In this document: in pieces, positions 1 to 64,000 of the stretch
How positions within the stretch are numbered: position 1 is the stretch's first letter
Layout of the letters: every line of letters begins with the position of its first letter
Source of the DNA: a virus
Virus record (IMG/VR): IMGVR_UViG_3300036715_002842
Location: 1-64,000 of that record
Strand: one strand, 5' to 3'
DNA: 64,000 nt
Notes under the pieces: generated by a model
Databases searched by the model: none
What the model was told of the DNA's origin: nothing
What the model saw: only the letters and a program-made list of their open reading frames with translations
Position numbers and translations under genes: made by a program

Positions 1-1
1 C

Positions 2-232
2 CTTTCCGAGGAACATAAAGAGAAGATTCGTCTTGCTCATACTGGTCTTAAGTTGTCGGAAGAAGCAAAAGAAGGAATGCGCGGTAGGGTAACTTCCGAT
101 GAAACAAAACGAAAGCTAAGCGCTGCGTGTAAAGGAAAGAAGCTGACGGAAGAGCAAAAGGCGAAGATGCGTAAACCCCATTCTGCCGAACATAATGCAA
201 AGGTTCGAAAGAGTAGATGGGGATTGGAATGA
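2..232 (+). CDS. 3' end of NUMOD3-repeat protein (probable homing endonuclease), truncated by window edge
   Basis: Frame 2 reads LSEEHKEKIRLAH...TSDETKRKLSAACKGKKLTEEQKAKMRKPHSAEH...GLE*; repeated (S/T)EExKxK(I/L/M) NUMOD3-like units; TGA overlaps next ATG. Confidence 0.75.
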   Translation, partial: LSEEHKEKIRLAHTGLKLSEEAKEGMRGRVTSDETKRKLSAACKGKKLTEEQKAKMRKPHSAEHNAKVRKSRWGLE

Positions 233-597
233 AACTCCTCATTCGAGCAGCTCTGACGATGCCTCTTGAACCTGAGCTTCAAACTCTCATCAAGAAATTT
301 GAAGCAATGGGTGTTAGCATCTCCCTGTTTCAGCATCCAGAGTACCTCAAGCTCAACTCTATCAAGGTACCCAAGGAGAGACGGGGAGAAGGATTGGGTA
401 CGGAGTTCATGGAGAACTTGGTTCGGATCGCCGATCAGTATGGGCTAGCTATATTTTTAACACCTTCGACAGATCTAGGTGCTTCGTCCATCTCCCGTCT
501 GAGGAGCTTCTATTCCCGCTTTGGGTTCAAAAGGAACCAGGGTCGGAACAAGGATTTCCGTAGTTGGGATGGAATGGTACGGCAACCACGTAAATAG
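229..597 (+). CDS. GNAT-family acetyltransferase
   Basis: Acetyl-CoA motif A VPKERRGEGLGT and C-terminal FYSRFGF; ATG 229 overlaps upstream TGA. Confidence 0.8.
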   Translation: MKLLIRAALTMPLEPELQTLIKKFEAMGVSISLFQHPEYLKLNSIKVPKERRGEGLGTEFMENLVRIADQYGLAIFLTPSTDLGASSISRLRSFYSRFGFKRNQGRNKDFRSWDGMVRQPRK

Positions 598-599
598 CC

Positions 600-627
600 T
601 TGACATTTTGAATTGCTGGGTTATCTT
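600..627 (+). promoter_or_regulatory. sigma70-like promoter
   Basis: TTGACA-16 nt-TATCTT upstream of ORF at 663. Confidence 0.6.
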
Positions 628-662
628 GGATCTGGAGACTTATTCTCTACTTGGAGGGACCC

Positions 663-1010
663 ATGACAACCGCAGTAGCTACCTTAACACCCGAAGGAAC
701 TAAGCTTAGAGATTTCCTTCTCACTCACCTGAACGCTCATACCCTTCCATCTTACACAATGGTCGGAAATCATATGGGATGGACTCGGGACGACGATCGT
801 CTGGGACAGACTCTTCTTGAGGTACTTCAGTATGAGCTGGAGACTTCCGGACTTCCTCTCACCGCAATCGTTGTAAGTCCTGGTACTGGCGCCCCTCACA
901 TCGCCTTCTATCACTACCTCAAGGGTCTGGTGCCGGCCTATAAGAAGGTGCCGAACTACCTCATCCTGATGGATTGCTACAAGAAACTTGGCTATCCCAC
1001 AACTATCTAA
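663..1010 (+). CDS. hypothetical protein
   Basis: GGAGG RBS before ATG 663; 115-aa ORF. Confidence 0.65.
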   Translation: MTTAVATLTPEGTKLRDFLLTHLNAHTLPSYTMVGNHMGWTRDDDRLGQTLLEVLQYELETSGLPLTAIVVSPGTGAPHIAFYHYLKGLVPAYKKVPNYLILMDCYKKLGYPTTI

Positions 1011-1031
1011 GAAATTAGATGAATTTTTCAA

Positions 1032-1065
1032 ATACCCTTGACAATTTAATCGTCAAGGGTATATT
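1032..1065 (+). promoter_or_regulatory. palindromic sigma70-like promoter, copy 1
   Basis: ATACCCTTGACAATTTAATCGTCAAGGGTATATT; TTGACA 1038-1043, TATATT 1060-1065, followed by AAGGAG RBS. Confidence 0.75.
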
Positions 1066-1084
1066 TATATCATAAGGAGCCACC

Positions 1085-1762
1085 ATGACCGACCTCTTTG
1101 CTGCCGCCCCGACCGTTGCCCCTAAGCCCGCCGCGGCCAAGAAGGGTAAGAAGAAGGAATTCGCCCTCTCCGATACCCACACCCTGTACGCTGCCGCCAA
1201 GTCCCTGGTCGACAGTGCGACGACCATCGTCAAGACCCTGGAAGCGGAAGTGAAGGTCGAGACCAAGGAGATCTTCGCCAACGAGGGTGTCCGGCTGAAC
1301 GGCCAGCCCGAGAACTTCGACGGCATCAGCGCCCACGCGAGCAGCAACTGCCAGCTTCGCCAGCGTGCCAGCACCTCCGTCCTGAGCGAAGAGGAAGTGC
1401 GGATCGCCAAGGAGAACGAGATCCCCCTCTCCGAGAAGGTGACCAAGGAAGCGGTGCCCGAGCGGTTCTTCTTCGAAGAGTCCCTGCTGTCCAACCCTGA
1501 GTACCGGGCCAAGATCTCTGCCGCCCTGAGTACCATCGACTTCGGCGGCATCTCCCCGATCGTCCGTCAGGCCCCTGAGGAGAAGGTGTTCGGCTACATC
1601 GTGGCTGAGAACGCCATCGACGAGCTCTTCAAGAAGGTGAAGGACACCACGAAGGCGAAGGAGCTCATGAGCATCGTGGGTGTCCTGGCCCTCAAGACCA
1701 AGTTCGATGGCACCCTGCAGGACGCGGTCAAGATCCTGGACGAGGCCGGCATCAAGCTGTAA
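1085..1762 (+). CDS. hypothetical protein, probably highly expressed
   Basis: Strong RBS, strongly C/G-ending codons, Lys/Ala-rich N-terminus. Confidence 0.8.
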   Translation: MTDLFAAAPTVAPKPAAAKKGKKKEFALSDTHTLYAAAKSLVDSATTIVKTLEAEVKVETKEIFANEGVRLNGQPENFDGISAHASSNCQLRQRASTSVLSEEEVRIAKENEIPLSEKVTKEAVPERFFFEESLLSNPEYRAKISAALSTIDFGGISPIVRQAPEEKVFGYIVAENAIDELFKKVKDTTKAKELMSIVGVLALKTKFDGTLQDAVKILDEAGIKL

Positions 1763-1813
1763 CAGAAGCGGGACGGAAAGCTAACCGTTCATTGACACCG
1801 GTGAAAGGACCGG

Positions 1814-1844
1814 CGGCGGATTTCCTCCCAGATCCGCCGTTTTT
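1814..1844 (+). terminator. intrinsic terminator
   Basis: CGGCGGA...TCCGCCG stem followed by TTTTT. Confidence 0.65.
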
Positions 1845-1847
1845 CTA

Positions 1848-1877
1848 CCTTGACAATTTAATTGTCAAGGGTATATT
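1848..1877 (+). promoter_or_regulatory. palindromic sigma70-like promoter, copy 2
   Basis: CCTTGACAATT-T-AATTGTCAAGG-GTATATT. Confidence 0.75.
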
Positions 1878-1895
1878 TAAAGCCTGGAGGGAACC

Positions 1896-2225
1896 TTGAT
1901 CAAAGAGCTGCATGATTTCGACAAGTTCACGGATGAGCAGGTCCGCGTGATGAACCTGGGCTTCGATACCCTCGTTCCCCGGTTCCATGAAGCTCTGACC
2001 AAGGCCCTTGAGGCCCACAGCGCCATCGTTCCCCTGCCCCATGTGAACGAGAAGGGCGTCAATACTATCGTTCTCTGCAACAACCTGATGTACTCCCTGT
2101 ACGAGAGCTACGTTGAGGAGGCCCGGGTTCTTTACTACCGCGCTACCCGTTTCCCCGACTTGACCAATCAGCTTCAAACCGTCCGCGAAGAGTTCGTTGG
2201 AAAGATCCGCCTTTCATTCTGCTGA
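1896..2225 (+). CDS. hypothetical protein
   Basis: GGAGG RBS, TTG start, phage-like codon usage. Confidence 0.65.
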   Translation: MIKELHDFDKFTDEQVRVMNLGFDTLVPRFHEALTKALEAHSAIVPLPHVNEKGVNTIVLCNNLMYSLYESYVEEARVLYYRATRFPDLTNQLQTVREEFVGKIRLSFC

Positions 2226-2233
2226 GAAGTTCG

Positions 2234-2440
2234 ATGTTCCCTCCATCACACCTTCCATTACATCCGACCGATAACTTGGTCCAGTCCGAGAAGGATCCGG
2301 TCGCATTGGCGACGAAGTTGCGTGCCGCCTGGGATTCAATTCATGCTGCAGGCTTGGGCGCTGAGCTCGAACTCCTCATGGAAGCCGCAGTTGATCAGGA
2401 ACGTATGTCGGTCGCTGAAGACGAAGCTGGAGAATTATGA
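2234..2440 (+). CDS. hypothetical protein
   Basis: 68-aa ORF in tightly packed operon. Confidence 0.55.
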   Translation: MFPPSHLPLHPTDNLVQSEKDPVALATKLRAAWDSIHAAGLGAELELLMEAAVDQERMSVAEDEAGEL

Positions 2441-2685
2441 CACTCGCAGAACTGAACCTGGATCCCGAGACCAAAGAAAAGCTCAAAGAGCTTCTAGTCA
2501 ATGCGGATGTCTTCCGATCCACTGGGGTGTTCAACAACAATGGCGCGGACAGCTATCGTTGCCCTTGCTGCTTCGGGTCAACCAACATCCTGGGTAATGC
2601 TTTCTCCTACGGCACCATGGAGGCGTGTGAGCATGAGCCGGACTGCAACCTCAACAAGCTCTACAAGGACATCTATGAGCACTGA
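2437..2685 (+). CDS. small Cys-rich hypothetical protein
   Basis: ATGA overlap; CPCC...CEHEPDC possible zinc site. Confidence 0.6.
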   Translation: MTLAELNLDPETKEKLKELLVNADVFRSTGVFNNNGADSYRCPCCFGSTNILGNAFSYGTMEACEHEPDCNLNKLYKDIYEH

Positions 2686-2914
2686 GACAGATGAAATCCT
2701 CGAAATGCAGAACTTCCTGGGCATCCGGGAAAAGCCGCATAACATCTGGCAAGCCCAGTTTTCGAGAGAAGTTGGGTACGAAGACTGGTTAACTTCCTAC
2801 AAGAGGCAGCTTCGTACTCAGTGCGAAGATCGTCTTGCCGAGGACTTCCTGAAGAACCTGGGTGCCCGGCTCTTTCGAGAACGTTTCCACTTCTTCCATG
2901 AGTTCCAGCGATGA
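2675..2914 (+). CDS. hypothetical protein
   Basis: Internal ATG (MSTETDEILEM) of track ORF 2501..2914; overlaps upstream stop. Confidence 0.55.
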   Translation: MSTETDEILEMQNFLGIREKPHNIWQAQFSREVGYEDWLTSYKRQLRTQCEDRLAEDFLKNLGARLFRERFHFFHEFQR

Positions 2915-2921
2915 GGATTCT

Positions 2922-3137
2922 ATGACTGACCGCCATTCGGCTTACCTCGTAATTCTTGAACACGATATGCGCGAGGACGATGCTCAAGCCACGGTTACTG
3001 CCTTGGGCCAGATCAAAGGGGTTCTGAGCGTGGGTCCTTACGTCGCCGAGAACATGGTGAACGACATCGCAGAGGCCCGGGTTCGAAATGAGCTCACCCA
3101 GAAGCTGATCGAGGTCCTCCACCCCAAACGCTCGTAG
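2922..3137 (+). CDS. hypothetical protein
   Basis: GAGG RBS before ATG 2922 (MTDRHSAYLV). Confidence 0.6.
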   Translation: MTDRHSAYLVILEHDMREDDAQATVTALGQIKGVLSVGPYVAENMVNDIAEARVRNELTQKLIEVLHPKRS

Positions 3138-3166
3138 TTTCCTCTATAATAAAGGAGGAGATTGCC

Positions 3167-4003
3167 ATGGGCTTTGGTAGCGTAGAAGACTACAAACGGC
3201 GCTTGGACAAGGCGGAAGAGAAGCTTGATCGCGTTCCCAACGAAGGTCCAATCTGGAATGTGGATTGGATGGACGCGAAAGACTATCTCTCCAGCGCAAT
3301 CGACACCATTCAGTGGGTGATCACGGACAAGATTCGTGACCTGGATTCATGGAAAGCCCTGGACCAGGAAACCCAGCACAAGCTCTACTACACCATGTGC
3401 AACCTGGGGTACCCTCACGAGTTCCGAAGAAAGACTGAGCTGTTCCGAAAAGCCTTTTCGAAGTATCCAGAGTTTATGGCTATCGCAGTTCCCTTCTTTG
3501 ATGAGCTCCTTCCCGTTTGCGACAAGCTGGCAACCCTCAAGTCGAAGGTAATGAAAGGTCGGAAGCCCTCTCTGACACCTTCCAAGATACCTGAACGTAC
3601 CATCGAGAACACTGGTACCTGTGGGGTTTGCAAACGCAACGTAAAGATGGTCACCAGGGGTAAGCACTACATCTGGACCCACGGTTACTCTGTGGACCAT
3701 CACTACGGAAGATCCGCGGATTGCTTTGGATCCGGCCACCAGCCAATCGAGGAGAGCAATGAGGTTCTGACTGCTTACCAGGAGAACCTTGAGAAGTATC
3801 TTGAGACCCTTCCGATTGCCATCGAGAACCTTACCAAGTGGCTCGCAGAGAATCCTTTGACCAAAGAGAACCGAACTGGATTTGAAAACCGTCAGAGAAG
3901 CCTAAGTCAGTACAAGTTCGAAATCAAGCGAATTCCGGAAACAATCGAAGACCTCAAAGCAGAAATACTTGCGTGGAAACCTAGAAATCTTCCCGGGACC
4001 TAG
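3167..4003 (+). CDS. hypothetical protein with zinc-finger-like motif
   Basis: AGGAGGAG RBS; GTCGVC...HGY...C motif. Confidence 0.75.
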   Translation: MGFGSVEDYKRRLDKAEEKLDRVPNEGPIWNVDWMDAKDYLSSAIDTIQWVITDKIRDLDSWKALDQETQHKLYYTMCNLGYPHEFRRKTELFRKAFSKYPEFMAIAVPFFDELLPVCDKLATLKSKVMKGRKPSLTPSKIPERTIENTGTCGVCKRNVKMVTRGKHYIWTHGYSVDHHYGRSADCFGSGHQPIEESNEVLTAYQENLEKYLETLPIAIENLTKWLAENPLTKENRTGFENRQRSLSQYKFEIKRIPETIEDLKAEILAWKPRNLPGT

Positions 4004-4086
4004 TGGTTTGGGTAGGATTTCTTCTCGGAGTAATCTTCACAGTAATATGTGTAGAACTGGTTATTTGGAGTGCTAGAGATAAAGAA

Positions 4087-4116
4087 CCTTGACAATTTAA
4101 TTGTCAAGGGTATATT
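4087..4116 (+). promoter_or_regulatory. palindromic sigma70-like promoter, copy 3
   Basis: CCTTGACAATTTAATTGTCAAGGGTATATT, identical to copy 2. Confidence 0.75.
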
Positions 4117-4133
4117 TGTACTGAGGTGCAAAT

Positions 4134-4262
4134 ATGCCGAATCCGAACGACACATTCACCAACCTTCCCAACCCAGATCTAGATCCAGAACAGATTTCGT
4201 GGCTTGAAGCCCTCGCGGAAAATATCGAAGATGCAAAAGATGCCGGCATGGTGACCAGGTGA
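4134..4262 (+). CDS. small acidic hypothetical protein (42 aa)
   Basis: GAGG RBS; MPNPNDTFTNLPNPDLDPEQISWLEALAENIEDAKDAGMVTR*; stop overlaps next GTG. Confidence 0.5.
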   Translation: MPNPNDTFTNLPNPDLDPEQISWLEALAENIEDAKDAGMVTR

Positions 4263-4939
4263 TCGCCGAAGCAACCAAGTACGGGTTCATGTACCCACCC
4301 CGTCCGGAGATGGCAGTCAATCCGGAGCTCCTGGATTTCTATCAGAATAGAGGTTTTATCTCCCAGGTGAAGAAAAATGGAACTTGTACGGAGATCATCG
4401 TCGCCCCGAATGGGGAACAAAAGATTCTCCACCCAAGTCTGGTCAATCTTCCGGTTGAGCGCAAGATCGACCTCTTCACTCGTCATGGGGAAGCTCACAA
4501 GGCTTGGACCCCGGATTTCCGGAGCCCTGCTCTTCGCCGGATGCAAGAACTGCCGAACGAGTGGTACATCTTCGTGGCAGAACTTCTCCACAGCAAGGGC
4601 ACTGGCCAGAAGGATACGCTCTACGTATTCGACATGATTGTCGCGGAGAAACCCCTCGTGGGTAAGACCTTCATTCAGCGCCAGGATATGCTGTTCAATC
4701 TCTGGGACATTCACAAGGACGAACGATTCGACTACTGCGAAGTCGATGAACGCCTGTGGCTCTCGAAGCCCATCATCAACATGAAATTCTCACACGTATT
4801 TCACAACATGCTCGGACCAGAAGATGAGGGCCTTGTCCTCAAGAAGCCAGATGCTCCTCTTGAAATCTGTGGGAAGCAAAGCAACAATCAATCTTGGCAG
4901 GTCAAGTCCCGCCGAGAAACGAAAAACTACAAACACTAG
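4259..4939 (+). CDS. ATP-dependent nucleic-acid ligase, stand-alone adenylation domain
   Basis: Motif I QVKKNG, FTRHG, motif III AEL, IIIa YVFD, IV EGLVLK, V WQVK; no OB domain. Confidence 0.75.
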   Translation: MIAEATKYGFMYPPRPEMAVNPELLDFYQNRGFISQVKKNGTCTEIIVAPNGEQKILHPSLVNLPVERKIDLFTRHGEAHKAWTPDFRSPALRRMQELPNEWYIFVAELLHSKGTGQKDTLYVFDMIVAEKPLVGKTFIQRQDMLFNLWDIHKDERFDYCEVDERLWLSKPIINMKFSHVFHNMLGPEDEGLVLKKPDAPLEICGKQSNNQSWQVKSRRETKNYKH

Positions 4940-4952
4940 ATCGGAGTGAGAT

Positions 4953-5582
4953 ATGATCAAGACTGTGGTCCTGATGGCAGGACCTTACGGCAGCGGGAAG
5001 TCGAAGTACGTGAAGCAGGCTCAGGCCAAACTTCCAAAAGATGTCACCTCAGCCGTCTGCAGCTCCAGCTTCTTCTTCCTGAACCAGGGGGTTTATCGGT
5101 TCGAAGCAACCAAGCTCTCTGAAGCCTTCTCTTCCACGCGCCGGAAATTTCTTTCCGAGATCTCCAAGGGAACCACAATCATCTTCGTGGACGATACCCA
5201 TCTCAAATTCCAGTACCGGAAATTCTATCTCGAGCATGCCATCGAGAACGGTTACCAGGTTGAAATCTGTGTCATGGCCAATGAAAAGAAGAACATTGAG
5301 TGCGACCTACCTCCTGGCCGCTACCTCGTGTACGAAGGGGAAGAGGATCTCGAGTGCGAATACCGGCCTCTGGAAACCGAGCAGGTAGCAGTGACCGTCG
5401 AAGGAGTTCCAGTACCTCAGGGTGGACCCATGCTTCGACCGGTCCCACAGCAAACACCTCCAGGCCCCACAATGGGATCCATTGTGGAGGACAAGGAAAC
5501 TGGGCTACTAAAGAAGTTCAACGGGGACCGGTGGATCTACTACACCCCAGTTCCGGACCCCGTTGAGGTCATTCGACTCTAG
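4953..5582 (+). CDS. P-loop kinase (AAA_33 / polynucleotide-kinase-like)
   Basis: Walker A GPYGSGKS, Walker B IFVDDT. Confidence 0.7.
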   Translation: MIKTVVLMAGPYGSGKSKYVKQAQAKLPKDVTSAVCSSSFFFLNQGVYRFEATKLSEAFSSTRRKFLSEISKGTTIIFVDDTHLKFQYRKFYLEHAIENGYQVEICVMANEKKNIECDLPPGRYLVYEGEEDLECEYRPLETEQVAVTVEGVPVPQGGPMLRPVPQQTPPGPTMGSIVEDKETGLLKKFNGDRWIYYTPVPDPVEVIRL

Positions 5583-8500
5583 CTACAACCACCTGTAGCT
5601 CCGCAGGTCATGCACTTGGTGCAAGAACCATTGCGGACCAGAGTCAGATTTCCACATTCGACGCACGCATCTCCGGTGTAACCCTTCTCCTTTGCTGAAT
5701 TCACTTCGTTCTTTCCCTTACGTGCCACGGGGATCATGGCTACACGTTCGACGGTCTCTTCTTTGCCACCGCGATCGACTGTCTTGGCTACCGGCTTGGT
5801 GATCTCCTGTCCTTCCTCACCCTGTACCAGATCTGTTCGACCCAGGTAGGTGATGGACAGTTCACGGAACACGTAGTCAATGATCGAGTGAGCCATCTTG
5901 ATGGAGTCGTTTCCACGAACCATACCAGCAGGCTCGAACTTGGTGAACATGAACGCATCGCAGAACTCTTCCAGGGGAACTCCGTACTGAAGTCCCATGG
6001 AGACGGAGATAGCGAAGGCGTTCAGCAAGGAACGGAAGGCAGCACCCTCGCGGTGGGTATCAAGGAAGATTTCTCCAATGCCACCATCCTCGTACTCACC
6101 AGTTCTGAGATAGATTTTCGTGGTTCCGATCTGAGCGGACTGGGTATATCCTCCACGACGGTTGGGGAGCTTCCGGCGATAGGAGCGAAGGTAGCTCTCT
6201 GCGATTGCCTTAGCCTTCTCCACCTTGGGGGCTTCATCATCCAGAAGGATGTCAGCGCTGTCAAGCAGGTCCAGGTTGGTTGCAAGGGCCTGAGACATCT
6301 TTGAACCATCTCGATAGAGGGCAACGGACTTGAGACCGCATTTCCAAGCTTCTTCGTAGATGTATCCGATCTCATCCATACTGGTCTCAGCTGGAAGGTT
6401 GACGGTCTTGCTGATGGCGCCGGATAGGAATGGCTGGGTTGCTGCCATCATATACACGTGACCCATTGGTGCAATGAACCGCTTGCCGATCTTGCCACAC
6501 CGGTTAGCGCAATCAAAGATTGCATAGTGCTCGGTCTTGAGACCAGGCGCCCCCTCGACGGTCATACGACCACCCAGTTCCAGGTAGAACATCTCGATTG
6601 CGTCCTGGGTGAACCCAAGCTGTTCGAGAAGAGGTTGGGTTTCTTTGCCATCCGGATTCAAGCCCAGTGCGCGGTAGTCGTCATCCGACAGGGTTGCTAG
6701 GGAGAAGAGGAAACTAGGATCGAACGAGGAAGGGATTGCCTTCTCGATCTTCTGAATCATTTCATCGGTGAAGCCCTTCTCATGGAGATCGAGGAGATTG
6801 ATTCCCGGGGTATCTTCAGTGATCTTCTTGATGCCCACCACATACTCAACGATGCCTTCGATCTCATCGTTCTTGTATCCCAGGCGGCTTAGGGACTCGG
6901 TTAGGGACTGATTCACCAGCTTGAAGTAACCACCACCTGCGAGCTTCTTGAACTTCACGATGGAGAAGTCCGGCTCAATTCCGGTGGTATCGCAATCCAT
7001 GATCAGGCCAATCGTGCCAGTAGGTGCCAGGCAAGAAACCTGGGCATTACGATATCCGTACTGCTTACCTAGCTCCCACGCTTCATCCCAGCATTCTTTG
7101 ACTGCGGCGCCCAAAGGACGGGGCAGAGAGCGAATCTTCAGGCCCACCGGTGGCATGGTTAAGTCTTCGTAATCCGAGGTCTTAGCGTTATATGCCGCGC
7201 TCCTATGGTTACCAATGACCTTCAGCATCACCTCTTTGTTCTCTTCGTAACGCTCGAATGGGCCATGATCCTTTGCTAGCTTCGCGGAGGTTGCATAGGC
7301 TTCACCAGTCAGGATTGCAGTCACCGCACCTGCCCACTGACGACCCTGATCTGAATCGTAGGGGATGCCCAGTCGCTGAAGCATGGTTCCGAGGTTTGCA
7401 TAACCCAGTCCCAAGGTACGGAACTCATAACTGAGCTGCGCAATGGTGGGTGAGGGGTACTGGGCCATCAGTACGCTGATCTCTAGAACCATTGTCCACA
7501 GTCTTGCTGCGTGACGGTAAGCCTCTACGTTGAAGACCCCATCATTCAGGAAGGTGCAGAGATTCAGGCTGGCGAGATTACATGCAGTGTCATCTAGGAA
7601 CATGTATTCCGAGTTGTGGATAAAGATACCAGATGCTTTCTCTTTGGACCTGCTTGTGTAGATTCCAAAGTTGTGGTATCCATCGACTGTTCCATCATAG
7701 ACATCTTCAGTTCCTGCAAACTCAACCGAAACTACTTTATGGTTGAAGTGCTGAGCTTGGTCTAAGAATTCCTCTTCGTTACTGAAGATATTTTGAAGGA
7801 CTTCGGACTTCGGAAAATGGTAGGCTCCAAGTTCTTTCGCAACAGGTTTCAGACTATCCCAGGATTCAAAGGTAAATTGATTGTTGGATTCTAGAAGAAG
7901 TTTTCCAACTTTTAAGCACTTGTTTCGAATGCTAGCAAGCTGTGCTTTCTTTACATTTTCAGGCTTTGCTCCAAGAGAATTAGAAATTCTCAGTTTTTCG
8001 ATATGCGCTGGAGAAAGTGCTTTTCCTCGAAGCTTGGCTGCAGCAAGGCTCTTGGTACCTCTTACTCCACAAAGTGCAGAACAGTAAAGTCTCTCCTCAT
8101 TCATAGAACTGAACTTGTTTCGGCAAACTGCACATGATAGCTCATGTCGAAGATGCTTCGGACGACCAACTTCCTCTCCAGAAGCCATTCTCGTTAGCTG
8201 AACTTCTGTCATATGAATTCGGGTTGCTTCTTTTCTTTCGGGAGTCCAACGACTTACCATCTTCAATTTAGTCTTTGAAGAATGAGTCTTTCCAAAATTA
8301 GGATTTTGTTCCCCAGTGAAGTAGGTACGAAGCTTTTCTTTCCAAACTAGTTTCTGCTCTTCTGTCAAACGATGGACAGGATTATTTTCTCCAGTCATGT
8401 GCGAAACGTGGATTTCTGTGTGAGCTTCTGGAGTTAGAAGTTCCAGGTTTTCCAATGAATCGTTTTGAGCATTCCAATCTTTGTGATGAATATGCATTTT

Positions 8501-10240
8501 CTTAGGTTGAGGTCCATTCGCATATTCCCAGATCATTCGATACTGAGCATGCCATCCACGACCGGACCATGTATACCACCTTGGAGTGTGACCTTTCTGT
8601 GCCCATTCATAGAGCTTCCCATGAAGGGGATTCAAAGAATCTCCCGGAAGGAGATCTTCTACCTTACGATATCCACCTTCCTTGAGCATAATTAAATGGT
8701 CTTCTGTGGCCTTGAAACTAGAACCATCATCCAGAGTTACCCTGTAAACTGAGGCACCGGTTCTCTTCACACCAATGTTGTACATTGGAGCAATAACGGT
8801 CTTCTTAAGTTCGGAATCCCAAGTATAAACATTGACTGTAGTTCCAACCAACTCCTTGATCGGAACGGAAATTCTACCATCTGCAACAGAAATAAGGGTA
8901 TCCCCGGTAATGCAGCAAGGGTTCGAACCGTTAATCCTTCCAGAATTTAAGCAGGTGTGCCACTCATTGATCGTGGTGTCGAACTGAAGTCCAGGGTCAG
9001 CGCAGAACCAAGCCGCCTTGACGATCTTGTCCCATAGCTCCTTCGACTTGATGGTCTTGACGATGTGCCCACCAGTACGAGAAGTCAGGTTCCAATCCCC
9101 ACCAGCCTTCACGGAATCCATGAAATCATTGGTCAGGCGAACGGAGTTGTTGGAGTTCATTCCGTTGACGGTGAGGTAAGCTTCACTGTCCCAGTTGGTA
9201 TCGTAGATATCGATGTCGCGAACGGTGTCACCATTCTGAAGCCGACCAAGGCACTGGGAGATGAAAGGCTTCGCAATACCATCACGGTATGCCTGTGCGA
9301 TTGCCTTCTTCAGCTTCTCGTTGGTGTAGGGGTTGGGGTCCTTCGAAGGGCTGGCTTCGTATGCCTTGCACATGCGATCCCAGTGCTTACGCATGATCTG
9401 GGAGCCTGCAGCAAGAGCAACCACCTTGCGCTCTTCCTTGACCTTCCAATCCACGAAGGTTTCGATGTCCGGATGGTCTGCGTTCAGGATCACCATCTTC
9501 GCAGCACGGCGCGTGGTACCGCCCGACTTGATGGCGCCTGCAGCCTTGTCTCCAATCACCAGGAACGACATCAGACCGGAGCTTTTACCCCCACCGGAGA
9601 GGGTTTCATTCGCACCACGTACGTTGGAGAAGTTGGTGCCGGTACCCGAGCCGTACTTGAACAAGCGAGCTTCACGGGTCCACAGATCCATGATGCCACC
9701 ATCGTTGACCAGATCGTCCTTGATGCTCTGGATGAAGCATGCGTGAGGCTGAGGACGTTCATAGGAGGAGGTCGAAGCCTTCAACTCCTTAGAATCCGGA
9801 TCTACGTAGTAGTGACCTTGAGACGGCCCATTGATCCCGTAAGAGTTGAACAGCCCTGTATTGAACCACTGGGGGCTATTAGGAGCCGCCATCTGGTTTG
9901 CCAACATGAACTGAAGTTCTTCCTTGAAGGCATCTGCATCTTCTGCGGTATCGAAGTAGTTGTGCTTGACTCCCCAGGTCTTCCAGCAGTCGGTCAATCG
10001 TTCGAAGACTTGGCGAGAATCGTTCTCGCCCTCAGTCCCATTCTTTCCGAGACCCTTACGGCGGAAGTACTTCTGTGCCAGGATATCCGTTGCTACCTGC
10101 GACCACCTATCCGGAACGATTACATTGCTGTTCTCGAAGATCGCATTTCCATCCAACCTGTTAATCCTGGATGTTCTTTTCACGAAGTTGATTCCATCGT
10201 ACGGACCGGAATCCTTCGTAAAGTAGCGGGATATTTTCAT
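5579..10240 (-). CDS. nrdJ: class II (adenosylcobalamin-dependent) ribonucleotide reductase with intein
   Basis: PNSPQWFNTG, PHACFI, GGTTRRAAKM, NPC/SEY, ACNLASLNL, APTGTIG, GAISKTVN, C-terminal CxxC...CxxC; start at MKISRYF (GAGG RBS). Confidence 0.95.
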   Translation of the reverse strand: MKISRYFTKDSGPYDGINFVKRTSRINRLDGNAIFENSNVIVPDRWSQVATDILAQKYFRRKGLGKNGTEGENDSRQVFERLTDCWKTWGVKHNYFDTAEDADAFKEELQFMLANQMAAPNSPQWFNTGLFNSYGINGPSQGHYYVDPDSKELKASTSSYERPQPHACFIQSIKDDLVNDGGIMDLWTREARLFKYGSGTGTNFSNVRGANETLSGGGKSSGLMSFLVIGDKAAGAIKSGGTTRRAAKMVILNADHPDIETFVDWKVKEERKVVALAAGSQIMRKHWDRMCKAYEASPSKDPNPYTNEKLKKAIAQAYRDGIAKPFISQCLGRLQNGDTVRDIDIYDTNWDSEAYLTVNGMNSNNSVRLTNDFMDSVKAGGDWNLTSRTGGHIVKTIKSKELWDKIVKAAWFCADPGLQFDTTINEWHTCLNSGRINGSNPCCITGDTLISVADGRISVPIKELVGTTVNVYTWDSELKKTVIAPMYNIGVKRTGASVYRVTLDDGSSFKATEDHLIMLKEGGYRKVEDLLPGDSLNPLHGKLYEWAQKGHTPRWYTWSGRGWHAQYRMIWEYANGPQPKKMHIHHKDWNAQNDSLENLELLTPEAHTEIHVSHMTGENNPVHRLTEEQKLVWKEKLRTYFTGEQNPNFGKTHSSKTKLKMVSRWTPERKEATRIHMTEVQLTRMASGEEVGRPKHLRHELSCAVCRNKFSSMNEERLYCSALCGVRGTKSLAAAKLRGKALSPAHIEKLRISNSLGAKPENVKKAQLASIRNKCLKVGKLLLESNNQFTFESWDSLKPVAKELGAYHFPKSEVLQNIFSNEEEFLDQAQHFNHKVVSVEFAGTEDVYDGTVDGYHNFGIYTSRSKEKASGIFIHNSEYMFLDDTACNLASLNLCTFLNDGVFNVEAYRHAARLWTMVLEISVLMAQYPSPTIAQLSYEFRTLGLGYANLGTMLQRLGIPYDSDQGRQWAGAVTAILTGEAYATSAKLAKDHGPFERYEENKEVMLKVIGNHRSAAYNAKTSDYEDLTMPPVGLKIRSLPRPLGAAVKECWDEAWELGKQYGYRNAQVSCLAPTGTIGLIMDCDTTGIEPDFSIVKFKKLAGGGYFKLVNQSLTESLSRLGYKNDEIEGIVEYVVGIKKITEDTPGINLLDLHEKGFTDEMIQKIEKAIPSSFDPSFLFSLATLSDDDYRALGLNPDGKETQPLLEQLGFTQDAIEMFYLELGGRMTVEGAPGLKTEHYAIFDCANRCGKIGKRFIAPMGHVYMMAATQPFLSGAISKTVNLPAETSMDEIGYIYEEAWKCGLKSVALYRDGSKMSQALATNLDLLDSADILLDDEAPKVEKAKAIAESYLRSYRRKLPNRRGGYTQSAQIGTTKIYLRTGEYEDGGIGEIFLDTHREGAAFRSLLNAFAISVSMGLQYGVPLEEFCDAFMFTKFEPAGMVRGNDSIKMAHSIIDYVFRELSITYLGRTDLVQGEEGQEITKPVAKTVDRGGKEETVERVAMIPVARKGKNEVNSAKEKGYTGDACVECGNLTLVRNGSCTKCMTCGATGGCS
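7613..8914 (-). mobile_element. intein (434 aa) with HNH homing endonuclease and NUMOD-like repeats in nrdJ
   Basis: Begins CITGDT, block B ATEDH, ends IFIHN followed by Ser; internal HIHHKD...NLELL and GEQNPNFGKTHS. Confidence 0.9.
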
Positions 10241-10334
10241 GGAGAACCTCTTAGTTTGGATAAAACGGGTACTCAACCTATGGGGATGAGTATGACAATA
10301 AAGGGGGAACTAGAGATCTAGTTTCAAGTAAGCC

Positions 10335-10490
10335 TCAGGAAATTTCTTCTTCGAGGAGTGGTTCTGAGAGATAGACACGGCAGATTGCACAGCGGTCACC
10401 TAGCTCCACAACATCTGCTTTGTACCCATCGTTTGGACAGTGTTTCTCACAATAAGTATCACCGGTCGAATCGGATATGTACGCAGTCAC
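10335..10490 (-). CDS. small zinc-finger-like protein (51 aa)
   Basis: GTG start; TYCEKHC...RCAIC; below the track length cutoff. Confidence 0.5.
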   Translation of the reverse strand: MTAYISDSTGDTYCEKHCPNDGYKADVVELGDRCAICRVYLSEPLLEEEIS

Positions 10491-10559
10491 GGAAATACTA
10501 TGCCTCTTGGTAGGGGTCTGCTCAGGAAAATTATTCTACCCTGAGAGCCAGACTGGGTC

Positions 10560-12350
10560 TTAATTTGACGGGGAAGGTTTCAGGTGAGCAAAGACAGGAT
10601 CCTCTAAACCGTTTCTTTCGAAAGCCGTCTTCCTCATGTAGCATGGACCACAGCTCCCACAATGGTGTTCTTCGTGGGAATAGCACGACCAAGTCAGTTC
10701 CCAAGGGGTGCCACACTCATTGCCCAGCTTGACAATTTCGTGTTTCATGAGGGTACTGAGAGGATCGATCAGAGTGATCTTTACCCCATTCTGCGTGCTG
10801 TAGGGTAGGATCTTATTGAATAACCTTCCGAACTCTTGTTCGTTATCTGGGTAGCTTCCAGAATTGTGAACAAGAATACCGTTGGCAAGAACGAAATTCT
10901 CATCTCCAGGAACTGAAAGATCGTATACAACTGGCGGGGCTGGAACCGCTTCAATACTAGTAACACCGGAAAATCTAACCCCACAATCTAGGTTTTCGGG
11001 GAATGGAAGAAGTTCCGTTTTTAGAACTTCTCCAAAAATTTCTGGGTAGGGTAGGGAATTATTTGTAAGTTCATCCGTTCGAATGGATCCAATTTTAATA
11101 GTAGATTGATCTTCCTGTTTTCTAACCATGATGGAATGACAAGGGGTAAGATCTACGGTTCTTCCCAAAGTATCTGTTACACGAAGAAGATGATCATAAG
11201 TACATTTATGAACTATTACTTTTGCAACGTCAGATTCCTTACAAACTCCATCTGAATTTACTGAAATGGTTTTTACTCCGATGGTATTCTCCCACTTGGA
11301 GAGGTTTTCAATGGTTTCTACAAAGGTCCTTCCATCCTTCTTTAAAAGAAGCTTCGTATATCCTGGTAAGCTTTCTTCAAGGTTTCCTCCAAATGCGATC
11401 GTACCAATGTTATTCGTTTCGGCATAAGCTGTCAGCACCGACAGCATCAGAAGGTTACGTGCGGAGACCCAATCCATCGCATATTCAGTTCCACGAATTC
11501 CTTCTTGATGGTAGTGCCCTTCGACAATGGATCCTCCGAACACCCTCGGGAGATCCAAGAAGACCAACTTGAAGCCACCATGATCCGCAATTTTCTTAAT
11601 GCGATCAACCTCAACAGATTCGGCAACACACCCATACTGGAAGTGTGCCAGGGTCACTTCATGCCCTTTGGCCTTCAGCATGTAGGCCACGGCGGTAGAG
11701 TCCAGGCCGGAAGAAGCTGCAACCACTACTCCAGGCGCTTGAGTACGGGGAAGCTCTACTGTTTCGAACTCGAAGGTCCGAATGTTGACGCGAAGGATGG
11801 AATAGGGCTTCAGGGCTGAAGAGTATTCAGGGAGCATCTCTGGAATGGATCCAAAGGAGAAGTAGCTCTTCCAATCAGTGAAGAAGTAGATCGGCTTGTA
11901 GTTACAGGCCAGGATCAGGCTATCACCCTCGAACCAAGCCAGTGCGTAGCTACCTTCGATCTTCTGGAGGATGGCTGGGATCTCTTCGAATGGTTGATTA
12001 CGTAGCAGACCTGGAAGGACCATCGAGTCAATCGGAAAGTCCCCAAAGGTCTTATCGTTGGCGATCACTCCATTGTGGACTATCCCATCGTAGGGTTGCA
12101 GGATCTCGATTCGGGAAAGGGCCTCGGTGGTAGGTGTAGCGCGAAAGTTGCCAACCACTCGGCTGAACTTGGAGATGTTTGAAATCTCCTCGTCCGACAT
12201 CTTCTCCAGGCTACGAAATTCTTGATCTGGTTGGCTTCGATCGTAGGCTTTGAAGCCCCAACCATCCCTACCGCGAATGCTTCCATTACGCAGGATGCCA
12301 ACTTTCACTTCCTGTGGGGTCTCTCCGAACCAACCAGCAATGCCGCACAT
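10560..12350 (-). CDS. queC: Gat-QueC: class II glutamine amidotransferase fused to 7-cyano-7-deazaguanine synthase, with mini-intein
   Basis: N-terminal MCGIAG and VHNGVI (Ntn GATase); SSGLDS PP-loop, ARN, YPD, TWSCY...CGSCGPC. Confidence 0.9.
   Translation of the reverse strand: MCGIAGWFGETPQEVKVGILRNGSIRGRDGWGFKAYDRSQPDQEFRSLEKMSDEEISNISKFSRVVGNFRATPTTEALSRIEILQPYDGIVHNGVIANDKTFGDFPIDSMVLPGLLRNQPFEEIPAILQKIEGSYALAWFEGDSLILACNYKPIYFFTDWKSYFSFGSIPEMLPEYSSALKPYSILRVNIRTFEFETVELPRTQAPGVVVAASSGLDSTAVAYMLKAKGHEVTLAHFQYGCVAESVEVDRIKKIADHGGFKLVFLDLPRVFGGSIVEGHYHQEGIRGTEYAMDWVSARNLLMLSVLTAYAETNNIGTIAFGGNLEESLPGYTKLLLKKDGRTFVETIENLSKWENTIGVKTISVNSDGVCKESDVAKVIVHKCTYDHLLRVTDTLGRTVDLTPCHSIMVRKQEDQSTIKIGSIRTDELTNNSLPYPEIFGEVLKTELLPFPENLDCGVRFSGVTSIEAVPAPPVVYDLSVPGDENFVLANGILVHNSGSYPDNEQEFGRLFNKILPYSTQNGVKITLIDPLSTLMKHEIVKLGNECGTPWELTWSCYSHEEHHCGSCGPCYMRKTAFERNGLEDPVFAHLKPSPSN
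10863..11372 (-). mobile_element. mini-intein (170 aa, no endonuclease) in queC
   Basis: Starts SLPGYT, block B LTPCHS, block F VYDLSV, ends ILVHN followed by Ser; removal restores NLEE-SGSYPD. Confidence 0.85.
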
Positions 12351-12439
12351 GGATCCTCCTACAGGGTTAACCGATAGAATTTTGGAGAAGGGGTACGCAT
12401 AAACACCGTTTTAAGAGCCGAGAGACCTGGATGGGGGAT

Positions 12440-12793
12440 TTAGGTGGCCTTGTGGACATACACCTTTAAACCCCGCTTAGTTGCGATCTCTACCATACCC
12501 CTGGTACCTTTGGACCGACCGTTCCAGATCGCAATAAGGGCATCCGCCTTCGCGGCCATTTCTGCGTTTCGAACCATTCCAGCTTCAGGGTGAAAGACTC
12601 CGTCAATCGTCCACTTGGCAGGATATTCTTCCCAGGGAATCCCGTTGATCTTTGCGAACTCAATTGCGTCCAGGTCAATCCCCTTCGCCTTACCGGAGAG
12701 GATTACTGAAATCTCAAAGCCGGACTGTTCAACCGCTTCGCATACTAGTTGGATGTCGCAGATATCCCGACCGCCGGCAATGATAGTTCTCAT
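12440..12793 (-). CDS. SLOG-family (YspA/DUF2493-like) protein
   Basis: IIAGGRD, SGKAKGID, AGMVRNAEM, WNGRSKGT. Confidence 0.8.
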   Translation of the reverse strand: MRTIIAGGRDICDIQLVCEAVEQSGFEISVILSGKAKGIDLDAIEFAKINGIPWEEYPAKWTIDGVFHPEAGMVRNAEMAAKADALIAIWNGRSKGTRGMVEIATKRGLKVYVHKAT

Positions 12794-12808
12794 GGAATTT
12801 AAACCTGT

Positions 12809-13582
12809 CTAGAAACCAACCATCGCTGAAAGGAGCTTCGGAAGATCAAACCGCACTCCAGCGGTGTATCTCAGCTCAATCGGTCCAACACTCTGCAGGT
12901 TTCGATTGTATGAGAAGTCAAAGAACACACTATTGCCATCCGTAACGGGGTAAAGGTGGTATCTGGCTCTCCCCACAATTCGTGCTGGTTCGGCGTAAAA
13001 CTTGTCGTGCCCTGCAGAAAGTTCGAGTTGGATGATGTTGTGTCGACCTTCATCGAGTGGCACTACGTAGTGATAGCCGACACGGTAGGATCCAGAACGG
13101 TCTCTATTGCCCACGTTGTCGTTCTTGATATAGTCGAACAGTCGAACATCGAGAAAAGGGCCGGCGGCTTTAATAGACTTGTTGACACGATTGGTATCGA
13201 AGGACCAACCCAGAGTCAAGGTTCCACAAGTTCGAGAGGCGGTTTTGATCCCAGAACTATCAAATCCGGTTGAAGGAGATGGTGGATCTGTTAGAGTTCC
13301 ACCTGTTTGGGGAAGGGTCTCAAAGCCAACGCTAACATTTACGTAGTAAAAGCCGGTGAGAGTCTTTCTGATGGGGGACTGAATTGGCTTTTGGATGAGA
13401 AAGAGGTTGAAGACTGTAGAGGTGTAATTCGATTGGAACACTCCGGCAGAATTAGGTGCGTTGTTGATGTTGGTATTTACTCGGGCCACATCAACCGTAG
13501 CAGTCACTGGACTTGACTTGGGTCCCTGGGAGATGTCTTGTGGCTCTTCCATTGCAAGGACTAGCAACGCAGCAAGTAGCAT
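12809..13582 (-). CDS. putative exported beta-rich (outer-membrane-like) protein
   Basis: Hydrophobic N-terminus, alternating amphipathic strands, C-terminal Phe. Confidence 0.5.
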   Translation of the reverse strand: MLLAALLVLAMEEPQDISQGPKSSPVTATVDVARVNTNINNAPNSAGVFQSNYTSTVFNLFLIQKPIQSPIRKTLTGFYYVNVSVGFETLPQTGGTLTDPPSPSTGFDSSGIKTASRTCGTLTLGWSFDTNRVNKSIKAAGPFLDVRLFDYIKNDNVGNRDRSGSYRVGYHYVVPLDEGRHNIIQLELSAGHDKFYAEPARIVGRARYHLYPVTDGNSVFFDFSYNRNLQSVGPIELRYTAGVRFDLPKLLSAMVGF

Positions 13583-13635
13583 GAAATTCTCCTAGATAAA
13601 GTAACCCAGAAGGTTATTCCTACAAGGGGTTTCCT

Positions 13636-14004
13636 GTGAAAATCCACTACCTCGGAAAAGAGTTTCCCAAGTATTTAGCAGTCGCATTGTTTCTCCTTGG
13701 CAGTTTCGCATACGCTATCCATAATAATGCTACGAAGTCCCGGGAGATGCGCGAACTGAAGCAGCAGATGGAAATTCAAAACCAGCGGATCGAAGCCCTT
13801 CAAAATCAGGTTACCAAGGTGGAGAAAAGACCTCCCTCGGTCATCCATCATCACCACATTAAGAAGATCGTAATCAAGAAGTACATCTTGGTCAAGCCAC
13901 TCAATCCTTTACCCCCATTAGACTTCAGTTCGTTCCTACTTCCGTTACCAACCATGTCGGGGATTCAGGATGCAACAAGTTTTAGATTCCCTCCTCTTAA
14001 ATGA
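13636..14004 (+). CDS. membrane-anchored coiled-coil protein
   Basis: N-terminal TM helix followed by coiled coil. Confidence 0.55.
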   Translation: MKIHYLGKEFPKYLAVALFLLGSFAYAIHNNATKSREMRELKQQMEIQNQRIEALQNQVTKVEKRPPSVIHHHHIKKIVIKKYILVKPLNPLPPLDFSSFLLPLPTMSGIQDATSFRFPPLK

Positions 14005-14500
14005 AGACGTAATCAGTTTGAAGGGGATCCTCGCGCAGGATCCCTTGTTCCTGCAAATCAATCAACAGGTCCCCTTGCTCATCAACGAATTAAATGCGAT
14101 GATGACCATGTCGATGCCAGTCTTGGATCTCAACCAAGCTGCGGTTGCCGATGCGAATCGCTGGATCACAACTCTCCAGGGGCATAGAGATAAGATCTGT
14201 CAGTACGAGATTACCCTTCGAACTTTCGAGTATCAGGTAGACAAGTACTGGTCCATCGCCTACAACATGTGCATGGTCCAACCTCAGATCGAAGGTTTGA
14301 GATCCAATGAGCACAAGAAAGCGTACATTGAGCAGGTCTTCAAAGATCTGATCGAGATGAAAAACTACGTTTCGATCAGTTTGAAGAAGCTCCAGATTAT
14401 CAGTGATAACATTCAGCAGGCTTACTACAGCTTCAGTGCCCAGCAGAAGAACGTGCAGCTACTGGCTACGGTCCATCGTTCGTATGGAACCCCGAACTAG
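13970..14500 (+). CDS. helical hypothetical protein
   Basis: 176-aa all-alpha/coiled-coil ORF; only a vague UvsY-like resemblance. Confidence 0.6.
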   Translation: MQQVLDSLLLNEDVISLKGILAQDPLFLQINQQVPLLINELNAMMTMSMPVLDLNQAAVADANRWITTLQGHRDKICQYEITLRTFEYQVDKYWSIAYNMCMVQPQIEGLRSNEHKKAYIEQVFKDLIEMKNYVSISLKKLQIISDNIQQAYYSFSAQQKNVQLLATVHRSYGTPN

Positions 14501-14844
14501 CAGCTTGTAACTTCCCCATTAGTTACGAAGCCATGCCAACCGCAAAGCTGACCTTCTACACAGGTACAGCCAGCACAATGGGTCTGTAAATGGACTGAAG
14601 GGGTGAGGGTTAGGTCATCAAAATCGGTTCCAACCATTCCCCATCTTGCCGGAGCTTCCCAAGATTCTGGAGTCGCTTGAGTGCTTGGGCAGATGACTAG
14701 GTGAGTTCCACGCGGTCCACCATTCGCTTGAAAACACTTAGGACATAAGAATCGAATCCCATTCGAATCGTGGATGGAGTCTCGTTTTCCAATTTTCATT
14801 CCATCCAGGAACACAAACCGGGGATCTAGGTCAGTTAGTCGCAT
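14497..14844 (-). CDS. DUF6527-like Cys/His protein
   Basis: FLCPKC...LTLTPSV...CGWHGFVTNG pattern. Confidence 0.6.
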   Translation of the reverse strand: MRLTDLDPRFVFLDGMKIGKRDSIHDSNGIRFLCPKCFQANGGPRGTHLVICPSTQATPESWEAPARWGMVGTDFDDLTLTPSVHLQTHCAGCTCVEGQLCGWHGFVTNGEVTSC

Positions 14845-15127
14845 CAGCAGAAGGAATGAATGAGGTAAGCGAGGGTAACGGTATCGTTCTGAAACCTAAG
14901 AGTGTTTCTTTCGACTGCAAGAAAAATAAATTCTTCCTCTTGAGGTGTACTGGTATCTTCTTCACTTCAGAACCGGTTTCAACTTCAAGCTCAGACAGAA
15001 TGTACCCATCCCCAGCAACAAGGATCTGCTTGCCCAACACAGTTCCGTTCAGTCTTTTCAGAATTGCTTCGACCCTACGTTTTGTTTGGGCCTTCTTCTG
15101 AAGAGCTATCTCAGCGGGCCTTGGCAT
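14831..15127 (-). CDS. hypothetical protein
   Basis: Probable start MPRPAEIAL within track ORF; tight operon packing. Confidence 0.5.
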   Translation of the reverse strand: MPRPAEIALQKKAQTKRRVEAILKRLNGTVLGKQILVAGDGYILSELEVETGSEVKKIPVHLKRKNLFFLQSKETLLGFRTIPLPSLTSFIPSADATN

Positions 15128-15470
15128 GCTTGTGCCGTACGTAAGATGGCACACCAGCAGTTGTCTTCAATCGAGCGGTCGCCTCGTTCGCATAGTCCGG
15201 CTCTTCAAAGACTTCCGGTTCCTTTGCGTCCATCCAAGCTGGTCGATTCTTATTCCAACCGGCAAACTCAACGTAGCCTGCGTAATCGTGAGGAACACCA
15301 TCAATCACGATCTGGTAGCTCTTGGAAGATCCCGGTACCCACAGTTCAGGCTGATCCTGTAGCCACTGAAGTACGTAACCTTCAGGTCGCTTTTCTAGAA
15401 TTCGGTACTTGGATTGTTCGAGGGTTTCCTGCCAAGCCTGCTTGAGAACCGCTGCAATATGAAGCTTCAT
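15111..15470 (-). CDS. hypothetical protein (MKLHIAA leader)
   Basis: ORF coupled to upstream stop. Confidence 0.6.
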   Translation of the reverse strand: MKLHIAAVLKQAWQETLEQSKYRILEKRPEGYVLQWLQDQPELWVPGSSKSYQIVIDGVPHDYAGYVEFAGWNKNRPAWMDAKEPEVFEEPDYANEATARLKTTAGVPSYVRHKHAKAR

Positions 15471-15952
15471 TTTTCCACCTGAATGAATGTCCTACTGTTA
15501 TCCTTCTCGAGGATGTCGATGAAGTCTTCTGGGACTCTTGCATTGTCCGGGAAGGTGTATCCACATTCTTTTTCGATTGATGCTGAGTACTCAGTGCAGA
15601 TCCACCCGCTCTCATTGTACCCTTGCTTCAAGCCGGCTCGAATGGCATCTACGAAGGAATAGGGCTCCATCATATGTTCCATCGCTTGCTTCTCTGCTTC
15701 CGGAGTCCATGTAAGGTTCATCTGAACAATGGTATCTGGTAGTCTCATGGAGAGAGGTACCATGCGTACACCACCGATAGCACTTGCTTCGAGCAAGAAA
15801 ACTCGCCCGGCGATGCACCAGATGGTCCCCACGTGGCTGTACTTTGAATGTGTCCACCACTTGATCAGCTTGTCTCCCAGTTTCTCGTGGCTGGAGTAGA
15901 AAGCCAGATCACCAGACTTTAACTGTTCGCGGATGTCTTCATACTTGGCCAC
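15467..15952 (-). CDS. permuted papain-like NlpC/P60 (YiiX/YebB-type) amidase
   Basis: LKSGDL, YSHVG (His), WICTE (Cys) in permuted order. Confidence 0.8.
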   Translation of the reverse strand: MAKYEDIREQLKSGDLAFYSSHEKLGDKLIKWWTHSKYSHVGTIWCIAGRVFLLEASAIGGVRMVPLSMRLPDTIVQMNLTWTPEAEKQAMEHMMEPYSFVDAIRAGLKQGYNESGWICTEYSASIEKECGYTFPDNARVPEDFIDILEKDNSRTFIQVEK

Positions 15953-15991
15953 GTATCACCTCTCATTCAATTTTAGGTGGGGATTTCCATC

Positions 15992-18900
15992 TTAATCACT
16001 AGAGGCCGTGGCAGACTTTTTACCAGAACTCGTGGCATTGACAGTGATGGTAAGATCCTGAGTAACTGTATCACCCGCGGCATTAGTAACGGTGAGTGTG
16101 TAGGTGGTATTTGAAGAAAGTGCTGGGGTGGTGAACCCTGTGGTAACTGCACCGATTCCATTATTGACAGATCCTGTACCACCACTGAACGTGGTTGTTA
16201 CTACTGCGGTAGTGCCACTGAAAACTGGGTTGGGTGTAGCGGAGAAGGCTGAGATTGTTGGCATTGCTACGACTGTTGCTGTTGTTGTTGCGGTTTTAGA
16301 ACCATCTGCGGCGGAGGTGGCGGTGATGGTGTAGGAACCGGGGGTTGCTGGAGCAGTATAAACGGTATTCACTCCAGTTGCGGTAGAGATTGGAGAGAAG
16401 GTTCCACCGGTTGCAGTCCAGTTGATGCTAGTGTTCACCGCGCCAGAAATGGTTGAACTAAATGTCTTGTTGTGGCTTACGGAAACGGTGAAGTTCTGGA
16501 GGGAGATGGCTCCCACAACTACGGTCTGAGGTGTGATAGTTAAGTTACCGCTCATGGTATAGCCGGTGATTGAAGTAATCTTGCCGTAGTAAATGGTCTG
16601 AGTCACAAACCCACTTGCTTGAACTGCGTAGGGGGTACCACTTACAGCGCTCGCAGTGATTTCAGAACCACCAACGGTTGTTCCAATACTCTTGTTACCC
16701 GTCAAGGTTCCAGTGTAGGTCATTGTAAGGGTTACATTGGTTGCACCATAAAGAGGAGACATAGTGCTTGCTACCATTGTTAATGTTGGTAGTGCGTAGA
16801 CTATTGCAGTGGTTGAATTTGTCTTTGTAGGATCTGCAACGGATGTTGCGGTGATAGTGTAAGTTCCGGGAGTCGCTGGAATATTCCAAGTTGCTCCAGT
16901 GAAGGAACCGCCGGTTGCGGACCAGGTTACCGCGGTATTAGCAGCACCCGTCACGTTCGCGAGGTAGATCTGGGTTTGACTTACGTTTACGTTCGCGGTG
17001 GCAGGACTGGGAACTCCTACCGCTACGGTCTGAGGAGTAACCGTTACGGAGTAATCCGCTGTTGTACCTGCTAGGTTGGAGACTCTCAGGTAATAGGTCT
17101 TGGCAACTGTGAAGCCAGAAGCCTGTACAGTGATGGGAGTTCCGGAAGTTGCTGCAGCGGAGATATCAGATCCGCCCAGAGTAGTCCCAACAATCGCGGA
17201 GGAGCCGGTCCAGGTCGGTGTTACGGTTGTGGTCGTTGCCCCATAGAGGGGAGAAGTAGTGCTCGCAGCAATCGAACCTGTGGGGTTTGCAACTGTGGTA
17301 ACAGTCGTTGTATTGGTGGAAGTTCCATTCGCTGCGGCGGTTGCCGTCAAGGTGTAGGTTCCAATACTTGCGGGGGCGGTCCAAGAAGTTGCCACCCCAC
17401 TTGCGGTAGAGATTGGAGAGAAGGTTCCACCGGTTGCAGTCCAGTTGATGTTAGTGTTCACCGCACCCGAAACCGTGGTGCTTACGTTTCTCGAAGTGCT
17501 TACGGTCTGGTATCCACCACCACCGGTGATTGCAGCCACAGATACCGTTTGAGGTGTGATGGTTACAGATGCATCGGCAGTTGTTCCGGGAACGTTAGTT
17601 CCTCTTGCGTAGTAGGTGGTAGCCGCGGTGAACCCGCCAGCTTGAACTGCCAGGGCAACTCCAGAAGTAGCCGAAGCAGAGATCTGGGTACCTCCGACAG
17701 ATGTACCTACGGTGATTGAGGTAGTTCCACCACTACCGGTTGGCGTTACGGTTACGTTCGTTGCCCCATAAAGAGGTGAAGTAGTACTTGCGGCGAGGGA
17801 GATTCCTGGGAGTGCGTAAACATTGACGGTTGTGGAATTGGTGGTAGAACCATCTGCAGCAGAAGTGGCAGTGATGGTGTAGGAACCGGGGGTTGCTGGA
17901 GCTGTCCACGTAGTTGTCGCACCGCTTGCGGTAGAGGTTGGAGAGAAGGATCCACCGGTTGCTGACCAGTTGATGTTGGTGTTTACTGCGCCGGTTACCG
18001 TTGCACTATAAGCCTGGGTCTGGCTCACGTTCACATTCGCTGCGGCTGGAGATGGAATGCTGACGGACGGCCACTGGGGATTTGTTGTGACGCTGCTTGC
18101 GAGGTAGGTAGCTCCAACGGAGTTTGTTACTATAAGGATGTACGTCCCCTGATTAACGAATCCAGTGGGCTGTACTGGTAAGGCAACCCCAGAAGTAGCG
18201 TTCGAGGAGATTTCGGAACCAGTTCCATTGAGAACTCCGACCGTTGCAGTTGCTCCAGCAGTGAAAGTTGGGGTAACCGTTACGTCAGTCGCACCATAGA
18301 GAGGGTTGTTGGTGCTCATTGTGAGCGAACCAGTTGGTAGAGCGACCAAGGTAATGGTTGAGGTTGCAGACTTGGTTCCATCTGCAACGCAGGTCGCTGT
18401 CGCAGTCTTGGCACCAGCGGTAAGTCCACCATAGTAGAAATACCCATCCGAACGGTAGGTTCCTGCCGACTGGGAGAAGGAAACCGATGTGTTTGCTGCA
18501 CCACTTACGGTTGGGGTAATCAGAATGTCGCACTTGAGGAATTGCGTTGCTGAGGTGTTCACCTGCAGTTGGACATGATCAAAATCTAGTTCGAGATTCA
18601 GTCCACTGTAGCAGTTATTCACTGACATGAACCACTGAAGAACCTTAGCGGTGGTGCACATCCACTTGACACTATAACGTTGCCACACGGTAGCGCTAAG
18701 AGGTGGATTCTCCAACCACACGATATTTTCTGGTGCCTGATTCCATGCATCAAAGAATCCTGCACCAGTTGCAGAAAGTCTGCCGCGTGCGTAGAAGCTC
18801 AGGGTATACCAGGTACTGAGTGCGTAAGCACCAATCCAGAAGGCATTTCCATCTGCGGCGGATAGTCCGAAAGTATTGATGGTTGTGTTGTGAGTGAATC

Positions 18901-20926
18901 TTACAAAAGGTCCACCATCCACACCGCCAGTTGCTTGGTAAGATGAAGTCGCTCCACCACCATTGTCGTAGATGGAGTAGTAGGTCATCCCGTTATCAAA
19001 AGATCCATCGCACATCAGATTGACTGAGACTGATCTCGATGCGGACGTTGGACTTACTGCTACTGAAACTGTCTGAGGAGTAATGGTTACACTGGAATCC
19101 GCTGCTGCAAAGGCATGATTGTAGGTTCTTGCCCAGTAAGTTGTTGCTGCAGTAAATCCGCCAGTCTGAACTCCAATCGGAGTACCAGAAGTAGCCGTCG
19201 AAGAAACCTGGGATCCACCTTGATTGGTACCAACGTAGATGAGATAGGGATCTCCTCCACCAGTTGGGGTAACAGTTACATTCGTTGCCCCATAAAGAGG
19301 TGAAGTAGTACTTGCGGAGATGGAGGAGGTAGGTACCGCGTAGACATAAACCGAGGTCGAAGCGGACTTTGTTGGATCTGTTACCGATGTAGCTGTAATG
19401 GTATAGGTTGCTTGACCCGAGCCGAAGGTTGGCGCAGTCCAATTAGCACCGGCAAAGGATCCACCACTGCAAGACCAGGTAACTGCGGAACTAACCCCTC
19501 CAGAAGCTGAAGCAGAAAATGCTACGACTTCTCCGCAGGTTCGATTTGTATTTGAAGGGGTTGGGGTACTCACTGAAACTGTTTGTGGGGTAATCGTTAC
19601 GCTAGCATCTGCTACGGTACTAGCGGCATTGAACACTCGTGTCCAGTAGGTCTGGGCAGTAGTAAATCCGCCTGTCTGTACTCCAACTGCCGCATTGTTG
19701 GTAGCGTTCGTCGAAATCTGCACTCCACCCTGCGTTGTGCCGAGGTAGATGCCATAAACACTTCCACCACCCGTTGGAGTAATGGTTACGTTCGTCGCAC
19801 CATAGAGTGGATTTGTGGTGCTCGCAGCAAGAGAAGCTGTTGGTGCGGCAATTACTGTTGTATATGAATCGTTCGTTACTCCATTCGCTGCGGCGGTAGC
19901 ACGAACGTAGTAGGATCCAGTAGTTCCTGGGGCGGTGAAAGTTGTCGAATCGCCGGATGCAGGGGATACGGATCCACCTGCTGGGGCAGACCAGTTGATT
20001 GTGGTGTTCACCGCACCGGATACACTAGCAGTTACTCCAGCCGAAGTACCCACAGTCATGTATGTTGGAAGAGCAACGGAATAGGTAATTGAAGGTGTTT
20101 GAGGTGTAATTGTTACGCTAGCGTCTGCAACTCCGCCACCGTAGGAGGAGTATCTATTCCAATAGGTAGTTGAGGTTACGAACCCTCCTGTTTGAACTCC
20201 GATAGCGGATGAGTAAGGAGACGCGGAACTGAAAATATTTCCGGAACCCTGGGAGGTTCCAACCTGGGTTGCTGCAATTGAACCGGTGCCACCAGGGGTT
20301 ACCGTTACGTTCGTCGCACCATAAAGAGGTGAGGTGGTGCTTGCAGTAATAGTTGCAGTCGGAATCGCAGTTACGGAAAGATTCACGTTACTTGAAGCTC
20401 CGGTCCCCGAAGCGGTTGTGGCATAAATGACGACTGTTTGTGGAGATGTTGGAGGGGTGTAAGTAGTCGTACCTCCGCTCGCAGTTGTAGATGGGGAGAA
20501 GGATCCGCCGGAAGCGCAGGACCAATTGATATTTGAATTTGATGCACCAGATACGGTTGCTGAGAAGGTACAAGTTCTATTAGTATCGCAATAGTTGCTA
20601 CTAGGAGTAATTGCTGAAACTGCTGGGGTTTGTACTGTTACAGTTTGGGAACCAGAACCAGTTCCACCTGAAGTTGTAACACTCATTACACCAGATGTAT
20701 TCTGAGCTACGGTTCCAGTGATAGTGATGGTTGTATCGTTCGTTACTGTAAATGCAATAGAAGTGGTTCCAATCTTAACTACGGTTGCGCCAGTGAATCC
20801 GCTACCCGTAACAGTCCAACCAGTCTGACCATAGAGAGGTGAAGTTGTCGATACACTGGAGACAACCGGTACTCCAGAGTAGGTTCCTAGGATGTAGGTC
20901 TCGTATACATTAAGAGTTGCGGTCAT
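15992..20926 (-). CDS. giant Thr/Ser-rich repeat fibre/adhesin with Ig-like repeats and a carbohydrate-binding-like insert
   Basis: About 7 repeats of ASTTSPLYGATNVTVTP...GF...ADASVTITPQTV alternating with GAVNTxINW Ig-like units; central NLMCDGSFD...YTLSFYAR...WQRYSV CBM-like domain. Confidence 0.75.
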   Translation of the reverse strand: MTATLNVYETYILGTYSGVPVVSSVSTTSPLYGQTGWTVTGSGFTGATVVKIGTTSIAFTVTNDTTITITGTVAQNTSGVMSVTTSGGTGSGSQTVTVQTPAVSAITPSSNYCDTNRTCTFSATVSGASNSNINWSCASGGSFSPSTTASGGTTTYTPPTSPQTVVIYATTASGTGASSNVNLSVTAIPTATITASTTSPLYGATNVTVTPGGTGSIAATQVGTSQGSGNIFSSASPYSSAIGVQTGGFVTSTTYWNRYSSYGGGVADASVTITPQTPSITYSVALPTYMTVGTSAGVTASVSGAVNTTINWSAPAGGSVSPASGDSTTFTAPGTTGSYYVRATAAANGVTNDSYTTVIAAPTASLAASTTNPLYGATNVTITPTGGGSVYGIYLGTTQGGVQISTNATNNAAVGVQTGGFTTAQTYWTRVFNAASTVADASVTITPQTVSVSTPTPSNTNRTCGEVVAFSASASGGVSSAVTWSCSGGSFAGANWTAPTFGSGQATYTITATSVTDPTKSASTSVYVYAVPTSSISASTTSPLYGATNVTVTPTGGGDPYLIYVGTNQGGSQVSSTATSGTPIGVQTGGFTAATTYWARTYNHAFAAADSSVTITPQTVSVAVSPTSASRSVSVNLMCDGSFDNGMTYYSIYDNGGGATSSYQATGGVDGGPFVRFTHNTTINTFGLSAADGNAFWIGAYALSTWYTLSFYARGRLSATGAGFFDAWNQAPENIVWLENPPLSATVWQRYSVKWMCTTAKVLQWFMSVNNCYSGLNLELDFDHVQLQVNTSATQFLKCDILITPTVSGAANTSVSFSQSAGTYRSDGYFYYGGLTAGAKTATATCVADGTKSATSTITLVALPTGSLTMSTNNPLYGATDVTVTPTFTAGATATVGVLNGTGSEISSNATSGVALPVQPTGFVNQGTYILIVTNSVGATYLASSVTTNPQWPSVSIPSPAAANVNVSQTQAYSATVTGAVNTNINWSATGGSFSPTSTASGATTTWTAPATPGSYTITATSAADGSTTNSTTVNVYALPGISLAASTTSPLYGATNVTVTPTGSGGTTSITVGTSVGGTQISASATSGVALAVQAGGFTAATTYYARGTNVPGTTADASVTITPQTVSVAAITGGGGYQTVSTSRNVSTTVSGAVNTNINWTATGGTFSPISTASGVATSWTAPASIGTYTLTATAAANGTSTNTTTVTTVANPTGSIAASTTSPLYGATTTTVTPTWTGSSAIVGTTLGGSDISAAATSGTPITVQASGFTVAKTYYLRVSNLAGTTADYSVTVTPQTVAVGVPSPATANVNVSQTQIYLANVTGAANTAVTWSATGGSFTGATWNIPATPGTYTITATSVADPTKTNSTTAIVYALPTLTMVASTMSPLYGATNVTLTMTYTGTLTGNKSIGTTVGGSEITASAVSGTPYAVQASGFVTQTIYYGKITSITGYTMSGNLTITPQTVVVGAISLQNFTVSVSHNKTFSSTISGAVNTSINWTATGGTFSPISTATGVNTVYTAPATPGSYTITATSAADGSKTATTTATVVAMPTISAFSATPNPVFSGTTAVVTTTFSGGTGSVNNGIGAVTTGFTTPALSSNTTYTLTVTNAAGDTVTQDLTITVNATSSGKKSATASSD

Positions 20927-20937
20927 ATGTCAGAACC

Positions 20938-21408
20938 TCATCCAAGGTTGATGCAGCAAGCGTCCCCACGGGCACATCCACCGGTATAGTTCGATGCACC
21001 GTACACGGCAAATCTTACCTTTACGTAGGTTAAATTCTGGGCAGCAGATAGAGTGTAAGTAGGAACTGGGGTGATTCTTGTAGTGGTGTGTGCAGTATAG
21101 TCAGAGAACATATTAGTCCAAGTTACGTTTGTTGAATCCACGCTCACATCAATGTTAATATACGCGTTGTCATAGGTACCATCAACCAAAGTAGTACTTA
21201 TATCCGTATACAGAACCAAAGCGGTATAGGTTTGAGTTGCTGCCGCCCAAGCCTGAAGTGTGTAATATCCAACAGTTGGCGCTTGAAGGGTAGAAGCCAA
21301 TTTCTGCATTGTTGCCGCATCAGCACTATTTCCGTTGTAAGCAAATGTTGGATTTGTGATACCGGTAACGCTAGCCCAGGCAGTTGGATATAGATTAATT
21401 GTTGACAT
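20938..21408 (-). CDS. beta-rich protein with Cys-rich C-terminal tail (GGCARGDACCINLG)
   Basis: 156-aa ORF abutting the rSAM stop; its three Cys are all in the last 12 aa. Confidence 0.7.
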   Translation of the reverse strand: MSTINLYPTAWASVTGITNPTFAYNGNSADAATMQKLASTLQAPTVGYYTLQAWAAATQTYTALVLYTDISTTLVDGTYDNAYINIDVSVDSTNVTWTNMFSDYTAHTTTRITPVPTYTLSAAQNLTYVKVRFAVYGASNYTGGCARGDACCINLG

Positions 21409-22779
21409 TTAAGACCTCACTTCAACTGGGCCATGTGAAAGCTTCCGGTATGTTTCAACCATCTGTTCTTTCCGAACTTCAATCGCTGACAGAAGGGAAT
21501 CCCTCTTCAGCCCACAGTAGAAATCCCTTGTTTTGATTGAACCATTTTCCACGTAACAACCACCCTGACAATTGTATTTAGCAACGCAGGTCTGACATTC
21601 CGTATAGCAGGCAGTTTCAAGATTGAGAACATTCCAGATCTTCTCCATATCCAATTCAAATTCTTTGGTTTCTGGATCGAACTGGCCAACGATTAAATTA
21701 TCGGTGTAAGTTCCATTTTCCGTTGAGATTCTGTGGCACGTTGTAATGAGCCCATTGTTCAAGAAGGTCATGGAAGAACTTGGATCAGTCGCACCACATC
21801 CAGAAAATCTTGTTTTGAAAACTGAGGTATGATCTAAGTCGGTGTCAGATACAACTGCCCACTTCTTCCCAACCGATCGTTCCTTTAGTCTCTTCCAAGC
21901 TTCAACATAGACATCCACATCGTGCATCCCCTGAGGATCTGTATCGGAGTGATATGCCGCCATGTTGAGAACTAAACGAGAATTTGGATGCCTGGGAGTT
22001 TTCTGAGCCTCGATCCATCCATCGAATCCTTCTTGTTCCTGAAGCCAGTCTAGAAAGTCAGCAACGGATTCAAGTTCGGAAACCATGGGAACCGTGAGAG
22101 TTCCACGTAGATTGAAGAAGATCTTATGTTTCAGTAGGAGCAAGATTCCATTCACCGCAGCATTGAATGTTCCGGAACCATCCAATCTCTGGCGTTGACT
22201 ATTTTGAAGGATGGGGCTTCCATCAAAAGATGCCACGATCTGGTTGAAGTACTTCGCAATCTGCTCTATGTTTCCTTCATTGATCAGGGTTAGGTTGGTG
22301 GTCATTGCCATCGAACCAACTCTACCGGTTGCGAAGAGTTTTTCACTGAAAGCGAAAAGGCGGTTCCCGATGGTGAGGGTCTCCCCTTGAGGAATGAAGT
22401 TGATGTGAAGTTCTTCTTCACCCTCATCCTCAACCACAAGATCAGCTTTACGAATCACGTTCAGAATCGCCTCTTCCATGTCCTCGGAAAGGACAGGTTC
22501 ATCCGGTCTCGTATGAGCATCTGCAGCGTAGCAGTAAGTGCAAGCCAAGTTGCACTTTGAGGTCATTGAGATCTTAAATGATTTGATTTTTCTCAGATTG
22601 AAAGCGAGATCTGTTTCTGGTTTTGGGTTGGGCTGGAATTTGAAAGTCGGCGCTTCATTTGCCGGTACAAGGCACTTGAAGAAGGGATAGAAAACGTAAT
22701 CACCGTCAGATAACGTAATCGGGTAACCCGGATTCGGGTTTACACTTGTCGTTACCTCTTCCGTGGTCCAGTTAGGCAT
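21409..22779 (-). CDS. radical SAM / SPASM-domain enzyme
   Basis: CNLACTYC; MTTN, ASFDG; SPASM CGA...TCH...CQTCVAKYNCQGGC...YC; probable start MPNW at 22779. Confidence 0.9.
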   Translation of the reverse strand: MPNWTTEEVTTSVNPNPGYPITLSDGDYVFYPFFKCLVPANEAPTFKFQPNPKPETDLAFNLRKIKSFKISMTSKCNLACTYCYAADAHTRPDEPVLSEDMEEAILNVIRKADLVVEDEGEEELHINFIPQGETLTIGNRLFAFSEKLFATGRVGSMAMTTNLTLINEGNIEQIAKYFNQIVASFDGSPILQNSQRQRLDGSGTFNAAVNGILLLLKHKIFFNLRGTLTVPMVSELESVADFLDWLQEQEGFDGWIEAQKTPRHPNSRLVLNMAAYHSDTDPQGMHDVDVYVEAWKRLKERSVGKKWAVVSDTDLDHTSVFKTRFSGCGATDPSSSMTFLNNGLITTCHRISTENGTYTDNLIVGQFDPETKEFELDMEKIWNVLNLETACYTECQTCVAKYNCQGGCYVENGSIKTRDFYCGLKRDSLLSAIEVRKEQMVETYRKLSHGPVEVRS

Positions 22780-23128
22780 GAGGCTCCCCAAGTGGAATGC
22801 CACTCGCAATCGCCTCAGCTCTGAACTGCTCTTTTGAAATATCGGCGGGCAAAAGTGCCTTGAGAATGCACATCCTACATTCTTTTGTACCGCGAGCAAA
22901 ATCTCTGCAGGTTTGAGGACGTATATCGTAAACCTTGCAGTTTCCGTTTTCATCCAAGGCCAGACAAGATCCATTTTCATTCGCACCCATCGCATTTCCG
23001 AAAGGGGTGCTCACTAAATATTCATCTGGAATTTCCGAGGTACGATCAACATAGATGGTGTTGTTGATTGAATGGCAGCACTCGCCACACCCTTCACAAG
23101 AAGTTGGGACAATTATTTCTGTAGCCAT
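22772..23128 (-). CDS. YkgJ-family (CxxCxxCC) putative Fe-S/zinc protein
   Basis: CEGCGECC...CLAL...CKVYDIRPQTCRDF. Confidence 0.85.
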   Translation of the reverse strand: MATEIIVPTSCEGCGECCHSINNTIYVDRTSEIPDEYLVSTPFGNAMGANENGSCLALDENGNCKVYDIRPQTCRDFARGTKECRMCILKALLPADISKEQFRAEAIASGIPLGEPHA

Positions 23129-23159
23129 CGTACCCTCGAATTTCTAACCCATCGCAGGA

Positions 23160-26100
23160 TTAAACGGTTTGTTCAATGTCAAGCTGGACGGTTACACCTG
23201 CGGCGGTTCCGGCTACCGAACAGACAGCGGTGATAGAATCTCCTGCTGCAATTGCTACACTCAAACCAGTGTAACGATCGGTCCAAGCTGTAGCGGAATC
23301 CGTACCCAGTAAGGTTAGAGTTCCGTAGGATGCAATGGTCGTACCATTGATCTTGATCAGGAGGGTACCGGTTCCAGGAGTCTGAGACTGAGTACGAATT
23401 GCCTTCAGAGTGCCGGCAGCATCTGCTCTATACGCAGGCTGAAGAACGGTTGTGGTGAGTGCTGCTTCGTAGAACCAACGGAGAGGGGCCTTGATCACTG
23501 GCTTACTTGTAACACCGGACCAGGGCACCGATCCGGCACTACCATCAATGTTCACACCGGTCAAGGACTGAGCTGCGGAAGACCGGTTCGCTGCGATCGC
23601 GGTAGTACCTACGTAGTGAACCTGTGCGACGGTGGCGAACGCCGATGCATGCAGACCATCCAGAAGATCTGCGTTCAGGTTTGCTACAACGGTCTGAGAG
23701 GATACTGCAAGAGGTGCTGTACCAGTTGCTACACCAGAAATCAGAATGTTGGCTTGGAAGGATCCATTCGTTGTGAGTGCAGCTACGCCAGTTCTTGCAA
23801 GAGTGGTATCTGCTGCCCCAGTACCGCTTGCCCAGTAAATCGTACCACTCTGGTCAATAGAAATTCTGTAGGTTGTATCCCCCGTTTGTCCTGCGAGGTA
23901 AGCTCCGGTACCGGCGGTACCGTAGGCGTTGAACGCGGCACCATAGTTTGTTCCAATGTAGAACTTACCCGTTACAGTTACATCACCGTTAGTGTTAACA
24001 CTTAGACCCTTCGCGGCAGAAATTGTTGCATCCGTGTAATCTACCATTGCGGAGCTCTGATAGAGCTTGATCTGGCTTGCAGTAATTGCCAAACCACCTT
24101 CAGTGTTGCCGGTCTTGAATAGTGCAACTACGGGGGACTGGTTCGAGGAATTACCGCCAAACACCTTTAAGATGTTCTGCTGATTACCACTAGCCGTACC
24201 GACATAGAGGGTGCCAGCGGTGTTTCCATTTGAATTGACAACCACGTTGTTGGTGAAGCTAATGTTGTTTGTTCCAGTTGGAACTACAGCAATGTATCCA
24301 GAGTTGGCTGGATTGATCAGACTGAAATCGTAGGAAGTTCCGGTACTTGCTTGTAAGACCAACCCCTGAGAAGCTGTAGTTGTTAAGGATGCATGGGAAC
24401 CGCCGGTGACCCAGTAAGAAGGTGCCATCATCGCACCAGTGCAGGTCAAGGTAGTGTTGAAAGTTGAACCGCCTGAACCGATCAGGACCCAAGCGGTTCC
24501 AGTCAGAACTGAACCAACGTTACCGGCAGTAGGCTGACCGATCCACATCTGATTAGAAGTGTTAATACCCCAACCGATCGCAGTGGAACCGGCACGTGTC
24601 ATTCCAAAGTAGGTGTAGTTCGAAGTTGTAGGCGCGGTTACGGAAATGGCACCGTATGGATCTGGGCTTGCAGTATTGGATCCAACTTGAACAAATCCAT
24701 TACCGCCAGCGTTGGTTGAGAATCCAGCGGCGGTTACATTTCCAGTAGAAGTCACTGCGGGTACCGCAAGATTTGCTGAAGTCAAGGACATCCAAGCCAC
24801 AGACTGTGCTTGGTTCGTCCACTGGAATCCACCTGCGTCCACTCCAGCAATGAATCTTGTGATATTATTCGTATCGTTGGTCAACAAGAAAAGTGAAACC
24901 GTGGAACCTCCGGAAGTGGTTCCTTTGATTCCGCCGGCGTTAATGAATTGAATACTACCCATCCCGGTCACTACGGTTGTTGTTGTACCCAAGGCCATCG
25001 CAGTTGAACCAAGCGTCACTGAGGAGCTGGTTAGGGCACTGCTGGGAATTCCAGTGAAGTTGGTTCCGGTAAGAACTGGGGCAGTTGAAGGAAGGATGTA
25101 TCCCTGAGCTTTGACAAACGCAGTCGTTGCGATGGTTGTTGAATTATTCGCGGTCAGTGGGGTAGGTGCTGCAGGGGTACCTGTGAAGGTTGGAGAATCC
25201 AGGGGAGCCGCACCGGTTACCTGAGCTACTGTGTAGTCACCGCTGGTTGCAACAACCACACCAGTTCTTCCAAAGACAGTTACTACCTCAGTCGGTACCC
25301 CATCAATTCCGTCCCACGTGGTGCCATTGAAGACAATCATGTCTCCGACTTTCCACGTGGAAACTCCATCGATTAAGGTACTACCTGCAACGCTCACCTT
25401 GTAGTAGTAGCCCTTAGTACCAACTCCTGAAGCTAGGGCCGGAGAGTTGGTAGAAGCGTTCCACACCCCCTGGTAAACAAGCGCTCCAGAGACTGCGTTC
25501 AACTGTGCTTGTACTTTACCAAAGGCTGCAAGAATCGTATCTGTTGCGGCTACGGAAACGGCAGATCCTACGGAGAAGCCAGTCAGAACCTTGCCAGTGA
25601 CGGTTGCAGCGGCCAGGGTAGTAGTGATGGCGGTAGCACCGGAGCCAGTTACGTCCCCAGTAAGGGTTACAGTCTGGTTGGCGCTAATGTAGCCGCTTGG
25701 GTTCGTCGCGTTGTATGGGGTGTATCCCAACGCAGTAGTTACCTGACTAGAGGTAAGGGTACCACCATATACTCCAGTGATGGTTGCTGCGGAACCCGTG
25801 ATGCTGATTCCCCACGAACCAGAAGCTCCAGTACCTGTCAGAGAAGGTGCACCCACCTGGGCGGCGGTTGGAGTTGAGTAGGAGAAGGTTCCAGTTCCAT
25901 TGTTGTAGAGCCAACCCACTGCGTTAACCAGACCACCAATGGAAGTCAGGTTAGTGTTGAGAGGCTGGCGAGAAGTATCAGAAGGATGTACGTGTGCACC
26001 ATCAGCCCACTTACCAGAAGCTCCTATCGCCGCGGTACCATCCATATTCGGAACTGTGATGGCTACCACTGGAATCGCGGTGACATTCGCCGGGGTGTAT

Positions 26101-26399
26101 CCCAACGCAGTAGTCACCATCAGAGAAGTGATGCCCGTGATGTAGTTGCTTGGGTTCGTTGCATTGTAGGGCGTGAAGCCCAACGCATTCGTAACCTGGA
26201 GCGATGTGATGCTTGAGACTGCGCCAGCAGTTAGAGAGGCCGCGGTGCCGGTCAAGCCAGTTCCAGGACCACTGAACTGGGTCGTCGCAGTGATAGTGGA
26301 ACCAGAGATGGTCCCGAATGTTCCATTGCCCGTGGCATCAATCACACCTGTTGGTGTTGTACCTACGGATAGTCCTAGTCTCGCATTGAAAGCTGACAT
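23160..26399 (-). CDS. tail fibre protein
   Basis: Gly/Thr-rich; YQGVWNASTNSP, SPTFTGTPAAPT, NLNADLLDGLHAS fibre motifs. Confidence 0.8.
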   Translation of the reverse strand: MSAFNARLGLSVGTTPTGVIDATGNGTFGTISGSTITATTQFSGPGTGLTGTAASLTAGAVSSITSLQVTNALGFTPYNATNPSNYITGITSLMVTTALGYTPANVTAIPVVAITVPNMDGTAAIGASGKWADGAHVHPSDTSRQPLNTNLTSIGGLVNAVGWLYNNGTGTFSYSTPTAAQVGAPSLTGTGASGSWGISITGSAATITGVYGGTLTSSQVTTALGYTPYNATNPSGYISANQTVTLTGDVTGSGATAITTTLAAATVTGKVLTGFSVGSAVSVAATDTILAAFGKVQAQLNAVSGALVYQGVWNASTNSPALASGVGTKGYYYKVSVAGSTLIDGVSTWKVGDMIVFNGTTWDGIDGVPTEVVTVFGRTGVVVATSGDYTVAQVTGAAPLDSPTFTGTPAAPTPLTANNSTTIATTAFVKAQGYILPSTAPVLTGTNFTGIPSSALTSSSVTLGSTAMALGTTTTVVTGMGSIQFINAGGIKGTTSGGSTVSLFLLTNDTNNITRFIAGVDAGGFQWTNQAQSVAWMSLTSANLAVPAVTSTGNVTAAGFSTNAGGNGFVQVGSNTASPDPYGAISVTAPTTSNYTYFGMTRAGSTAIGWGINTSNQMWIGQPTAGNVGSVLTGTAWVLIGSGGSTFNTTLTCTGAMMAPSYWVTGGSHASLTTTASQGLVLQASTGTSYDFSLINPANSGYIAVVPTGTNNISFTNNVVVNSNGNTAGTLYVGTASGNQQNILKVFGGNSSNQSPVVALFKTGNTEGGLAITASQIKLYQSSAMVDYTDATISAAKGLSVNTNGDVTVTGKFYIGTNYGAAFNAYGTAGTGAYLAGQTGDTTYRISIDQSGTIYWASGTGAADTTLARTGVAALTTNGSFQANILISGVATGTAPLAVSSQTVVANLNADLLDGLHASAFATVAQVHYVGTTAIAANRSSAAQSLTGVNIDGSAGSVPWSGVTSKPVIKAPLRWFYEAALTTTVLQPAYRADAAGTLKAIRTQSQTPGTGTLLIKINGTTIASYGTLTLLGTDSATAWTDRYTGLSVAIAAGDSITAVCSVAGTAAGVTVQLDIEQTV

Positions 26400-26428
26400 C
26401 GGTTCACTCTCCCCAATGTGTTACGTTA

Positions 26429-29400
26429 TTAGATTGTGATTGCGGTTACTGCTACCTTGAAGACTGAAGAGTTGGCGGAAGTTGGTGTCACCAGAAGCTT
26501 CATGTTGGTTCCATCTGCCACCACGGAGAAGGCACCTACCTGACCGCCGATCTGGACGGATCCGAACTCGGTGTAGTCTGCTGAGGTGCTTCCATTGTGA
26601 ACTGCAAGAATCTTCGTGGTCTGGTACTTGCCACCGGTTGCATCCACCGCCTGGATCTGGAATTCTGCAGATCTGAATGTTGCCTGTGGAATGCTTGCGA
26701 TCTGCTGACCGGCGGTTGTAGCCGTGGAGGTCAGGGTATAGGTATCGATGTTGGCGAAGTCCACGTTCAAGGTGGTCAGGGTACCAACAGAGGTGATGGC
26801 TGGCTGAGCTGCTGTAGTGACGGTTCCAGCGGTTGTTGCTGTGGAAGCATTACCACTCAGGACACCAGTGAAGGTGGTAGCTGTTACACTTGTCAGACCG
26901 GCAAGAGTGGTAGTTGTAGCACCCAAGGCAACCGCGGTAGAACCAATCGTCACCGAGGAGTTAGATAGTGCACCGTTTGGAATGCTGGTGAAGTTGGTAC
27001 CGGTCAGAGTGGGGGCGGTTCCTGGAGCAACATAATCTGCTGCTGTTGCGGCAGAGATGGCAGTTCCATTACCCTTGAGCAGACCCGAGATCGAAGTGGA
27101 GAGGGTAATGACTGGCGAGGAGGTTGCAGAGGCTACCGAACCTGCAAAGCCGTTCGCAGTTGCCACGGACAGGGTAGTGACGGTTCCGGGTGCTGCTGTA
27201 ACCTGTGCCTGCAGTTTACCGAAAGCAGTCAGAATCGAATCTGTTGCTGCTACCGCTGTTGCAGTTCCCAAGGTGTAGTTTGTTAGAACCTTACCAGTGA
27301 CTGTTGTAGCGGCCAGGGTTGTGGCGTTCCCGACCGAGGTAACATCTCCAGTCAGGTTGGCGTTGGTCACTACAGTTGTAGCGTTTCCAACTGAGGTCAC
27401 CATGCCAGTCAGGTTGGCGTTAGTCGTAACTGTTGCGGCATTGCCATCGATGCTGGTGATACCAGTAAGAGCAATCGAACCAGAAACCCGATTGATTGCA
27501 ATCTGCGTGGTACCTAGATAGAAGGTTTGACCTACCGCGGCCTTCGCAGCAAGATCCGTCACGAGGTTCGAAACACCAGATTCTGGAATGCCGGTGAAGT
27601 TGGTACCGGTCAGAGTAGGTGCTGTGGAGTAGGATGGGGTTGCGCCACCTACAAGGACCCCGGATCCAGTTGCCAGCATGGTTGTGGCACCAGAACCAGT
27701 CTGGTAAGGAATGGATCCTGCAGCGCCACCAGTGATGTTGGTTGCAGTTGTAGCCGTTGTTGCATTGCCAGTCAGGGCACCCACGAAGGTGGTGGAGGTT
27801 ACACTTGTCAGACCTGCAAGGGTGGTAGAAGTTGCACCCAAAGCAATCGCGGTGGAACCCACGGTCACAGAGGAGTTGGTCAGTGCCCCATTGGGAATGT
27901 TCGTTAAGCTAGCGCCGGAACCGCTGAAGGCCAAAGCTACCAGTGTGCCAGTTGCAGGGTAGAAGTACAATCTCGAAGCCGATACTTTAGGAGCAAGGTT
28001 ACCAGTAGAACCATCCACCATAACAAGGCTGAAGGCTGTTGCCGTGGTCGTATCGTTCGTAACACCCACGTTCGTAGCGTTTGTGGCACTCGCAGCGGAT
28101 CCGGTGATGCTGATTCCCCAGTTACCGGATGCACCAGTACCGGTTGTTGTGGGCGCTCCGATGTCACTAGGAACGTAGGCCAAGAGGGTCTTGATCTGGG
28201 CAACGGTCAGATCCGCTGCGTTAGCAGTCAGACCAGTGTTATTACCCTTGAGAGTATTTGCTGCCATCTGAGCGGACATGGCATTCGTGACCACGTTCGT
28301 TGAGGTAGTGTAGACTCCATTGGTGACCGTTGCTGCGTTACCCGTTGTGCTCTGGTTCAGGATCGGGAAGTCAGCTGCGACTGCAATTGTAAGAGCGCCA
28401 GTCGTGGTAGTGCTCTTTAGGATACCAGTTCCCAGGGCCGAGGTGCCTGCGGAGTAGTCAACCCCAGCAGTTGCGGCAACCAAGGCAGAACCACTACCCT
28501 TGAGCATTCCAGAGATGGAAGTTGTAAGGGTAATCGCTGGAGTGGTACCCGCGTTGGCAACGGAGCCGCCGAACCCATTCGCGGAAACAACGGATAGGGT
28601 GGTGACAGTTCCATTCGTTGTGGAATATGTTGTGGTATCCAATGCCCAGGTATCTGCCGCGGTTTTCTTCAGGAAGCCGGAGGTTCCTGCGAGGTTCGCG
28701 ATGGCGGTGAGGTCTCCATCCAGTGCCTGGTAGCTACCACTTACCTGTTTGTTGTTCAGCTGGGCTTGAACGTTCTGGAACGCAGTGAGTACTGAATCCG
28801 TTGCTGCGATGGGGGTATTAGCACCTGCTACCAATCCGGTAAGAGTTGCTCCACGCACGCTGGTGTTGAAGTCTGTCCAAGCCTTCAAGCCATTCCAGTA
28901 CTGAGCAGAAGTGCCACCGGTAATCGTAGGCTCCTTCGCAGTCAGGTCAGAAACCATTGCGAAGGTGCCACTTGCATCCGGGAGGGTGAACTGTCTTGCG
29001 GCGGTTGCGGTAGAGATTACTTCAGAGCTGAAGGCGGTTGCGCTGGGCGTCAGGAGGATGGTGCCGAGCTTCCCTGGAGCAAGGAAACTCCAGGAAGACC
29101 GGGTATTCCCGATCTTGGCGTACCCAGTGATGGATCCACCCTCTTCGATCTCAATACCAGCAGAGTCCCCCGAAGCTGCCGCACCACCTTTGTTGAGCGT
29201 GATGAGCTTATCGGTCACGGTCATATTTGTTACGTTGTTGTAAACCAGGGTACCGGAGATGTTAACTGTGTCGCCAGCGCCACCAATATTAATGGTGGTG
29301 ACTCCTGCTCCGGTTCCAATGTTCACTGTCTGCGTGGTTGCTGCCGTACCGAGATTTACGATCGAGGCCCAGTTGGTGCCTAGATCTAGGGTTCCAGTGT

Positions 29401-31453
29401 TTACGTAAGCGTCCAGGGCGCCAGTGTGAACGATACCAGAGAAATAAGGGCTATCTGTAGGCGCCTTCGCATTGAAAGTCGTCCAATCTGCTGAGAGAAG
29501 GTAACCGGCAACAAGTTCTGTTGCCGCGGGCATCGAAATGACTGGGGTATTGCCACCTGTCGATTGTACTGGGGATGTAGCTGTGACGGATGTAACTGTG
29601 CCACCGGAGTTTGGTGGGGTTGCGAACGTACCATCTGCGCGGAGGAAGTCTGTGGTGTTGGAAACAACCCCAGGTACCAAGCCCTTTGAAGTTCCAAAGA
29701 CCGGCAACAGTGCTGCAACCTGAGCGGCAGAAAGTGCTTCAACGTTCCCAGTTCCCGCAGTAGTTCTTGCGAGGAAGGTTCCAGATGCTATCTGTGCGAG
29801 GTTGCTGAGAATAACTTTGTTGGTTCCGATGGTTGTTGCATTACCGACCGAGGTAACATCCCCGGTCAGATTGGCGTTGGTCACCACCGTCGTAGCGTTT
29901 CCAACCGAGGTAACATCCCCGGTCAGATTGGCGTTGGTCACCACCGTCGTAGCGTTTCCAACCGAGGTCACCATGCCAGTCAGGTTTGCGTTGGTCACTA
30001 CGGTTGCTGCGAACGTACCAGTTCCAGAACCGGTAACTCCACCTGTCAGCGTGATGGTCTGATCACCAGTGTTCGTTCCAGATACGGATCCACTTGCAGG
30101 AACTGTCAGCGTTGCAGAAGCAGTACCACCACCGATGGAGAAGCCATTCGCGAGGGAATTGAAAGCCAGTCCATTGATTGAAGCAGCTATTGCATTGCCC
30201 AGGTTTGGTGTAACAAGTACCGGAGAATTAAGATTCGCCTTCAGATTTAGTGCTGTCTGGGTGGCAGTTGAAATTGGCTTGTTCAGGTCCGAGGTGTCAT
30301 CCACATTCCCCAGACCCACGCTAGCAGCAGTAATCGTTGGAGTGCTGATAACTCCACTTGCATCGATTGAAATGTTTGTTCCCTGCTTTACCCCACCCAG
30401 AACTGTTGCAGAAGCAACTGGCAGGGTATAGTTATTTGCACCCGCTGCGATACCATCCAGCTTCGCAGCGTAGGTGGAAGTCATATAGCCATTGACCGAA
30501 GCGGTTGCCGCGGCCATGGAAATGACTGGAGCCGAACCGCCGCTTGAATCTACCGGCGCGGTTGCTGTCACACCAGTTACGTAGACCGTTGTGTCTAAGG
30601 ACCATGTATCGACGGCAGTCTTTTTCAAAAGACCGGAAGTACCTGCTAGAGCTGCAATCGAAGTGAGATCCGCATCTAGCGGTTGTGCGTCCGTGATTCC
30701 GTAACCGGACAGGGAAGTTGGATTGGTTCCTGCTGTTACTCTTCCCTTTGTATCAACAGTTACGGACTTGTAGGTTCCGGCGGTTACTACGTTTGGAAGC
30801 GAGAGAGTGATTGCAGTTGTACCTGATCCAGTAACGTCTCCTGTTACAGTGATAGTCTGATTACCTGTGATGTAGCCACTGGGGTTGGTGCTATTGTAAG
30901 GAGTGAAGCCCAGTGCGTTAGTGACATCAGTTGACAGAAGGGTCACAGCACCGGAACGGGTATTGAAGGAATCTACTTTGGAACCTACGATCGATGCTGC
31001 TGGGGTATTGACCCACGCCAGACCAGTCCACTGAAGCACATCTGTATTGCCCTTAGTACCCACATTCACATTCGAAAGGTTCTCAAGGATGTGGGTGTGG
31101 GTGAGTGCCGCTGCGTCTGTGATTCCATACCCTGCGAGTGTAGTGGGATTGGTTCCACCGGTTACCCGACCTTTACTATCCACAGTTACAGACTTATACG
31201 TACCAGCGGTTACCCCAGATGCTGAAAGGGTAAGAGCCACGCTGGAGGATCCAGAACCCGTAACATCCCCAGTGTAGGTGAGAACTGGAATCCCACCGAT
31301 AACAGCGACGGCACTTCCAGATCCATTCTTGTAATAAAGGTCCCCACCAGGTCCAAAGGAAAAGAGAGACTCATTTGGATAGCTGGACAGATCTGGAAAT
31401 TTAGGGCCGAGTTGGAGGTACTTGGGTCCACGTAGTGGGGCAACGAGTTTCAT
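26429..31453 (-). CDS. long tail fibre protein
   Basis: VTAGTYKSVTVDSKGRVT, LAGYGITDA, DADLTSIAAL repeats typical of phage fibres. Confidence 0.85.
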   Translation of the reverse strand: MKLVAPLRGPKYLQLGPKFPDLSSYPNESLFSFGPGGDLYYKNGSGSAVAVIGGIPVLTYTGDVTGSGSSSVALTLSASGVTAGTYKSVTVDSKGRVTGGTNPTTLAGYGITDAAALTHTHILENLSNVNVGTKGNTDVLQWTGLAWVNTPAASIVGSKVDSFNTRSGAVTLLSTDVTNALGFTPYNSTNPSGYITGNQTITVTGDVTGSGTTAITLSLPNVVTAGTYKSVTVDTKGRVTAGTNPTSLSGYGITDAQPLDADLTSIAALAGTSGLLKKTAVDTWSLDTTVYVTGVTATAPVDSSGGSAPVISMAAATASVNGYMTSTYAAKLDGIAAGANNYTLPVASATVLGGVKQGTNISIDASGVISTPTITAASVGLGNVDDTSDLNKPISTATQTALNLKANLNSPVLVTPNLGNAIAASINGLAFNSLANGFSIGGGTASATLTVPASGSVSGTNTGDQTITLTGGVTGSGTGTFAATVVTNANLTGMVTSVGNATTVVTNANLTGDVTSVGNATTVVTNANLTGDVTSVGNATTIGTNKVILSNLAQIASGTFLARTTAGTGNVEALSAAQVAALLPVFGTSKGLVPGVVSNTTDFLRADGTFATPPNSGGTVTSVTATSPVQSTGGNTPVISMPAATELVAGYLLSADWTTFNAKAPTDSPYFSGIVHTGALDAYVNTGTLDLGTNWASIVNLGTAATTQTVNIGTGAGVTTINIGGAGDTVNISGTLVYNNVTNMTVTDKLITLNKGGAAASGDSAGIEIEEGGSITGYAKIGNTRSSWSFLAPGKLGTILLTPSATAFSSEVISTATAARQFTLPDASGTFAMVSDLTAKEPTITGGTSAQYWNGLKAWTDFNTSVRGATLTGLVAGANTPIAATDSVLTAFQNVQAQLNNKQVSGSYQALDGDLTAIANLAGTSGFLKKTAADTWALDTTTYSTTNGTVTTLSVVSANGFGGSVANAGTTPAITLTTSISGMLKGSGSALVAATAGVDYSAGTSALGTGILKSTTTTGALTIAVAADFPILNQSTTGNAATVTNGVYTTSTNVVTNAMSAQMAANTLKGNNTGLTANAADLTVAQIKTLLAYVPSDIGAPTTTGTGASGNWGISITGSAASATNATNVGVTNDTTTATAFSLVMVDGSTGNLAPKVSASRLYFYPATGTLVALAFSGSGASLTNIPNGALTNSSVTVGSTAIALGATSTTLAGLTSVTSTTFVGALTGNATTATTATNITGGAAGSIPYQTGSGATTMLATGSGVLVGGATPSYSTAPTLTGTNFTGIPESGVSNLVTDLAAKAAVGQTFYLGTTQIAINRVSGSIALTGITSIDGNAATVTTNANLTGMVTSVGNATTVVTNANLTGDVTSVGNATTLAATTVTGKVLTNYTLGTATAVAATDSILTAFGKLQAQVTAAPGTVTTLSVATANGFAGSVASATSSPVITLSTSISGLLKGNGTAISAATAADYVAPGTAPTLTGTNFTSIPNGALSNSSVTIGSTAVALGATTTTLAGLTSVTATTFTGVLSGNASTATTAGTVTTAAQPAITSVGTLTTLNVDFANIDTYTLTSTATTAGQQIASIPQATFRSAEFQIQAVDATGGKYQTTKILAVHNGSTSADYTEFGSVQIGGQVGAFSVVADGTNMKLLVTPTSANSSVFKVAVTAITI
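29847..30000. repeat. 57-bp (19-aa) tandem repeat x3 in fibre gene
   Basis: Units start at 29847, 29904 and 29961, encoding GNATTVVTNANLTGDVTSV; related copies at about 27320-27440. Confidence 0.85.
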
Positions 31454-31520
31454 GTAGAACTCCCCTTTGGTTTAATTCTACAGGAGAAGTTCTACGTTGA
31501 TTCTTTTACCGATTAACATG

Positions 31521-31546
31521 AAAAAAGGGGTCCCGAAGGACCCCTT
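31521..31546 (-). terminator. intrinsic terminator closing the tRNA operon
   Basis: On minus strand AAGGGGTCC-TTCG-GGACCCCTTTTTT. Confidence 0.85.
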
Positions 31547-31630
31547 GATCGACTGATCTTCCCCACCATGCCAGAACTGAATCTGGTCATATCGATTAGG
31601 GTGGTTTCTGTCACTGCCAGCGACAGTTAC

Positions 31631-31768
31631 TTACTTGCTACGGTGCGCCTTCACGCGGTTGGGGCTCTTGTAAGCGCCAGTACGAGTCCGGAGATTACGG
31701 TCCTTCACGCGAAGGTTGTTGCGGTTGATACGGTCGAAACGTTCGACCTTGAGTCTGGCCTTGGCCAT
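31631..31768 (-). CDS. small highly basic protein (45 aa)
   Basis: AGGAGG RBS; MAKARLKVERFDRINRNNLRVKDRNLRTRTGAYKSPNRVKAHRSK*. Confidence 0.65.
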   Translation of the reverse strand: MAKARLKVERFDRINRNNLRVKDRNLRTRTGAYKSPNRVKAHRSK

Positions 31769-31839
31769 GTGAACCTCCTAGATAGCATCACTAGCTATCT
31801 GAATGGCTCACCCCTCCGCTGCTGTAGTTGTAGTGCATA

Positions 31840-32028
31840 TCATTCTCCTAAGAGTTGTTTCCGTCTGGCAAACGCACGTTCAAGTGCTGGTGCCATCGGT
31901 GGTGGGTTCTGGAGTGCTTCAGCGAAGCACATCTGATCTTGTGCAGTCATGTGGATCGTTTCAACAGTTTCAGAGAAACCTTTGAGCGGATCGTTTGGAA
32001 CGGGTATGTAGTTTACCTCGTTTGTCAT
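31840..32028 (-). CDS. DUF1778 (TacA/AtaR-type) antitoxin C-terminal-like peptide
   Basis: GAGG RBS; ETIHMTAQDQMCFAEALQNPPPMAPALERAFARR resembles the DUF1778 C-terminal consensus. Confidence 0.65.
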   Translation of the reverse strand: MTNEVNYIPVPNDPLKGFSETVETIHMTAQDQMCFAEALQNPPPMAPALERAFARRKQLLGE

Positions 32029-32051
32029 AGCATTTACCTCGGTTCTGGAAA

Positions 32052-32126
32052 TGGTGCCCCCGGTGGGGTTCGAACCCACGACCTGAAGATTATGAGCCAT
32101 CTGCTCTGCCGCTGAGCTACAGGGGT
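32052..32126 (-). tRNA. tRNA-Ile2/Met (CAT)
   Basis: Cloverleaf, loop CTCATAA, CCA end; A1:C72 mismatch. Confidence 0.85.
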
Positions 32127-32168
32127 ATTGGTATATTGGTTTGACTTGAGGAAAGATGGATTTCGGAA

Positions 32169-32252
32169 TGGTACCCCTTCTCGGACTCGAACCGAGACGC
32201 TCGAAAGCATAGGACCTAAACCTATTGACTGGACCAATTCGTCTAAAGGGGC
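32169..32252 (-). tRNA. tRNA-Leu (TAG)
   Basis: ATAGG-TTTAGGT-CCTAT, long V arm, CCA. Confidence 0.9.
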
Positions 32253-32515
32253 ATTTGATCTTCTGTCCTTACTATTGTGGAACCCGCAACCGGGTTTGAA
32301 CCTTACCACACGCGGATATCAGTTCCGCCACGCTCGCATTGGTTGATGAATTAGGCGGATTCACCACTGGTCGGTTTTCCCTCCCCATTAAGACCAGTGC
32401 GCACCAGCCTTAACTACGGTCGACCTTTACGGTTCTCTGGGGCTAAGCCACTTGAATCCGATAGGTGGTACCCGTTCTCGGAAATGACTTAACGATACGA
32501 AGAGCCGTCAAGAAT

Positions 32516-32591
32516 TGGAGCCCACAACCGGGTTCGAACCGATGACCTCCTGATTACAAAGCAGGTGCTCTACCAACTGAGCTATGCAGGC
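32516..32591 (-). tRNA. tRNA-Thr (TGT)
   Basis: Loop TTTGTAA, GGTTCGAACCC T arm, CCA. Confidence 0.85.
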
Positions 32592-32610
32592 AAAGGTGTC
32601 GGACTGAAAC

Positions 32611-33048
32611 TTGAAGGGCCATCCGACTGCCACTCAAAGGTGGGTGCATATATCGCTAGGCCGAAGGTATTTTGGATGCGGTAGATCTAAGAGATCCGAA
32701 GTCCTTGACAGTTTTGGAAAGAAGGTTCTTCTTGACTCGACTTACGAATTGGAGGTTTCGGAACTTTTGAATCAGCTTGGAATTCGTTGGATTAGACCCA
32801 AACCATTGAGTTGGTATTTGGAGGGCAAGCAGCACCTATACCACCCAGATTTCTTTTTAACGGATTTCAATCTCTATCTGGATCCGAAGAACGACTATCT
32901 AGCTCGAATTGATGTAGGGAAAATTTCCCTAGTAAGTTGGCAGAACGCAGTTGTAATTCGAATTCTAACCAAGAAGCAAATTACACTTGAGTATCTGAAA
33001 GGATTGGTAGCCCCGGAGAATTTTGAAATCTCGACCTACCGCGTGTAA
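32611..33048 (+). CDS. PD-(D/E)XK / TnsA-like free-standing endonuclease (possibly truncated)
   Basis: DSTYE...YHPDFFL...YLDPKND; antisense to the tRNA cluster. Confidence 0.65.
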   Translation: MKGHPTATQRWVHISLGRRYFGCGRSKRSEVLDSFGKKVLLDSTYELEVSELLNQLGIRWIRPKPLSWYLEGKQHLYHPDFFLTDFNLYLDPKNDYLARIDVGKISLVSWQNAVVIRILTKKQITLEYLKGLVAPENFEISTYRV

Positions 33049-33079
33049 GGCGATTGCTCTACCTCTGAGCTACAGGGCT
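33005..33079 (-). tRNA. tRNA-Val (TAC)
   Basis: ATCGC-CTTACAC-GCGGT, CCA. Confidence 0.85.
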
Positions 33080-33735
33080 AAGGTCGGGGATTCTTCAGCG
33101 GCGCCACCTAGGAGATCCCCTACAATTGCCGCCTGCTGGGGACTAGCATTGCTGCCCCACCCTCACCACCAGGTCTACCGAGTTAGGGCCTGATCCTGGA
33201 TTAAGATCCGGCCCCCTTGACCGGTGCGCACAACTGATCTTGTTCGGGGAACTGGAGTCCCGGCCGGATGACAACTCCAACTCCCCTTCAACCACCGCCC
33301 TCGAGGGGTAACAGTGAACCGAAGTCCACAGTGGTCGATCTAGTTCGGGGACCCACCACCCGCGTGGTTGCAGGTCCCCTTCGGACGCCTGACGGCCAGT
33401 CCGATCTTTAAGATATTCGGGAGTTCACGCCTCACTCCCTAGCGTCCAAGACTTTGCGGCGAAGTGACAATCCTAAGATCGTCTCCGAAGTTGCAGAGCA
33501 TCTTCGTGTAGCGCGTGGATCCTTTTGTAACTTTGACAGTTTCCAACAACCTTTAGAGGGAAGTCTTTCACTATCCTGGAGATTGCGGGAGTAGGTGCTG
33601 TGTCGGGCACCACGACCTTCAGAAGCAAGAAGAGGCTTGAATGACCGTCCAAGTATCTCTCCACCCTCACACGCGGTAGGCGTGGGGCTCGTCCTTCTGT
33701 TCCAGACCGGTTTCTGGCTGTGTACCGGTAAATGC

Positions 33736-33810
33736 TGGTGGACCTGGAGGGAATTGAACCCCCGACATCTGCCTTGCAAAGGCAGCGTTCTCCCGCTGAA
33801 CTACAGGCCC
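33736..33810 (-). tRNA. tRNA-Ala (TGC)
   Basis: CTGCC-TTTGCAA-GGCAG, G3:U70, CCA. Confidence 0.92.
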
Positions 33811-33846
33811 GTGCTGTCAAACAACTTAATCTTTAACCTACTTTGT

Positions 33847-33921
33847 TGGTACTCCCAGTTGGAATCGAACCAACGTCTAGAGCTTAGAAGGCTCTTGCTA
33901 AATCCCCTCAGCTATGGGAGC
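33847..33921 (-). tRNA. tRNA-Arg (TCT)
   Basis: AGAGC-CTTCTAA-GCTCT, CCA. Confidence 0.92.
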
Positions 33922-33924
33922 GAA

Positions 33925-34007
33925 TGGAGGCCCGGTGGAGAGTCGAACTCCTAACCTTTCGGACGAGGGTTGCAATCTCGCGCCAGTCCACACCAGCTTC
34001 CCGAGCC
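33925..34007 (-). tRNA. tRNA-Cys (GCA), atypical D and V arms
   Basis: Loop TTGCAAC, U73, CCA; extra CC-GAAA-GG variable hairpin. Confidence 0.75.
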
Positions 34008-34025
34008 TAGGTCTTGCATCTTGAA

Positions 34026-34102
34026 TGGTAGCCCAGGTGGGAGTCGAACCCACAGAACCCAGATTTTGAATCTGGTACCTATACCAATTCGGTTACTGAG
34101 CC
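34026..34102 (-). tRNA. tRNA-Leu (CAA), short variable loop
   Basis: CCAGA-TTCAAAA-TCTGG, A73, CCA. Confidence 0.88.
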
Positions 34103-34295
34103 ATTGAGTACGTGGCGGACCCTTTCATAGTTTCCACCCTTTGGAGTCAATCCAACTTGTAGTAGGATTTGACGAATGTTTTTGCAAGTTTTAGACGCTT
34201 CTGAAATTTGCTCATCTGTTACTTTTGTCTTGCAGTTGATGTTTCTTCCTCGGTACGTTTCAGTTTGGCTATGACAGTTTGGACATAGAAGAGAA
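34103..34295 (-). pseudogene. HNH endonuclease remnant
   Basis: Start-less frame LLCPNCHSQTETYRGRN...IRQILLQVGLTPKGGNY. Confidence 0.65.
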
Positions 34296-34305
34296 TTTTA
34301 AGGAT

Positions 34306-34587
34306 TGGTGCGCCCGGCCGGAATCGAACCGGCACGCTCTTACGAACAACAGATTTTCATCCTACTTCATGTTGCCATGACCGTTTCCGTTGTAGGCTGG
34401 ACTATCCCTTGACCTTATCCGAGGACTTAGGCCCCCACCGTCTAGTCTCTACACCTTCCTATTTCTAGGCTTGGCTCGGGATTGTCCTAAGGAGTTTCCC
34501 CGAATTTGATGGGATTCACGCTGGAGGTTTCCGACCCAGGTGCTCAAATCATAAGTCTGTGGCGTCTACCAGTTCCGCCACGGGCGC
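34306..34587 (-). tRNA. tRNA-Leu (TAA) interrupted by group I intron
   Basis: Exons 34587-34553 and 34357-34306 splice to ACAGA-CTTAAAA-TCTGT with long V arm and CCA. Confidence 0.9.
34358..34552 (-). ncRNA. self-splicing group I intron (195 nt), trnL(UAA) type
   Basis: Inserted at U^AA; conserved core AAATTCGGGGAA, AATCCCGAGC, GTAGAGACTAGACGG, GATAGTCC; ends in G. Confidence 0.88.
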
Positions 34588-34716
34588 AAAAGTTAGGGCT
34601 CGCTACGACACTTCCCACCTATCGATGGATCAACATGCCACCGGGTCTTACGGCCACACCTAACACAACCTCCGATTTACCCAAGATAATCGGTTTAAAA
34701 TACTGCTTGGGGCAGT

Positions 34717-34804
34717 TGGAGCGGGAGATGGGACTTGAACCCACGATGGACTTTCGTCACGTCAGCTTGGAAGGCTGATGCCTTAACCACTAGGCTACAC
34801 CCGC
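34717..34804 (-). tRNA. tRNA-Gly (TCC) with long variable arm
   Basis: GCG...CGC-U73-CCA acceptor; TCAGC-CTTCCAA-GCTGA; variable region CGTGACGAAAGTCCATC. Confidence 0.85.
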
Positions 34805-34939
34805 TTTGGAGAAACCTGGAAAATTTCATCCAGATTTCAAGGTAGAAGGAAAATTTGTGGCAACGTGATGACATTCGCTACTACGTATCCCCAAGCCTAA
34901 CACTCTAGGTAGCTTGGTTTATGTCAAGAGGACTTTTAT

Positions 34940-35308
34940 TGGTGGAGGTGGGGGAAATCGAATCCCCGTCCGAAAAGCTTCAGAAGGTAATTCATTCACA
35001 GGCTTAGTTCGAATCTAGTGACCTCTGTGGAGGATCGAACAACTCCAATCGAGGACTTGTTCCTTTGTCTCAACTGGAAGCCAGGAACACTCTTCCAATC
35101 CAGTTTATCTCTTCACCTCAGCAGGACGAATCCACCCTCGGATCTGATGCAACTAGGCTACTAAACGATCACCTAGAGGTTGCTGCTTACGCAGCCTGGA
35201 GAAAACGATCGTTTTCGGCAGTTGTGTTTGTTGGGCTTTTTAGGAGGCCAGCCCACCTCCGCCTGCACTACACTCCGGATTAGCCATCCGTCGAAACCTG
35301 GCACCCCC
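34940..35308 (-). ncRNA. ssrA: tmRNA, tag (A)AENDRFLQAA
   Basis: GGGGGTG...TTCGAC 5' end, G3:U acceptor, GGGGATTCGATTTCCCCCACCTCCACCA 3' end; resume codon after ACAACT. Confidence 0.92.
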
Positions 35309-35441
35309 AAGAGTTGGATTGGCTTGTAGGACCAATCCTGAGAGATCGTTACATTTGGTTTGCACCTACTAACGATTCACACCTTAGCACCGGTTCACCT
35401 TCCACCGAAAGGTTCCCCAAGTTGCTTAGACCTGGGAATTG

Positions 35442-35512
35442 TAGGTCCAGAGGGTATCGAACCCTCTTCCTCGCCTTAAAAGGGCGATGCTTCACCTTAA
35501 AGCTTTGGACCC
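35442..35512 (-). tRNA. tRNA-Lys (TTT), CCA not encoded
   Basis: TCGCC-CTTTTAA-GGCGA; GAGGG-TTCGATA-CCCTC. Confidence 0.85.
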
Positions 35513-35605
35513 GTTTGATGGGGATAGGAGGCAATGACCCATTCGGAGCCGCCTACCGTTAACCCATGCTGGACCCCACGGTCAGACCAGCATGCCCAAG
35601 ATTCA

Positions 35606-35679
35606 GACCAAAGAGTGGGTTCGAACCACTGTCCTCCCCAGACGTGCTGGGCGCTCTGACCGGCTGAGCTACCTTGGTC
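35606..35679 (-). ncRNA. tRNA-like element with 5-nt anticodon loop
   Basis: Canonical D arm (TAGCTCAGCCGGTCAGAGC) and T arm (AGTGG-TTCGAAC-CCACT), but CCCAG-CACGT-CTGGG and no CCA. Confidence 0.6.
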
Positions 35680-35730
35680 CTTTCCAGCTAGTGCACTAGC
35701 GTCAACAAGCCCGGATGTGGGTCTAGAACT

Positions 35731-35938
35731 CCACGGGGCTTGCAGGGAACTGATTGGTGGTAGCCCGATCCTCTGCTACTGAGCAAGTTGACCGGCACCT
35801 CATCGGGATGACGACCAACTGGCACCGAAGTGCACCACGGGGCTTGCAGGGAACTGATTGGTGGTAGCCCGATCCTCTGCTACTGAGCAAGTTGACCGGC
35901 ACCTCATCGGGATGACGACCAACTGGCACCGAAGTGCA
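35731..35938. repeat. perfect 104-bp tandem duplication
   Basis: 35731-35834 identical to 35835-35938. Confidence 0.92.
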
Positions 35939-35946
35939 CCAAAGAA

Positions 35947-36084
35947 CTACTTCACTCCCTCCTTTCTCCGGAGCAGCTCGAACTTCGCTGCCGCGGCCAG
36001 AAGGGATCCTGACTGAACCACCGCCTGCAACTGCGAGACGGTCATCCTACGCACGCTCTCTGCGTGCTTGCTTGATTGTGCCAT
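35947..36084 (-). CDS. small hypothetical protein (45 aa)
   Basis: AAGGAGG RBS; MAQSSKHAESVRRMTVSQLQAVVQSGSLLAAAAKFELLRRKEGVK*. Confidence 0.55.
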   Translation of the reverse strand: MAQSSKHAESVRRMTVSQLQAVVQSGSLLAAAAKFELLRRKEGVK

Positions 36085-36524
36085 GGGGCACCTCCTTCCA
36101 ACAAGTTGTTGGAAGGTCTTACGTGTCTGCGTACCTCATCGTTGCTCCTTTTGGAAAAGTGGAAGGATCGGGTTCGGTGTTATTTCACCCTCCAGGTCGT
36201 GTAACGTCCTAGGGAAGTCCCACCCGATTTCTTGAAGATATTTGGTTGGGGATTGGTGGCCACCGCACCCCAACCTACCTGTCGGTCCTATTGCCGTGGA
36301 TCGTTCATTCCCAACCTCCACGAGGAGTAGGTCCTTTTCGTCCCTGTTGGCAGCGACCGGTCTGTGCCGGGCTCACCGCTAGTTCTGTGGAGTCAGGGCT
36401 CCAGACATCCCGAGGGGAATTTGCACGGGACGATCTTGTGTTACAGAAAGGTACGAGTAGGAGTTCGCAAAGCTCCATTCTCCACTCATTGCGGAGATCC
36501 TGCACTTGGAGGTGATACTCGTAA

Positions 36525-36601
36525 TGGTCGGCTATGAGTGATTCGAACACTCGACCTTCGCGACCCAAACGCGACGCGCTACCAGGCTGCGCTAATAGCC
36601 G
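36525..36601 (-). tRNA. tRNA-Pro (TGG)
   Basis: CGG...CCGA-CCA; TCGCG-TTTGGGT-CGCGA. Confidence 0.92.
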
Positions 36602-36798
36602 GGAGGACTCGGTTTTAGTGGAGTTGACTGGAACCCGACCCCGAGTCACCCAGTTGCGCTGCTCCGCTGGGATGCCGGAGGTATTCACCGCTTTCGCGGG
36701 GCGCTGGAGGTCCCCTCAGTCAGTGGGAACCGGGGTCTAACACCTGATGCGCTTTTCGCTCTTGGGCCGCTTTTCATGACCGTTCAGGCAGTTACCTT

Positions 36799-36872
36799 TG
36801 GTTAGGGTGGTAGGATTCGAACCTACGAGGGGAGCGTCAAAGACTCCTGGTTTACCGCTAGCCTACACCCCA
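36799..36872 (-). tRNA. tRNA-Gln (TTG)
   Basis: U1:A72; GGAGT-CTTTGAC-GCTCC; CCA. Confidence 0.88.
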
Positions 36873-36999
36873 ATGGTTGGTGACTTTAGGAAAGCCACCA
36901 GAACCCTCAAAGGATGCCCTGAAGCATCGTTTGGATGGTAAATGCATTATTCGGTTGTCAGAGATCTGTTACTTGACCGAAGTCAAACTCAACTCATAA

Positions 37000-37028
37000 A
37001 GGATAGGGTTGAGGGTAAAAATTGTCAA
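37000..37028 (-). promoter_or_regulatory. promoter of the tRNA/tmRNA operon
   Basis: TTGACA-17 nt-TATCCT. Confidence 0.7.
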
Positions 37029-37225
37029 GGCTGAAAAATTGCGGTCCCACAAAATTAAACCCCGGTTTTGCCGAGGTCCGTGGGAAAGATCAGAATGCCT
37101 TTACCAGGACCCGGGAGACCCTTTTGTTAATCTTCCTTGTGGTAGACATACGAACATGGATTACCTCTTCTTAAAAAGTATAACCGTCTTTTTGAAAAAT
37201 GCAAGGGAAATCTTTACCTCAACTT

Positions 37226-37537
37226 TTACCGACGGAAATAGTTCTCGTCCTTCAGCAGAGAATGCTCTCCACCATCAGGTCCGATTGCGAAGACGCCATC
37301 AAGAGGGGCGCCACCAGTCAGGACCTGAACATTCCCGAAGGTCTGTCCAGCAGGTGCCTTGACCGCGTACTTCCGTCCATTGAGAACAATGGAAACGATC
37401 CGGTTACCATCCACATCCTTCGACTTCTTCAGGTGCTCTTCGAAGTGAGTGAGGTACTTGTCGGAGATATAGACATGGGAGACTGGGTATCCCTGGCCTT
37501 CGTATTCCTTGAGAGCTAAGCTAATCTGCTGAAGCAT
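37226..37537 (-). CDS. hypothetical protein
   Basis: GGAGG RBS; 103 aa. Confidence 0.7.
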   Translation of the reverse strand: MLQQISLALKEYEGQGYPVSHVYISDKYLTHFEEHLKKSKDVDGNRIVSIVLNGRKYAVKAPAGQTFGNVQVLTGGAPLDGVFAIGPDGGEHSLLKDENYFRR

Positions 37538-37563
37538 GTGGCCTCCAGATTAGATAACCGTAT

Positions 37564-38097
37564 TTACACGTTCTCGATTTTACGAAGATGTTGGATGGTC
37601 TTCTGAAGATCCCCTTTGCCCCACTCACGCATCGCATCAATTCCATGATCACGATCTGATGGTGTTCTTAGGGTTTTCAAGAAGGAGTCAAATTCATTGT
37701 ACATCTTCTCGTAGTGCGGATCTGTAATGCCAATCACTTCGTTTGATTTTGACCATAGATCGTAGCTGTTCAGATCGGTGATGAGCTTGTCTATGGCACT
37801 AGACTGAGTTCGGAAACCAGCGGTTTTACCAATGGATCGAACTATTTGATCATACTTGTAATCGTATAGAAATTCTGGATCGTTGAGGCGTTTACGTACC
37901 ACTTCCTTGAATTCTGGTTTTTCTTTCCACTCAGTCCAGGCTTTACCATTCTCCGGCGTTACAATGCTGAAACCTTCCCGACTGGAGTCCCCCTCCGCAT
38001 CGGTGACCTTGAATGCCTTGCCGTAAAGCTTATCGAAGTCAAGATGTACACGGTTCCCAGACTGAGTTCGGAAACCAGCTACAATCCGCAGCTTCAT
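37564..38097 (-). CDS. hypothetical protein (MKLRIVA leader; possible internal virion protein)
   Basis: TGATG coupling at 38097; AGFRTQS occurs twice. Confidence 0.7.
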   Translation of the reverse strand: MKLRIVAGFRTQSGNRVHLDFDKLYGKAFKVTDAEGDSSREGFSIVTPENGKAWTEWKEKPEFKEVVRKRLNDPEFLYDYKYDQIVRSIGKTAGFRTQSSAIDKLITDLNSYDLWSKSNEVIGITDPHYEKMYNEFDSFLKTLRTPSDRDHGIDAMREWGKGDLQKTIQHLRKIENV

Positions 38098-38423
38098 CAC
38101 TGCACCGTTGGAGATTTGATGGTGTAACCATCTCGATGCGAATCCACTTCCCAACCCAGATTCTTGAAGTAATCCAGGACAGCAGGGTCCTCATTCGTAT
38201 CAAAGAAGATCACGAACTTCCCACCCTCAAGATGGGCCGAGGTCGTCACCGGACGTAGATACTCAATCTCAACCGTTGTCTGCGTTCCCAGTCCAAAGTT
38301 CAGTTTCTCGATCTTAGGTGGCAGATGCATCTCGATTGGCATGGGGCAGTGGGACAGAATATCTTTGATGGTCCCAAAGGTGAGGGACTTAGGACGATCA
38401 GCTGCCACAATCTTGAACTTCAC
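38097..38423 (-). CDS. hypothetical protein (MKFKIVA leader)
   Basis: GAGGAG RBS before GTG 38423. Confidence 0.65.
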   Translation of the reverse strand: MKFKIVAADRPKSLTFGTIKDILSHCPMPIEMHLPPKIEKLNFGLGTQTTVEIEYLRPVTTSAHLEGGKFVIFFDTNEDPAVLDYFKNLGWEVDSHRDGYTIKSPTVQ

Positions 38424-38443
38424 TTGCTCTCCTCTTGGAGTCA

Positions 38444-38695
38444 TTATTGTAAGAAAACTTGATTCCCAAATAGGATAGCAGTAATGCCTTCTTTGAATGT
38501 TACTAAGCTCATATATTGATTGGGTGACGAGCTCTCTCTAGGACTACGGACTTGAGTAAACACTTCGATAGTTTCTATCGTTACATCTTGTTGAGTTCCA
38601 CCTTTAGTGAAGATACGGATTGAATCTCCGATGACAAAATTCTTATTTTGATATCGTAGATGCTCGCTTGTTTTCGCAACAATCTTCAGTTTCAT
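38444..38695 (-). CDS. hypothetical protein (MKLKIVA leader)
   Basis: AGGAG RBS before ATG 38695. Confidence 0.65.
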   Translation of the reverse strand: MKLKIVAKTSEHLRYQNKNFVIGDSIRIFTKGGTQQDVTIETIEVFTQVRSPRESSSPNQYMSLVTFKEGITAILFGNQVFLQ

Positions 38696-38706
38696 ACCTT
38701 CTCCTC

Positions 38707-39144
38707 TCACTTGCTTTCCTCTTGAAGCTGTAGAATCTGCTCTTCAGAGTAAGGGATTGCAACTACAGAATAGCCTTTTTCCTTGTCACCCAAGAACTTC
38801 ATCTTGATGGACTTGGGCACTGCGTAAGGTTTCAGGGGTGTACCAGATTTCAGATTCAGGTGGACCCAGTGCCCCTTGATCTCAGTGGTGAACATCCCGG
38901 GTAGAAGGGAGGTAGTCATCACCTGGAACATTGGCTCACATACGATCACTCCCTTGTGAATGGTGTAGGTCTCTGCGAGGAGCCTTACCGCCCAGAAGGT
39001 GTTGTTGTGGGACTTGGGGTCCAGTACCTTACTGTTACGATCCGGGAGAACTACCTTACCAAGAGTCCGAGAAATCAACGGAAAGGAGTTTGGATTAGTC
39101 GAATCGTACTTGTTGTTCTCAATGAACTTTATGATTGTGTACAT
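38707..39144 (-). CDS. hypothetical protein
   Basis: 145-aa ORF, coupled. Confidence 0.7.
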   Translation of the reverse strand: MYTIIKFIENNKYDSTNPNSFPLISRTLGKVVLPDRNSKVLDPKSHNNTFWAVRLLAETYTIHKGVIVCEPMFQVMTTSLLPGMFTTEIKGHWVHLNLKSGTPLKPYAVPKSIKMKFLGDKEKGYSVVAIPYSEEQILQLQEESK

Positions 39145-39968
39145 CAGAAGAGCCTGGTCCGGTCGATAGCAATCTCGGAGATGTTTACTGCTGGAACTCC
39201 GGAGACTTGTAATTTGAGGATGTCACTGAAAGAGTAAGCCCTGAAGGGATACACCAGTGTTTGGGTTGTGTAACTTGTTGCGGAGAAGCTCATGTTGGTC
39301 TTGATGGTTGTTGAATTTCCATTCTCAAAGGTCTTGAGAGCTTCTACGCTCAGAACCGCTGGCGCATCCCCACGTGCAGTGATTCGAATGCTTGAGATGT
39401 AACGATCTTTGTTCTCTGGAATTTTCAGGTAGAAGGCGCTGTCCGTATTCTTGAAGTTACGGAATAGAATCCCATCAGTGTAGCTGAGATCCACGATGGG
39501 AGTATAGATCTGTGGGAAAGGTGGTACCAAGATTTCTGGAGCGTCTAGGGACCTCTGACCCAAGTCCACTACTGTGAAGATGTTACCGACCTTCTGAATC
39601 CACGCAAGAGGCATGCGAACCAGATTGGTGATGTTCGTTAGTGCATCCGCGGCAACCTTGTTCTGAACAACTTCGTATCTAACCTCGTCGTTCATCATCC
39701 CAGGCTCAATCAGCCGGGTAGCGATCAGGGTTGCCCAGTAATCTCCAGTTCCAGGTTCTACGAGCTGGATCTTGACTGGTTCTGTCTCACCGATGACCAT
39801 TCCATCTGGCAGGATCATGTAGCCTGGAGCGATGGTCAAGGTCATGTCTGTGGTATTCAGATAAGTAGTGAGCCCGTACTTAACCCCAGGCTCGGAGTTC
39901 GCCTTCACCATAAAGAGAAGGTTTTCCTGCGTTAAATCGTCTTGAAAACCAATGAAGCGCTTTTGCAT
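39144..39968 (-). CDS. putative virion structural (baseplate/tail-associated) protein
   Basis: LTIAPGYMILPDG motif similar to the N-termini of the 44017 and 61735 proteins. Confidence 0.55.
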   Translation of the reverse strand: MQKRFIGFQDDLTQENLLFMVKANSEPGVKYGLTTYLNTTDMTLTIAPGYMILPDGMVIGETEPVKIQLVEPGTGDYWATLIATRLIEPGMMNDEVRYEVVQNKVAADALTNITNLVRMPLAWIQKVGNIFTVVDLGQRSLDAPEILVPPFPQIYTPIVDLSYTDGILFRNFKNTDSAFYLKIPENKDRYISSIRITARGDAPAVLSVEALKTFENGNSTTIKTNMSFSATSYTTQTLVYPFRAYSFSDILKLQVSGVPAVNISEIAIDRTRLF

Positions 39969-39969
39969 G

Positions 39970-40383
39970 TTACTCTTCTAGGAGAAGTTTAGAATTGATG
40001 GCGGCGCTAGAAAGGGCTTTCCGAAGACTGTCTACTACCTTGGGATCCCCGGTTACCTGCTGGGCCAGAGTCATGCACTCCTTCAACTTGAAGTTGAGTT
40101 GGATTGCTCTTTGATCCAGTCGGATGGCAGCGATCTTGGTGGATTCGATTTCTGAGAGAAAGTCACTCAGCCACTGATGAACCCGATCCGATAGGGCTCT
40201 GGATGGGGTGGAAGAATGAAGATCAATTTCCAGATCGGACTGCACATCATAGAGATGCTCCAGTCGCTTTCCATTGGCTGGAGTCTCTTCCGAACTCTCG
40301 ATACGCTTGATCTCTTTCCGGATGTAGGAAAGAACCTTGCGAACCTCGGATTTGTCCGAACCAGCCTTGATCCGAAACTTCAT
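39970..40383 (-). CDS. hypothetical protein (MKFRIKA leader)
   Basis: TAATG coupling at 40383. Confidence 0.65.
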   Translation of the reverse strand: MKFRIKAGSDKSEVRKVLSYIRKEIKRIESSEETPANGKRLEHLYDVQSDLEIDLHSSTPSRALSDRVHQWLSDFLSEIESTKIAAIRLDQRAIQLNFKLKECMTLAQQVTGDPKVVDSLRKALSSAAINSKLLLEE

Positions 40384-40766
40384 TACAGCACCGTGTCGTA
40401 GTTGGTGGCGTACATGTCCGACAAGCCCTTCCACTGGGAAACCGCTTCTGTCAGCTTGACCAGATTTACATCGCAGAATGTCTTGGCGGCAAGAGCGGGA
40501 TCCGGGGTTTCCGCGGTTACCTTGAACACTCTCATATAGGTAACCTCGGTCGAGTTGGAAGGATCGATCACGAGATTGATGGGTTCTAGGCTGAAGTTGC
40601 AAGCCGGGGCGCCACCGCCAGCATCGGCAGCAAAAGCGCCACCAAAGTTGACGGTCATGGAACCGTACTTGGTAGCCTGTACCTTTTCACTGGACGAGAA
40701 GTTGTTGATCTCGACATTGGCCTTGACTGCTCCGCCCTCGACCGATGTCCAAAGTTTCACTCGCAT
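40383..40766 (-). CDS. hypothetical protein
   Basis: GAGGTG RBS; biased codons. Confidence 0.75.
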   Translation of the reverse strand: MRVKLWTSVEGGAVKANVEINNFSSSEKVQATKYGSMTVNFGGAFAADAGGGAPACNFSLEPINLVIDPSNSTEVTYMRVFKVTAETPDPALAAKTFCDVNLVKLTEAVSQWKGLSDMYATNYDTVL

Positions 40767-40819
40767 GAGCCACCTCTTTTAATATTCTGGGAGAAAATCA
40801 CTCTTTTGTTGAATTTGAG

Positions 40820-43800
40820 CTACACGGGATTCGCTACGATGGTGAAGGTCGAGATCTTCACGAAGTTCTCTTGCGAGGTGATCTGGAGCTTGATGTTGTA
40901 AGTTCCGCCACTGGTAACGGTTCCACCAATGGTGAAGGAGTTCATGGAAACGTTGGAATCGTATACAATCGTCGGAACTGGCAGGTCCGCAATTCCGGTG
41001 AGCATGACATCGATTGTGTAGGGTCCAGTACCACCCAGAATCTCAAAGGGTCCAATGTCGGTCAGAACGTGAGCGCCTGGGGTGTTGGGATAGGCGGCTA
41101 CCATGTCTGCTGGAGGTAGGATCAGGAGGTTCTGCACTGGCGGGATCACAATGGAGATTGGAATTTCCGAGCTAACGCCATTGCTATCTGCAACGAATAC
41201 GTGGAGCAGGCCATTCAAGCCGCTTGTTGGAATGTCATGGATTGTGAAAGAGTTTCCGGTATTGACTGCGTTGGAGGCAAGTCCACCGGGCATGGTTGTG
41301 TAGGTGTAGGTTCCCACCCCGTTCACCCCATTGAGAAGGAAGGAGAACGTTGAGGACCACACAGGGCTTGAAACATAGAGTGGGGTAATTCCGATGGTGT
41401 AATTTGCTGCTGGAACTGTGATGTCTAGCAGGTAGATGTTCGACAGACCATTGAAGTCCGTCACCTTGACATTAACGGTTCCCTGAAGCCCTGTGTTGTG
41501 GATGTTCGATATCACCAACTGGTAGGTGTTCATCGCACAATCGCTATACGGAATTGTGCCACCACTCAGAACTGCAATCGAGTACGGAGAAGTTCCACCG
41601 GTCGGCTGGAGATTGAAGGTTGCGGTGCTGGTGTAAGATGGGGCAACGAAGGTGGTTGTCAGTAAGCTACCACTACCAGATCCGCCTGCCTTCGCGGGAA
41701 TCGTTACGGGAATGATGCGTGTAGCAGACTGACTCATCGGAAGACTGCTATCCACTACTCGAACCTCTACTATACCGTTGAGGCCGGAAGCTGGAACGCT
41801 TGGAACCGAGATGATCTCTCCATTCAGTACCGCGTTTGTGATGTCAGAGTTTAGCAGGGTGTAAGTGTAGGGTCCCATACCGCCAGAGACTGAAAGGTTG
41901 AAGTTGAAGAAGTCCACGTTCAGTGGGTAGGTAACCTCTTCCGGTCCGATCGTAAGTGGAAGGGGAACGCTACCAGATGGTGGGGGTGCTGGTAGTGGGG
42001 TATCGGTCATGAAGTTGATTGCGACGGAAGCAAGACGGTTTCCGGAATCCGGTGGGCTGGAAATCTGGAGGAACTGGTACTTGTTGTTTGGAACCTCGAA
42101 CCGATAGAGCATCTTCGAATAGTTGTTGTCGAATGTGAGTGGTGTAAGGGTCAGGGTCCCAGCGCTATCGTACTGAGAGATTGAAACATCTGGTGGATTG
42201 GTGGAGTCCAGAGTGTTGAAGTTTACTTCCATCAGGTAGGAACCCTTCAGGAAGTAGATTGGTCTCGACTGATAGATACTGCTGTAGATGCCTTCGAGTA
42301 CAGTGAACGTTGAAGTCTCTGGATTGAAGGATACAGGGTTCGTAAAGTCTTCGTAGAACAGATCCTTTGAAACTTTCTGAACCCCGATTTTCTGAATTCT
42401 GGTATCGTACACCTTGCTCGTTGTGCCGCGGTTGGTTACCAGGATGGTTGCCAGCTGAATGAGATTTGCCTTGTTCGCAAGACTCTGGGTCATCAGAATT
42501 GTGGTATCCGTTGGCATGTTCGAAGAGGAAGAGTCGATTGAGATCTTCGTTATCGAGGTGTAGGACTTGACAGTTGGTACCCACTGCCCAGGGTAACGGG
42601 TAGTCTGTAGAGCCTTGAGATCCGTTGTGACCGGAACGGTAAAGTTGGCACCTGTACCGGTGTTTATGACGGTCAGGTTCTCCGTAACGGTCTCAGTTCC
42701 ATTCTTGCCCTCGATCTTGAGGACCACGGACATGGAGGCTGGTACTACGAAGTTTCCAAGCGCAAGATTCAAGGTGCCAGTCTGAGGAAGGAAGACCTCA
42801 CTGAACGCATTGTTGCTGAGCTTGTAGAAGTTGGTCTGGAAGACTGGGATCGGATCCAGGACCAGGACTCCGTAGGTATCGGAGTACATGTCGTACCGAT
42901 TCGATACCCCGGAGAGTGCCTGAGTGTTGAATTCCTGGGACTGAAAGCTAGGAAGAACACCAGAATCCGTCACGAAGTACTCAAAGTCGATGGCACCCTC
43001 AATCTGGAGGATGAACTCGTTCCCCTGCTGGAGTGTAACGGTTCCGGCATGAATGACCAGGCACTTGACGGTGAGGGGTTCTGCGATGATCGCGTTGGAG
43101 TAAACGGTCACTACGCGATTGATTCGATCGTACTTGAAGTTATGGAAGGTTCCAGATCCTTCTCTAACGCTCAGTACGTGGGCAGCACCATTCGTGATTG
43201 TGAAGGTTGCCGGGGCATTCCCACCTACGTTCGTATCGATGGAAAGAGGTGGAATGGAAATCTCCACCAGATCCCCGTAGTGGTTTGAGTTCTGGTAGGT
43301 CGAAACAACACCCACGAGACCATTCTGGGTCCAGTACGAAAGGCCCGGAAGGGTTTCCAGGTCCATCATACTCATTCCGTGTGGGTTGTTCGTGCTGGCT
43401 CTTCCAGTTCCTAAGAGGGATCGATGGGTTACATCTTCCCAGGTGAACCAAGGCCTCGTAGTAATCGGAGAAGTGGATTCGATGTATGATGGAGTGATGT
43501 CGGTCTGCTTTGTGAACTCACCCAGTACGATGGTGTAATCCAGATCTGTGTTGGAAAGGAACTGGTATTCGTTCATTGCCAGAAGCTGGATCTCGAAAGC
43601 CATCCCCAACTCAATCGGCTCTACAATTTCTGTTGCCACATTGTAGCGGGTTTCCATCGTAACGTTCGGAATCATTCTCACTACCAGAACGTAGGAGAGA
43701 TCCAGCTCATCCACATTCACAGCGAAAGCGATCTGTGTAGCGGTAAGCAATTCGAAAACGTAACCACTACGGAAGATTGCTTTGCCAGGTTCGATCTGGA

Positions 43801-44017
43801 ACGTGGTGGAATCCGAAAGGGAAACGGACAAGGGACCAGCATTTGAAACTGGATTTGTGGTCGAGAAGATTCCTGGGGTGATGCAGGCTTCGAAGATCTT
43901 GTCGAACTTCGATTTATAGATATCCTGAACAGTGTTCAAGTCTTCCGGGTAGAGGTTGCCCTCGTGGAAGACTCGGTCAGTTAGAATCTGGGTGTTGGTG
44001 AGTCTGACTGCTTGCAT
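40820..44017 (-). CDS. large virion structural protein with C-terminal Ig-like repeats
   Basis: Four GGxxPYT/S-type repeats (VSGGMGPYTY, TGGTSPYSI, NGVGTYTY, LGGTGPYTI). Confidence 0.65.
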   Translation of the reverse strand: MQAVRLTNTQILTDRVFHEGNLYPEDLNTVQDIYKSKFDKIFEACITPGIFSTTNPVSNAGPLSVSLSDSTTFQIEPGKAIFRSGYVFELLTATQIAFAVNVDELDLSYVLVVRMIPNVTMETRYNVATEIVEPIELGMAFEIQLLAMNEYQFLSNTDLDYTIVLGEFTKQTDITPSYIESTSPITTRPWFTWEDVTHRSLLGTGRASTNNPHGMSMMDLETLPGLSYWTQNGLVGVVSTYQNSNHYGDLVEISIPPLSIDTNVGGNAPATFTITNGAAHVLSVREGSGTFHNFKYDRINRVVTVYSNAIIAEPLTVKCLVIHAGTVTLQQGNEFILQIEGAIDFEYFVTDSGVLPSFQSQEFNTQALSGVSNRYDMYSDTYGVLVLDPIPVFQTNFYKLSNNAFSEVFLPQTGTLNLALGNFVVPASMSVVLKIEGKNGTETVTENLTVINTGTGANFTVPVTTDLKALQTTRYPGQWVPTVKSYTSITKISIDSSSSNMPTDTTILMTQSLANKANLIQLATILVTNRGTTSKVYDTRIQKIGVQKVSKDLFYEDFTNPVSFNPETSTFTVLEGIYSSIYQSRPIYFLKGSYLMEVNFNTLDSTNPPDVSISQYDSAGTLTLTPLTFDNNYSKMLYRFEVPNNKYQFLQISSPPDSGNRLASVAINFMTDTPLPAPPPSGSVPLPLTIGPEEVTYPLNVDFFNFNLSVSGGMGPYTYTLLNSDITNAVLNGEIISVPSVPASGLNGIVEVRVVDSSLPMSQSATRIIPVTIPAKAGGSGSGSLLTTTFVAPSYTSTATFNLQPTGGTSPYSIAVLSGGTIPYSDCAMNTYQLVISNIHNTGLQGTVNVKVTDFNGLSNIYLLDITVPAANYTIGITPLYVSSPVWSSTFSFLLNGVNGVGTYTYTTMPGGLASNAVNTGNSFTIHDIPTSGLNGLLHVFVADSNGVSSEIPISIVIPPVQNLLILPPADMVAAYPNTPGAHVLTDIGPFEILGGTGPYTIDVMLTGIADLPVPTIVYDSNVSMNSFTIGGTVTSGGTYNIKLQITSQENFVKISTFTIVANPV

Positions 44018-44026
44018 CGGTTATCC

Positions 44027-44974
44027 CTAGAAGTCTACTTTGTGGTCCGACTGCTTTACGTTCTTGAGATGCTGATCTTGTAGTTTCAAGGAGAAGGCTC
44101 CAATTCGAAGAGCCTTCCCTTGATAGATTCTATCCCCGTCTCCCTCACCATGAGGACCTGACAACTGAAGAATCTGGAAAATCTCTGGTCTGGAACTGTA
44201 TAGCTTCACGCCCAGAAGATTCGTCTTGATCGTGATGATGTAGTTCTGACCCATGTGAACTACCATTGGAAGATCGTGGGCCAAGATCATCTTACCTGGG
44301 GTGTTGGAGATCTGGAGCTTCTCGTAACCTGGGATGAATCTGATGGACTCGTACTCAACCTCAAAGCTGAGGGTGTACCGATAAGCACGTTCAACGTTCG
44401 AATCCTGCTGGAAGTCCCTTGAAAGGACTTCTGATTGGGTGTATTCTTGTGGGAGAATGATTTGGCTGTTGCTCGCATCTCCGTAGATCACGTTCTGGTA
44501 ATACTCTGGGAGATGTTGGAGGAAAATCTCATTCAACAGTTTCGCGAGCTTGTTGGTCGACTGCTCCTGCGAGGTCTCTGCCGTGAGGGTAACGGAGTAC
44601 TTTCCAATGTTCCTCTTCTGCAAGCAGTTCGACTGATTACCCGCGACGGAGTGCTCAACTGCGATACCCAAACCAGTCTTGATCACCCTAGGACTTCCAA
44701 CCTGGATAATAATGGCCGGCTCTCTGCGGAAGACGTAGGTCGAGAGATTGTAGATATTGATTTTCTGTTGCTTGGTATTGACCGGATCGATAGCGTATCC
44801 ATCTGCGAATGGAGACTGCTCAGTGAACAGGTTGCGATGCTTTCCATTTACGCTGAAGAACCAGGTCAGAACCTCTTTAAGAACCAGCGTAAGTACGGAA
44901 GATTCCTCTTCGACCGGCTGAGTCGCTTTGCTCTCTACGTTACTTCTTGGGACGGATGAGAATGGAGATGCCAA
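44027..44974 (-). CDS. putative tail completion/neck-like structural protein
   Basis: GGAGG RBS before TTG 44974; PAIIIQ...YSVTLTA...YTLSFEV pattern; function inferred. Confidence 0.45.
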   Translation of the reverse strand: MASPFSSVPRSNVESKATQPVEEESSVLTLVLKEVLTWFFSVNGKHRNLFTEQSPFADGYAIDPVNTKQQKINIYNLSTYVFRREPAIIIQVGSPRVIKTGLGIAVEHSVAGNQSNCLQKRNIGKYSVTLTAETSQEQSTNKLAKLLNEIFLQHLPEYYQNVIYGDASNSQIILPQEYTQSEVLSRDFQQDSNVERAYRYTLSFEVEYESIRFIPGYEKLQISNTPGKMILAHDLPMVVHMGQNYIITIKTNLLGVKLYSSRPEIFQILQLSGPHGEGDGDRIYQGKALRIGAFSLKLQDQHLKNVKQSDHKVDF

Positions 44975-45073
44975 GTGTACCTCCCCATTATTGTAACCGA
45001 AACCCCTGAATTCTCCTCTTTTGAAAACTAAACGAACCTGGTGGACTAGGTTATCTCTTTTAGGAGTAGTTCT

Positions 45074-45559
45074 ATGGATCAAGACTACTTGGACCAGTTC
45101 GGGACACTGTTGAAAGAGGCCGGTACCCCTCTCGGCAAGATGAAGGTTCTCCAAGAATTTCATCTCTACAGAGCAAACATGATGAAGATGGAGAAATATG
45201 CCAAACGGGCCAGACCCCTAACTCAGAAGATTCCGGAACCAGAGGATTTGGTTGGGATCAAGTTCGATGAGCAATCACATATTCGAGAACAGAATTTTGC
45301 GAAATTAAAGCTGCCTGACCAGTACCCTTACGTGATGGACCAGATCTGGAAGATTTCAAAGAATGGTTACATGAGGGTAGTGGTGATGCAAGATCACGAT
45401 TACGCAGAGATCACCTTTCACAAGTGGAACGATGTAGTACTGAAATACCTACCATACGAGAGAAAGAAAACCATTCATCCCCGGACCGCAGAAGCTCTTA
45501 CAGAGAAGTTCTCCAAGCTGGGTGCCCTCCTAATTTATAGTCAATCAATCGAGAGCTGA
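45074..45559 (+). CDS. hypothetical protein
   Basis: AGGAG RBS; coupled to ruvC. Confidence 0.7.
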   Translation: MDQDYLDQFGTLLKEAGTPLGKMKVLQEFHLYRANMMKMEKYAKRARPLTQKIPEPEDLVGIKFDEQSHIREQNFAKLKLPDQYPYVMDQIWKISKNGYMRVVVMQDHDYAEITFHKWNDVVLKYLPYERKKTIHPRTAEALTEKFSKLGALLIYSQSIES

Positions 45560-46095
45560 TGAGAATTCTTGGGCTGGATCCTGGATCTGTGAACTTTGGG
45601 TACGCAGTAGTAGACGTTGACGATGAATACTCCTATCTGAAGGACACCTACGTAGAAGTACCAACGGTCCTTGAACATGGACTACTCAAGAACATCCCCG
45701 GGTACTTTGCGAATAACGATCTGGATTCCGCACTCCTTCGTATCTGCGTTCAGGAGCTTCAAGAGATCTGCCTTCGTCATTCTGTTGATCGGATCGCAAT
45801 CGAACGTTGGATGGGTCGAGGTACGTTCATGCCGGGTTGGGTTGAGCGCCTGAACCATATTATTGGAGCCATGCTCTATTCGAGCCCCATCCCGATCAAG
45901 GCTATTACCGCGGCTTCGTGGAAAACTAGAATTTTAAAGCGTTATGGAATTAAGTCCACCAAGACACTGGTTGGATCCGTCAAGTCCGAGCATGCGGGAG
46001 ATGCGGTCATGCAGGCCACCTATCTCCACGAGCTGGAACTGGAAGCCCTTCTGAAAAGCCGAAAGGCTGCGGCTCGAAAATCTAAGAAGAAGTGA
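45559..46095 (+). CDS. ruvC: RuvC-like Holliday junction resolvase
   Basis: ILGLDPG..NFGYAV, IAIE, HAGDA. Confidence 0.8.
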   Translation: MRILGLDPGSVNFGYAVVDVDDEYSYLKDTYVEVPTVLEHGLLKNIPGYFANNDLDSALLRICVQELQEICLRHSVDRIAIERWMGRGTFMPGWVERLNHIIGAMLYSSPIPIKAITAASWKTRILKRYGIKSTKTLVGSVKSEHAGDAVMQATYLHELELEALLKSRKAAARKSKKK

Positions 46096-46129
46096 GAAAT
46101 CGAAGGTTACAATTGAGGAGACCCACACC

Positions 46130-46897
46130 ATGAACTACCCAATTACTGAAATCTTCCACTCTATTCAGGGAGAAGGCGCTAATGCAGGTCGTAGCGCAAC
46201 CTTTATTCGTCTTGCAGGTTGCAACTTAGCCTGCACAGTGACAATTGAAGGGAAAGAGTATCCTTGCGATGAACCGCTTCACGACGATGCCAACGCCAAG
46301 AAACAGATGAGCGTTGCAGATATTCTAGAGCAGGTGAATGCCTTTGGTCCGGTAGAGGTAATTGTTATTACTGGTGGTGAGCCCACTCTCTACGATCTCA
46401 AACCCCTAACGGACGCGCTTAACAGTGATCAGGTCACCTGGCGTCATGAAGTTAATCGTCTCCACCCTCTCACTGGTTATGTTCGTGCCAGGGGCATTGC
46501 AGGTCTTCTTGGCGGTGTTGCGAATGGCCCACTGATTTGCATGGAGACCAATGGGACCTTGAAGCTCCGAGGTGACATCGACTTCATTAGCCTTTCTCCC
46601 AAGCCTGCGCGCTTCGGTAAAGGTGGAAAGAGGATTCCGGTCCTTGATGAGATGATCGAGAAGGCTGGGGAGATCCGAATCGTAGCCGGATGGGATACCG
46701 CGGATGAGGTCCAGTCCAAGATTGAAGACTACTTCTTCAAGACCAGCGGCCAGATTTTCATCAGTCCACTAACGAAATTCCCTGGTAATCTTTTGATCCA
46801 GGAGACTGCTGAGATGGCAGTTGAGCTGGTAAAATCAAATGCCAGAAAGGGAATTCGCTTGAGTCTTCAGACGCATAAGTGGATGCAAATTCGGTAA
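46130..46897 (+). CDS. queE: 7-carboxy-7-deazaguanine synthase (radical SAM)
   Basis: EIFHSIQGEG, FIRLAGCN, ITGGEP, METNG, SLSPK, RLSLQTHK. Confidence 0.9.
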   Translation: MNYPITEIFHSIQGEGANAGRSATFIRLAGCNLACTVTIEGKEYPCDEPLHDDANAKKQMSVADILEQVNAFGPVEVIVITGGEPTLYDLKPLTDALNSDQVTWRHEVNRLHPLTGYVRARGIAGLLGGVANGPLICMETNGTLKLRGDIDFISLSPKPARFGKGGKRIPVLDEMIEKAGEIRIVAGWDTADEVQSKIEDYFFKTSGQIFISPLTKFPGNLLIQETAEMAVELVKSNARKGIRLSLQTHKWMQIR

Positions 46898-47251
46898 AAG
46901 ATTTCTCTACCCCCTCTGGGCTATTTGCCCGGATAATTGAGTCCAAGATCCATCAAGGATGACTCGATGCTGGTCACCACCTTAGGCACTTTCAGAAACC
47001 CGTGTAAAATAACGGAGATTCGAGGTACCACGGGTCAAATGGTGGTTGGTATTCTATCCGTTAAGAGTATTACTTTCTACCATTTGAGGAAAGTTCTAAA
47101 GGGCAATTTTCTGGGTGACTTTGCATTTTCAAAGTTCCTCAAAAAATTGAGCCTTGATTTTTCTTCGAGACCCGGTAAATTAGTAGTATATGTTCCCCAG
47201 AGGCCCCGGCTCCCCCACCTTCTCTACTGCCCCACTTTCTAGAGGTGCTTA

Positions 47252-48343
47252 ATGCGCTTGCTGATGTTCCGGTCTCAACTCACACCTCAGGGGATAACAT
47301 TCGTACCTCGTGAGGGTGAGCCGGCGCGATATAGCATCTTCCAGGACATCCACGACTACATCAAGATGAGCACTGAGAGTCTTCTCCATCCTCAGGCGGC
47401 GGTCGATCTGGTCATGGACAGCATCGCTCTACGTATCCTGCACCTGCCTCAGGCTCCGGACCACAAGGAGATCTACAGCAGTCAGTGCACCATCCGTAAG
47501 ACCAATGCGGATACCGGGAACGAGTGGTATGAGAAGACCCGGGACTTCAAAAACAAGTTTATGTATTGCATCAACTTCAACCGTATATCTCGTGCAGCGG
47601 AAGAAGCGATTGACAATCCGAAGAAGACCCTCATCTCTATTGCCAGCTTCTGGGATGTTTCCGAATACGAACTGGAACAGATTCTGAACTGGTATTACGA
47701 AACCGGACAGCAGCTCTACGGTGCCAAGGACCAGCGCCCTGAGTGGTGGGGGCAGCGCATTGATGAGGTTGCCCGCTACAAGGCTCTGGAATTTGAGTTC
47801 GTCAAGCAGGTGAACAAGAAACTGGCTACCCCGGCCTTCAGCTACCTCGTGGACTTCTACGAGTCCAGAGAATCCATCGTCCAGGACTTGATGCGAGAAG
47901 CCTGGCGCGCAGTTCTGGATACTTCCCACAAGCCGGAGCTTGATACCCTTCGCATGGGTAAGACCTACATCAATACGGTCATCCATCACGTGGCCCAGAG
48001 CTACACCAAGCACCATGGGAAGCAGGCTTACAACAAGCAGAACGATACTTACGAGACCATCGAGTTCTCTCTTCTGAGTGAACCGGACATGGATGAGTCC
48101 AAGCACTTCTTCCTGGCCCACGAGGTAAGTGAGTATCACGAAATGGAAGTCTTCCATACCCTCGACAAGGTTCTGGCTGACAATGAGATGACCCTGGTGC
48201 GGGTCCTCACTGGTGATCTGGAGAGTCCGGAATTCGAGAGTTACGCCTCGGGAATGTCCAGTCGTAGGATTGCGGCCTTCACCTTCTTCAAGGTGGACGC
48301 TGAGAACCTGCGGGACAAGTTCGGATACCTGTTCCACAGCTAA
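47252..48343 (+). CDS. hypothetical protein, possibly divergent sigma-factor-like
   Basis: ESIVQDLMREAWRAV...KTYINTVI resembles sigma region 2; weak. Confidence 0.4.
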   Translation: MRLLMFRSQLTPQGITFVPREGEPARYSIFQDIHDYIKMSTESLLHPQAAVDLVMDSIALRILHLPQAPDHKEIYSSQCTIRKTNADTGNEWYEKTRDFKNKFMYCINFNRISRAAEEAIDNPKKTLISIASFWDVSEYELEQILNWYYETGQQLYGAKDQRPEWWGQRIDEVARYKALEFEFVKQVNKKLATPAFSYLVDFYESRESIVQDLMREAWRAVLDTSHKPELDTLRMGKTYINTVIHHVAQSYTKHHGKQAYNKQNDTYETIEFSLLSEPDMDESKHFFLAHEVSEYHEMEVFHTLDKVLADNEMTLVRVLTGDLESPEFESYASGMSSRRIAAFTFFKVDAENLRDKFGYLFHS

Positions 48344-48391
48344 GTTCAAAAACCTCCAACCTTCTACTAAAATAGGTGGAAGGAGGTTTTC

Positions 48392-48769
48392 ATGGTCTGG
48401 TTTAAAAAACCTTCACCAGTTGGAGTTAAGAAAGAGCACTCCAAAAACGTGGAAACTCTACTTTCGATGGTTCCGCACCCAATTCGTGCCCTCAAAGAAC
48501 TCATTAGTCCCGGCGGTCCAAGTGTGGCCACTCTGGTTACCCTCACGACTTGCATGTGCTTGAACGTTGAGTGCCTGATACTTGTGTGGTTCCGCGCCAA
48601 GTGGAACCAGCCAGTGACTGCGGAGCTTACGATCATAGCCGGTATGCTAAGCGCGCTCATTGGCTACGTGTACCATCGCTACAAGTCCTCGGAAGAGAGA
48701 ACCGCGGCTCACAAGCCGAAAAGATCAACGGATAAGAACCCTCTTACGCGTGCAGAGGATAAGGGTTAG
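48392..48769 (+). CDS. two-TM membrane protein (holin-like)
   Basis: GGAGG RBS; two hydrophobic helices, basic C-terminus. Confidence 0.55.
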   Translation: MVWFKKPSPVGVKKEHSKNVETLLSMVPHPIRALKELISPGGPSVATLVTLTTCMCLNVECLILVWFRAKWNQPVTAELTIIAGMLSALIGYVYHRYKSSEERTAAHKPKRSTDKNPLTRAEDKG

Positions 48770-48826
48770 AGTTACTCGAAGGAGCGCTCTACCCCGTTAA
48801 TCTCGGCAGCAATCACCGTTTGGCCT

Positions 48827-49105
48827 CTAACTAGCGAGCGGCAGCTTTTCAATTTCTGCCATGAATGAAGGTGGGGTTGTGAAAGCTGCCGCTCGAGGTA
48901 TCTTAAAGTACGGATCGGTAAATCCGATGGCACCTTCAGAGATGGCATCCTTAATAAGGAACCGTGGAGTGTCCAGGATGACCAGAGTTTCGTTCTTCCA
49001 CTCTTCCGGATACTCTAGAACGAACTGAGCAATAGCGTGCCCAGCTTGAGACATCTTTTGTCCGAAAGAAAGTTTTTCGTCGATCAGAATGTAGAGCTTA
49101 GTCAT
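48827..49105 (-). CDS. PTH2-like peptidyl-tRNA hydrolase
   Basis: KLYILID..LS.GQKMSQAGHA...W...LVIL, resembling the PTH2 N-terminal motif. Confidence 0.7.
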   Translation of the reverse strand: MTKLYILIDEKLSFGQKMSQAGHAIAQFVLEYPEEWKNETLVILDTPRFLIKDAISEGAIGFTDPYFKIPRAAAFTTPPSFMAEIEKLPLAS

Positions 49106-49409
49106 CGCTTTCCTCGTCTTCATCGTTCTTCTTGATGAGATAGGGTTTGAGAGGGTCCATATAAATGACCCCATCCTTCTTGAACGCTTCCTCGATTGCA
49201 GACATGGGAAACTTGAAAGTGTAATAGTTGTCGTTACAACTGTAAGAACAACGGCAAGGATTCACTTCCCGAATATTCGCGATAAGATGGTCACCCTCCA
49301 TTCGAAATCCCTGCAACCTAAAGTTGCTGAAGAGCTTGGAGTGATAGAAGGCGTCCTTGAGCTTCTGTTCAAACTTCTTCGTGGCTTGAAGGGTTTCGGT
49401 GTAAGACAT
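49098..49409 (-). CDS. hypothetical protein
   Basis: GGAG RBS before MSYTETLQ. Confidence 0.65.
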   Translation of the reverse strand: MSYTETLQATKKFEQKLKDAFYHSKLFSNFRLQGFRMEGDHLIANIREVNPCRCSYSCNDNYYTFKFPMSAIEEAFKKDGVIYMDPLKPYLIKKNDEDEESDD

Positions 49410-49499
49410 TGGAATTCTCCACAAGTTGTAAAAGTTGATTGACAAACCGGATATGCAGCTCCGTTAACATCCTCTTCAAAGGCTTGCTGTCTAACCTCT

Positions 49500-49673
49500 T
49501 CAGATTGTGGGATGGTAATCCTTTCCAGCAATCTTTACCCAGTTTGACATTCCAATCAAGAGGTGACCGTGCTGAGAAGGGGAGAAGGGGACTAGCCCCT
49601 TCCCATCACAGTGCAGACTTGGCTTAGACGATTCGAAGACCGTCCGGCAACCAAGACAGATCCACTCTTTCAT
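49500..49673 (-). CDS. small zinc-ribbon-like protein (57 aa)
   Basis: TGATG coupling; MKEWICLGCRTVFESSKPSLHCDG... Confidence 0.5.
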   Translation of the reverse strand: MKEWICLGCRTVFESSKPSLHCDGKGLVPFSPSQHGHLLIGMSNWVKIAGKDYHPTI

Positions 49674-50119
49674 CACTTCCCCTCTTGCATGTCGAGGAGG
49701 ATCTGCGTACTCAGACCCTGCTGGAAGTCCAGAGTCTCCTTACGGAAACGCTTCTTCTCTTCCCAAGCGGCGATGTCCTCAGCAATCATTTCCTTCCATT
49801 CCGCGAGCTGGCGCTGAGAATAGTGGTCGGCTTGCTTGTGGAAGTAAGAACGGCTGGGATTCCGGTTGGGCTCGATCTGCTCGAGGGTACGTCCACGGAG
49901 AAGGCAGTAAGCGATGTGCTTCGCTCTCCAATTCTGATCGTCGCAGCTGTAGAAGTTCTCGGGCTTGATTGCCAGGAGCTTGGCGCGAAGTTCTTCCTGT
50001 TGCTCCCCGGGAATGGAAGGCTTGAAGGTGGCATCGTAACGCCGTTCCCAATGCCTGCAAGCCACTTCGTGCTTGAGCTCTGCCTTGATGGTTGCGATCA
50101 GTTCTTTGTAAGTGGTCAT
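49673..50119 (-). CDS. hypothetical protein, first gene of the amber-gated operon
   Basis: 148 aa; RAKHIAYCLLRGRTLEQIE; RBS lies inside a hairpin. Confidence 0.75.
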   Translation of the reverse strand: MTTYKELIATIKAELKHEVACRHWERRYDATFKPSIPGEQQEELRAKLLAIKPENFYSCDDQNWRAKHIAYCLLRGRTLEQIEPNRNPSRSYFHKQADHYSQRQLAEWKEMIAEDIAAWEEKKRFRKETLDFQQGLSTQILLDMQEGK

Positions 50120-50121
50120 TA

Positions 50122-50173
50122 GATTCTCCGAAATTTGAAAAGTTTGAGAAAAGGTTTTCGAATTTGGAGAATC
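50122..50173 (-). promoter_or_regulatory. RBS-sequestering hairpin
   Basis: GATTCTCC-AAATT-CGAAAA pairs with TTTTCA-AATTT-C-GGAGAATC, burying the GGAG of the gene starting at 50119. Confidence 0.75.
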
Positions 50174-50198
50174 ACTAAGGTGGGCGGTTCTACGTCAT
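50172..50198 (-). promoter_or_regulatory. amber minigene 2 (M-T-UAG-N-R-P-P-UAG-UGA)
   Basis: AAGGAG-6 nt-ATG ACG TAG AAC CGC CCA CCT TAG TGA. Confidence 0.7.
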
Positions 50199-50209
50199 CG
50201 TAGGCTCCT

Positions 50210-50329
50210 TTACGAACAGAAAAAACCCAACAGAGGCTGCTGGGCAGCTGATCCGTTGGGGAGGAAGTGTTCTTGCGAACACAGATTTTTGTGGTGTGGC
50301 AAAACTTTGGAGCCGCGAATCTACTTCAT
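50210..50329 (-). promoter_or_regulatory. amber minigene 1 / leader ORF (M-K-UAG, then 36 open codons to TAA)
   Basis: GAGGG RBS, ATG AAG TAG; frame stays open through the terminator to TAA 50212-50210. Confidence 0.65.
50220..50260 (-). terminator. intrinsic terminator/attenuator in leader
   Basis: CCCAACGGA..GCTGC-CCA-GCAGC..TCTGTTGGG-TTTTTT. Confidence 0.8.
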
Positions 50330-50342
50330 GGTCTTGTCCCTC

Positions 50343-50380
50343 AAATGGTTGGTACTACCCAAAATGGTTGGTACTACCCA
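50343..50380. repeat. 19-bp direct tandem repeat in leader
   Basis: AAATGGTTGGTACTACCCA x2. Confidence 0.85.
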
Positions 50381-50387
50381 AAGACTA

Positions 50388-50416
50388 ATTATAACCCCGG
50401 ATCTTTCGTTTGCCAA
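50388..50416 (-). promoter_or_regulatory. sigma70-like promoter of the amber-gated operon
   Basis: TTGGCA-17 nt-TATAAT. Confidence 0.75.
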
Positions 50417-50480
50417 GGTTTGACGGAAAAATTATTTTACCCTTGGCTTCATGGTTACATATCAGTGACGATCTTGATGG

Positions 50481-51518
50481 TCATGGCTGACTCCCAGAAG
50501 TAAGGACGTTTCGTTCCATGGGCTGACCGTGCATCCAGTGTTTCACGGTCTGGACATGGGAGGCCCGGACGAACTTCCCAACCTTGACCCGAAACTCAGA
50601 GAAGGGGAATGCCTCGGCCACCCGGACCACATAGCCCTCCTGGCGATCCCATTTGCGCTTGTCCCACAAGGCGCGGATGGCCTTTTCGTCATAGATTCCG
50701 TCGTAGAGTACGGGAACAGGAGTAATCCCCAACAGGGCAAACCATTCCAGCGTCTCGTCCCAGGGGAGGCAGATGTTCCGGTCATCCCAGATGGAGAACC
50801 CAAGCAGGTAGCTGGGAAGGCCGTCGTAGCCGATGGAATGCTTGGCGTAGAGGTTTTCGCCGCACACTCGCCATCCTTCCGGGATGTCCATACGGATCTG
50901 GGACCAGAATTGCTTGACCCAGTTCCGGCTGGGGTGACTGCGCCCATCCAGGCTCCGAGCGTGGATGTGATCCTGGTAGAGGGACGTGTTTTCTCCGTCC
51001 ATTTTCTCGGTAACGATCACCCGCTTCCCTGCGAGGGCTGCGGTGGAATCCATCATTCGGTCGTCGTCGTTCATTCCCTCCGACCATGGCAGATGGTGGG
51101 TCCTGGGATACTTGACCCAGTGGGTGAATAGGCTAAGAACGCCGCCAATGGCGAGCACCTTCTGAACGCTCTCGTCATGGAACAACTCCCCCTTGAGGCG
51201 CTGGCCATTGGGGAGGATGGGATTCCCCCACTTGTCATAAGGCTGGTCCGCGTAGAGATGTGGTGGGAGCAAAGATTTGGTGATCCCGCAGGCGTTACGA
51301 ACATCCTCGGTGGAGATCTCTGTGGTTTCGCACCGCATGTGGTGATCGCCACAAACGGAAGCGCCGTTGTCGAGGTAGTAGCCTCCGTCCGGCCACAGTC
51401 TGCGTTCCAGGATGTGGTGGGCGTCCGCAGCAGGTTCCCCGCAGAAGACACAGCGGCCCTTGGCGCGAGCAAACACGGCCTCGCGGAAAGCGTCTCTGGT
51501 TAGCAGCAGGGCGTTCAT
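50481..51518 (-). CDS. HNH domain fused to RNA ligase
   Basis: N-terminal CVFC...DAHHI...C..HH; KYPRTHHL, VTEKMDGEN, CGENL, EGYVVR. Confidence 0.85.
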   Translation of the reverse strand: MNALLLTRDAFREAVFARAKGRCVFCGEPAADAHHILERRLWPDGGYYLDNGASVCGDHHMRCETTEISTEDVRNACGITKSLLPPHLYADQPYDKWGNPILPNGQRLKGELFHDESVQKVLAIGGVLSLFTHWVKYPRTHHLPWSEGMNDDDRMMDSTAALAGKRVIVTEKMDGENTSLYQDHIHARSLDGRSHPSRNWVKQFWSQIRMDIPEGWRVCGENLYAKHSIGYDGLPSYLLGFSIWDDRNICLPWDETLEWFALLGITPVPVLYDGIYDEKAIRALWDKRKWDRQEGYVVRVAEAFPFSEFRVKVGKFVRASHVQTVKHWMHGQPMERNVLTSGSQP

Positions 51519-51639
51519 TGGGTGGTTCCTTTCGAGTTGGATTCATTACATTTCAGACGCTACCGTATGGCGTACCTGTGGGTGTATCCCCTTGAATTCT
51601 GGCTCGTAGTGTTTCAAAGCGGTTTCACTCTTAAAAAAG

Positions 51640-51711
51640 TCCCCACGGTGGTAGTCGAAACCACGACACAGTGTTTTAGAAGCACCTGCTCTACCGTTGA
51701 GCTACGTGGGG
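51640..51711 (-). tRNA. amber suppressor tRNA (anticodon CTA)
   Basis: CCCCACG/CGTGGGG acceptor, TAGCTCAACGGTAGAGC D arm, GGTGC-TTCTAAA-ACACT, GTGGT-TTCGACT-ACCAC; CCA not encoded. Confidence 0.8.
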
Positions 51712-51730
51712 AAAGATCTGCTACCTAGAA

Positions 51731-51758
51731 AGAATAACCTTGAATTTTGAATTGTCAA
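51731..51758 (-). promoter_or_regulatory. promoter of the suppressor tRNA
   Basis: TTGACA-16 nt-TATTCT, 19 nt upstream of the tRNA. Confidence 0.65.
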
Positions 51759-51825
51759 TCCGAAATTATGAAAAAGCGACCAGTTCTCTGGTCGCTCTTA
51801 AGAACAGGAAGAAAAGTTAAATTAT

Positions 51826-52815
51826 CTATTCATCTGAGTGCGCCAGGGCAGCGAACAGGCACCCCTTCGCGATAGCCTTCAGAGGATCCTCAGCACGAAC
51901 TACCTTGCCAATCTTGATGGGGAGGTTCTGCGCCTTGAGAGCCTCTTCGAACAGTTCGATGAACCCGCCGGGAAGAGAGGTTCCACCTGCGACTGCGATC
52001 TTGGGCGGCTTCTGGAAGTCTGGTAGCTTCGCCATGCCAAGGAGTTTGTCCTTGATTTGCTTGGCTACGTACTCCAACATCGCCTTGTAGTAGTACGAAA
52101 TGGCTTCCTCGGTCTGATCCTTGGGCTTGCGGAGATCAATGATCCCCTCCTTTGCGAGCATAGCCTTGACCGTGGAGATACCCAGAGAGGTGGAAACGTT
52201 CTTGTCAATGTAGTCACCGGAACGGGCTACGGAGAAGTTGAAGGCTTCCACACTCAATTGTGCGCAGCAGACATTGCACATGCCAGCGCCCCACGAAACA
52301 CCAAAGCCAGAAAGATTGTCCTCGAGGAGTTCACTGTAAATGACCGACAGACCTTCATTGAGTGGTACTGGAGTGTAACCCATGTCGGTTAGGATCTTGT
52401 TGAACACATTCGAGTGGTAAACTGCATTGAACTCCTGATCGACTGGATCCCCTGGGACGGAGTAGACCACCTTTTCTTTCTTGGTGGCAGGAGCCCCAAG
52501 GGACTCTTTGATGATCGCCTGGATGATTGGCAGCGCCTTAATCTCATGGGGATTGAGAACACCTTGCGACATAGGTCGCTTGGGCTCACTGTTGAAAGCG
52601 CTAGCGAGCTCCAGTGCCTGCTGACCTAAAGCAGAAATTTCCCCCTCAAGTTCCACGTAAGGTGCACCCACCTTCTTGAGCATCGATTTTACGAAGGGGG
52701 ATTTCTCTACTGGTACGAAGATATTGCGGAAAGCTTTGTACTCGAAGCTCTCCCCATCTGCACCAACCCTCGCAGCTACGATATTTCCAGTTCCCAAATC
52801 TAGTCCACAGGGCAT
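51826..52815 (-). CDS. actin-like ATPase (MreB/ParM/FtsA superfamily)
   Basis: Phosphate-1 GLDLGTGN, LNEG, SWGAG, adenosine AGGTS, AIAKG. Confidence 0.85.
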   Translation of the reverse strand: MPCGLDLGTGNIVAARVGADGESFEYKAFRNIFVPVEKSPFVKSMLKKVGAPYVELEGEISALGQQALELASAFNSEPKRPMSQGVLNPHEIKALPIIQAIIKESLGAPATKKEKVVYSVPGDPVDQEFNAVYHSNVFNKILTDMGYTPVPLNEGLSVIYSELLEDNLSGFGVSWGAGMCNVCCAQLSVEAFNFSVARSGDYIDKNVSTSLGISTVKAMLAKEGIIDLRKPKDQTEEAISYYYKAMLEYVAKQIKDKLLGMAKLPDFQKPPKIAVAGGTSLPGGFIELFEEALKAQNLPIKIGKVVRAEDPLKAIAKGCLFAALAHSDE

Positions 52816-52880
52816 ACGGACTCCTCTGAATTTTTAACCTTCTTGGCTCTTCTTTTGAATCTCGAATCTTTTATCGCAGA

Positions 52881-53408
52881 TCATTGAGCGGATTTCCTCA
52901 GTTTTGCCTTGAGGTCTGATAAGGACCCGACCTTCGATTTTGATTCTTCCATGGATATCTGAATATCTTCCACACCTTTAATGCTTGGTACGAAAACATC
53001 GATTGGGCTATCTTTCGAGATTTGAGAAGAAGGGGTACCCCCATTAATTACAAGTGCACCAAGTGCTTCGAGAAGATCCGCTTTTGTAAGTCCAGTAGGT
53101 TGAGGTGTCGGCATTTCCCTTGGCAGAGTTGCCAGATGCTCCCCCACGACTTCTTTGAGCATACTTCTCAGATCTTCTCGATCAATGGTAGGTACTACTG
53201 GGGAAGGTGGCACTGGATCTGCTAGATCCAGGAACTCGAAGGAGAAGATGGTTCCCATCGTCTGCCAATCGGGTGGGAGAGATGCGGCCGAGACCACCAC
53301 CCAGGTTCCAGGTTCCAGAAACTTATTGGCTATCCAGGCGCCAATCGAACCAGACTGGCTACGGTGAGAGATGTTGGTGATTTTGACCAATCGTTCCATT
53401 AATGGCAC
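52881..53408 (-). CDS. hypothetical protein
   Basis: ORF directly upstream of the actin-like gene. Confidence 0.65.
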   Translation of the reverse strand: MPLMERLVKITNISHRSQSGSIGAWIANKFLEPGTWVVVSAASLPPDWQTMGTIFSFEFLDLADPVPPSPVVPTIDREDLRSMLKEVVGEHLATLPREMPTPQPTGLTKADLLEALGALVINGGTPSSQISKDSPIDVFVPSIKGVEDIQISMEESKSKVGSLSDLKAKLRKSAQ

Positions 53409-53698
53409 TTTTCAAAGATTCGAAGGTCGCCCAGATCGAACGAGACCTGTATTCCGAACGAGTCCTTCGCAGCTTTTTCTAACTTTGCAACCAGAACGTG
53501 AACTGGAGGATCTACGGAGTTGTCACACTCACCCCGCTTTATTTCCAGGATTCTTGAGGACTTGAAGCAAAGATAGAAGGATTCTTCATCAAATTCCATA
53601 TAAAACGGGGAAGTAGCCATTCCCACCCGGTAATTGATATCCGGGGACCATTTGAAATATCTTTGTGAAACGGTTTTCATAAGTTCACGAATTTTCAT
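53399..53698 (-). CDS. hypothetical protein
   Basis: 99-aa coupled ORF. Confidence 0.55.
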   Translation of the reverse strand: MKIRELMKTVSQRYFKWSPDINYRVGMATSPFYMEFDEESFYLCFKSSRILEIKRGECDNSVDPPVHVLVAKLEKAAKDSFGIQVSFDLGDLRIFEKCH

Positions 53699-55380
53699 AT
53701 TTTCACCAATTCAAATTTTAATTGTCCGCAATCCCAGATTCGAAGGATTCCCGCTTGATCCATAATTTCTTTCTGCGTTCCAGAAAGGTGTGGAAATCTC
53801 TTTGATAACTTATCGTGTGTGTAGTTCAAACGGTTGATTCTGAAGTCTCTGAAATTTTCAAAACCATGAAAACTGGGCGGAATTTCACCCACAAGACTGA
53901 AACCAGTTTTTAGATACAATTCCCCACGACTCCAACATCCATCAGCAAAGGTGTAAATTCTTTTCCAATTTACCTTTCTTTTGAAGTGTTCGAGAAGTTT
54001 AGAAAATCCACCTACAACACTGCAAGAGGTTGCGTAACGATTGAGATCGTAGGACCCATTTCCCATGGATTTGAGGGTTAACATCGCAACGAGAGCACCC
54101 CCATTCTGAAGCGCGTAGGTTATCGAACCAGCGCCATCCCCTTTGATATGATTTGTCTCATAGAAACTCTTCTTTTGCTGTGAAGTTGGAATTAAGATTG
54201 AACATTTTCTAGCAAAAACTCTTTCTTTTTCTAATCCAACGAAAGCTCGAATTTTCTTTTCAAGTAGGGTTCTCTTAAGTAACCAATCATCCGACCAGAT
54301 ATGAATCAACCTAATTCCCAACCGTTCACATTCGAGGGTCTTTTCGTGGTGGTACTCTGGTTTTTGATGGAGTTCTGAATGCCAGTAAAGACCGTTGTAT
54401 TCAAAAGCTAGTTTGAAATCTGGTAGATAAACATCTATTTCTTTTCTAGATTCAGAAATCTTACCCACCATTTTCGCTAGTTTCTGAAAAGATAACCTTG
54501 CTATCGTTTTCAATTCTAGAGAATCTATGAAGTCAATGAAAGATCTTTCTTCCGCACTACTTCCCTGGTTAGCAAAACCTCTTAACTCCAAATTGGAGTA
54601 TTTCCAGAAGTAATTCGAAGCACCTGCCGCGTTGATTCCAAGTTCAGCTGCAATCTGATCAATACTTCTTTGTTTGTTGCAATACTCTTCTTTCCAGAAT
54701 TCTTCTGAAGTAATTTTTTCGATGATTGCTTGAGGAAGCTTAGGTCTTTGAACAATTCTGCGTCCCCTCGAACTCTGGATAAAATGGGCCACACCATACT
54801 TTCTTAGACTAGTCTCCCTACTTTTCAACTTTATTGATTCAAGTACCGCTGGATTTTCTACCCCATATTTCTGTAAACAGGTGGCTTTCATCTTTAATCT
54901 TATTGATTTTTGTAAGTCAACATTTTTCAATTTCTCCGATATTTTTTCTTTGACTTCCACCGCCTGACTAGCGTTTTCAACTCCAAACCTTTCCAAGTTA
55001 GTTTCTTTCATTCGTTGCTTAACTATATCGGATTGAGCTGGGTGATGAGTTCCATAGTGATTTTGAGAAGTTTCGGCTTTCTTCTTCTTAACTATATCAG
55101 ATTGACTAGCATTTTCAACTCCGAACCGTTCCAAGTTCGTTTCTTTCATTCGTTGCTTAACTATATCAGATTGACTAGCATTTTCAACTCCGAACCGTTC
55201 TAAGTTCGTTTTTCTACACTTGTCAAGAATTTCTTCTTTAGAGGTCTCTAAAATTCGAAGTCTACTTTCACTTTTTCTTTTTCTTGTTGCTGGACAAGAG
55301 TTTGCGGATTTTCCACATCGAGAAGGTTTTTCCGGTGGAAACACCGCAATTAAACCACACCCATACTTACACAACTTCAT
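53695..55380 (-). CDS. Hef-like free-standing homing endonuclease with 23-aa repeats
   Basis: KETNLERFGVENASQ repeats; EIDVYLP...FEYNGLYWH; C-terminal ARKC...RYAT...VVGGFSKLL; AT-rich. Confidence 0.8.
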   Translation of the reverse strand: MKLCKYGCGLIAVFPPEKPSRCGKSANSCPATRKRKSESRLRILETSKEEILDKCRKTNLERFGVENASQSDIVKQRMKETNLERFGVENASQSDIVKKKKAETSQNHYGTHHPAQSDIVKQRMKETNLERFGVENASQAVEVKEKISEKLKNVDLQKSIRLKMKATCLQKYGVENPAVLESIKLKSRETSLRKYGVAHFIQSSRGRRIVQRPKLPQAIIEKITSEEFWKEEYCNKQRSIDQIAAELGINAAGASNYFWKYSNLELRGFANQGSSAEERSFIDFIDSLELKTIARLSFQKLAKMVGKISESRKEIDVYLPDFKLAFEYNGLYWHSELHQKPEYHHEKTLECERLGIRLIHIWSDDWLLKRTLLEKKIRAFVGLEKERVFARKCSILIPTSQQKKSFYETNHIKGDGAGSITYALQNGGALVAMLTLKSMGNGSYDLNRYATSCSVVGGFSKLLEHFKRKVNWKRIYTFADGCWSRGELYLKTGFSLVGEIPPSFHGFENFRDFRINRLNYTHDKLSKRFPHLSGTQKEIMDQAGILRIWDCGQLKFELVKI

Positions 55381-56954
55381 AGTGAAGCCGCCATATCATT
55401 TTCTTTCACTCCACCAGTTAGATCCGTCACCTGGTAGTTAAGAACGTTCGTGCAGACCTTCTTGAACTTCGCAGCACACCCATATAATATCCCAGTACCG
55501 GAATCCGCCCAGTAATAGGTTCGTGGCAAGAACTTGCGTGCGTAGAAGCGCTGCACTCGACCAATTACCTGCTCAATGAATACCTCGTTCGCGGTTGGGC
55601 AAACGATGTGTAAGGTATCAATGCAGGGGATATCAGTTCCCTCGGAGAACAGTTGCTTGGTTGCCACGAGGACATCAATCTTGTTGTTGTAGATTATATT
55701 GATCTGCGCACGCATGTCGGCGTTCAAATCCAATTTCTTTACCTCTTCGAGGAACTGTGGCCAAGTGAGGATTGGATCCCAGTCGATCTCATTCGCTGCG
55801 GCAAGAGAAGAGGTTACGTAGTCAATTGCTTTCTCAAGACCTGTGATCCGGTCAACCAGACTATCTCGATCGGCCTTCTTCATTGGCCCAGTGACACAGG
55901 CGGCGCTGATGCCAGAACTTATGAGCATCGCAGCCAGATTTTCAGCGTGGGCGACTCGCTCGGTAATCACCAGAATACGCCTATTTTCAGCCTGATTCTG
56001 AATTACCTTTTGGACTATCTTCTCATTGCGCGCCTTGTTTTTCACCACGACCGACATGACGGAAACCCAGTTCATGTTCTGCGGCAAAGGGAAGTGGCAG
56101 CCCTTGAGAATCTCGATCTCGCAGTTGTTCTTTACCTTACTCTCATACCGAACGGGTCCGAGAAGATCTGGAAGGAGAAGATGGTAGTTGTCCTTCCGCT
56201 TGGGAGTTGCGGAAACCCCCACAAAGATCTGCGGGTTCATGTACTTCAGGATCTTTGTCAAACTAGCGGCAGGAGCGCGATGGCACTCATCCACCATCAC
56301 TAATCCGAAAAGATTTTGGATTTTCTTCAGTCGATTCACTACATCGTAGTTCACTAGCTGGTAAGTCGAAACTGTAATGGGATAATAGACCGGTTCCCCG
56401 TTCTTGTCGAATTCGAGCTCCCCAACCAACTTTCTGCCAGTTTGAGCTTCAAGTTCGTTGATGTTGGTGTAATCTCGCAACCTAGTAACGAATTGGTCCT
56501 TCAAGTCTACCTTGTTCACTAGGAGAAGGATCTTTTGTTGCTGGAGAGTGATGAACGCAGTCATCACTACAGTCTTACCATAAGCCGGTGGAGCCTGGAA
56601 GATACCACCAATGTTCGGGGTAATGAATGCTTTGATTCCGGCTTTCTGATCATCCTTCAACTTACCGGTGAACTGTAAATCTAATCCAAGGGGGGCATTG
56701 GTTCTACGATCATCAAACTCGAAGTCTTTGAAGAGGTATTGGATCTTGTTAACATCCCCACGGCAGAAAGCGATGTACTCCCCAACCGGACGGTACATAC
56801 GTACATACTCTTCGAGGACTGGGTTGTCCTCATAGTTGTCGTACCCGAAGTCAACCTTCTGTTCGAACCGGTATGTGAAGGACTGCAGAATCGAGGGATT
56901 CTGTTCGACCCACACCCTTGGCACGTAGAGTGCATCTGCGAGAATTGCTTTCAC
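55377..56954 (-). CDS. UvsW-like superfamily 2 helicase
   Basis: APPAYGKT, DECH, SATP, EGTDIP, QVIGRVQR; GTG start after GAGG. Confidence 0.85.
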   Translation of the reverse strand: MKAILADALYVPRVWVEQNPSILQSFTYRFEQKVDFGYDNYEDNPVLEEYVRMYRPVGEYIAFCRGDVNKIQYLFKDFEFDDRRTNAPLGLDLQFTGKLKDDQKAGIKAFITPNIGGIFQAPPAYGKTVVMTAFITLQQQKILLLVNKVDLKDQFVTRLRDYTNINELEAQTGRKLVGELEFDKNGEPVYYPITVSTYQLVNYDVVNRLKKIQNLFGLVMVDECHRAPAASLTKILKYMNPQIFVGVSATPKRKDNYHLLLPDLLGPVRYESKVKNNCEIEILKGCHFPLPQNMNWVSVMSVVVKNKARNEKIVQKVIQNQAENRRILVITERVAHAENLAAMLISSGISAACVTGPMKKADRDSLVDRITGLEKAIDYVTSSLAAANEIDWDPILTWPQFLEEVKKLDLNADMRAQINIIYNNKIDVLVATKQLFSEGTDIPCIDTLHIVCPTANEVFIEQVIGRVQRFYARKFLPRTYYWADSGTGILYGCAAKFKKVCTNVLNYQVTDLTGGVKENDMAASL

Positions 56955-57293
56955 GGCACACCTCAATACGATTAACCATAATTTTAAGGGAAAGAGCGGA
57001 CTTAGTCGACCCTTTGCTTAGTGCCGTTTTCCTTTGCTTTCCGTTTCTGAACTTTCTTCGTGAGCAATCTTGGTGCTGGGTACCCTGGCCAGAGGTGTGT
57101 CGTGAGTGACTTCTTTTCATCGAAAAAGCCCCGCTAAATCCTGCTAGTTTAAAACAGAAATTTTCTTGGAAAAAGAACTTAATTGAGGAACTCGAAAAAC
57201 GGTTCGAGAAAAAGAACTCATAAAAATATCCTCTACAAATATATGGGGATTTCTGTACCACTTCACATTATCCAATTTATAAGCCTATATAAA

Positions 57294-58424
57294 TTATCTT
57301 GGCCCCAATTTGCGACTCCAGGAAACTGCTTGATTCCATCTGTCTTTTTTCTCAATCCCAGGTATCCTCTTACAGTACTCCAAATAGTCTTCTTCGGACT
57401 GGAATCTGTACACTAGTTTTCCTAACTCATCGTGCCACCGACCATTTTTGATTTTCATCTTCTCAGGTGCTGACAACAGTTCGGTCTTGGGGAGGTTTCT
57501 CAGAATCTCGCCAAACTCTCTTATTGCTCTGTAGGTCTTTGCTTTGTTCAAGGTGCTTTTCTCAATACACTGGATCTGATGGTACTTTCTCAATAATCGT
57601 ATCGCGTCGCTCACATAGGGTTGATGGCTCACTTCATTGGGGAACACTCTCTTAAAGGTCTTCACCATATAGTCTTGAGGAAGATCTGCTCCCTTCAGAA
57701 AATTCGAGCTTCCCAACATAAAAAGGCAGACCTTCACCATCTCTCTTCTTTGCTTTGGAGTGGCTTCAAATGTCTCCATCAAGGAATCAAGTTCCTTATA
57801 TTCTGTTGGCATCGACCATTCATGCTCTAGACGGCTAGTAGGAATGTTTTTATAGAACAGGAATGTCTTGGGTATCACTCTTGGAGGATTCTCAAAGGTC
57901 TCTTTAGACAGGAAGAAGACGGTCATAGCAGACAATCTACTATCGAACTTGCACTCAAATCTACACTTCTTCAGGATCAACTTCAGGTACTCTTCCAGAT
58001 CCTTCGCTCTCTTAGGACCATGAATCTGAACGTGGAACAGCGCTTTCTTCTTACCACTTGGGGTAGTAACGAGAACAGCGCTAGAAGCGAGCTCCTCTAT
58101 TCTCGAAGTATCTTCTACATCCCAGTCGAGGACGAGAAAATTCGAAAGGTTGGCTTGAATAATAGGGTGGAAATCCTTACCCTTTGTCGCGGCCAGCTCC
58201 ATCTCACGAGTCAGATCTTCTTTATATTCACCAACTTTACGTAGGAACTTGGTCGGCTCCTTCACCTTTCTCCATAGGAAAGAGTCGAAGTTCAGCACTC
58301 TTGGGGCACTCATCTCAATAAGAGTGGTTTTGAATGCCTCCGGTTTCGGGAGGGGAACGTCCCAAGTCTGAAGATCTTCTAGGGAAGGTAGCTCATCCAA
58401 GTTCGAAATCAGGGTTGCAGTCAT
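57294..58424 (-). CDS. hypothetical protein with Prim-Pol-like motifs
   Basis: VLDWDVED and VTTPSG; catalytic His not evident. Confidence 0.45.
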   Translation of the reverse strand: MTATLISNLDELPSLEDLQTWDVPLPKPEAFKTTLIEMSAPRVLNFDSFLWRKVKEPTKFLRKVGEYKEDLTREMELAATKGKDFHPIIQANLSNFLVLDWDVEDTSRIEELASSAVLVTTPSGKKKALFHVQIHGPKRAKDLEEYLKLILKKCRFECKFDSRLSAMTVFFLSKETFENPPRVIPKTFLFYKNIPTSRLEHEWSMPTEYKELDSLMETFEATPKQRREMVKVCLFMLGSSNFLKGADLPQDYMVKTFKRVFPNEVSHQPYVSDAIRLLRKYHQIQCIEKSTLNKAKTYRAIREFGEILRNLPKTELLSAPEKMKIKNGRWHDELGKLVYRFQSEEDYLEYCKRIPGIEKKDRWNQAVSWSRKLGPR

Positions 58425-58513
58425 ATGAGTAGTTAACGCATAATTTCGGGGGATTAGGAATGTCCCTCATATTTTGTGCTCTCAGGTTACTTATTTCTAT
58501 TCGAGGAGTGAAC

Positions 58514-59440
58514 GTGTCCCTACTTCAAGGATCCTTCAACTGGACAGTCTTCGAGACCTTCGGAGAAAACCCTAAGGATGCCGACCTGTTTGATCTGATG
58601 ACCACTCGTGCCCTTTTCAAAGAGGGGTTCCCCGGAGACTACCACTCTATCGGCTTCTGCCACTGGAACGATCCAGGTTCCGTCCCTGTCCTAGATCAGA
58701 CTTTCCTCGCTGATGGTTGGGTCCTGATGGGCATTCGGAAGGATAGCAAGAGGGTTCCCAAGGCCCTAGTGAATATGGAATTCCGTGCATACCTCAAGGG
58801 ACTCTCTGCGGATCAAAAGAAGGGCCTCAATAAGAAGATGATCCTTCAGGACATCACAGACAAGCTTCTGCCAACCATCCCCTTTACCCCTTCCATCCAA
58901 GTCGCCGCATGGCATCGGCCCTCCAAGCGCCTCTACTGCGAGGGAATGGGGCTCTATGACTGGCTCGTGGGCCACCTCGGTACCTTGGGCGTGAAGATTA
59001 CCCCTGCGACCTTCCTGGACCAGCACGGCAAGGCATTTGAGATGATCCGGAGCATGACCTTCGATGCCATCCAGTGCCCTGGAGCACCCTCCCTTGTACC
59101 CAGTCAGGTTTCTTACGCACCCACCCCGGATCTTACCATCCAGCTTGAGGACCAAAAGATCTCTTTTCTGGGAGATGGGGACGATGATGCCGCGAAAGCC
59201 GAGTGCGATTCCCTTCTGACTAAGGGTGGAAAAATTGTCAAGATGAAAGTCCTCACCAATCTTGAGGATGACAACTACGTTCTTCAGCTCAACAGTAGCA
59301 ACCCAAACGTTCTTAAGTTCAATCCTGGCAATATTAGGGGTTCGATCTACGACAAACTTTTCCACCGCCTTGAAAAGGCGGTCGCTATCACCTATACTCT
59401 AGAGAATGTCGTACGCAACGGAGCCAACGCAAAGGTTTAA
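58514..59440 (+). CDS. rdgC: RdgC-like recombination-associated protein
   Basis: SIGF, GIRKDSKRVPKALV, ITDKLLP; GAGGAG RBS. Confidence 0.65.
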   Translation: MSLLQGSFNWTVFETFGENPKDADLFDLMTTRALFKEGFPGDYHSIGFCHWNDPGSVPVLDQTFLADGWVLMGIRKDSKRVPKALVNMEFRAYLKGLSADQKKGLNKKMILQDITDKLLPTIPFTPSIQVAAWHRPSKRLYCEGMGLYDWLVGHLGTLGVKITPATFLDQHGKAFEMIRSMTFDAIQCPGAPSLVPSQVSYAPTPDLTIQLEDQKISFLGDGDDDAAKAECDSLLTKGGKIVKMKVLTNLEDDNYVLQLNSSNPNVLKFNPGNIRGSIYDKLFHRLEKAVAITYTLENVVRNGANAKV

Positions 59441-59448
59441 TACTCACC

Positions 59449-59476
59449 TTGACAATTTTTCAAAACGGGTTAATCT
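59449..59476 (+). promoter_or_regulatory. sigma70-like promoter
   Basis: TTGACA-16 nt-TAATCT, preceded by CC as in the other copies. Confidence 0.6.
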
Positions 59477-59507
59477 CTACATAGGGACCTAGTGTCCAGG
59501 AGATAAG

Positions 59508-60050
59508 ATGAAAGAGAAACTCCCATCCGGCCGTCTTCGAGTTTATCAACTCCAGCACGTGATGAATCCTGAGAGTTGGTTCAAGAATCACTCCAGACAT
59601 AATTGGGAATTTCACCTGACGAACTTGAAGAGGCTTCAAGAGCTTCTTCCGGGAAGTTGCTACGAGCATCGGGATCCCCACCAGAACCTCCTCTGTCAGG
59701 TCGAGGACTTCCAGTTGATTGGGGATCTGGTCGTCACCAAGACCAAGGTGCTCTCCGCGGACAACATCCTCTTCGATATTGAAGAGGGGAAGATCCGGGC
59801 AACCGTCGAGGGTGAGGATGAGGTCCAGGAAGTTTTCTACTACTCCGCGCTGGATAGTTCCTGGAAGAACCGTCTACCTGCCCCTCGACAGAATGGTGGC
59901 ACGCAGGTCGAGGTCCTCAAGTTCCAGACCAAGCTGATGAAGCAGAATAATGAGGCCGATGAGTGGCTCCGAGAGAGCGCCCGGCGCCGCGAGCAGTTCA
60001 AGAACTACGAACCGGAAGAGGTTGAAGTTCGCGAGCAGAACCATGATTGA
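59508..60050 (+). CDS. hypothetical protein
   Basis: AGGAG RBS; 180 aa. Confidence 0.7.
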   Translation: MKEKLPSGRLRVYQLQHVMNPESWFKNHSRHNWEFHLTNLKRLQELLPGSCYEHRDPHQNLLCQVEDFQLIGDLVVTKTKVLSADNILFDIEEGKIRATVEGEDEVQEVFYYSALDSSWKNRLPAPRQNGGTQVEVLKFQTKLMKQNNEADEWLRESARRREQFKNYEPEEVEVREQNHD

Positions 60051-60543
60051 GGTTGTAGTCCATTTAGTTCTCTATCGGAACGTTACAGAAGAAAAGCCAA
60101 ACCGGTCTAAGATGGTGCCACTCTCTTGCTACACCAAGAGAGTGACCTTACCTTTCGCACCAGCTATCGGAATGACTCTCAGGTTGAAAGATCTCACAAA
60201 GTTCCATGGAAACAACCGGTTCTATGAAATTCAGTCAATCCAGCTTTTCGATGACCGGGAATTGGCTTCCGTTTACGTGGAAGAGAAGTTCAAGCCCCTG
60301 GAGAAGTACAAGGATCAGGATCCCAGATTCGAGAAGTTTATAAAGTATCTACTTGGTAGCGGCTGGGAAGTTTGCACACCCTCCAGGAAAATCGTCAAGG
60401 GTATATTTAAAGCTGGAGGATGTCATGGCAAAGCGCCGAAAAGGACCATTTCTTGGCAGGTATTTCCTGTCTCGGAAGCAGATGGTCGAAGCCAAAGTCA
60501 TCCAGGACCAGAACAATGGCAGGATGAAACGGGGAGAAATTAA
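60043..60543 (+). CDS. hypothetical protein
   Basis: Start MIEVVVHL overlapping upstream stop. Confidence 0.55.
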   Translation: MIEVVVHLVLYRNVTEEKPNRSKMVPLSCYTKRVTLPFAPAIGMTLRLKDLTKFHGNNRFYEIQSIQLFDDRELASVYVEEKFKPLEKYKDQDPRFEKFIKYLLGSGWEVCTPSRKIVKGIFKAGGCHGKAPKRTISWQVFPVSEADGRSQSHPGPEQWQDETGRN

Positions 60544-60602
60544 GAATTTCACCCTTGTAACCTGTGGCTGTGTGGTTGTGGCGTCTTCGTTTCCGAGAAG
60601 AA

Positions 60603-61154
60603 ATGAACATCTTTTGCATCGAAGGTGAAGGTGAGATTATTGATTGGGTAAAAAGTGCCCAGTCTCTTGACAATTACCGCGTGGTAAAGATGCTTGTGGA
60701 GACCACCCAGCTTCTTTGCTGCGCGCTGAATGAGCAGGGGATTGAGACTCCTTACAAGACTAGGCACCATAATCCGCAGGCAGTTTCCGCTTGGGTGATG
60801 GCCTCCTCCGCGAATTGGATGAATCTCTACTACCATGCGATTGCAATGCTCGCGGAGTATCGAAGGCGGTTCGGACCCAAGCCTTTCCGGAGTGACGAGG
60901 TTCTCCATACGGTCTTCCAGTTGTTCGATCCCAAGCGGTTCCCATCGCAGAAACCTACCCCAGTGATGCTGGCAATGCCGGACGAGTTCAAGGACCCCAA
61001 GAACCCTGTTCAAAGTTACCGGCGGTTCTACGCAACCAAACCCAACATGAGATACCCTGCTGACAAGATCCCTTCGTGGTTCCTTGAGCTCCGTGGGGAT
61101 ATCCCCTTCGAGGTGGTGAATGACAACGTTCGTAATCGGCCAGTTCTTTCGTGA
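60603..61154 (+). CDS. pyrimidine-dimer DNA glycosylase / endonuclease V-like protein
   Basis: MNIF...VVKMLVETTQLL...YKTRHHNP...W...EYRRRFG...AMPDEFK...VQSYRRFY. Confidence 0.7.
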   Translation: MNIFCIEGEGEIIDWVKSAQSLDNYRVVKMLVETTQLLCCALNEQGIETPYKTRHHNPQAVSAWVMASSANWMNLYYHAIAMLAEYRRRFGPKPFRSDEVLHTVFQLFDPKRFPSQKPTPVMLAMPDEFKDPKNPVQSYRRFYATKPNMRYPADKIPSWFLELRGDIPFEVVNDNVRNRPVLS

Positions 61155-61671
61155 TGCCCGCAAGCCCGCTGGGTACGAAAAGAGCTACAACGAAGATTCT
61201 CTTCTGAAGGCTGTGGAGTGTAACTTCGCAACTGCCATTCCAGGCTACCGTGATGGTGTGGTCCTGGTCCGAATCCTTCCCAAGTACCTTCGTTCTTCTG
61301 TCGTGGAGTTGACACCGGACCTGAAGATTGTAACCACGTTCGAGAGTCGAGTCCCAGGGGAAACCCCGAGAAAAAGAACTTTCGCCGTAGTGGATGAGCT
61401 CCCTGAAGCTGGAAGTGCCAGTGTGGTTTTGTACCGTGCGGATGTTCTGGCCGAGGATAACGATCGGTCTTCAGATGCTGACTGGGAGGTTGTTACCGTT
61501 CTGGCTCACTGCGATCGGGAGCCAGAACCTATGAACCCTGGTACCCTGATGGCGAACCACTTCAAGGCCGATGGTGGAACTTCCACTTTGATGAACGCGG
61601 AACAGTTCGAGGCAGCTCTTCGTGAGAGCTACAACTTCTGGAAGACCCGCATCCTCGCGGAAGTTCGTTAA
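61120..61671 (+). CDS. DUF3228-like protein
   Basis: GYRDG, VVLYRADVL, EPMNPGTLMAN...GGT...YNFW. Confidence 0.55.
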   Translation: MTTFVIGQFFRDARKPAGYEKSYNEDSLLKAVECNFATAIPGYRDGVVLVRILPKYLRSSVVELTPDLKIVTTFESRVPGETPRKRTFAVVDELPEAGSASVVLYRADVLAEDNDRSSDADWEVVTVLAHCDREPEPMNPGTLMANHFKADGGTSTLMNAEQFEAALRESYNFWKTRILAEVR

Positions 61672-61734
61672 GCCGAGTTCCTAAAACAGTCATATCCCTC
61701 TCCCCGGTTATAATTGGGAGAGGGAGAATTCTGG

Positions 61735-63153
61735 ATGCCACTACTACAGACCTTCATTGCTGCCGACGCCAAGCCCACTGTAGACAATTACAACAACCTG
61801 AACCTCGGAATTCTGCCGAAGGGCATCTATTCTGGTGGAGCAGTCTCGCAGGGTCCGGGTCGTCAGGTGACGGTAGAGGCTTTCCACGCTAAGGCTTACG
61901 ATGGATTCACAATCGTAGGCGAGACTCAGAATATCAACATTCCACCTGCCCCGAAACAGGGCTGGGCGTTGGTACTCTACGCGAAGAGCTGGGTACCTGG
62001 GGACGCACCCCCAAAGAGTCATAAGGTAGAGTTCCGGGTCATTCCTTGGGTTGGCACTGATGCGATCAAAGGTTATACCGATGTCGATCCGGGACCGGAT
62101 TACCCGTACTACATCCTCTTTGCGAAGATCGACGCTCTGAGTAATGAGGTTCGAATTCTTCCTACAGAGATCAATACTTCGTTCTCGGATCGAGTTAATC
62201 TTCTGAACCTCTCATCCACCCAGCTTATGATCGGATCCTCGAACTTTAACGGTCCTATAGGCACCGCCGTTTATCATCACCTGGGCCATACAATGTACAA
62301 GGTTCAGGTCACTCCAACCGAGGCACCTAACGTTGGCATTGGTGACATCTGGGTAGTGAAGGATAGTAAATTCTTCACCGTATTCTCTAACGGCTCGGTC
62401 ACCACCAAATTCGATTGGGCAGTTTCAACCTCTCAGGCCAGTCTGGGGGTAGATGCACAATCCGCCTTTGGTAGTCGATTCGGAAAAGCACTCTTGAAGG
62501 ATCCGGTTCCTATCGTTCACAACGAAGGAGCATCCAACTATGTGCTTCTTGCAGCAGTACTGGGCATGCAGGAGCCCCTATCCCAGTTACCCTACGTGGT
62601 CCAGACCGATACTGTAGGCACCATTACTGGGGATTCTACCGTAACCACTCCCATCTGCTGGCAACTCGTTTCTGGTTCGACGCACCAGAACATGTTGTTC
62701 GATTCCTTCATCATGGGTAATAGCACGTTCGAAGATACCTACGACCAAAACGTAGATGCTAGATCTCTTCGGGTCTTCATTTACCCTGAAGTTTCTCACA
62801 CGAATCCGGTCGTTACAGTAACAAATTACGAGACAACTCAGGGGGATCCGACTACCAATCGGGTGAAGATCAAGTTTGATTGTATCGTTCCAGACGGAAC
62901 TAAATGTCGAAGAGTGATCTTCAAGAATCCTGGTTCTTACCCAAGTGGTACAACGACCGGCATGGGAACTATCGAGATTCTTCACAACCTAGACCTGGAC
63001 ATGTACGTCCCATTCATTTCCTTCACCAACGTTACCGGGGGTTCTTTGACTGGGTATAATGTGGAGATAGGACGTAAGTCCTTCAAGGTTGTAGTACCGA
63101 CTGGGGTTTCTGTTTCCTTTGATTGGCTGCTTGTGCCGAGTTTCACTTCATGA
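61735..63153 (+). CDS. putative virion structural protein
   Basis: GILPKGIYSGG N-terminus; repeated HxLG/HNL...V.V.P...FDW modules. Confidence 0.55.
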   Translation: MPLLQTFIAADAKPTVDNYNNLNLGILPKGIYSGGAVSQGPGRQVTVEAFHAKAYDGFTIVGETQNINIPPAPKQGWALVLYAKSWVPGDAPPKSHKVEFRVIPWVGTDAIKGYTDVDPGPDYPYYILFAKIDALSNEVRILPTEINTSFSDRVNLLNLSSTQLMIGSSNFNGPIGTAVYHHLGHTMYKVQVTPTEAPNVGIGDIWVVKDSKFFTVFSNGSVTTKFDWAVSTSQASLGVDAQSAFGSRFGKALLKDPVPIVHNEGASNYVLLAAVLGMQEPLSQLPYVVQTDTVGTITGDSTVTTPICWQLVSGSTHQNMLFDSFIMGNSTFEDTYDQNVDARSLRVFIYPEVSHTNPVVTVTNYETTQGDPTTNRVKIKFDCIVPDGTKCRRVIFKNPGSYPSGTTTGMGTIEILHNLDLDMYVPFISFTNVTGGSLTGYNVEIGRKSFKVVVPTGVSVSFDWLLVPSFTS

Positions 63154-63160
63154 GGTCTGC

Positions 63161-63478
63161 GTGAGTAAGGTACGACACGTCTACGGCACCTCAGTTGATG
63201 ACCGTAAAAGGGCAATCGCTAACCTTCAGTTTGCCCTGGAGGATAAGGCTCTCTGGTACATGAATTGTAAGTATCGTCCAAACAAAACCGCGATTGCAAA
63301 GGGAAAATTTTGTAATTGGATCACAAAGGACACCTTTGATCTAGCTTGTAAAGCGATTATCAATGCAACGGACCCCATCTATTTCTACACGTTCGGAGAC
63401 ATGGTAGAGTTGGATGGGCAGAAGATCACTGAGTTCGCAAACTGGGACTCAATGGACCTTCGTAAGATATCTGGTTAG
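63161..63478 (+). CDS. hypothetical protein
   Basis: Probable GTG start within track ORF 63119..63478. Confidence 0.5.
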   Translation: MSKVRHVYGTSVDDRKRAIANLQFALEDKALWYMNCKYRPNKTAIAKGKFCNWITKDTFDLACKAIINATDPIYFYTFGDMVELDGQKITEFANWDSMDLRKISG

Positions 63479-63485
63479 ATTGATC

Positions 63486-64000
63486 ATGAATACCTGGTAC
63501 AAGAGATATCTTGACTTAATTGGATTGAAGTATCCGGGTGACAGTATTTTTATCAAGAAGAACCCAGAGTTCTGTTCAAGTGTTCTCAATGCAACTTCTA
63601 AATGTTCTTCAAACCTCCCCATCCTTTCAAGGGTTCTTCTTCTAGATATGGGTTTGGAGATTGAACCTCCATGTATAATTTGTGGTAATAAATCTATTTG
63701 GTGGAAGGATCCACACAATCCTTCCAGCGGTTGGAAGGATCACACCTGTTCTGCCTCTTGTAGTCGAAGGGCCGTAAGAGTTCTTCGTGGTGAGACTCTT
63801 ATAGAAAAGCAGAAACAAACGGTTAGGAATCGTTATGGTGTTGAGAATGTTGCGACGCTGAAAGAAGTTCAAGAGACTATTAAGAAAACCAACTTGGAGA
63901 GGTTTGGAACCGAAGCCTCTTCGAGGTCCTTGGTTGTACAAGAAAAGAAACTTAGAACTATTCGAGAACGTTATGGTGTTGATAACGTTATGCAGGTAGA
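63486..64000 (+). CDS. 5' part of a second Hef-like/repeat homing endonuclease (runs off window)
   Basis: CIICG...CSASC, then RYGVENV, KTNLERFG, RERYGVDNV repeats. Confidence 0.75.
   Translation, partial: MNTWYKRYLDLIGLKYPGDSIFIKKNPEFCSSVLNATSKCSSNLPILSRVLLLDMGLEIEPPCIICGNKSIWWKDPHNPSSGWKDHTCSASCSRRAVRVLRGETLIEKQKQTVRNRYGVENVATLKEVQETIKKTNLERFGTEASSRSLVVQEKKLRTIRERYGVDNVMQV

What the first reader, a model, noticed from the sequence alone, without database searches (positions are those of the whole stretch)
50122..50205. Lock 2: Met-Thr-amber-Asn-Arg-Pro-Pro-amber-opal minigene abutting an RBS-sequestering hairpin
The second TAG-TGA runs into the 5' arm (GATTCTCC) of a stem of about 19 bp that buries the GGAG of the 50119 gene. 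A ribosome stopping at the first UAG is about 16 nt short of the stem. One that reads through reaches Pro-Pro-stop, a known slow-termination context, on top of the anti-SD arm and should open it.
Basis: partly seen in the sequence, partly recalled or inferred. Interest (0 to 1): 0.82.

Follow-up and report, generated by a model that had tools for sequence, protein, structure and literature searches.

The report
Amber minigene before an RBS-hiding hairpin
In a large phage that carries its own amber-suppressor tRNA, an unknown operon sits behind a real RNA hairpin that hides its ribosome-binding site, preceded by a non-random two-codon AUG-ACG-UAG minigene; the layout fits switching by read-through of UAG, but nothing yet shows that it works that way.

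Summary
On the minus strand, AAGGAG-N6-AUG ACG UAG AAC CGC CCA CCU UAG UGA (50210-50172) runs into an 18-bp hairpin (50173-50122). The hairpin has a free energy of -15.2 kcal/mol (z -3.9), and its 3' arm contains the GGAG of the 148-aa gene that starts at 50119.

The minigene is not chance. It and a twin, AUG AAG UAG at 50329, are the only two in this leader. None of 40,000 shuffles of the leader gave two.

A ribosome on AUG or on the first UAG leaves the cost of opening the RBS at about 12-14 kcal/mol. A ribosome at the second UAG or at UGA lowers it to about 3-8 kcal/mol.

A tRNA(CUA) gene lies 1.5 kb upstream, and the genome is not recoded.

Three things weaken the case:
- RBS burial of this size is not rare here; this gene ranks 8th to 11th of 99.
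- The Pro-Pro codons double as an anti-SD-like stretch.
- No DNA of relatives could be obtained, so there is no conservation or covariation test.

Best reading, at about 35%: unmasking of the RBS that depends on UAG read-through. Coupling without read-through and simple damping of translation remain live alternatives. The same scan noted this stretch before, on this genome only.

The parts
51639..51711 (-). tRNA with anticodon CUA (amber suppressor). It has its own promoter-like site, TTGACA-16-TATTCT, at 51758-51731.
   Evidence: ARAGORN. Rfam tRNA model, 57.7 bits. Promoter scan. The anticodon loop UUCUAAA was read.
50388..50416 (-). Promoter-like site TTGGCA-17-TATAAT (11 of 12 matches), the likely start of the leader transcript.
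   Evidence: It is the only exact match to this pattern in the 105-kb record.
50343..50380 (-). Two perfect tandem 19-nt repeats directly after the promoter. Their role is unknown; an operator or an RNA-binding site are possibilities.
   Evidence: They are unique in the record.
50321..50342 (-). Minigene 1: GAGGGA-N7-AUG AAG UAG. If the UAG is read through, the frame stays open for 36 more codons, crosses the terminator and ends at UAA 50215-50213.
50219..50260 (-). Intrinsic terminator: stem 50260-50226 followed by a run of six U.
   Evidence: Free energy -21.3 kcal/mol, z -3.9. Also found by the terminator scan.
50190..50210 (-). Minigene 2: SD AAGGAG (50210-50205), 6-nt spacer, AUG 50198-50196, ACG, first UAG 50192-50190. 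The stretch CUACG-AUGA-CGUAG is itself a 5-bp palindrome with the AUG in its loop.
50172..50189 (-). Read-through tail AAC CGC CCA CCU, then UAG (50177-50175) and UGA (50174-50172). The G and A of UGA are the first two bases of the anti-SD arm.
50122..50173 (-). 18-bp hairpin. The 5' arm GAUUCUCC pairs with GGAGAAUC, which holds the SD GGAG (50129-50126).
   Evidence: Removing the 8-nt 5' arm drops the fold from -15.2 to -2.7 kcal/mol.
50119..50175 (-). 18-codon frame that starts at the GUG embedded in UAG-UGA, spans the whole hairpin and ends at a UAA that overlaps the gene's AUG (UAAUG). It is part of a 68-codon open frame with no other canonical start.
49673..50119 (-). 148-aa gene (P0001), the gene that is locked. 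It is an all-helical orphan with a conserved MTTYKEL start.
   Evidence: AlphaFold model with pLDDT 91.5. No fold match in PDB or BFVD. No Pfam, PHROG or NCBIfam match.
48827..49105 (-). 92-aa PTH2-like protein, the last recognisable gene of the operon.
   Evidence: Atlas search: feature score 0.91 (208 of 256 features shared) and structure TM 0.82 to phage PTH2-like clusters. No match in Pfam or in PDB sequences.

Best explanation
This is a translational lock in the leader of a small phage operon.

Shown in silico:
- An 18-bp hairpin pairs the GGAG of the 148-aa gene with an upstream anti-SD arm. Opening the RBS costs about 13 kcal/mol.
- The only strong ribosome entry site upstream is a two-codon minigene, AAGGAG-N6-AUG-ACG-UAG.

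Inferred:
- Ribosomes that end at the first UAG stop 16 nt short of the stem and leave the lock closed.
- Some ribosomes pass that UAG. This could happen because the phage tRNA(CUA) decodes it, or because termination by release factor 1 (RF1) fails for some other reason.
- Those ribosomes travel four more sense codons to Pro-Pro-UAG-UGA at the foot of the stem.
- There they occupy the anti-SD arm, probably for a long time, because peptidyl-Pro terminates slowly.
- That frees the GGAG for a second ribosome.
- Alternatively, the same ribosome may restart at the GUG embedded in UAG-UGA and translate through the stem to the UAAUG junction.

The lock would then tie expression of the 148-aa gene and the genes after it, including a PTH2-like protein, to UAG read-through capacity in the infected cell.
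For: - The hairpin is real and specific: -15.2 kcal/mol, z -3.9. It is kept in the fold of the whole 292-nt leader.
- Constrained folding gives these RBS-opening costs: 12.8 kcal/mol for free RNA; 12.3-13.7 with a ribosome on AUG or on the first UAG; 8.0, 4.2 and 3.2 at the second UAG for reaches of +11, +13 and +15; and 3.2-3.5 at UGA.
- The minigene has a consensus SD at ideal spacing.
- Two AUG-NNN-UAG minigenes lie in one 266-nt leader. None of 40,000 shuffles gave two.
- No other clear intergenic case was found in the record or in 54 related loci.
- Each minigene sits just upstream of a negative RNA element: the terminator and the RBS hairpin.
- A tRNA(CUA) gene with its own promoter lies 1.5 kb upstream on the same strand.
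- The genome is not recoded: 91% is coding under table 11, and TAG ends 26 of 99 genes. The suppressor therefore lacks an obvious decoding job.
- No promoter-like site lies between the terminator and the gene. Expression must therefore pass both elements.
- There is a precedent for a leader ORF whose stop-codon read-through by a tRNA is a regulatory input: PepNL (PMC11890864).
Against: - No DNA of relatives could be fetched, so neither the stem, the UAG codons nor their spacing could be tested for conservation or covariation.
- Predicted RBS burial of this size is fairly common in this genome; the gene ranks 8th to 11th of 99.
- Four stop-free codons after a UAG are expected by chance about 82% of the time.
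- CCA-CCU may exist only because CCUU pairs with the AAGG of the minigene's SD.
- The +4 base A after the gate UAGs is also the commonest context of ordinary TAG stops here, 13 of 26.
- TAG-ended genes show no sign of adaptation to suppression; their median extension is 14 codons.
- A second jumbo phage with a tRNA(CUA) near its RNA ligase has no intergenic amber minigene.
- Which amino acid the tRNA carries, and how active it is, are unknown.
Confidence: 0.35

Rival explanations
1. Coupling or standby without read-through. The minigene is a ribosome-loading site placed next to a closed RBS. Ribosomes that terminate at the first UAG stay on the RNA and drift about 15 nt to the GUG at 50175. 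Alternatively they wait as standby 30S subunits. They then translate the 18-codon frame through the stem and restart at the UAAUG junction. Expression is constitutive but set by the rate of minigene translation. The UAG and the nearby suppressor tRNA are coincidental.
For: - The GUG..UAA frame spans the hairpin exactly from foot to foot and ends in UAAUG on the gene's start. It lies in a 68-codon open frame.
- The minigene has a strong SD.
- The region between the terminator and the stem is only weakly structured.
- Reinitiation after short leader ORFs and standby sites are established (PMC4833913; the lateral-diffusion model for the MS2 lysis gene and the tisB standby site, from my own knowledge).
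Against: - The GUG has no SD.
- Both minigenes end in UAG. This is about 7% likely from the genome's stop-codon usage.
- This reading does not explain why the ORF is cut to two codons instead of running straight into the stem.
- Without an active helicase, a scanning ribosome is unlikely to enter a -15 kcal/mol stem.
Confidence: 0.2
2. Two unrelated elements. The hairpin is a fixed translational damper, an RNA-stability element, or a target for a trans-acting factor such as RNase III, a phage protein or a small RNA. The minigenes serve another purpose. They could trap or test tRNA-Lys and tRNA-Thr as peptidyl-tRNA, in the manner of lambda bar minigenes and in step with the PTH2-like gene. They could also protect the leader RNA.
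For: - RBS burial is common in this genome.
- A PTH2-like protein is encoded in the same operon. Its homologue P0011 and the P0001 homologue P0008 both come from a contig whose longest length is listed as 13,448 bp, so they are probably on the same contig.
- Two-codon minigenes with strong SDs are known to release peptidyl-tRNA (PMC2490762 and PMC8012679, listed; details from my own knowledge).
- An 18-bp stem with internal defects resembles phage RNase III sites (from my own knowledge, not tested).
Against: - This reading does not explain why each minigene sits directly before a negative element.
- It does not explain why the second pair of stops lands on the anti-SD arm.
- The bar minigenes use AUA and UAA or UGA, not UAG.
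- No partner RNA or protein has been identified.
Confidence: 0.3
3. Chance, or decay of a former gene start. The SD-AUG-stop strings are remnants or accidents and the hairpin is incidental.
For: - The finding came from an open-ended reading of 64 kb, so many patterns could have been noticed.
- Several parts of the story, such as four open codons and the A after UAG, are uninformative.
Against: - None of 40,000 shuffles gave two minigenes, and P(>=1) = 0.0026.
- The hairpin has z -3.9.
- No other clear intergenic case was found in about 60 kb of intergenic DNA.
Confidence: 0.1
4. A temporal switch of the phage T4 kind, as in genes e, soc and I-TevI. Transcripts from the upstream promoter carry the closed hairpin and stay silent. 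A later promoter inside or after the 5' arm makes transcripts that lack the anti-SD arm and are translated.
For: - Deleting the 5' arm abolishes the structure, from -15.2 to -2.7 kcal/mol.
- The T4 precedent is from my own knowledge.
Against: - No promoter-like site lies on the minus strand between 50219 and 50120.
- No recurrent phage-specific upstream motif was found, and none lies in the hairpin.
Confidence: 0.05

Closest known systems
Leader-ORF translational attenuation (ermCL-ermC, secM-secA, mifM-yidC2)
   Same: A short upstream ORF has its own RBS. The downstream SD is paired in a hairpin. A ribosome held on the 5' side of the hairpin frees the SD.
   Different: Here the ORF is only two codons unless a UAG is read through. 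The proposed signal is read-through of a stop codon, not a drug or a force acting on a nascent peptide. No arrest peptide long enough to fill the exit tunnel is present.
PepNL leader of E. coli pepN (PMC11890864)
   Same: It is a natural leader ORF in which decoding of its stop codon by a tRNA (Trp-tRNA at UGA) changes where ribosomes stall, and so changes regulation.
   Different: PepNL is a 14-aa arrest peptide that blocks RF2. Read-through relieves the arrest, and the tRNA is a normal cellular one. Here the codon is UAG, the tRNA would be a dedicated phage suppressor, and read-through would switch the gene on.
Phage lambda bar minigenes (two-codon AUG-AUA-stop)
   Same: It is a phage-encoded SD-AUG-one codon-stop unit. 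Such units favour peptidyl-tRNA drop-off and interact genetically with peptidyl-tRNA hydrolase. A PTH2-like gene lies in this operon.
   Different: The bar minigenes use AUA with UAA or UGA. They are not known to gate a downstream hairpin, and no suppressor tRNA is involved.
mgtQ-mgtB intergenic small ORF in Salmonella (PMC8092293)
   Same: Translation of a small ORF remodels a stem-loop that sequesters the RBS of the next gene.
   Different: By the paper's title and section headings, mgtQ acts through acidic residues that abort translation and through alternative stem-loops. No stop-codon read-through is involved.
Stop-codon recoding in phages with suppressor tRNAs (10.1101/2021.08.26.457843; PMC9523058)
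   Same: A phage-encoded tRNA(CUA) is thought to time gene expression.
   Different: In those phages TAG lies inside many late genes. Here no long gene holds an internal TAG, and TAG ends 26 of 99 genes. The only candidate targets are leader minigenes.
pyrBI-type coupled-translation attenuation (relevant to the twin gate upstream)
   Same: A leader ORF runs across an intrinsic terminator, so a closely following ribosome could prevent termination.
   Different: Here the ORF crosses the terminator only if UAG at codon 3 is read through. This was not tested.

Membership tests
Leader-ORF translational attenuation (ermC / secM type) | An upstream short ORF with a functional-looking RBS. | tested here: met
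   AAGGAG, 6-nt spacer, AUG. P = 0.0026 per leader by shuffling.
Leader-ORF translational attenuation (ermC / secM type) | The SD of the downstream gene is paired in a stable local hairpin. | tested here: met
   -15.2 kcal/mol, z -3.9. P(unpaired) of the GGAG is about 0.
Leader-ORF translational attenuation (ermC / secM type) | The ribosome pause site overlaps the sequestering arm, so that pausing frees the SD. | tested here: inconclusive
   Met only for ribosomes that have read through the first UAG: opening cost 3-8 kcal/mol against about 13. Not met for normal termination.
Leader-ORF translational attenuation (ermC / secM type) | A demonstrated stalling signal and inducer. | not testable with these tools
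   Pro-Pro-stop is present. Whether ribosomes stall there needs toeprinting.
Leader-ORF translational attenuation (ermC / secM type) | Conservation or covariation of the leader ORF and the stem among homologues. | not testable with these tools
   Protein homologues exist, but their contigs could not be fetched.
Lambda bar-type two-codon minigene | SD, AUG, one sense codon, stop. | tested here: met
Lambda bar-type two-codon minigene | Peptidyl-tRNA drop-off, or toxicity when Pth is limiting. | not testable with these tools
   This needs expression in a pth(ts) host.
Stop-codon-recoded phage (TAG read as sense) | In-frame TAG codons inside conserved or long genes; low coding density under table 11. 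| tested here: not met
   91% coding under table 11. ORFs of 1,065-1,674 aa are intact. TAG ends 26 of 99 genes.
Stop-codon-recoded phage (TAG read as sense) | A phage-encoded suppressor tRNA. | tested here: met
   tRNA(CUA) at 51639-51711.
T4-type RBS hairpin bypassed by an internal promoter | A promoter inside or downstream of the 5' arm. | tested here: not met
   No sigma-70-like site on the minus strand between 50219 and 50120. No recurrent motif. Unknown phage promoter types are not covered.
Programmed bypass or +1 frameshift at a stop (T4 gene 60, prfB) | Matched take-off and landing codons, or a slippery codon before the stop that can re-pair in the new frame. | tested here: not met
   By reading: ACG and CCU have no in-frame landing match after the stem, and AAG cannot re-pair on AGU.
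Rfam cis-regulatory families | A match to a curated covariance model. | tested here: not met
   No match at gathering scores. Only noise at E > 2 in 50050-50520.

The most novel reading that the evidence does not exclude
Minigene 2 and its hairpin are the second half of a double gate; the first half is minigene 1 and the terminator. The gate reads UAG read-through capacity, set by the phage's own tRNA(CUA) or by failing RF1 termination, and turns on an operon that ends in a PTH2-like hydrolase. This would be a natural use of a suppressor tRNA as a regulatory signal in a phage that is not recoded.
Probability: 0.3. Interest if true: 0.85.

Novelty: new variant of a known kind. Interest (0 to 1): 0.55.

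Why it matters
Many large phages carry suppressor tRNAs without using an altered genetic code, and the purpose of these tRNAs is an open question. A leader whose stop codon is the sensor would give the suppressor a concrete regulatory job and a small, directly testable target.

It would also extend leader-peptide attenuation to a new input: competition between a release factor and a tRNA at a stop codon. The only natural precedent found is PepNL. Synthetic biologists have built the equivalent by design (PMC7969014).

If the alternative readings are right, the element is an ordinary RBS-masking hairpin with an upstream loading ORF, which is of local interest only.

Tried and rejected
**Comparative DNA.** None could be obtained, so there is no covariation test.
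- The P0001 family was not found in viral contigs, metagenome contigs or genome contigs, nor among GenBank phages.
- The hairpin pattern and the minigene pattern had no match in IMG/VR.
- The PTH2-like protein had no relative in IMG/VR.
- The 54 loci found through RNA ligase homologues do not carry P0001. Neither do the five whole related records that were searched.

**Recurrence in another phage with a suppressor tRNA.** In G006, all three GGAG-N4-9-ATG-NNN-TAG matches lie inside genes. The control pattern gave 6 matches.

**Rfam.** Nothing was found.

**Internal promoter or phage motif in the hairpin.** None was found.

**Evidence that the genome tolerates suppression.** Extensions after TAG stops are not shorter than after other stops. 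TAG followed by A is the normal stop context here, so it says nothing.

**Function of the 148-aa protein.** The model is confident and all-helical, but it matches no fold or family.

**Bypass or frameshift readings.** Rejected by inspecting the codons.

**A DNA-level role for the palindrome.** The arms are unique in the window. No partner site was found.

Full report
**Context**

The window is the first 64 kb of a 105,575-bp virus record. The record looks like a jumbo phage. It holds giant ORFs, 13 tRNA genes, a tmRNA and a group I intron. Its RNA ligase is 55-69% identical to those of many 100-580-kb IMG/VR phages. At DNA level the ligase gene is 66-68% identical to those of Caulobacter phages CcrSC and CcrBL9.

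The genome uses the standard code. Coding density under table 11 is 91%. ORFs of 1,065-1,674 aa are intact, and TAG ends 26 of 99 called genes. It nevertheless encodes a well-formed tRNA with anticodon CUA at 51711-51639 on the minus strand, behind its own promoter-like site.

**Anatomy on the minus strand**

The order is as follows:
- tRNA(CUA).
- An RNA ligase gene (51518-50481; PF09414, E = 3e-32).
- A near-consensus promoter, TTGGCA-17-TATAAT (50416-50388).
- Two perfect 19-nt tandem repeats (50380-50343).
- Minigene 1, GAGGGA-N7-AUG AAG UAG (AUG at 50329).
- A strong intrinsic terminator (50260-50219; -21.3 kcal/mol, z -3.9).
- Minigene 2, AAGGAG-N6-AUG ACG UAG (AUG at 50198), followed in frame by AAC CGC CCA CCU UAG UGA.
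- An 18-bp hairpin (50173-50122).
- The AUG of a 148-aa gene at 50119.

Downstream genes follow at short spacing. They encode 58-aa, 115-aa and 92-aa proteins. The 92-aa protein looks like PTH2 in the protein atlas (feature score 0.91, structure TM 0.82), but not in Pfam or in PDB sequence searches.

No promoter-like site lies between the terminator and the gene.

**Checking the observation**

The hairpin has 8 + 5 + 5 pairs. It folds at -15.2 kcal/mol against -6.4 +/- 2.3 for shuffles. It persists in the fold of the whole leader. It collapses to -2.7 kcal/mol when the 8-nt anti-SD arm is removed.

The GGAG (50129-50126) pairs with CUCC (50169-50166).

**Is it more than chance?**

The hairpin alone is not remarkable. 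This gene ranks 8th of 99 for SD pairing probability. It ranks 11th of 99 for RBS-opening cost, at 13.1 kcal/mol against a median of 7.6.

The minigenes are remarkable.
- SD-AUG-(0-3 codons)-stop strings occur 22 times on both strands of the record, and almost all are inside genes.
- In about 60 kb of intergenic DNA from this record plus 54 related loci, only five two-codon cases were flagged as intergenic. Minigene 1 was masked there by a shadow ORF.
- In 40,000 dinucleotide-preserving shuffles of the 266-nt leader, 0.26% had one such minigene and none had two.
- Both minigenes have exactly one sense codon, and both end in UAG.

**Testing the geometry**

I folded the leader with a ribosome footprint forced single-stranded. 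The cost of opening the SD-to-AUG region was:

| Ribosome position | Opening cost (kcal/mol) |
|---|---|
| None (free RNA) | 12.8 |
| On the minigene AUG or the first UAG | 12.3-13.7 |
| P site on CCU, A site on the second UAG; reach +11 / +13 / +15 | 8.0 / 4.2 / 3.2 |
| Second UAG also read through; A site on UGA | 3.2-3.5 |

So normal termination leaves the lock closed, and read-through would remove about 5-10 kcal/mol of the barrier. It does not show that read-through happens.

**Points that weaken the reading**

- Four stop-free codons after a UAG are expected by chance about 82% of the time.
- CCA-CCU can be explained another way. In the minimum-energy fold, CCUU pairs with the AAGG of the minigene's own SD, and CUACG-AUGA-CGUAG forms a small hairpin with the AUG in its loop. 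Pro-Pro may therefore be a by-product of RNA pairing.
- The base after both gate UAGs is A, but A also follows 13 of 26 ordinary TAG stops.
- TAG-ended genes are not followed by unusually close back-up stops.
- A second phage with a tRNA(CUA) 2.8 kb from its RNA ligase (L041, G006) has no intergenic amber minigene.

**An extra feature**

The frame that starts at the GUG inside UAG-UGA (50175-50173) runs 18 codons across the entire hairpin. It ends at a UAA that overlaps the gene's AUG (UAAUG). This frame is open for 68 codons back to a UGA that overlaps minigene 1.

This allows a relay: terminate at UAG-UGA, restart at GUG, unwind the stem, and couple at UAAUG. It equally allows a route without read-through, in which ribosomes released at the first UAG drift 15 nt to the GUG.

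**Comparative evidence**

The 148-aa protein has eight homologues at 95% to about 41% identity. All have the invariant start MTTYKE.

One homologue (P0008) and a homologue of the PTH2-like protein (P0011) each come from a contig listed at 13,448 bp. The operon is therefore probably conserved.

Their DNA could not be reached. No conservation or covariation test of the lock was possible. This is the main gap.

**The gene under control**

P0001 folds confidently (pLDDT 91.5) into six helices. It matches nothing in PDB, BFVD, Pfam, PHROGs or NCBIfam. Its function is unknown.

**Verdict**

The hairpin and the minigene are real. The minigene pair is clearly non-random.

The most likely single mechanism is RBS unmasking that depends on leader translation and is triggered by passage of the first UAG (about 35%). 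It is a variant of ermC/secM-type attenuation. The nearest natural precedent for a stop-codon read-through input is PepNL (PMC11890864).

The alternatives together outweigh it:
- Coupling or standby without read-through: about 20%.
- Unrelated roles for the hairpin and the minigenes, including a bar-like link to peptidyl-tRNA: about 30%.
- Chance: about 10%.
- A T4-like internal promoter: about 5%.

The same scan had already noted this stretch, the twin gate and the suppressor tRNA on this genome. Those notes are unchecked AI readings and count only as leads.

Noticed in passing
window 50343-50380 (-): Two perfect tandem copies of a 19-nt unit (UGGGUAGUACCAACCAUUU) lie directly after the TTGGCA-17-TATAAT promoter. 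Each holds the near-palindrome GGTAGTACC. The unit is unique in the 105-kb record. It could be an operator or an RNA-protein binding site, which would add a third layer of control on this leader.
   Followed up: partly
window 50119-50328 (-): A 68-codon open frame with no AUG runs from a UGA that overlaps minigene 1 to a UAA that overlaps the 148-aa gene's AUG. Its only canonical start is the GUG inside UAG-UGA at the hairpin foot. The chance of such an open frame is about 4% per frame.
   Followed up: partly
window 46937-48343 (+): A 101-aa ORF ends in TAG and is in frame, three codons later, with the ATG of the next gene (363 aa). Amber read-through would make a 468-aa fusion protein. This could be a second target of the suppressor tRNA, or the 1-in-3 chance of sharing a frame.
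   Followed up: no
window 48827-49105 (-): A 92-aa protein at the end of the operon resembles phage PTH2-like and DUF2000 proteins in the protein atlas (0.91; TM 0.82). It has no Pfam, NCBIfam or PDB sequence match. A 64%-identical homologue and a P0001 homologue each come from a contig listed at 13,448 bp, so they are probably on the same contig.
   Followed up: partly
window 51826-52815 (-): A 329-aa protein matches the actin-like Volactin family over its full length (PF25216, E = 2e-79). This is an actin-family cytoskeletal protein in a phage, just upstream of the tRNA(CUA).
   Followed up: no
window 32052-36872 (-): An array of 12 tRNA genes holds a tmRNA (34940-35308, tag AENDRFLQAA) and a group I intron hit (34377-34562).
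   Followed up: no
L041 6827-6901 (+), IMG/VR record of 305,833 bp: Another jumbo phage has a tRNA(CUA) 2.8 kb downstream of its RNA ligase homologue. In several related phages the ligase is flanked by tRNA arrays or a tmRNA (L001, L003, L004, L017, L029, L042, L043). This suggests a recurrent link between the RNA ligase and tRNA genes.
   Followed up: partly
window 3167, 26429-31453, 48392 and other gene starts: Several other genes have predicted RBS-opening costs of 15-22 kcal/mol, higher than the gene studied here. Some of these may be mis-called starts or terminators that overlap the SD.
   Followed up: no

What the first reader, a model, noticed from the sequence alone, without database searches (positions are those of the whole stretch)
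50210..50329. Lock 1: Met-Lys-amber leader whose readthrough frame spans an intrinsic terminator
After ATG AAG TAG the frame stays open for 36 codons (IRGSKVLPHHKNLCSQEHFLPNGSAAQQPLLGFFCS) across the terminator stem and U-tract. It ends at a TAA overlapping the AAGGAG RBS of minigene 2. A ribosome stopping at UAG leaves the terminator free to form, while readthrough would antiterminate and deliver the ribosome to the next RBS.
Basis: partly seen in the sequence, partly recalled or inferred. Interest (0 to 1): 0.82.

Follow-up and report, generated by a model that had tools for sequence, protein, structure and literature searches.

The report
Extra amber-stop leader spanning a terminator
A giant phage that carries its own UAG-reading tRNA has, in front of a small operon, a three-codon gene ending in UAG whose read-through frame runs across a strong transcription terminator; the UAG part is a duplicated copy of a widely conserved phage "is stop-codon read-through working?" switch, but whether this extra copy really controls the terminator is unproven.

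Summary
ATG AAG TAG lies at 50329-50321, followed by 36 sense codons. They cross a strong intrinsic terminator (stem 50260-50226, -21 kcal/mol, T6) and end at a TAA overlapping the AAGGAG of minigene 2.

An open frame alone is weak evidence: all three frames are open here, and 34% of 108-nt windows in the contig have a given frame open.

The head of Lock 1 is not chance. It matches the head of a leader I found in 9 other phage lineages upstream of relatives of the 148-aa gene. Each has a tRNA(CUA) nearby: UAG, then 4-7 codons ending Pro-Pro-stop, then a hairpin hiding the next gene's ribosome-binding site. In this window, minigene 2 is that canonical switch. This scan has reported the switch before on other DNA, and I found no publication describing it.

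Lock 1 is a second, duplicated head fused to a terminator. None of the roughly 80 related loci has a terminator there. A sister strain keeps the arrangement, with a stronger terminator and a still-open frame.

- Read-through-dependent antitermination: about 0.4.
- Relic head plus an ordinary terminator: about 0.35.

It is a lineage-specific possible transcriptional variant of a conserved translational switch.

The parts
51639..51711 (-). tRNA with anticodon CUA (amber suppressor). It has A36-A37-A38 and no encoded CCA.
   Evidence: ARAGORN. Rfam tRNA match, 57.7 bits. 77-82% identical over 50-61 nt to the tRNA(CUA) of L098 and L100.
51731..51758 (-). Sigma-70-like promoter of the tRNA (TTGACA-16-TATTCT)
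   Evidence: 10/12 match. It is preceded by a terminator hairpin after the Volactin gene.
50481..51518 (-). HNH-RNA ligase gene. It is an insertion that is absent in a sister strain.
   Evidence: PF09414 at 3e-32 and phrog_24030. Contigs of 3 runs join 50431 to 51633, skipping 1201 nt.
50388..50416 (-). Leader promoter TTGGCA-17-TATAAT
   Evidence: 11/12 match. Both hexamers are unchanged in the sister strain; there is one change in the spacer.
50343..50379 (-). Two tandem 19-nt repeats of GGGTAGTACCAACCATTT, a strain-specific duplication
   Evidence: Unique in the contig. The sister strain lacks about 22 nt here, roughly one copy.
50321..50342 (-). Lock 1 head: SD-like GAGGGA (50342-50337), then ATG AAG TAG (50329-50321)
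   Evidence: Homologous to the lysozyme C-terminal tail plus UAG of L098/L095/L097/L101. The SD-like site is unpaired in the nascent transcript.
50210..50320 (-). Read-through frame of Lock 1: 36 codons plus TAA
   Evidence: It is kept open to the same TAA in the sister strain, despite a -1 at 50286 and a +1 after 50225.
50267..50282 (-). Hairpin GUGUUC-GCAA-GAACAC, a possible RNA polymerase pause hairpin (inferred)
   Evidence: Folds. The sister-strain change at 50283 adds an A-U pair.
50220..50261 (-). Intrinsic terminator: stem 50260-50226, T6 at 50225-50220
   Evidence: Energy is -21.3 kcal/mol here and -27.3 in the sister strain, where both changes add G-C pairs.
50172..50210 (-). Canonical gate (minigene 2): AAGGAG-N6-ATG ACG TAG AAC CGC CCA CCT TAG TGA
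   Evidence: It has the same geometry as 9 other lineages (UAG at -69 to -86 and read-through stop at -48 to -59 from the gene start).
50122..50173 (-). Hairpin pairing GAUUCUCCAAAUU with AAUUU-CGGAGAAUC. It hides the SD (GGAG, 50129-50126) of the 148-aa gene.
   Evidence: -15.2 kcal/mol, z = -5.3. An equivalent hairpin with a different sequence is present in all 9 compared leaders.
49673..50119 (-). 148-aa gene (P0001), unknown function, all-helical
   Evidence: No Pfam or PHROG match. AlphaFold pLDDT 91.5, no PDB match. Family alignment A3.
48827..49105 (-). 92-aa probable divergent PTH2-like protein (peptidyl-tRNA hydrolase 2 family)
   Evidence: No Pfam hit for this member itself. 5 of 9 family members match PF01981, best E 1.3e-4. 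tblastn 5e-7 to the L064 member. The Foldseek top hits are PTH2 structures but not significant.

Best explanation
Lock 1 is a duplicated head of a conserved phage leader that senses UAG read-through. Here it sits behind its own sigma-70-type promoter and is fused to a stop-free stretch that contains a strong intrinsic terminator.

Proposed working (inferred, not shown):
1. Transcription starts near 50380.
2. A ribosome starts at AUG 50329.
3. Without charged tRNA(CUA), the ribosome is released at UAG, 60 nt before the terminator stem. The hairpin forms and the RNA ends near 50220.
4. With the phage's tRNA(CUA), the ribosome reads on behind RNA polymerase and occupies the 5' arm of the terminator as the U-tract is made, as in pyrBI-type attenuation. 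It stops at the UAA on SD2.
5. The canonical gate (minigene 2) then needs two more UAG read-throughs before the Pro-Pro-stop ribosome opens the hairpin over the 148-aa gene's ribosome-binding site.

Together this would make operon expression depend steeply on suppressor activity.
For: - Anatomy confirmed: promoter, SD-like site, ATG AAG TAG, terminator inside the read-through frame, and stop 8 nt after the U-tract on SD2.
- No other promoter lies between the terminator and the operon, so some conditional read-through of the terminator is needed.
- The family theme is UAG sensing. 9 of 9 other lineages with a relative of the 148-aa gene have a UAG leader ending Pro-Pro-stop (L094 is an in-frame fusion instead), an SD-hiding hairpin and a tRNA(CUA).
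- 67 of 72 PTH2-like loci have a tRNA(CUA), and 38 have a strict gate.
- Several relatives stack two UAG units in tandem, so extra UAGs appear to be favoured.
- Sister strain: the tRNA(CUA) abuts the leader. The terminator is strengthened by two added G-C pairs. No change disrupts any stem, SD, start or UAG. The read-through frame is still open to the same TAA.
- UAG is followed by A in both minigenes and in 8 of 10 family gates. From established knowledge of E. coli amber suppression, this context favours suppression.
- Synthetic precedent: UAG placed in a leader peptide converts suppression into transcriptional control (PMC6412442, section 6).
Against: - No related locus, of about 80 examined, has a terminator in the leader. 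The apparent hits lay inside lysozyme coding sequence.
- The Lock 1 head, including its SD-like GAGGGAC, is inherited from a lysozyme gene tail, so it may be a relic.
- All three frames are open, so the open frame is not specific to this frame, and the compensating indels of the sister strain were not needed to keep a frame open across the terminator.
- The terminator hairpin begins 69 nt after the AUG. In E. coli a terminator 30 bp after a start codon lost only about 10% efficiency through translation, and the first ribosome catches RNA polymerase only after about 100-200 nt unless there is a pause site (PMC4824070). The pause hairpin here is only a guess.
- The SD is weak (GAGG at 9 nt).
- There are no RNA data, and the host is unknown.
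Confidence: 0.4

Rival explanations
1. Relic plus ordinary terminator. Lock 1 is a non-functional leftover of a duplicated gate head (lysozyme tail plus UAG). The terminator is a constitutive or factor-dependent stop, for example ending the tRNA(CUA)/leader transcript, or overcome by a phage antiterminator or phage RNA polymerase. Only minigene 2 senses suppression.
For: - The head is homologous to lysozyme tails.
- The direct repeat ATGAAGTAGATTCGC / ATGACGTAGAACCGC, 131 nt apart, looks like a duplication.
- The locus is in flux: ligase insertion, repeat duplication and a replaced downstream segment.
- A terminator is unique to this lineage.
- The open frame is not frame-specific.
- Early terminators are little affected by translation (PMC4824070).
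Against: - A near-consensus promoter making only a 160-nt RNA needs an explanation.
- The head keeps SD, ATG and TAG in both strains.
- The read-through stop falls just after the U-tract, on SD2.
- A stop-free stretch in all frames occurs in only 2.8% of windows.
Confidence: 0.35
2. Translational relay only. Read-through from Lock 1 unfolds the terminator hairpin and the small hairpins around SD2/AUG2 on full-length mRNA. It delivers ribosomes to minigene 2 by termination-reinitiation, without affecting transcription.
For: - The UAA overlaps SD2.
- AUG2 sits in the loop of the hairpin CUACG-AUGA-CGUAG, and SD2 pairs weakly with GUUC.
- The canonical family mechanism is a ribosome stopping next to a structured start site.
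Against: - The local hairpins are weak (4-5 bp).
- AAGGAG-N6-ATG is already a strong start site on its own.
Confidence: 0.08
3. The roughly 160-nt promoter-to-terminator unit is a stand-alone small RNA, and the minigene is incidental.
For: - Promoter plus terminator about 160 nt apart.
- The fold is somewhat more stable than shuffled sequences, z = -2.3 to -2.5.
Against: - No Rfam match, even at E <= 10.
- No homologous RNA in about 80 related loci.
- It sits exactly where the family has its leader.
Confidence: 0.06
4. Lambda bar-like minigenes. The two-codon ORFs cause peptidyl-tRNA drop-off (fMet-Lys-tRNA, fMet-Thr-tRNA). This would be linked to the operon's PTH2-like hydrolase rather than to read-through.
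For: - Two-codon ORFs with SD.
- A PTH2-like gene is in the operon.
- Knowledge of lambda bar minigenes and Pth.
Against: - Family leaders vary from 2 to 8 codons before the UAG, or use the stop of a full-length lysozyme gene.
- What is conserved is UAG plus Pro-Pro-stop plus hairpin plus tRNA(CUA).
Confidence: 0.04

Closest known systems
pyrBI-type translation-coupled transcription attenuation (E. coli)
   Same: A leader ORF runs across an intrinsic terminator and ends just beyond it. A ribosome close behind RNA polymerase would prevent hairpin formation.
   Different: In pyrBI the signal is UTP-dependent polymerase pausing. Here the proposed signal is whether a UAG at codon 3 is decoded by a phage tRNA(CUA). 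No pause site is shown, and there is no experimental evidence.
Conserved phage amber-read-through leader (UAG ... Pro-Pro-stop, SD-hiding hairpin, gene X, PTH2-like gene, tRNA(CUA)). Reported repeatedly by this scan on other DNA; I found no publication.
   Same: The Lock 1 head (SD, ATG AAG TAG ATT CGC) is sequence-homologous to this leader's head. The operon and tRNA are the same. Minigene 2 of this window is a full member.
   Different: Lock 1 has 36 read-through codons with no Pro-Pro-stop. Its read-through covers a transcription terminator rather than ending at an anti-SD arm.
Synthetic unnatural-amino-acid transcriptional switch (UAG placed in the tna/trp leader peptide; reviewed in PMC6412442)
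   Same: Amber suppression in a leader peptide is converted into control of downstream transcription.
   Different: It is engineered, Rho-dependent (rut site unmasking) and uses an orthogonal tRNA/synthetase pair. Here the element is natural and the terminator intrinsic.
RAPP/RGPP arrest peptides and ErmCL-type translational attenuation (PMC7897499, PMC10951233)
   Same: This comparison applies to minigene 2 and the family: a short leader ending X-Pro-Pro, with the ribosome held next to a hairpin that hides the next SD.
   Different: It does not apply to Lock 1 itself, which has no such motif. The family motif is mostly K/R-P-P followed directly by a stop.
Stop-codon-recoded phages with suppressor tRNAs (code 15; bioRxiv 10.1101/2021.08.26.457843)
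   Same: A phage-encoded tRNA(CUA) is proposed to time gene expression.
   Different: Here the genome keeps the standard code (21 of 88 ORFs end in TAG). The UAGs are in leaders, not inside protein-coding genes.
Lambda bar minigenes
   Same: Two-codon ORFs with SD in a phage leader, and a link to peptidyl-tRNA hydrolase.
   Different: bar acts through drop-off toxicity in Pth-deficient hosts. Here the conserved features point to read-through.

Membership tests
Translation-coupled transcription attenuator (pyrBI type) | Promoter-proximal leader ORF with a usable start site | tested here: met
   Promoter with 11/12 match. GAGG lies 9 nt before the ATG and is unpaired in the nascent RNA. The SD is weak.
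Translation-coupled transcription attenuator (pyrBI type) | Intrinsic terminator lies inside the leader ORF | tested here: met
   Met only in the read-through frame: the stem at 50260-50226 and T6 lie within codons 4-39, and the stop is at 50212.
Translation-coupled transcription attenuator (pyrBI type) | A pause site that lets the ribosome catch RNA polymerase in a short leader | tested here: inconclusive
   A 6-bp GCAA hairpin at 50282-50267 is a candidate only. PMC4824070 shows why a pause is needed.
Translation-coupled transcription attenuator (pyrBI type) | Termination efficiency responds to leader translation | not testable with these tools
   No RNA run holds the stretch.
Conserved phage amber-read-through leader | UAG a few codons after a start, or at the end of an upstream ORF, with a tRNA(CUA) nearby on the same strand | tested here: met
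   Family.
Conserved phage amber-read-through leader | Short read-through (4-9 codons) ending Pro-Pro-stop | tested here: not met
   Lock 1 reads 36 codons ending ...GFFCS-TAA. Minigene 2 meets this feature (N R P P TAG TGA).
Conserved phage amber-read-through leader | Read-through stop followed within about 7 nt by the anti-SD arm of a hairpin hiding the next gene's SD | tested here: not met
   After the Lock 1 stop there are only weak 4-5 bp hairpins around SD2/AUG2. Minigene 2 and 8 other leaders meet this feature.
Riboswitch / T-box leader | Match to a curated RNA family | tested here: not met
   Rfam at E <= 10 gave only noise.
trp-type attenuator | Alternative antiterminator helix competing with the terminator's 5' arm | tested here: inconclusive
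   None appears in the MFE or centroid folds. There was no comparative test.
PTH2 (PF01981), for the 92-aa gene | Profile match over the curated cut-off | tested here: inconclusive
   The window's own member has no hit. 5 of 9 family members hit below or near the cut-off, best E 1.3e-4. The gene at the same position in L041 is a true PTH2 at 3e-14.

The most novel reading that the evidence does not exclude
A natural two-tier AND gate for amber suppression. One UAG controls an intrinsic terminator by ribosome-polymerase coupling. Two further UAGs control ribosome-binding-site unmasking. The operon (unknown 148-aa protein plus PTH2-like hydrolase) therefore switches on only when the phage's own tRNA(CUA) is highly active. 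This would be the first natural transcription attenuator whose input is a suppressor tRNA.
Probability: 0.35. Interest if true: 0.8.

Novelty: new variant of a known kind. Interest (0 to 1): 0.58.

Why it matters
Giant phages that use the standard genetic code often carry amber-suppressor tRNAs whose targets are unknown. The XacN1 authors, for example, could not find any (PMC5852040).

The conserved UAG leader next to these tRNAs gives them a natural target. If Lock 1 works as proposed, it would show that the same signal can also be wired to transcription termination. That would be a natural counterpart of a synthetic-biology device, and a compact part for suppression-dependent gene control.

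If Lock 1 is a relic, it still documents how these leaders evolve: from the tail of a lysozyme gene, by duplication of the head.

Tried and rejected
- **Contigs of the closest relatives (P0002-P0008) could not be fetched.** The genome-contig scan gave only L095's contig again plus a 1.5-kb fragment.
- **No RNA holder was listed among sequencing runs.** So no 3'-end mapping was possible.
- **No match in 50,697 GenBank phage records for the 148-aa family.**
- **54 loci around the RNA ligase** hold no relative of the 148-aa gene, except that L041's record does.
I folded each leader singly instead.
- **Exact search for the terminator sequence in IMG/VR gave no hits.**
- **Terminator-like hits upstream of gates in L112, L146 and L162** lie inside coding sequence.
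- **Structure of the 148-aa protein:** a confident model but no PDB match.
- **Structure of the 92-aa protein:** a low-confidence model. PTH2 folds rank on top but are not significant. hhalign against L041's PTH2 gave nothing.
- **TAG recoding of the contig was rejected.**
- **A T-box or riboswitch was rejected.**
- **The tandem 19-mers as a conserved pair of operators was rejected:** the sister strain has about one copy.

Full report
**What is there.** The window is the first 64 kb of a 105.6-kb virus contig. The contig comes from a giant phage related, by its RNA ligase, to Caulobacter phages CcrSC/CcrBL9 and many IMG/VR jumbo phages. All elements below lie on the minus strand, in this order:

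- A sigma-70-like promoter, TTGGCA-17-TATAAT, at 50416-50388.
- Two tandem 19-nt repeats at 50379-50343.
- SD-like GAGGGA at 50342-50337.
- ATG AAG TAG at 50329-50321.
- 36 sense codons at 50320-50213.
- Within these codons, a 6-bp GCAA hairpin at 50282-50267.
- Also within them, a strong terminator: a 9+5 bp stem at 50260-50226 and T6 at 50225-50220, -21.3 kcal/mol.
- TAA at 50212-50210, overlapping AAGGAG at 50210-50205.
- ATG ACG TAG AAC CGC CCA CCT TAG TGA at 50198-50172.
- A hairpin at 50173-50122 that pairs the GGAG of the 148-aa gene, which starts at 50119.

**Context.**
- A tRNA with anticodon CUA and its own promoter lies 1.3 kb upstream on the same strand.
- The contig is not TAG-recoded: 21 of 88 long ORFs end in TAG, and coding density is 86% under code 11.
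- The gene between the tRNA and the leader is an HNH-RNA ligase.
- Downstream of the 148-aa gene (P0001, no family) come a 57-aa CxxC ORF, a 103-aa ORF and a 92-aa ORF.

**Chance.**
- The open frame alone means little. All three frames are stop-free across the region.
- The 108 nt hold no TA dinucleotide, and 79% of dinucleotide-preserving shuffles keep the frame open.
- 34% of all 108-nt windows of the contig have a given frame open, and 2.8% have no stop triplet at all.
- The minigenes are a different matter. Of 35 ATG-NNN-TAG in the contig, five have an SD-like 4-mer. Two of those five are in this leader.

**Sister strain.** I laid contigs of four metagenome runs (sediment, microbial mat) on 48800-51800. 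They show a second, more abundant haplotype with these features:

- It lacks the ligase gene (joint 50431 to 51633), so the tRNA(CUA) directly abuts the leader promoter.
- It has about one copy of the 19-mer.
- It has seven substitutions and a few indels in the leader.

Reconstructed from the listed differences (one substitution was not listed, and the repeat region is approximate):
- It keeps ATG AAG TAG and an open frame to the same TAA. A -1 at 50286 and a +1 after 50225 compensate each other, but the middle 20 codons are frameshifted, so the peptide is not conserved.
- Both changes in the terminator add G-C pairs, taking it to -27.3 kcal/mol.
- The change at 50283 adds a pair to the small hairpin.
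- The three indels near gate 2 fall in the apical loop of the SD-hiding hairpin.
- No change disrupts a stem, SD, start or UAG.

Because every frame is open here, the compensation is only weak evidence for the proposed mechanism.

**The family.**
- L041, a 306-kb phage, has a distant relative of P0001 (blastp 1e-5; it is the only hit among 47 records). This is followed by a true PTH2 (PF01981, 3e-14) and a tRNA(CUA). Its leader reads AAGGAG-N8-ATG AAG AAG TAG ACT CGC GCC ACT CAG CCG CCC TAA.
- A pattern search for ATGAAG(N0-3)TAGAYTCGCG in IMG/VR gave 38 stretches. Three of them (L064, L083, L091) hold a P0001 relative, a relative of the 92-aa protein and a tRNA(CUA).
- A profile search found 10 loci with P0001 relatives. 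Every one has a tRNA(CUA) 0.3-1.2 kb downstream and a UAG 69-86 nt before the gene.
- In nine leaders (counting this window's gate 2 and L041, and leaving out L094), read-through of 4-7 codons ends Pro-Pro-stop 48-59 nt before the gene start. The peptides are IAKKPP, IADKPP, IREPP, MLKPP, ISKPP, VHKPP, IRPPP, TRATQPP and NRPP.
- L094 is an in-frame fusion instead.
- In all nine leaders, the SD of the gene pairs with an arm that starts 1-7 nt after that stop, and the stem sequences differ between lineages.
- In four lineages the UAG is the stop codon of a phage lysozyme gene (PF00959) ending ...LED(D/E)IMK(K).
- A search with the small PTH2-like protein gave 72 loci. Of these, 67 have a tRNA(CUA) on the same strand, and 38 have a strict UAG...PP-stop gate at the expected distance. 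Several have two UAG units in tandem.
- Five of nine aligned members of the 92-aa family match PF01981 weakly.

This element is therefore real and conserved. Minigene 2 of this window is a typical member. The scan has reported the element many times on other DNA. My literature searches found no description of it.

**What Lock 1 is.**
- Its head aligns with the lysozyme tail plus gate of L098/L095/L097/L101: GGAC.A.A..ATGAA(G)...TAGAT is invariant, and it is 80% identical over 41 nt to L098.
- Within the leader, ATGAAGTAGATTCGC and ATGACGTAGAACCGC form a direct repeat 131 nt apart.
- So Lock 1 is a duplicated or left-over gate head. Its canonical Pro-Pro-stop ending is replaced by a stop-free stretch carrying a terminator.
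- None of the other roughly 80 loci has a terminator in its leader.
- The terminator sequence occurs nowhere else in IMG/VR.

**Mechanism and odds.** The promoter-leader-terminator-operon layout, with no second promoter, calls for conditional read-through of the terminator. The only evident control feature is the UAG minigene, in a system devoted to UAG sensing.

- A ribosome released at UAG is 60 nt from the stem. A read-through ribosome would traverse the stem and stop 8 nt past the U-tract, on SD2. This is the geometry of pyrBI attenuation and of the engineered UAG leader switch (PMC6412442).
- Against it: E. coli data show that terminators in the first 100 nt of an ORF escape ribosomal repression unless polymerase pauses (PMC4824070). 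Also, the element is lineage-specific, the head may be a relic, and the open frame is not frame-specific.

| Reading | Probability |
|---|---|
| Read-through-dependent antitermination | 0.40 |
| Relic head plus ordinary or factor-dependent terminator | 0.35 |
| Translational relay only | 0.08 |
| Stand-alone small RNA | 0.06 |
| bar-like minigenes | 0.04 |
| Other | remainder |

**Verdict.** The UAG-to-tRNA(CUA) link is strongly supported at family level. The terminator control is plausible but untested. I class it as a new variant of a known kind.

Noticed in passing
window 50432-51632 (-): The HNH-RNA ligase gene is a presence/absence polymorphism. In three metagenome runs a more abundant haplotype joins 50431 to 51633 and lacks the gene. 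This behaves like a mobile (homing-type) insertion between the tRNA(CUA) and the leader.
   Followed up: partly
window 49105-49580 and 49064-50022 (-): Other haplotypes replace or skip the segment holding the 57-aa CxxC and 103-aa ORFs (joints 49105 to 49580 and 49064 to 50022). The middle of the operon is variable, while the 148-aa and 92-aa genes are the conserved pair.
   Followed up: no
L095, L097, L098/L064, L101 (lysozyme 3' ends): Phage lysozyme genes end in a conserved ...L-E-D-(D/E)-I-M-K-(K)-UAG. The DNA (GGAGGAC GAx ATT ATG AAG) also reads as an SD plus ATG, so the last codons could double as an independently initiated Met-Lys-UAG minigene.
   Followed up: partly
L107, L111, L113, L137, L156, L165, L147: Several family leaders carry two UAG...Pro-Pro units in tandem, or two Met-Lys-UAG heads 20 nt apart. 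This suggests selection for a multiple-UAG (steeper) dependence on suppression.
   Followed up: partly
L115, L120: In some lineages the gene X relative and the PTH2-like protein are fused into one ORF of 200-207 aa. There the tRNA(CUA) sits immediately upstream of the gate, as in this window's sister strain.
   Followed up: no
window 31500-37000 (-): A tRNA array of 13 tRNAs, with a phage tmRNA (34940-35308; tag AENDRFLQAA) and a group I intron match (34377-34562). A tmRNA may matter in a phage that promotes stop-codon read-through.
   Followed up: no
window 46937-48343 (+) and 12440-13582 (-): Two gene pairs are joined in frame across a TAG stop (101 aa + 363 aa, and 257 aa + 117 aa). They could give read-through fusions when the suppressor is active, or they may be in frame by chance.
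   Followed up: partly
window 51639-51711 (-): The tRNA(CUA) has C1-G72, A73, a short variable loop, a C-A mismatch closing the anticodon loop, and no encoded CCA, unlike most tRNAs of the array. Which amino acid it inserts is unclear.
   Followed up: partly
L104 (= contig of L095): One family member's 147-kb phage contig is binned in a Cytophagales MAG. This may be a host hint for that lineage only.
   Followed up: no
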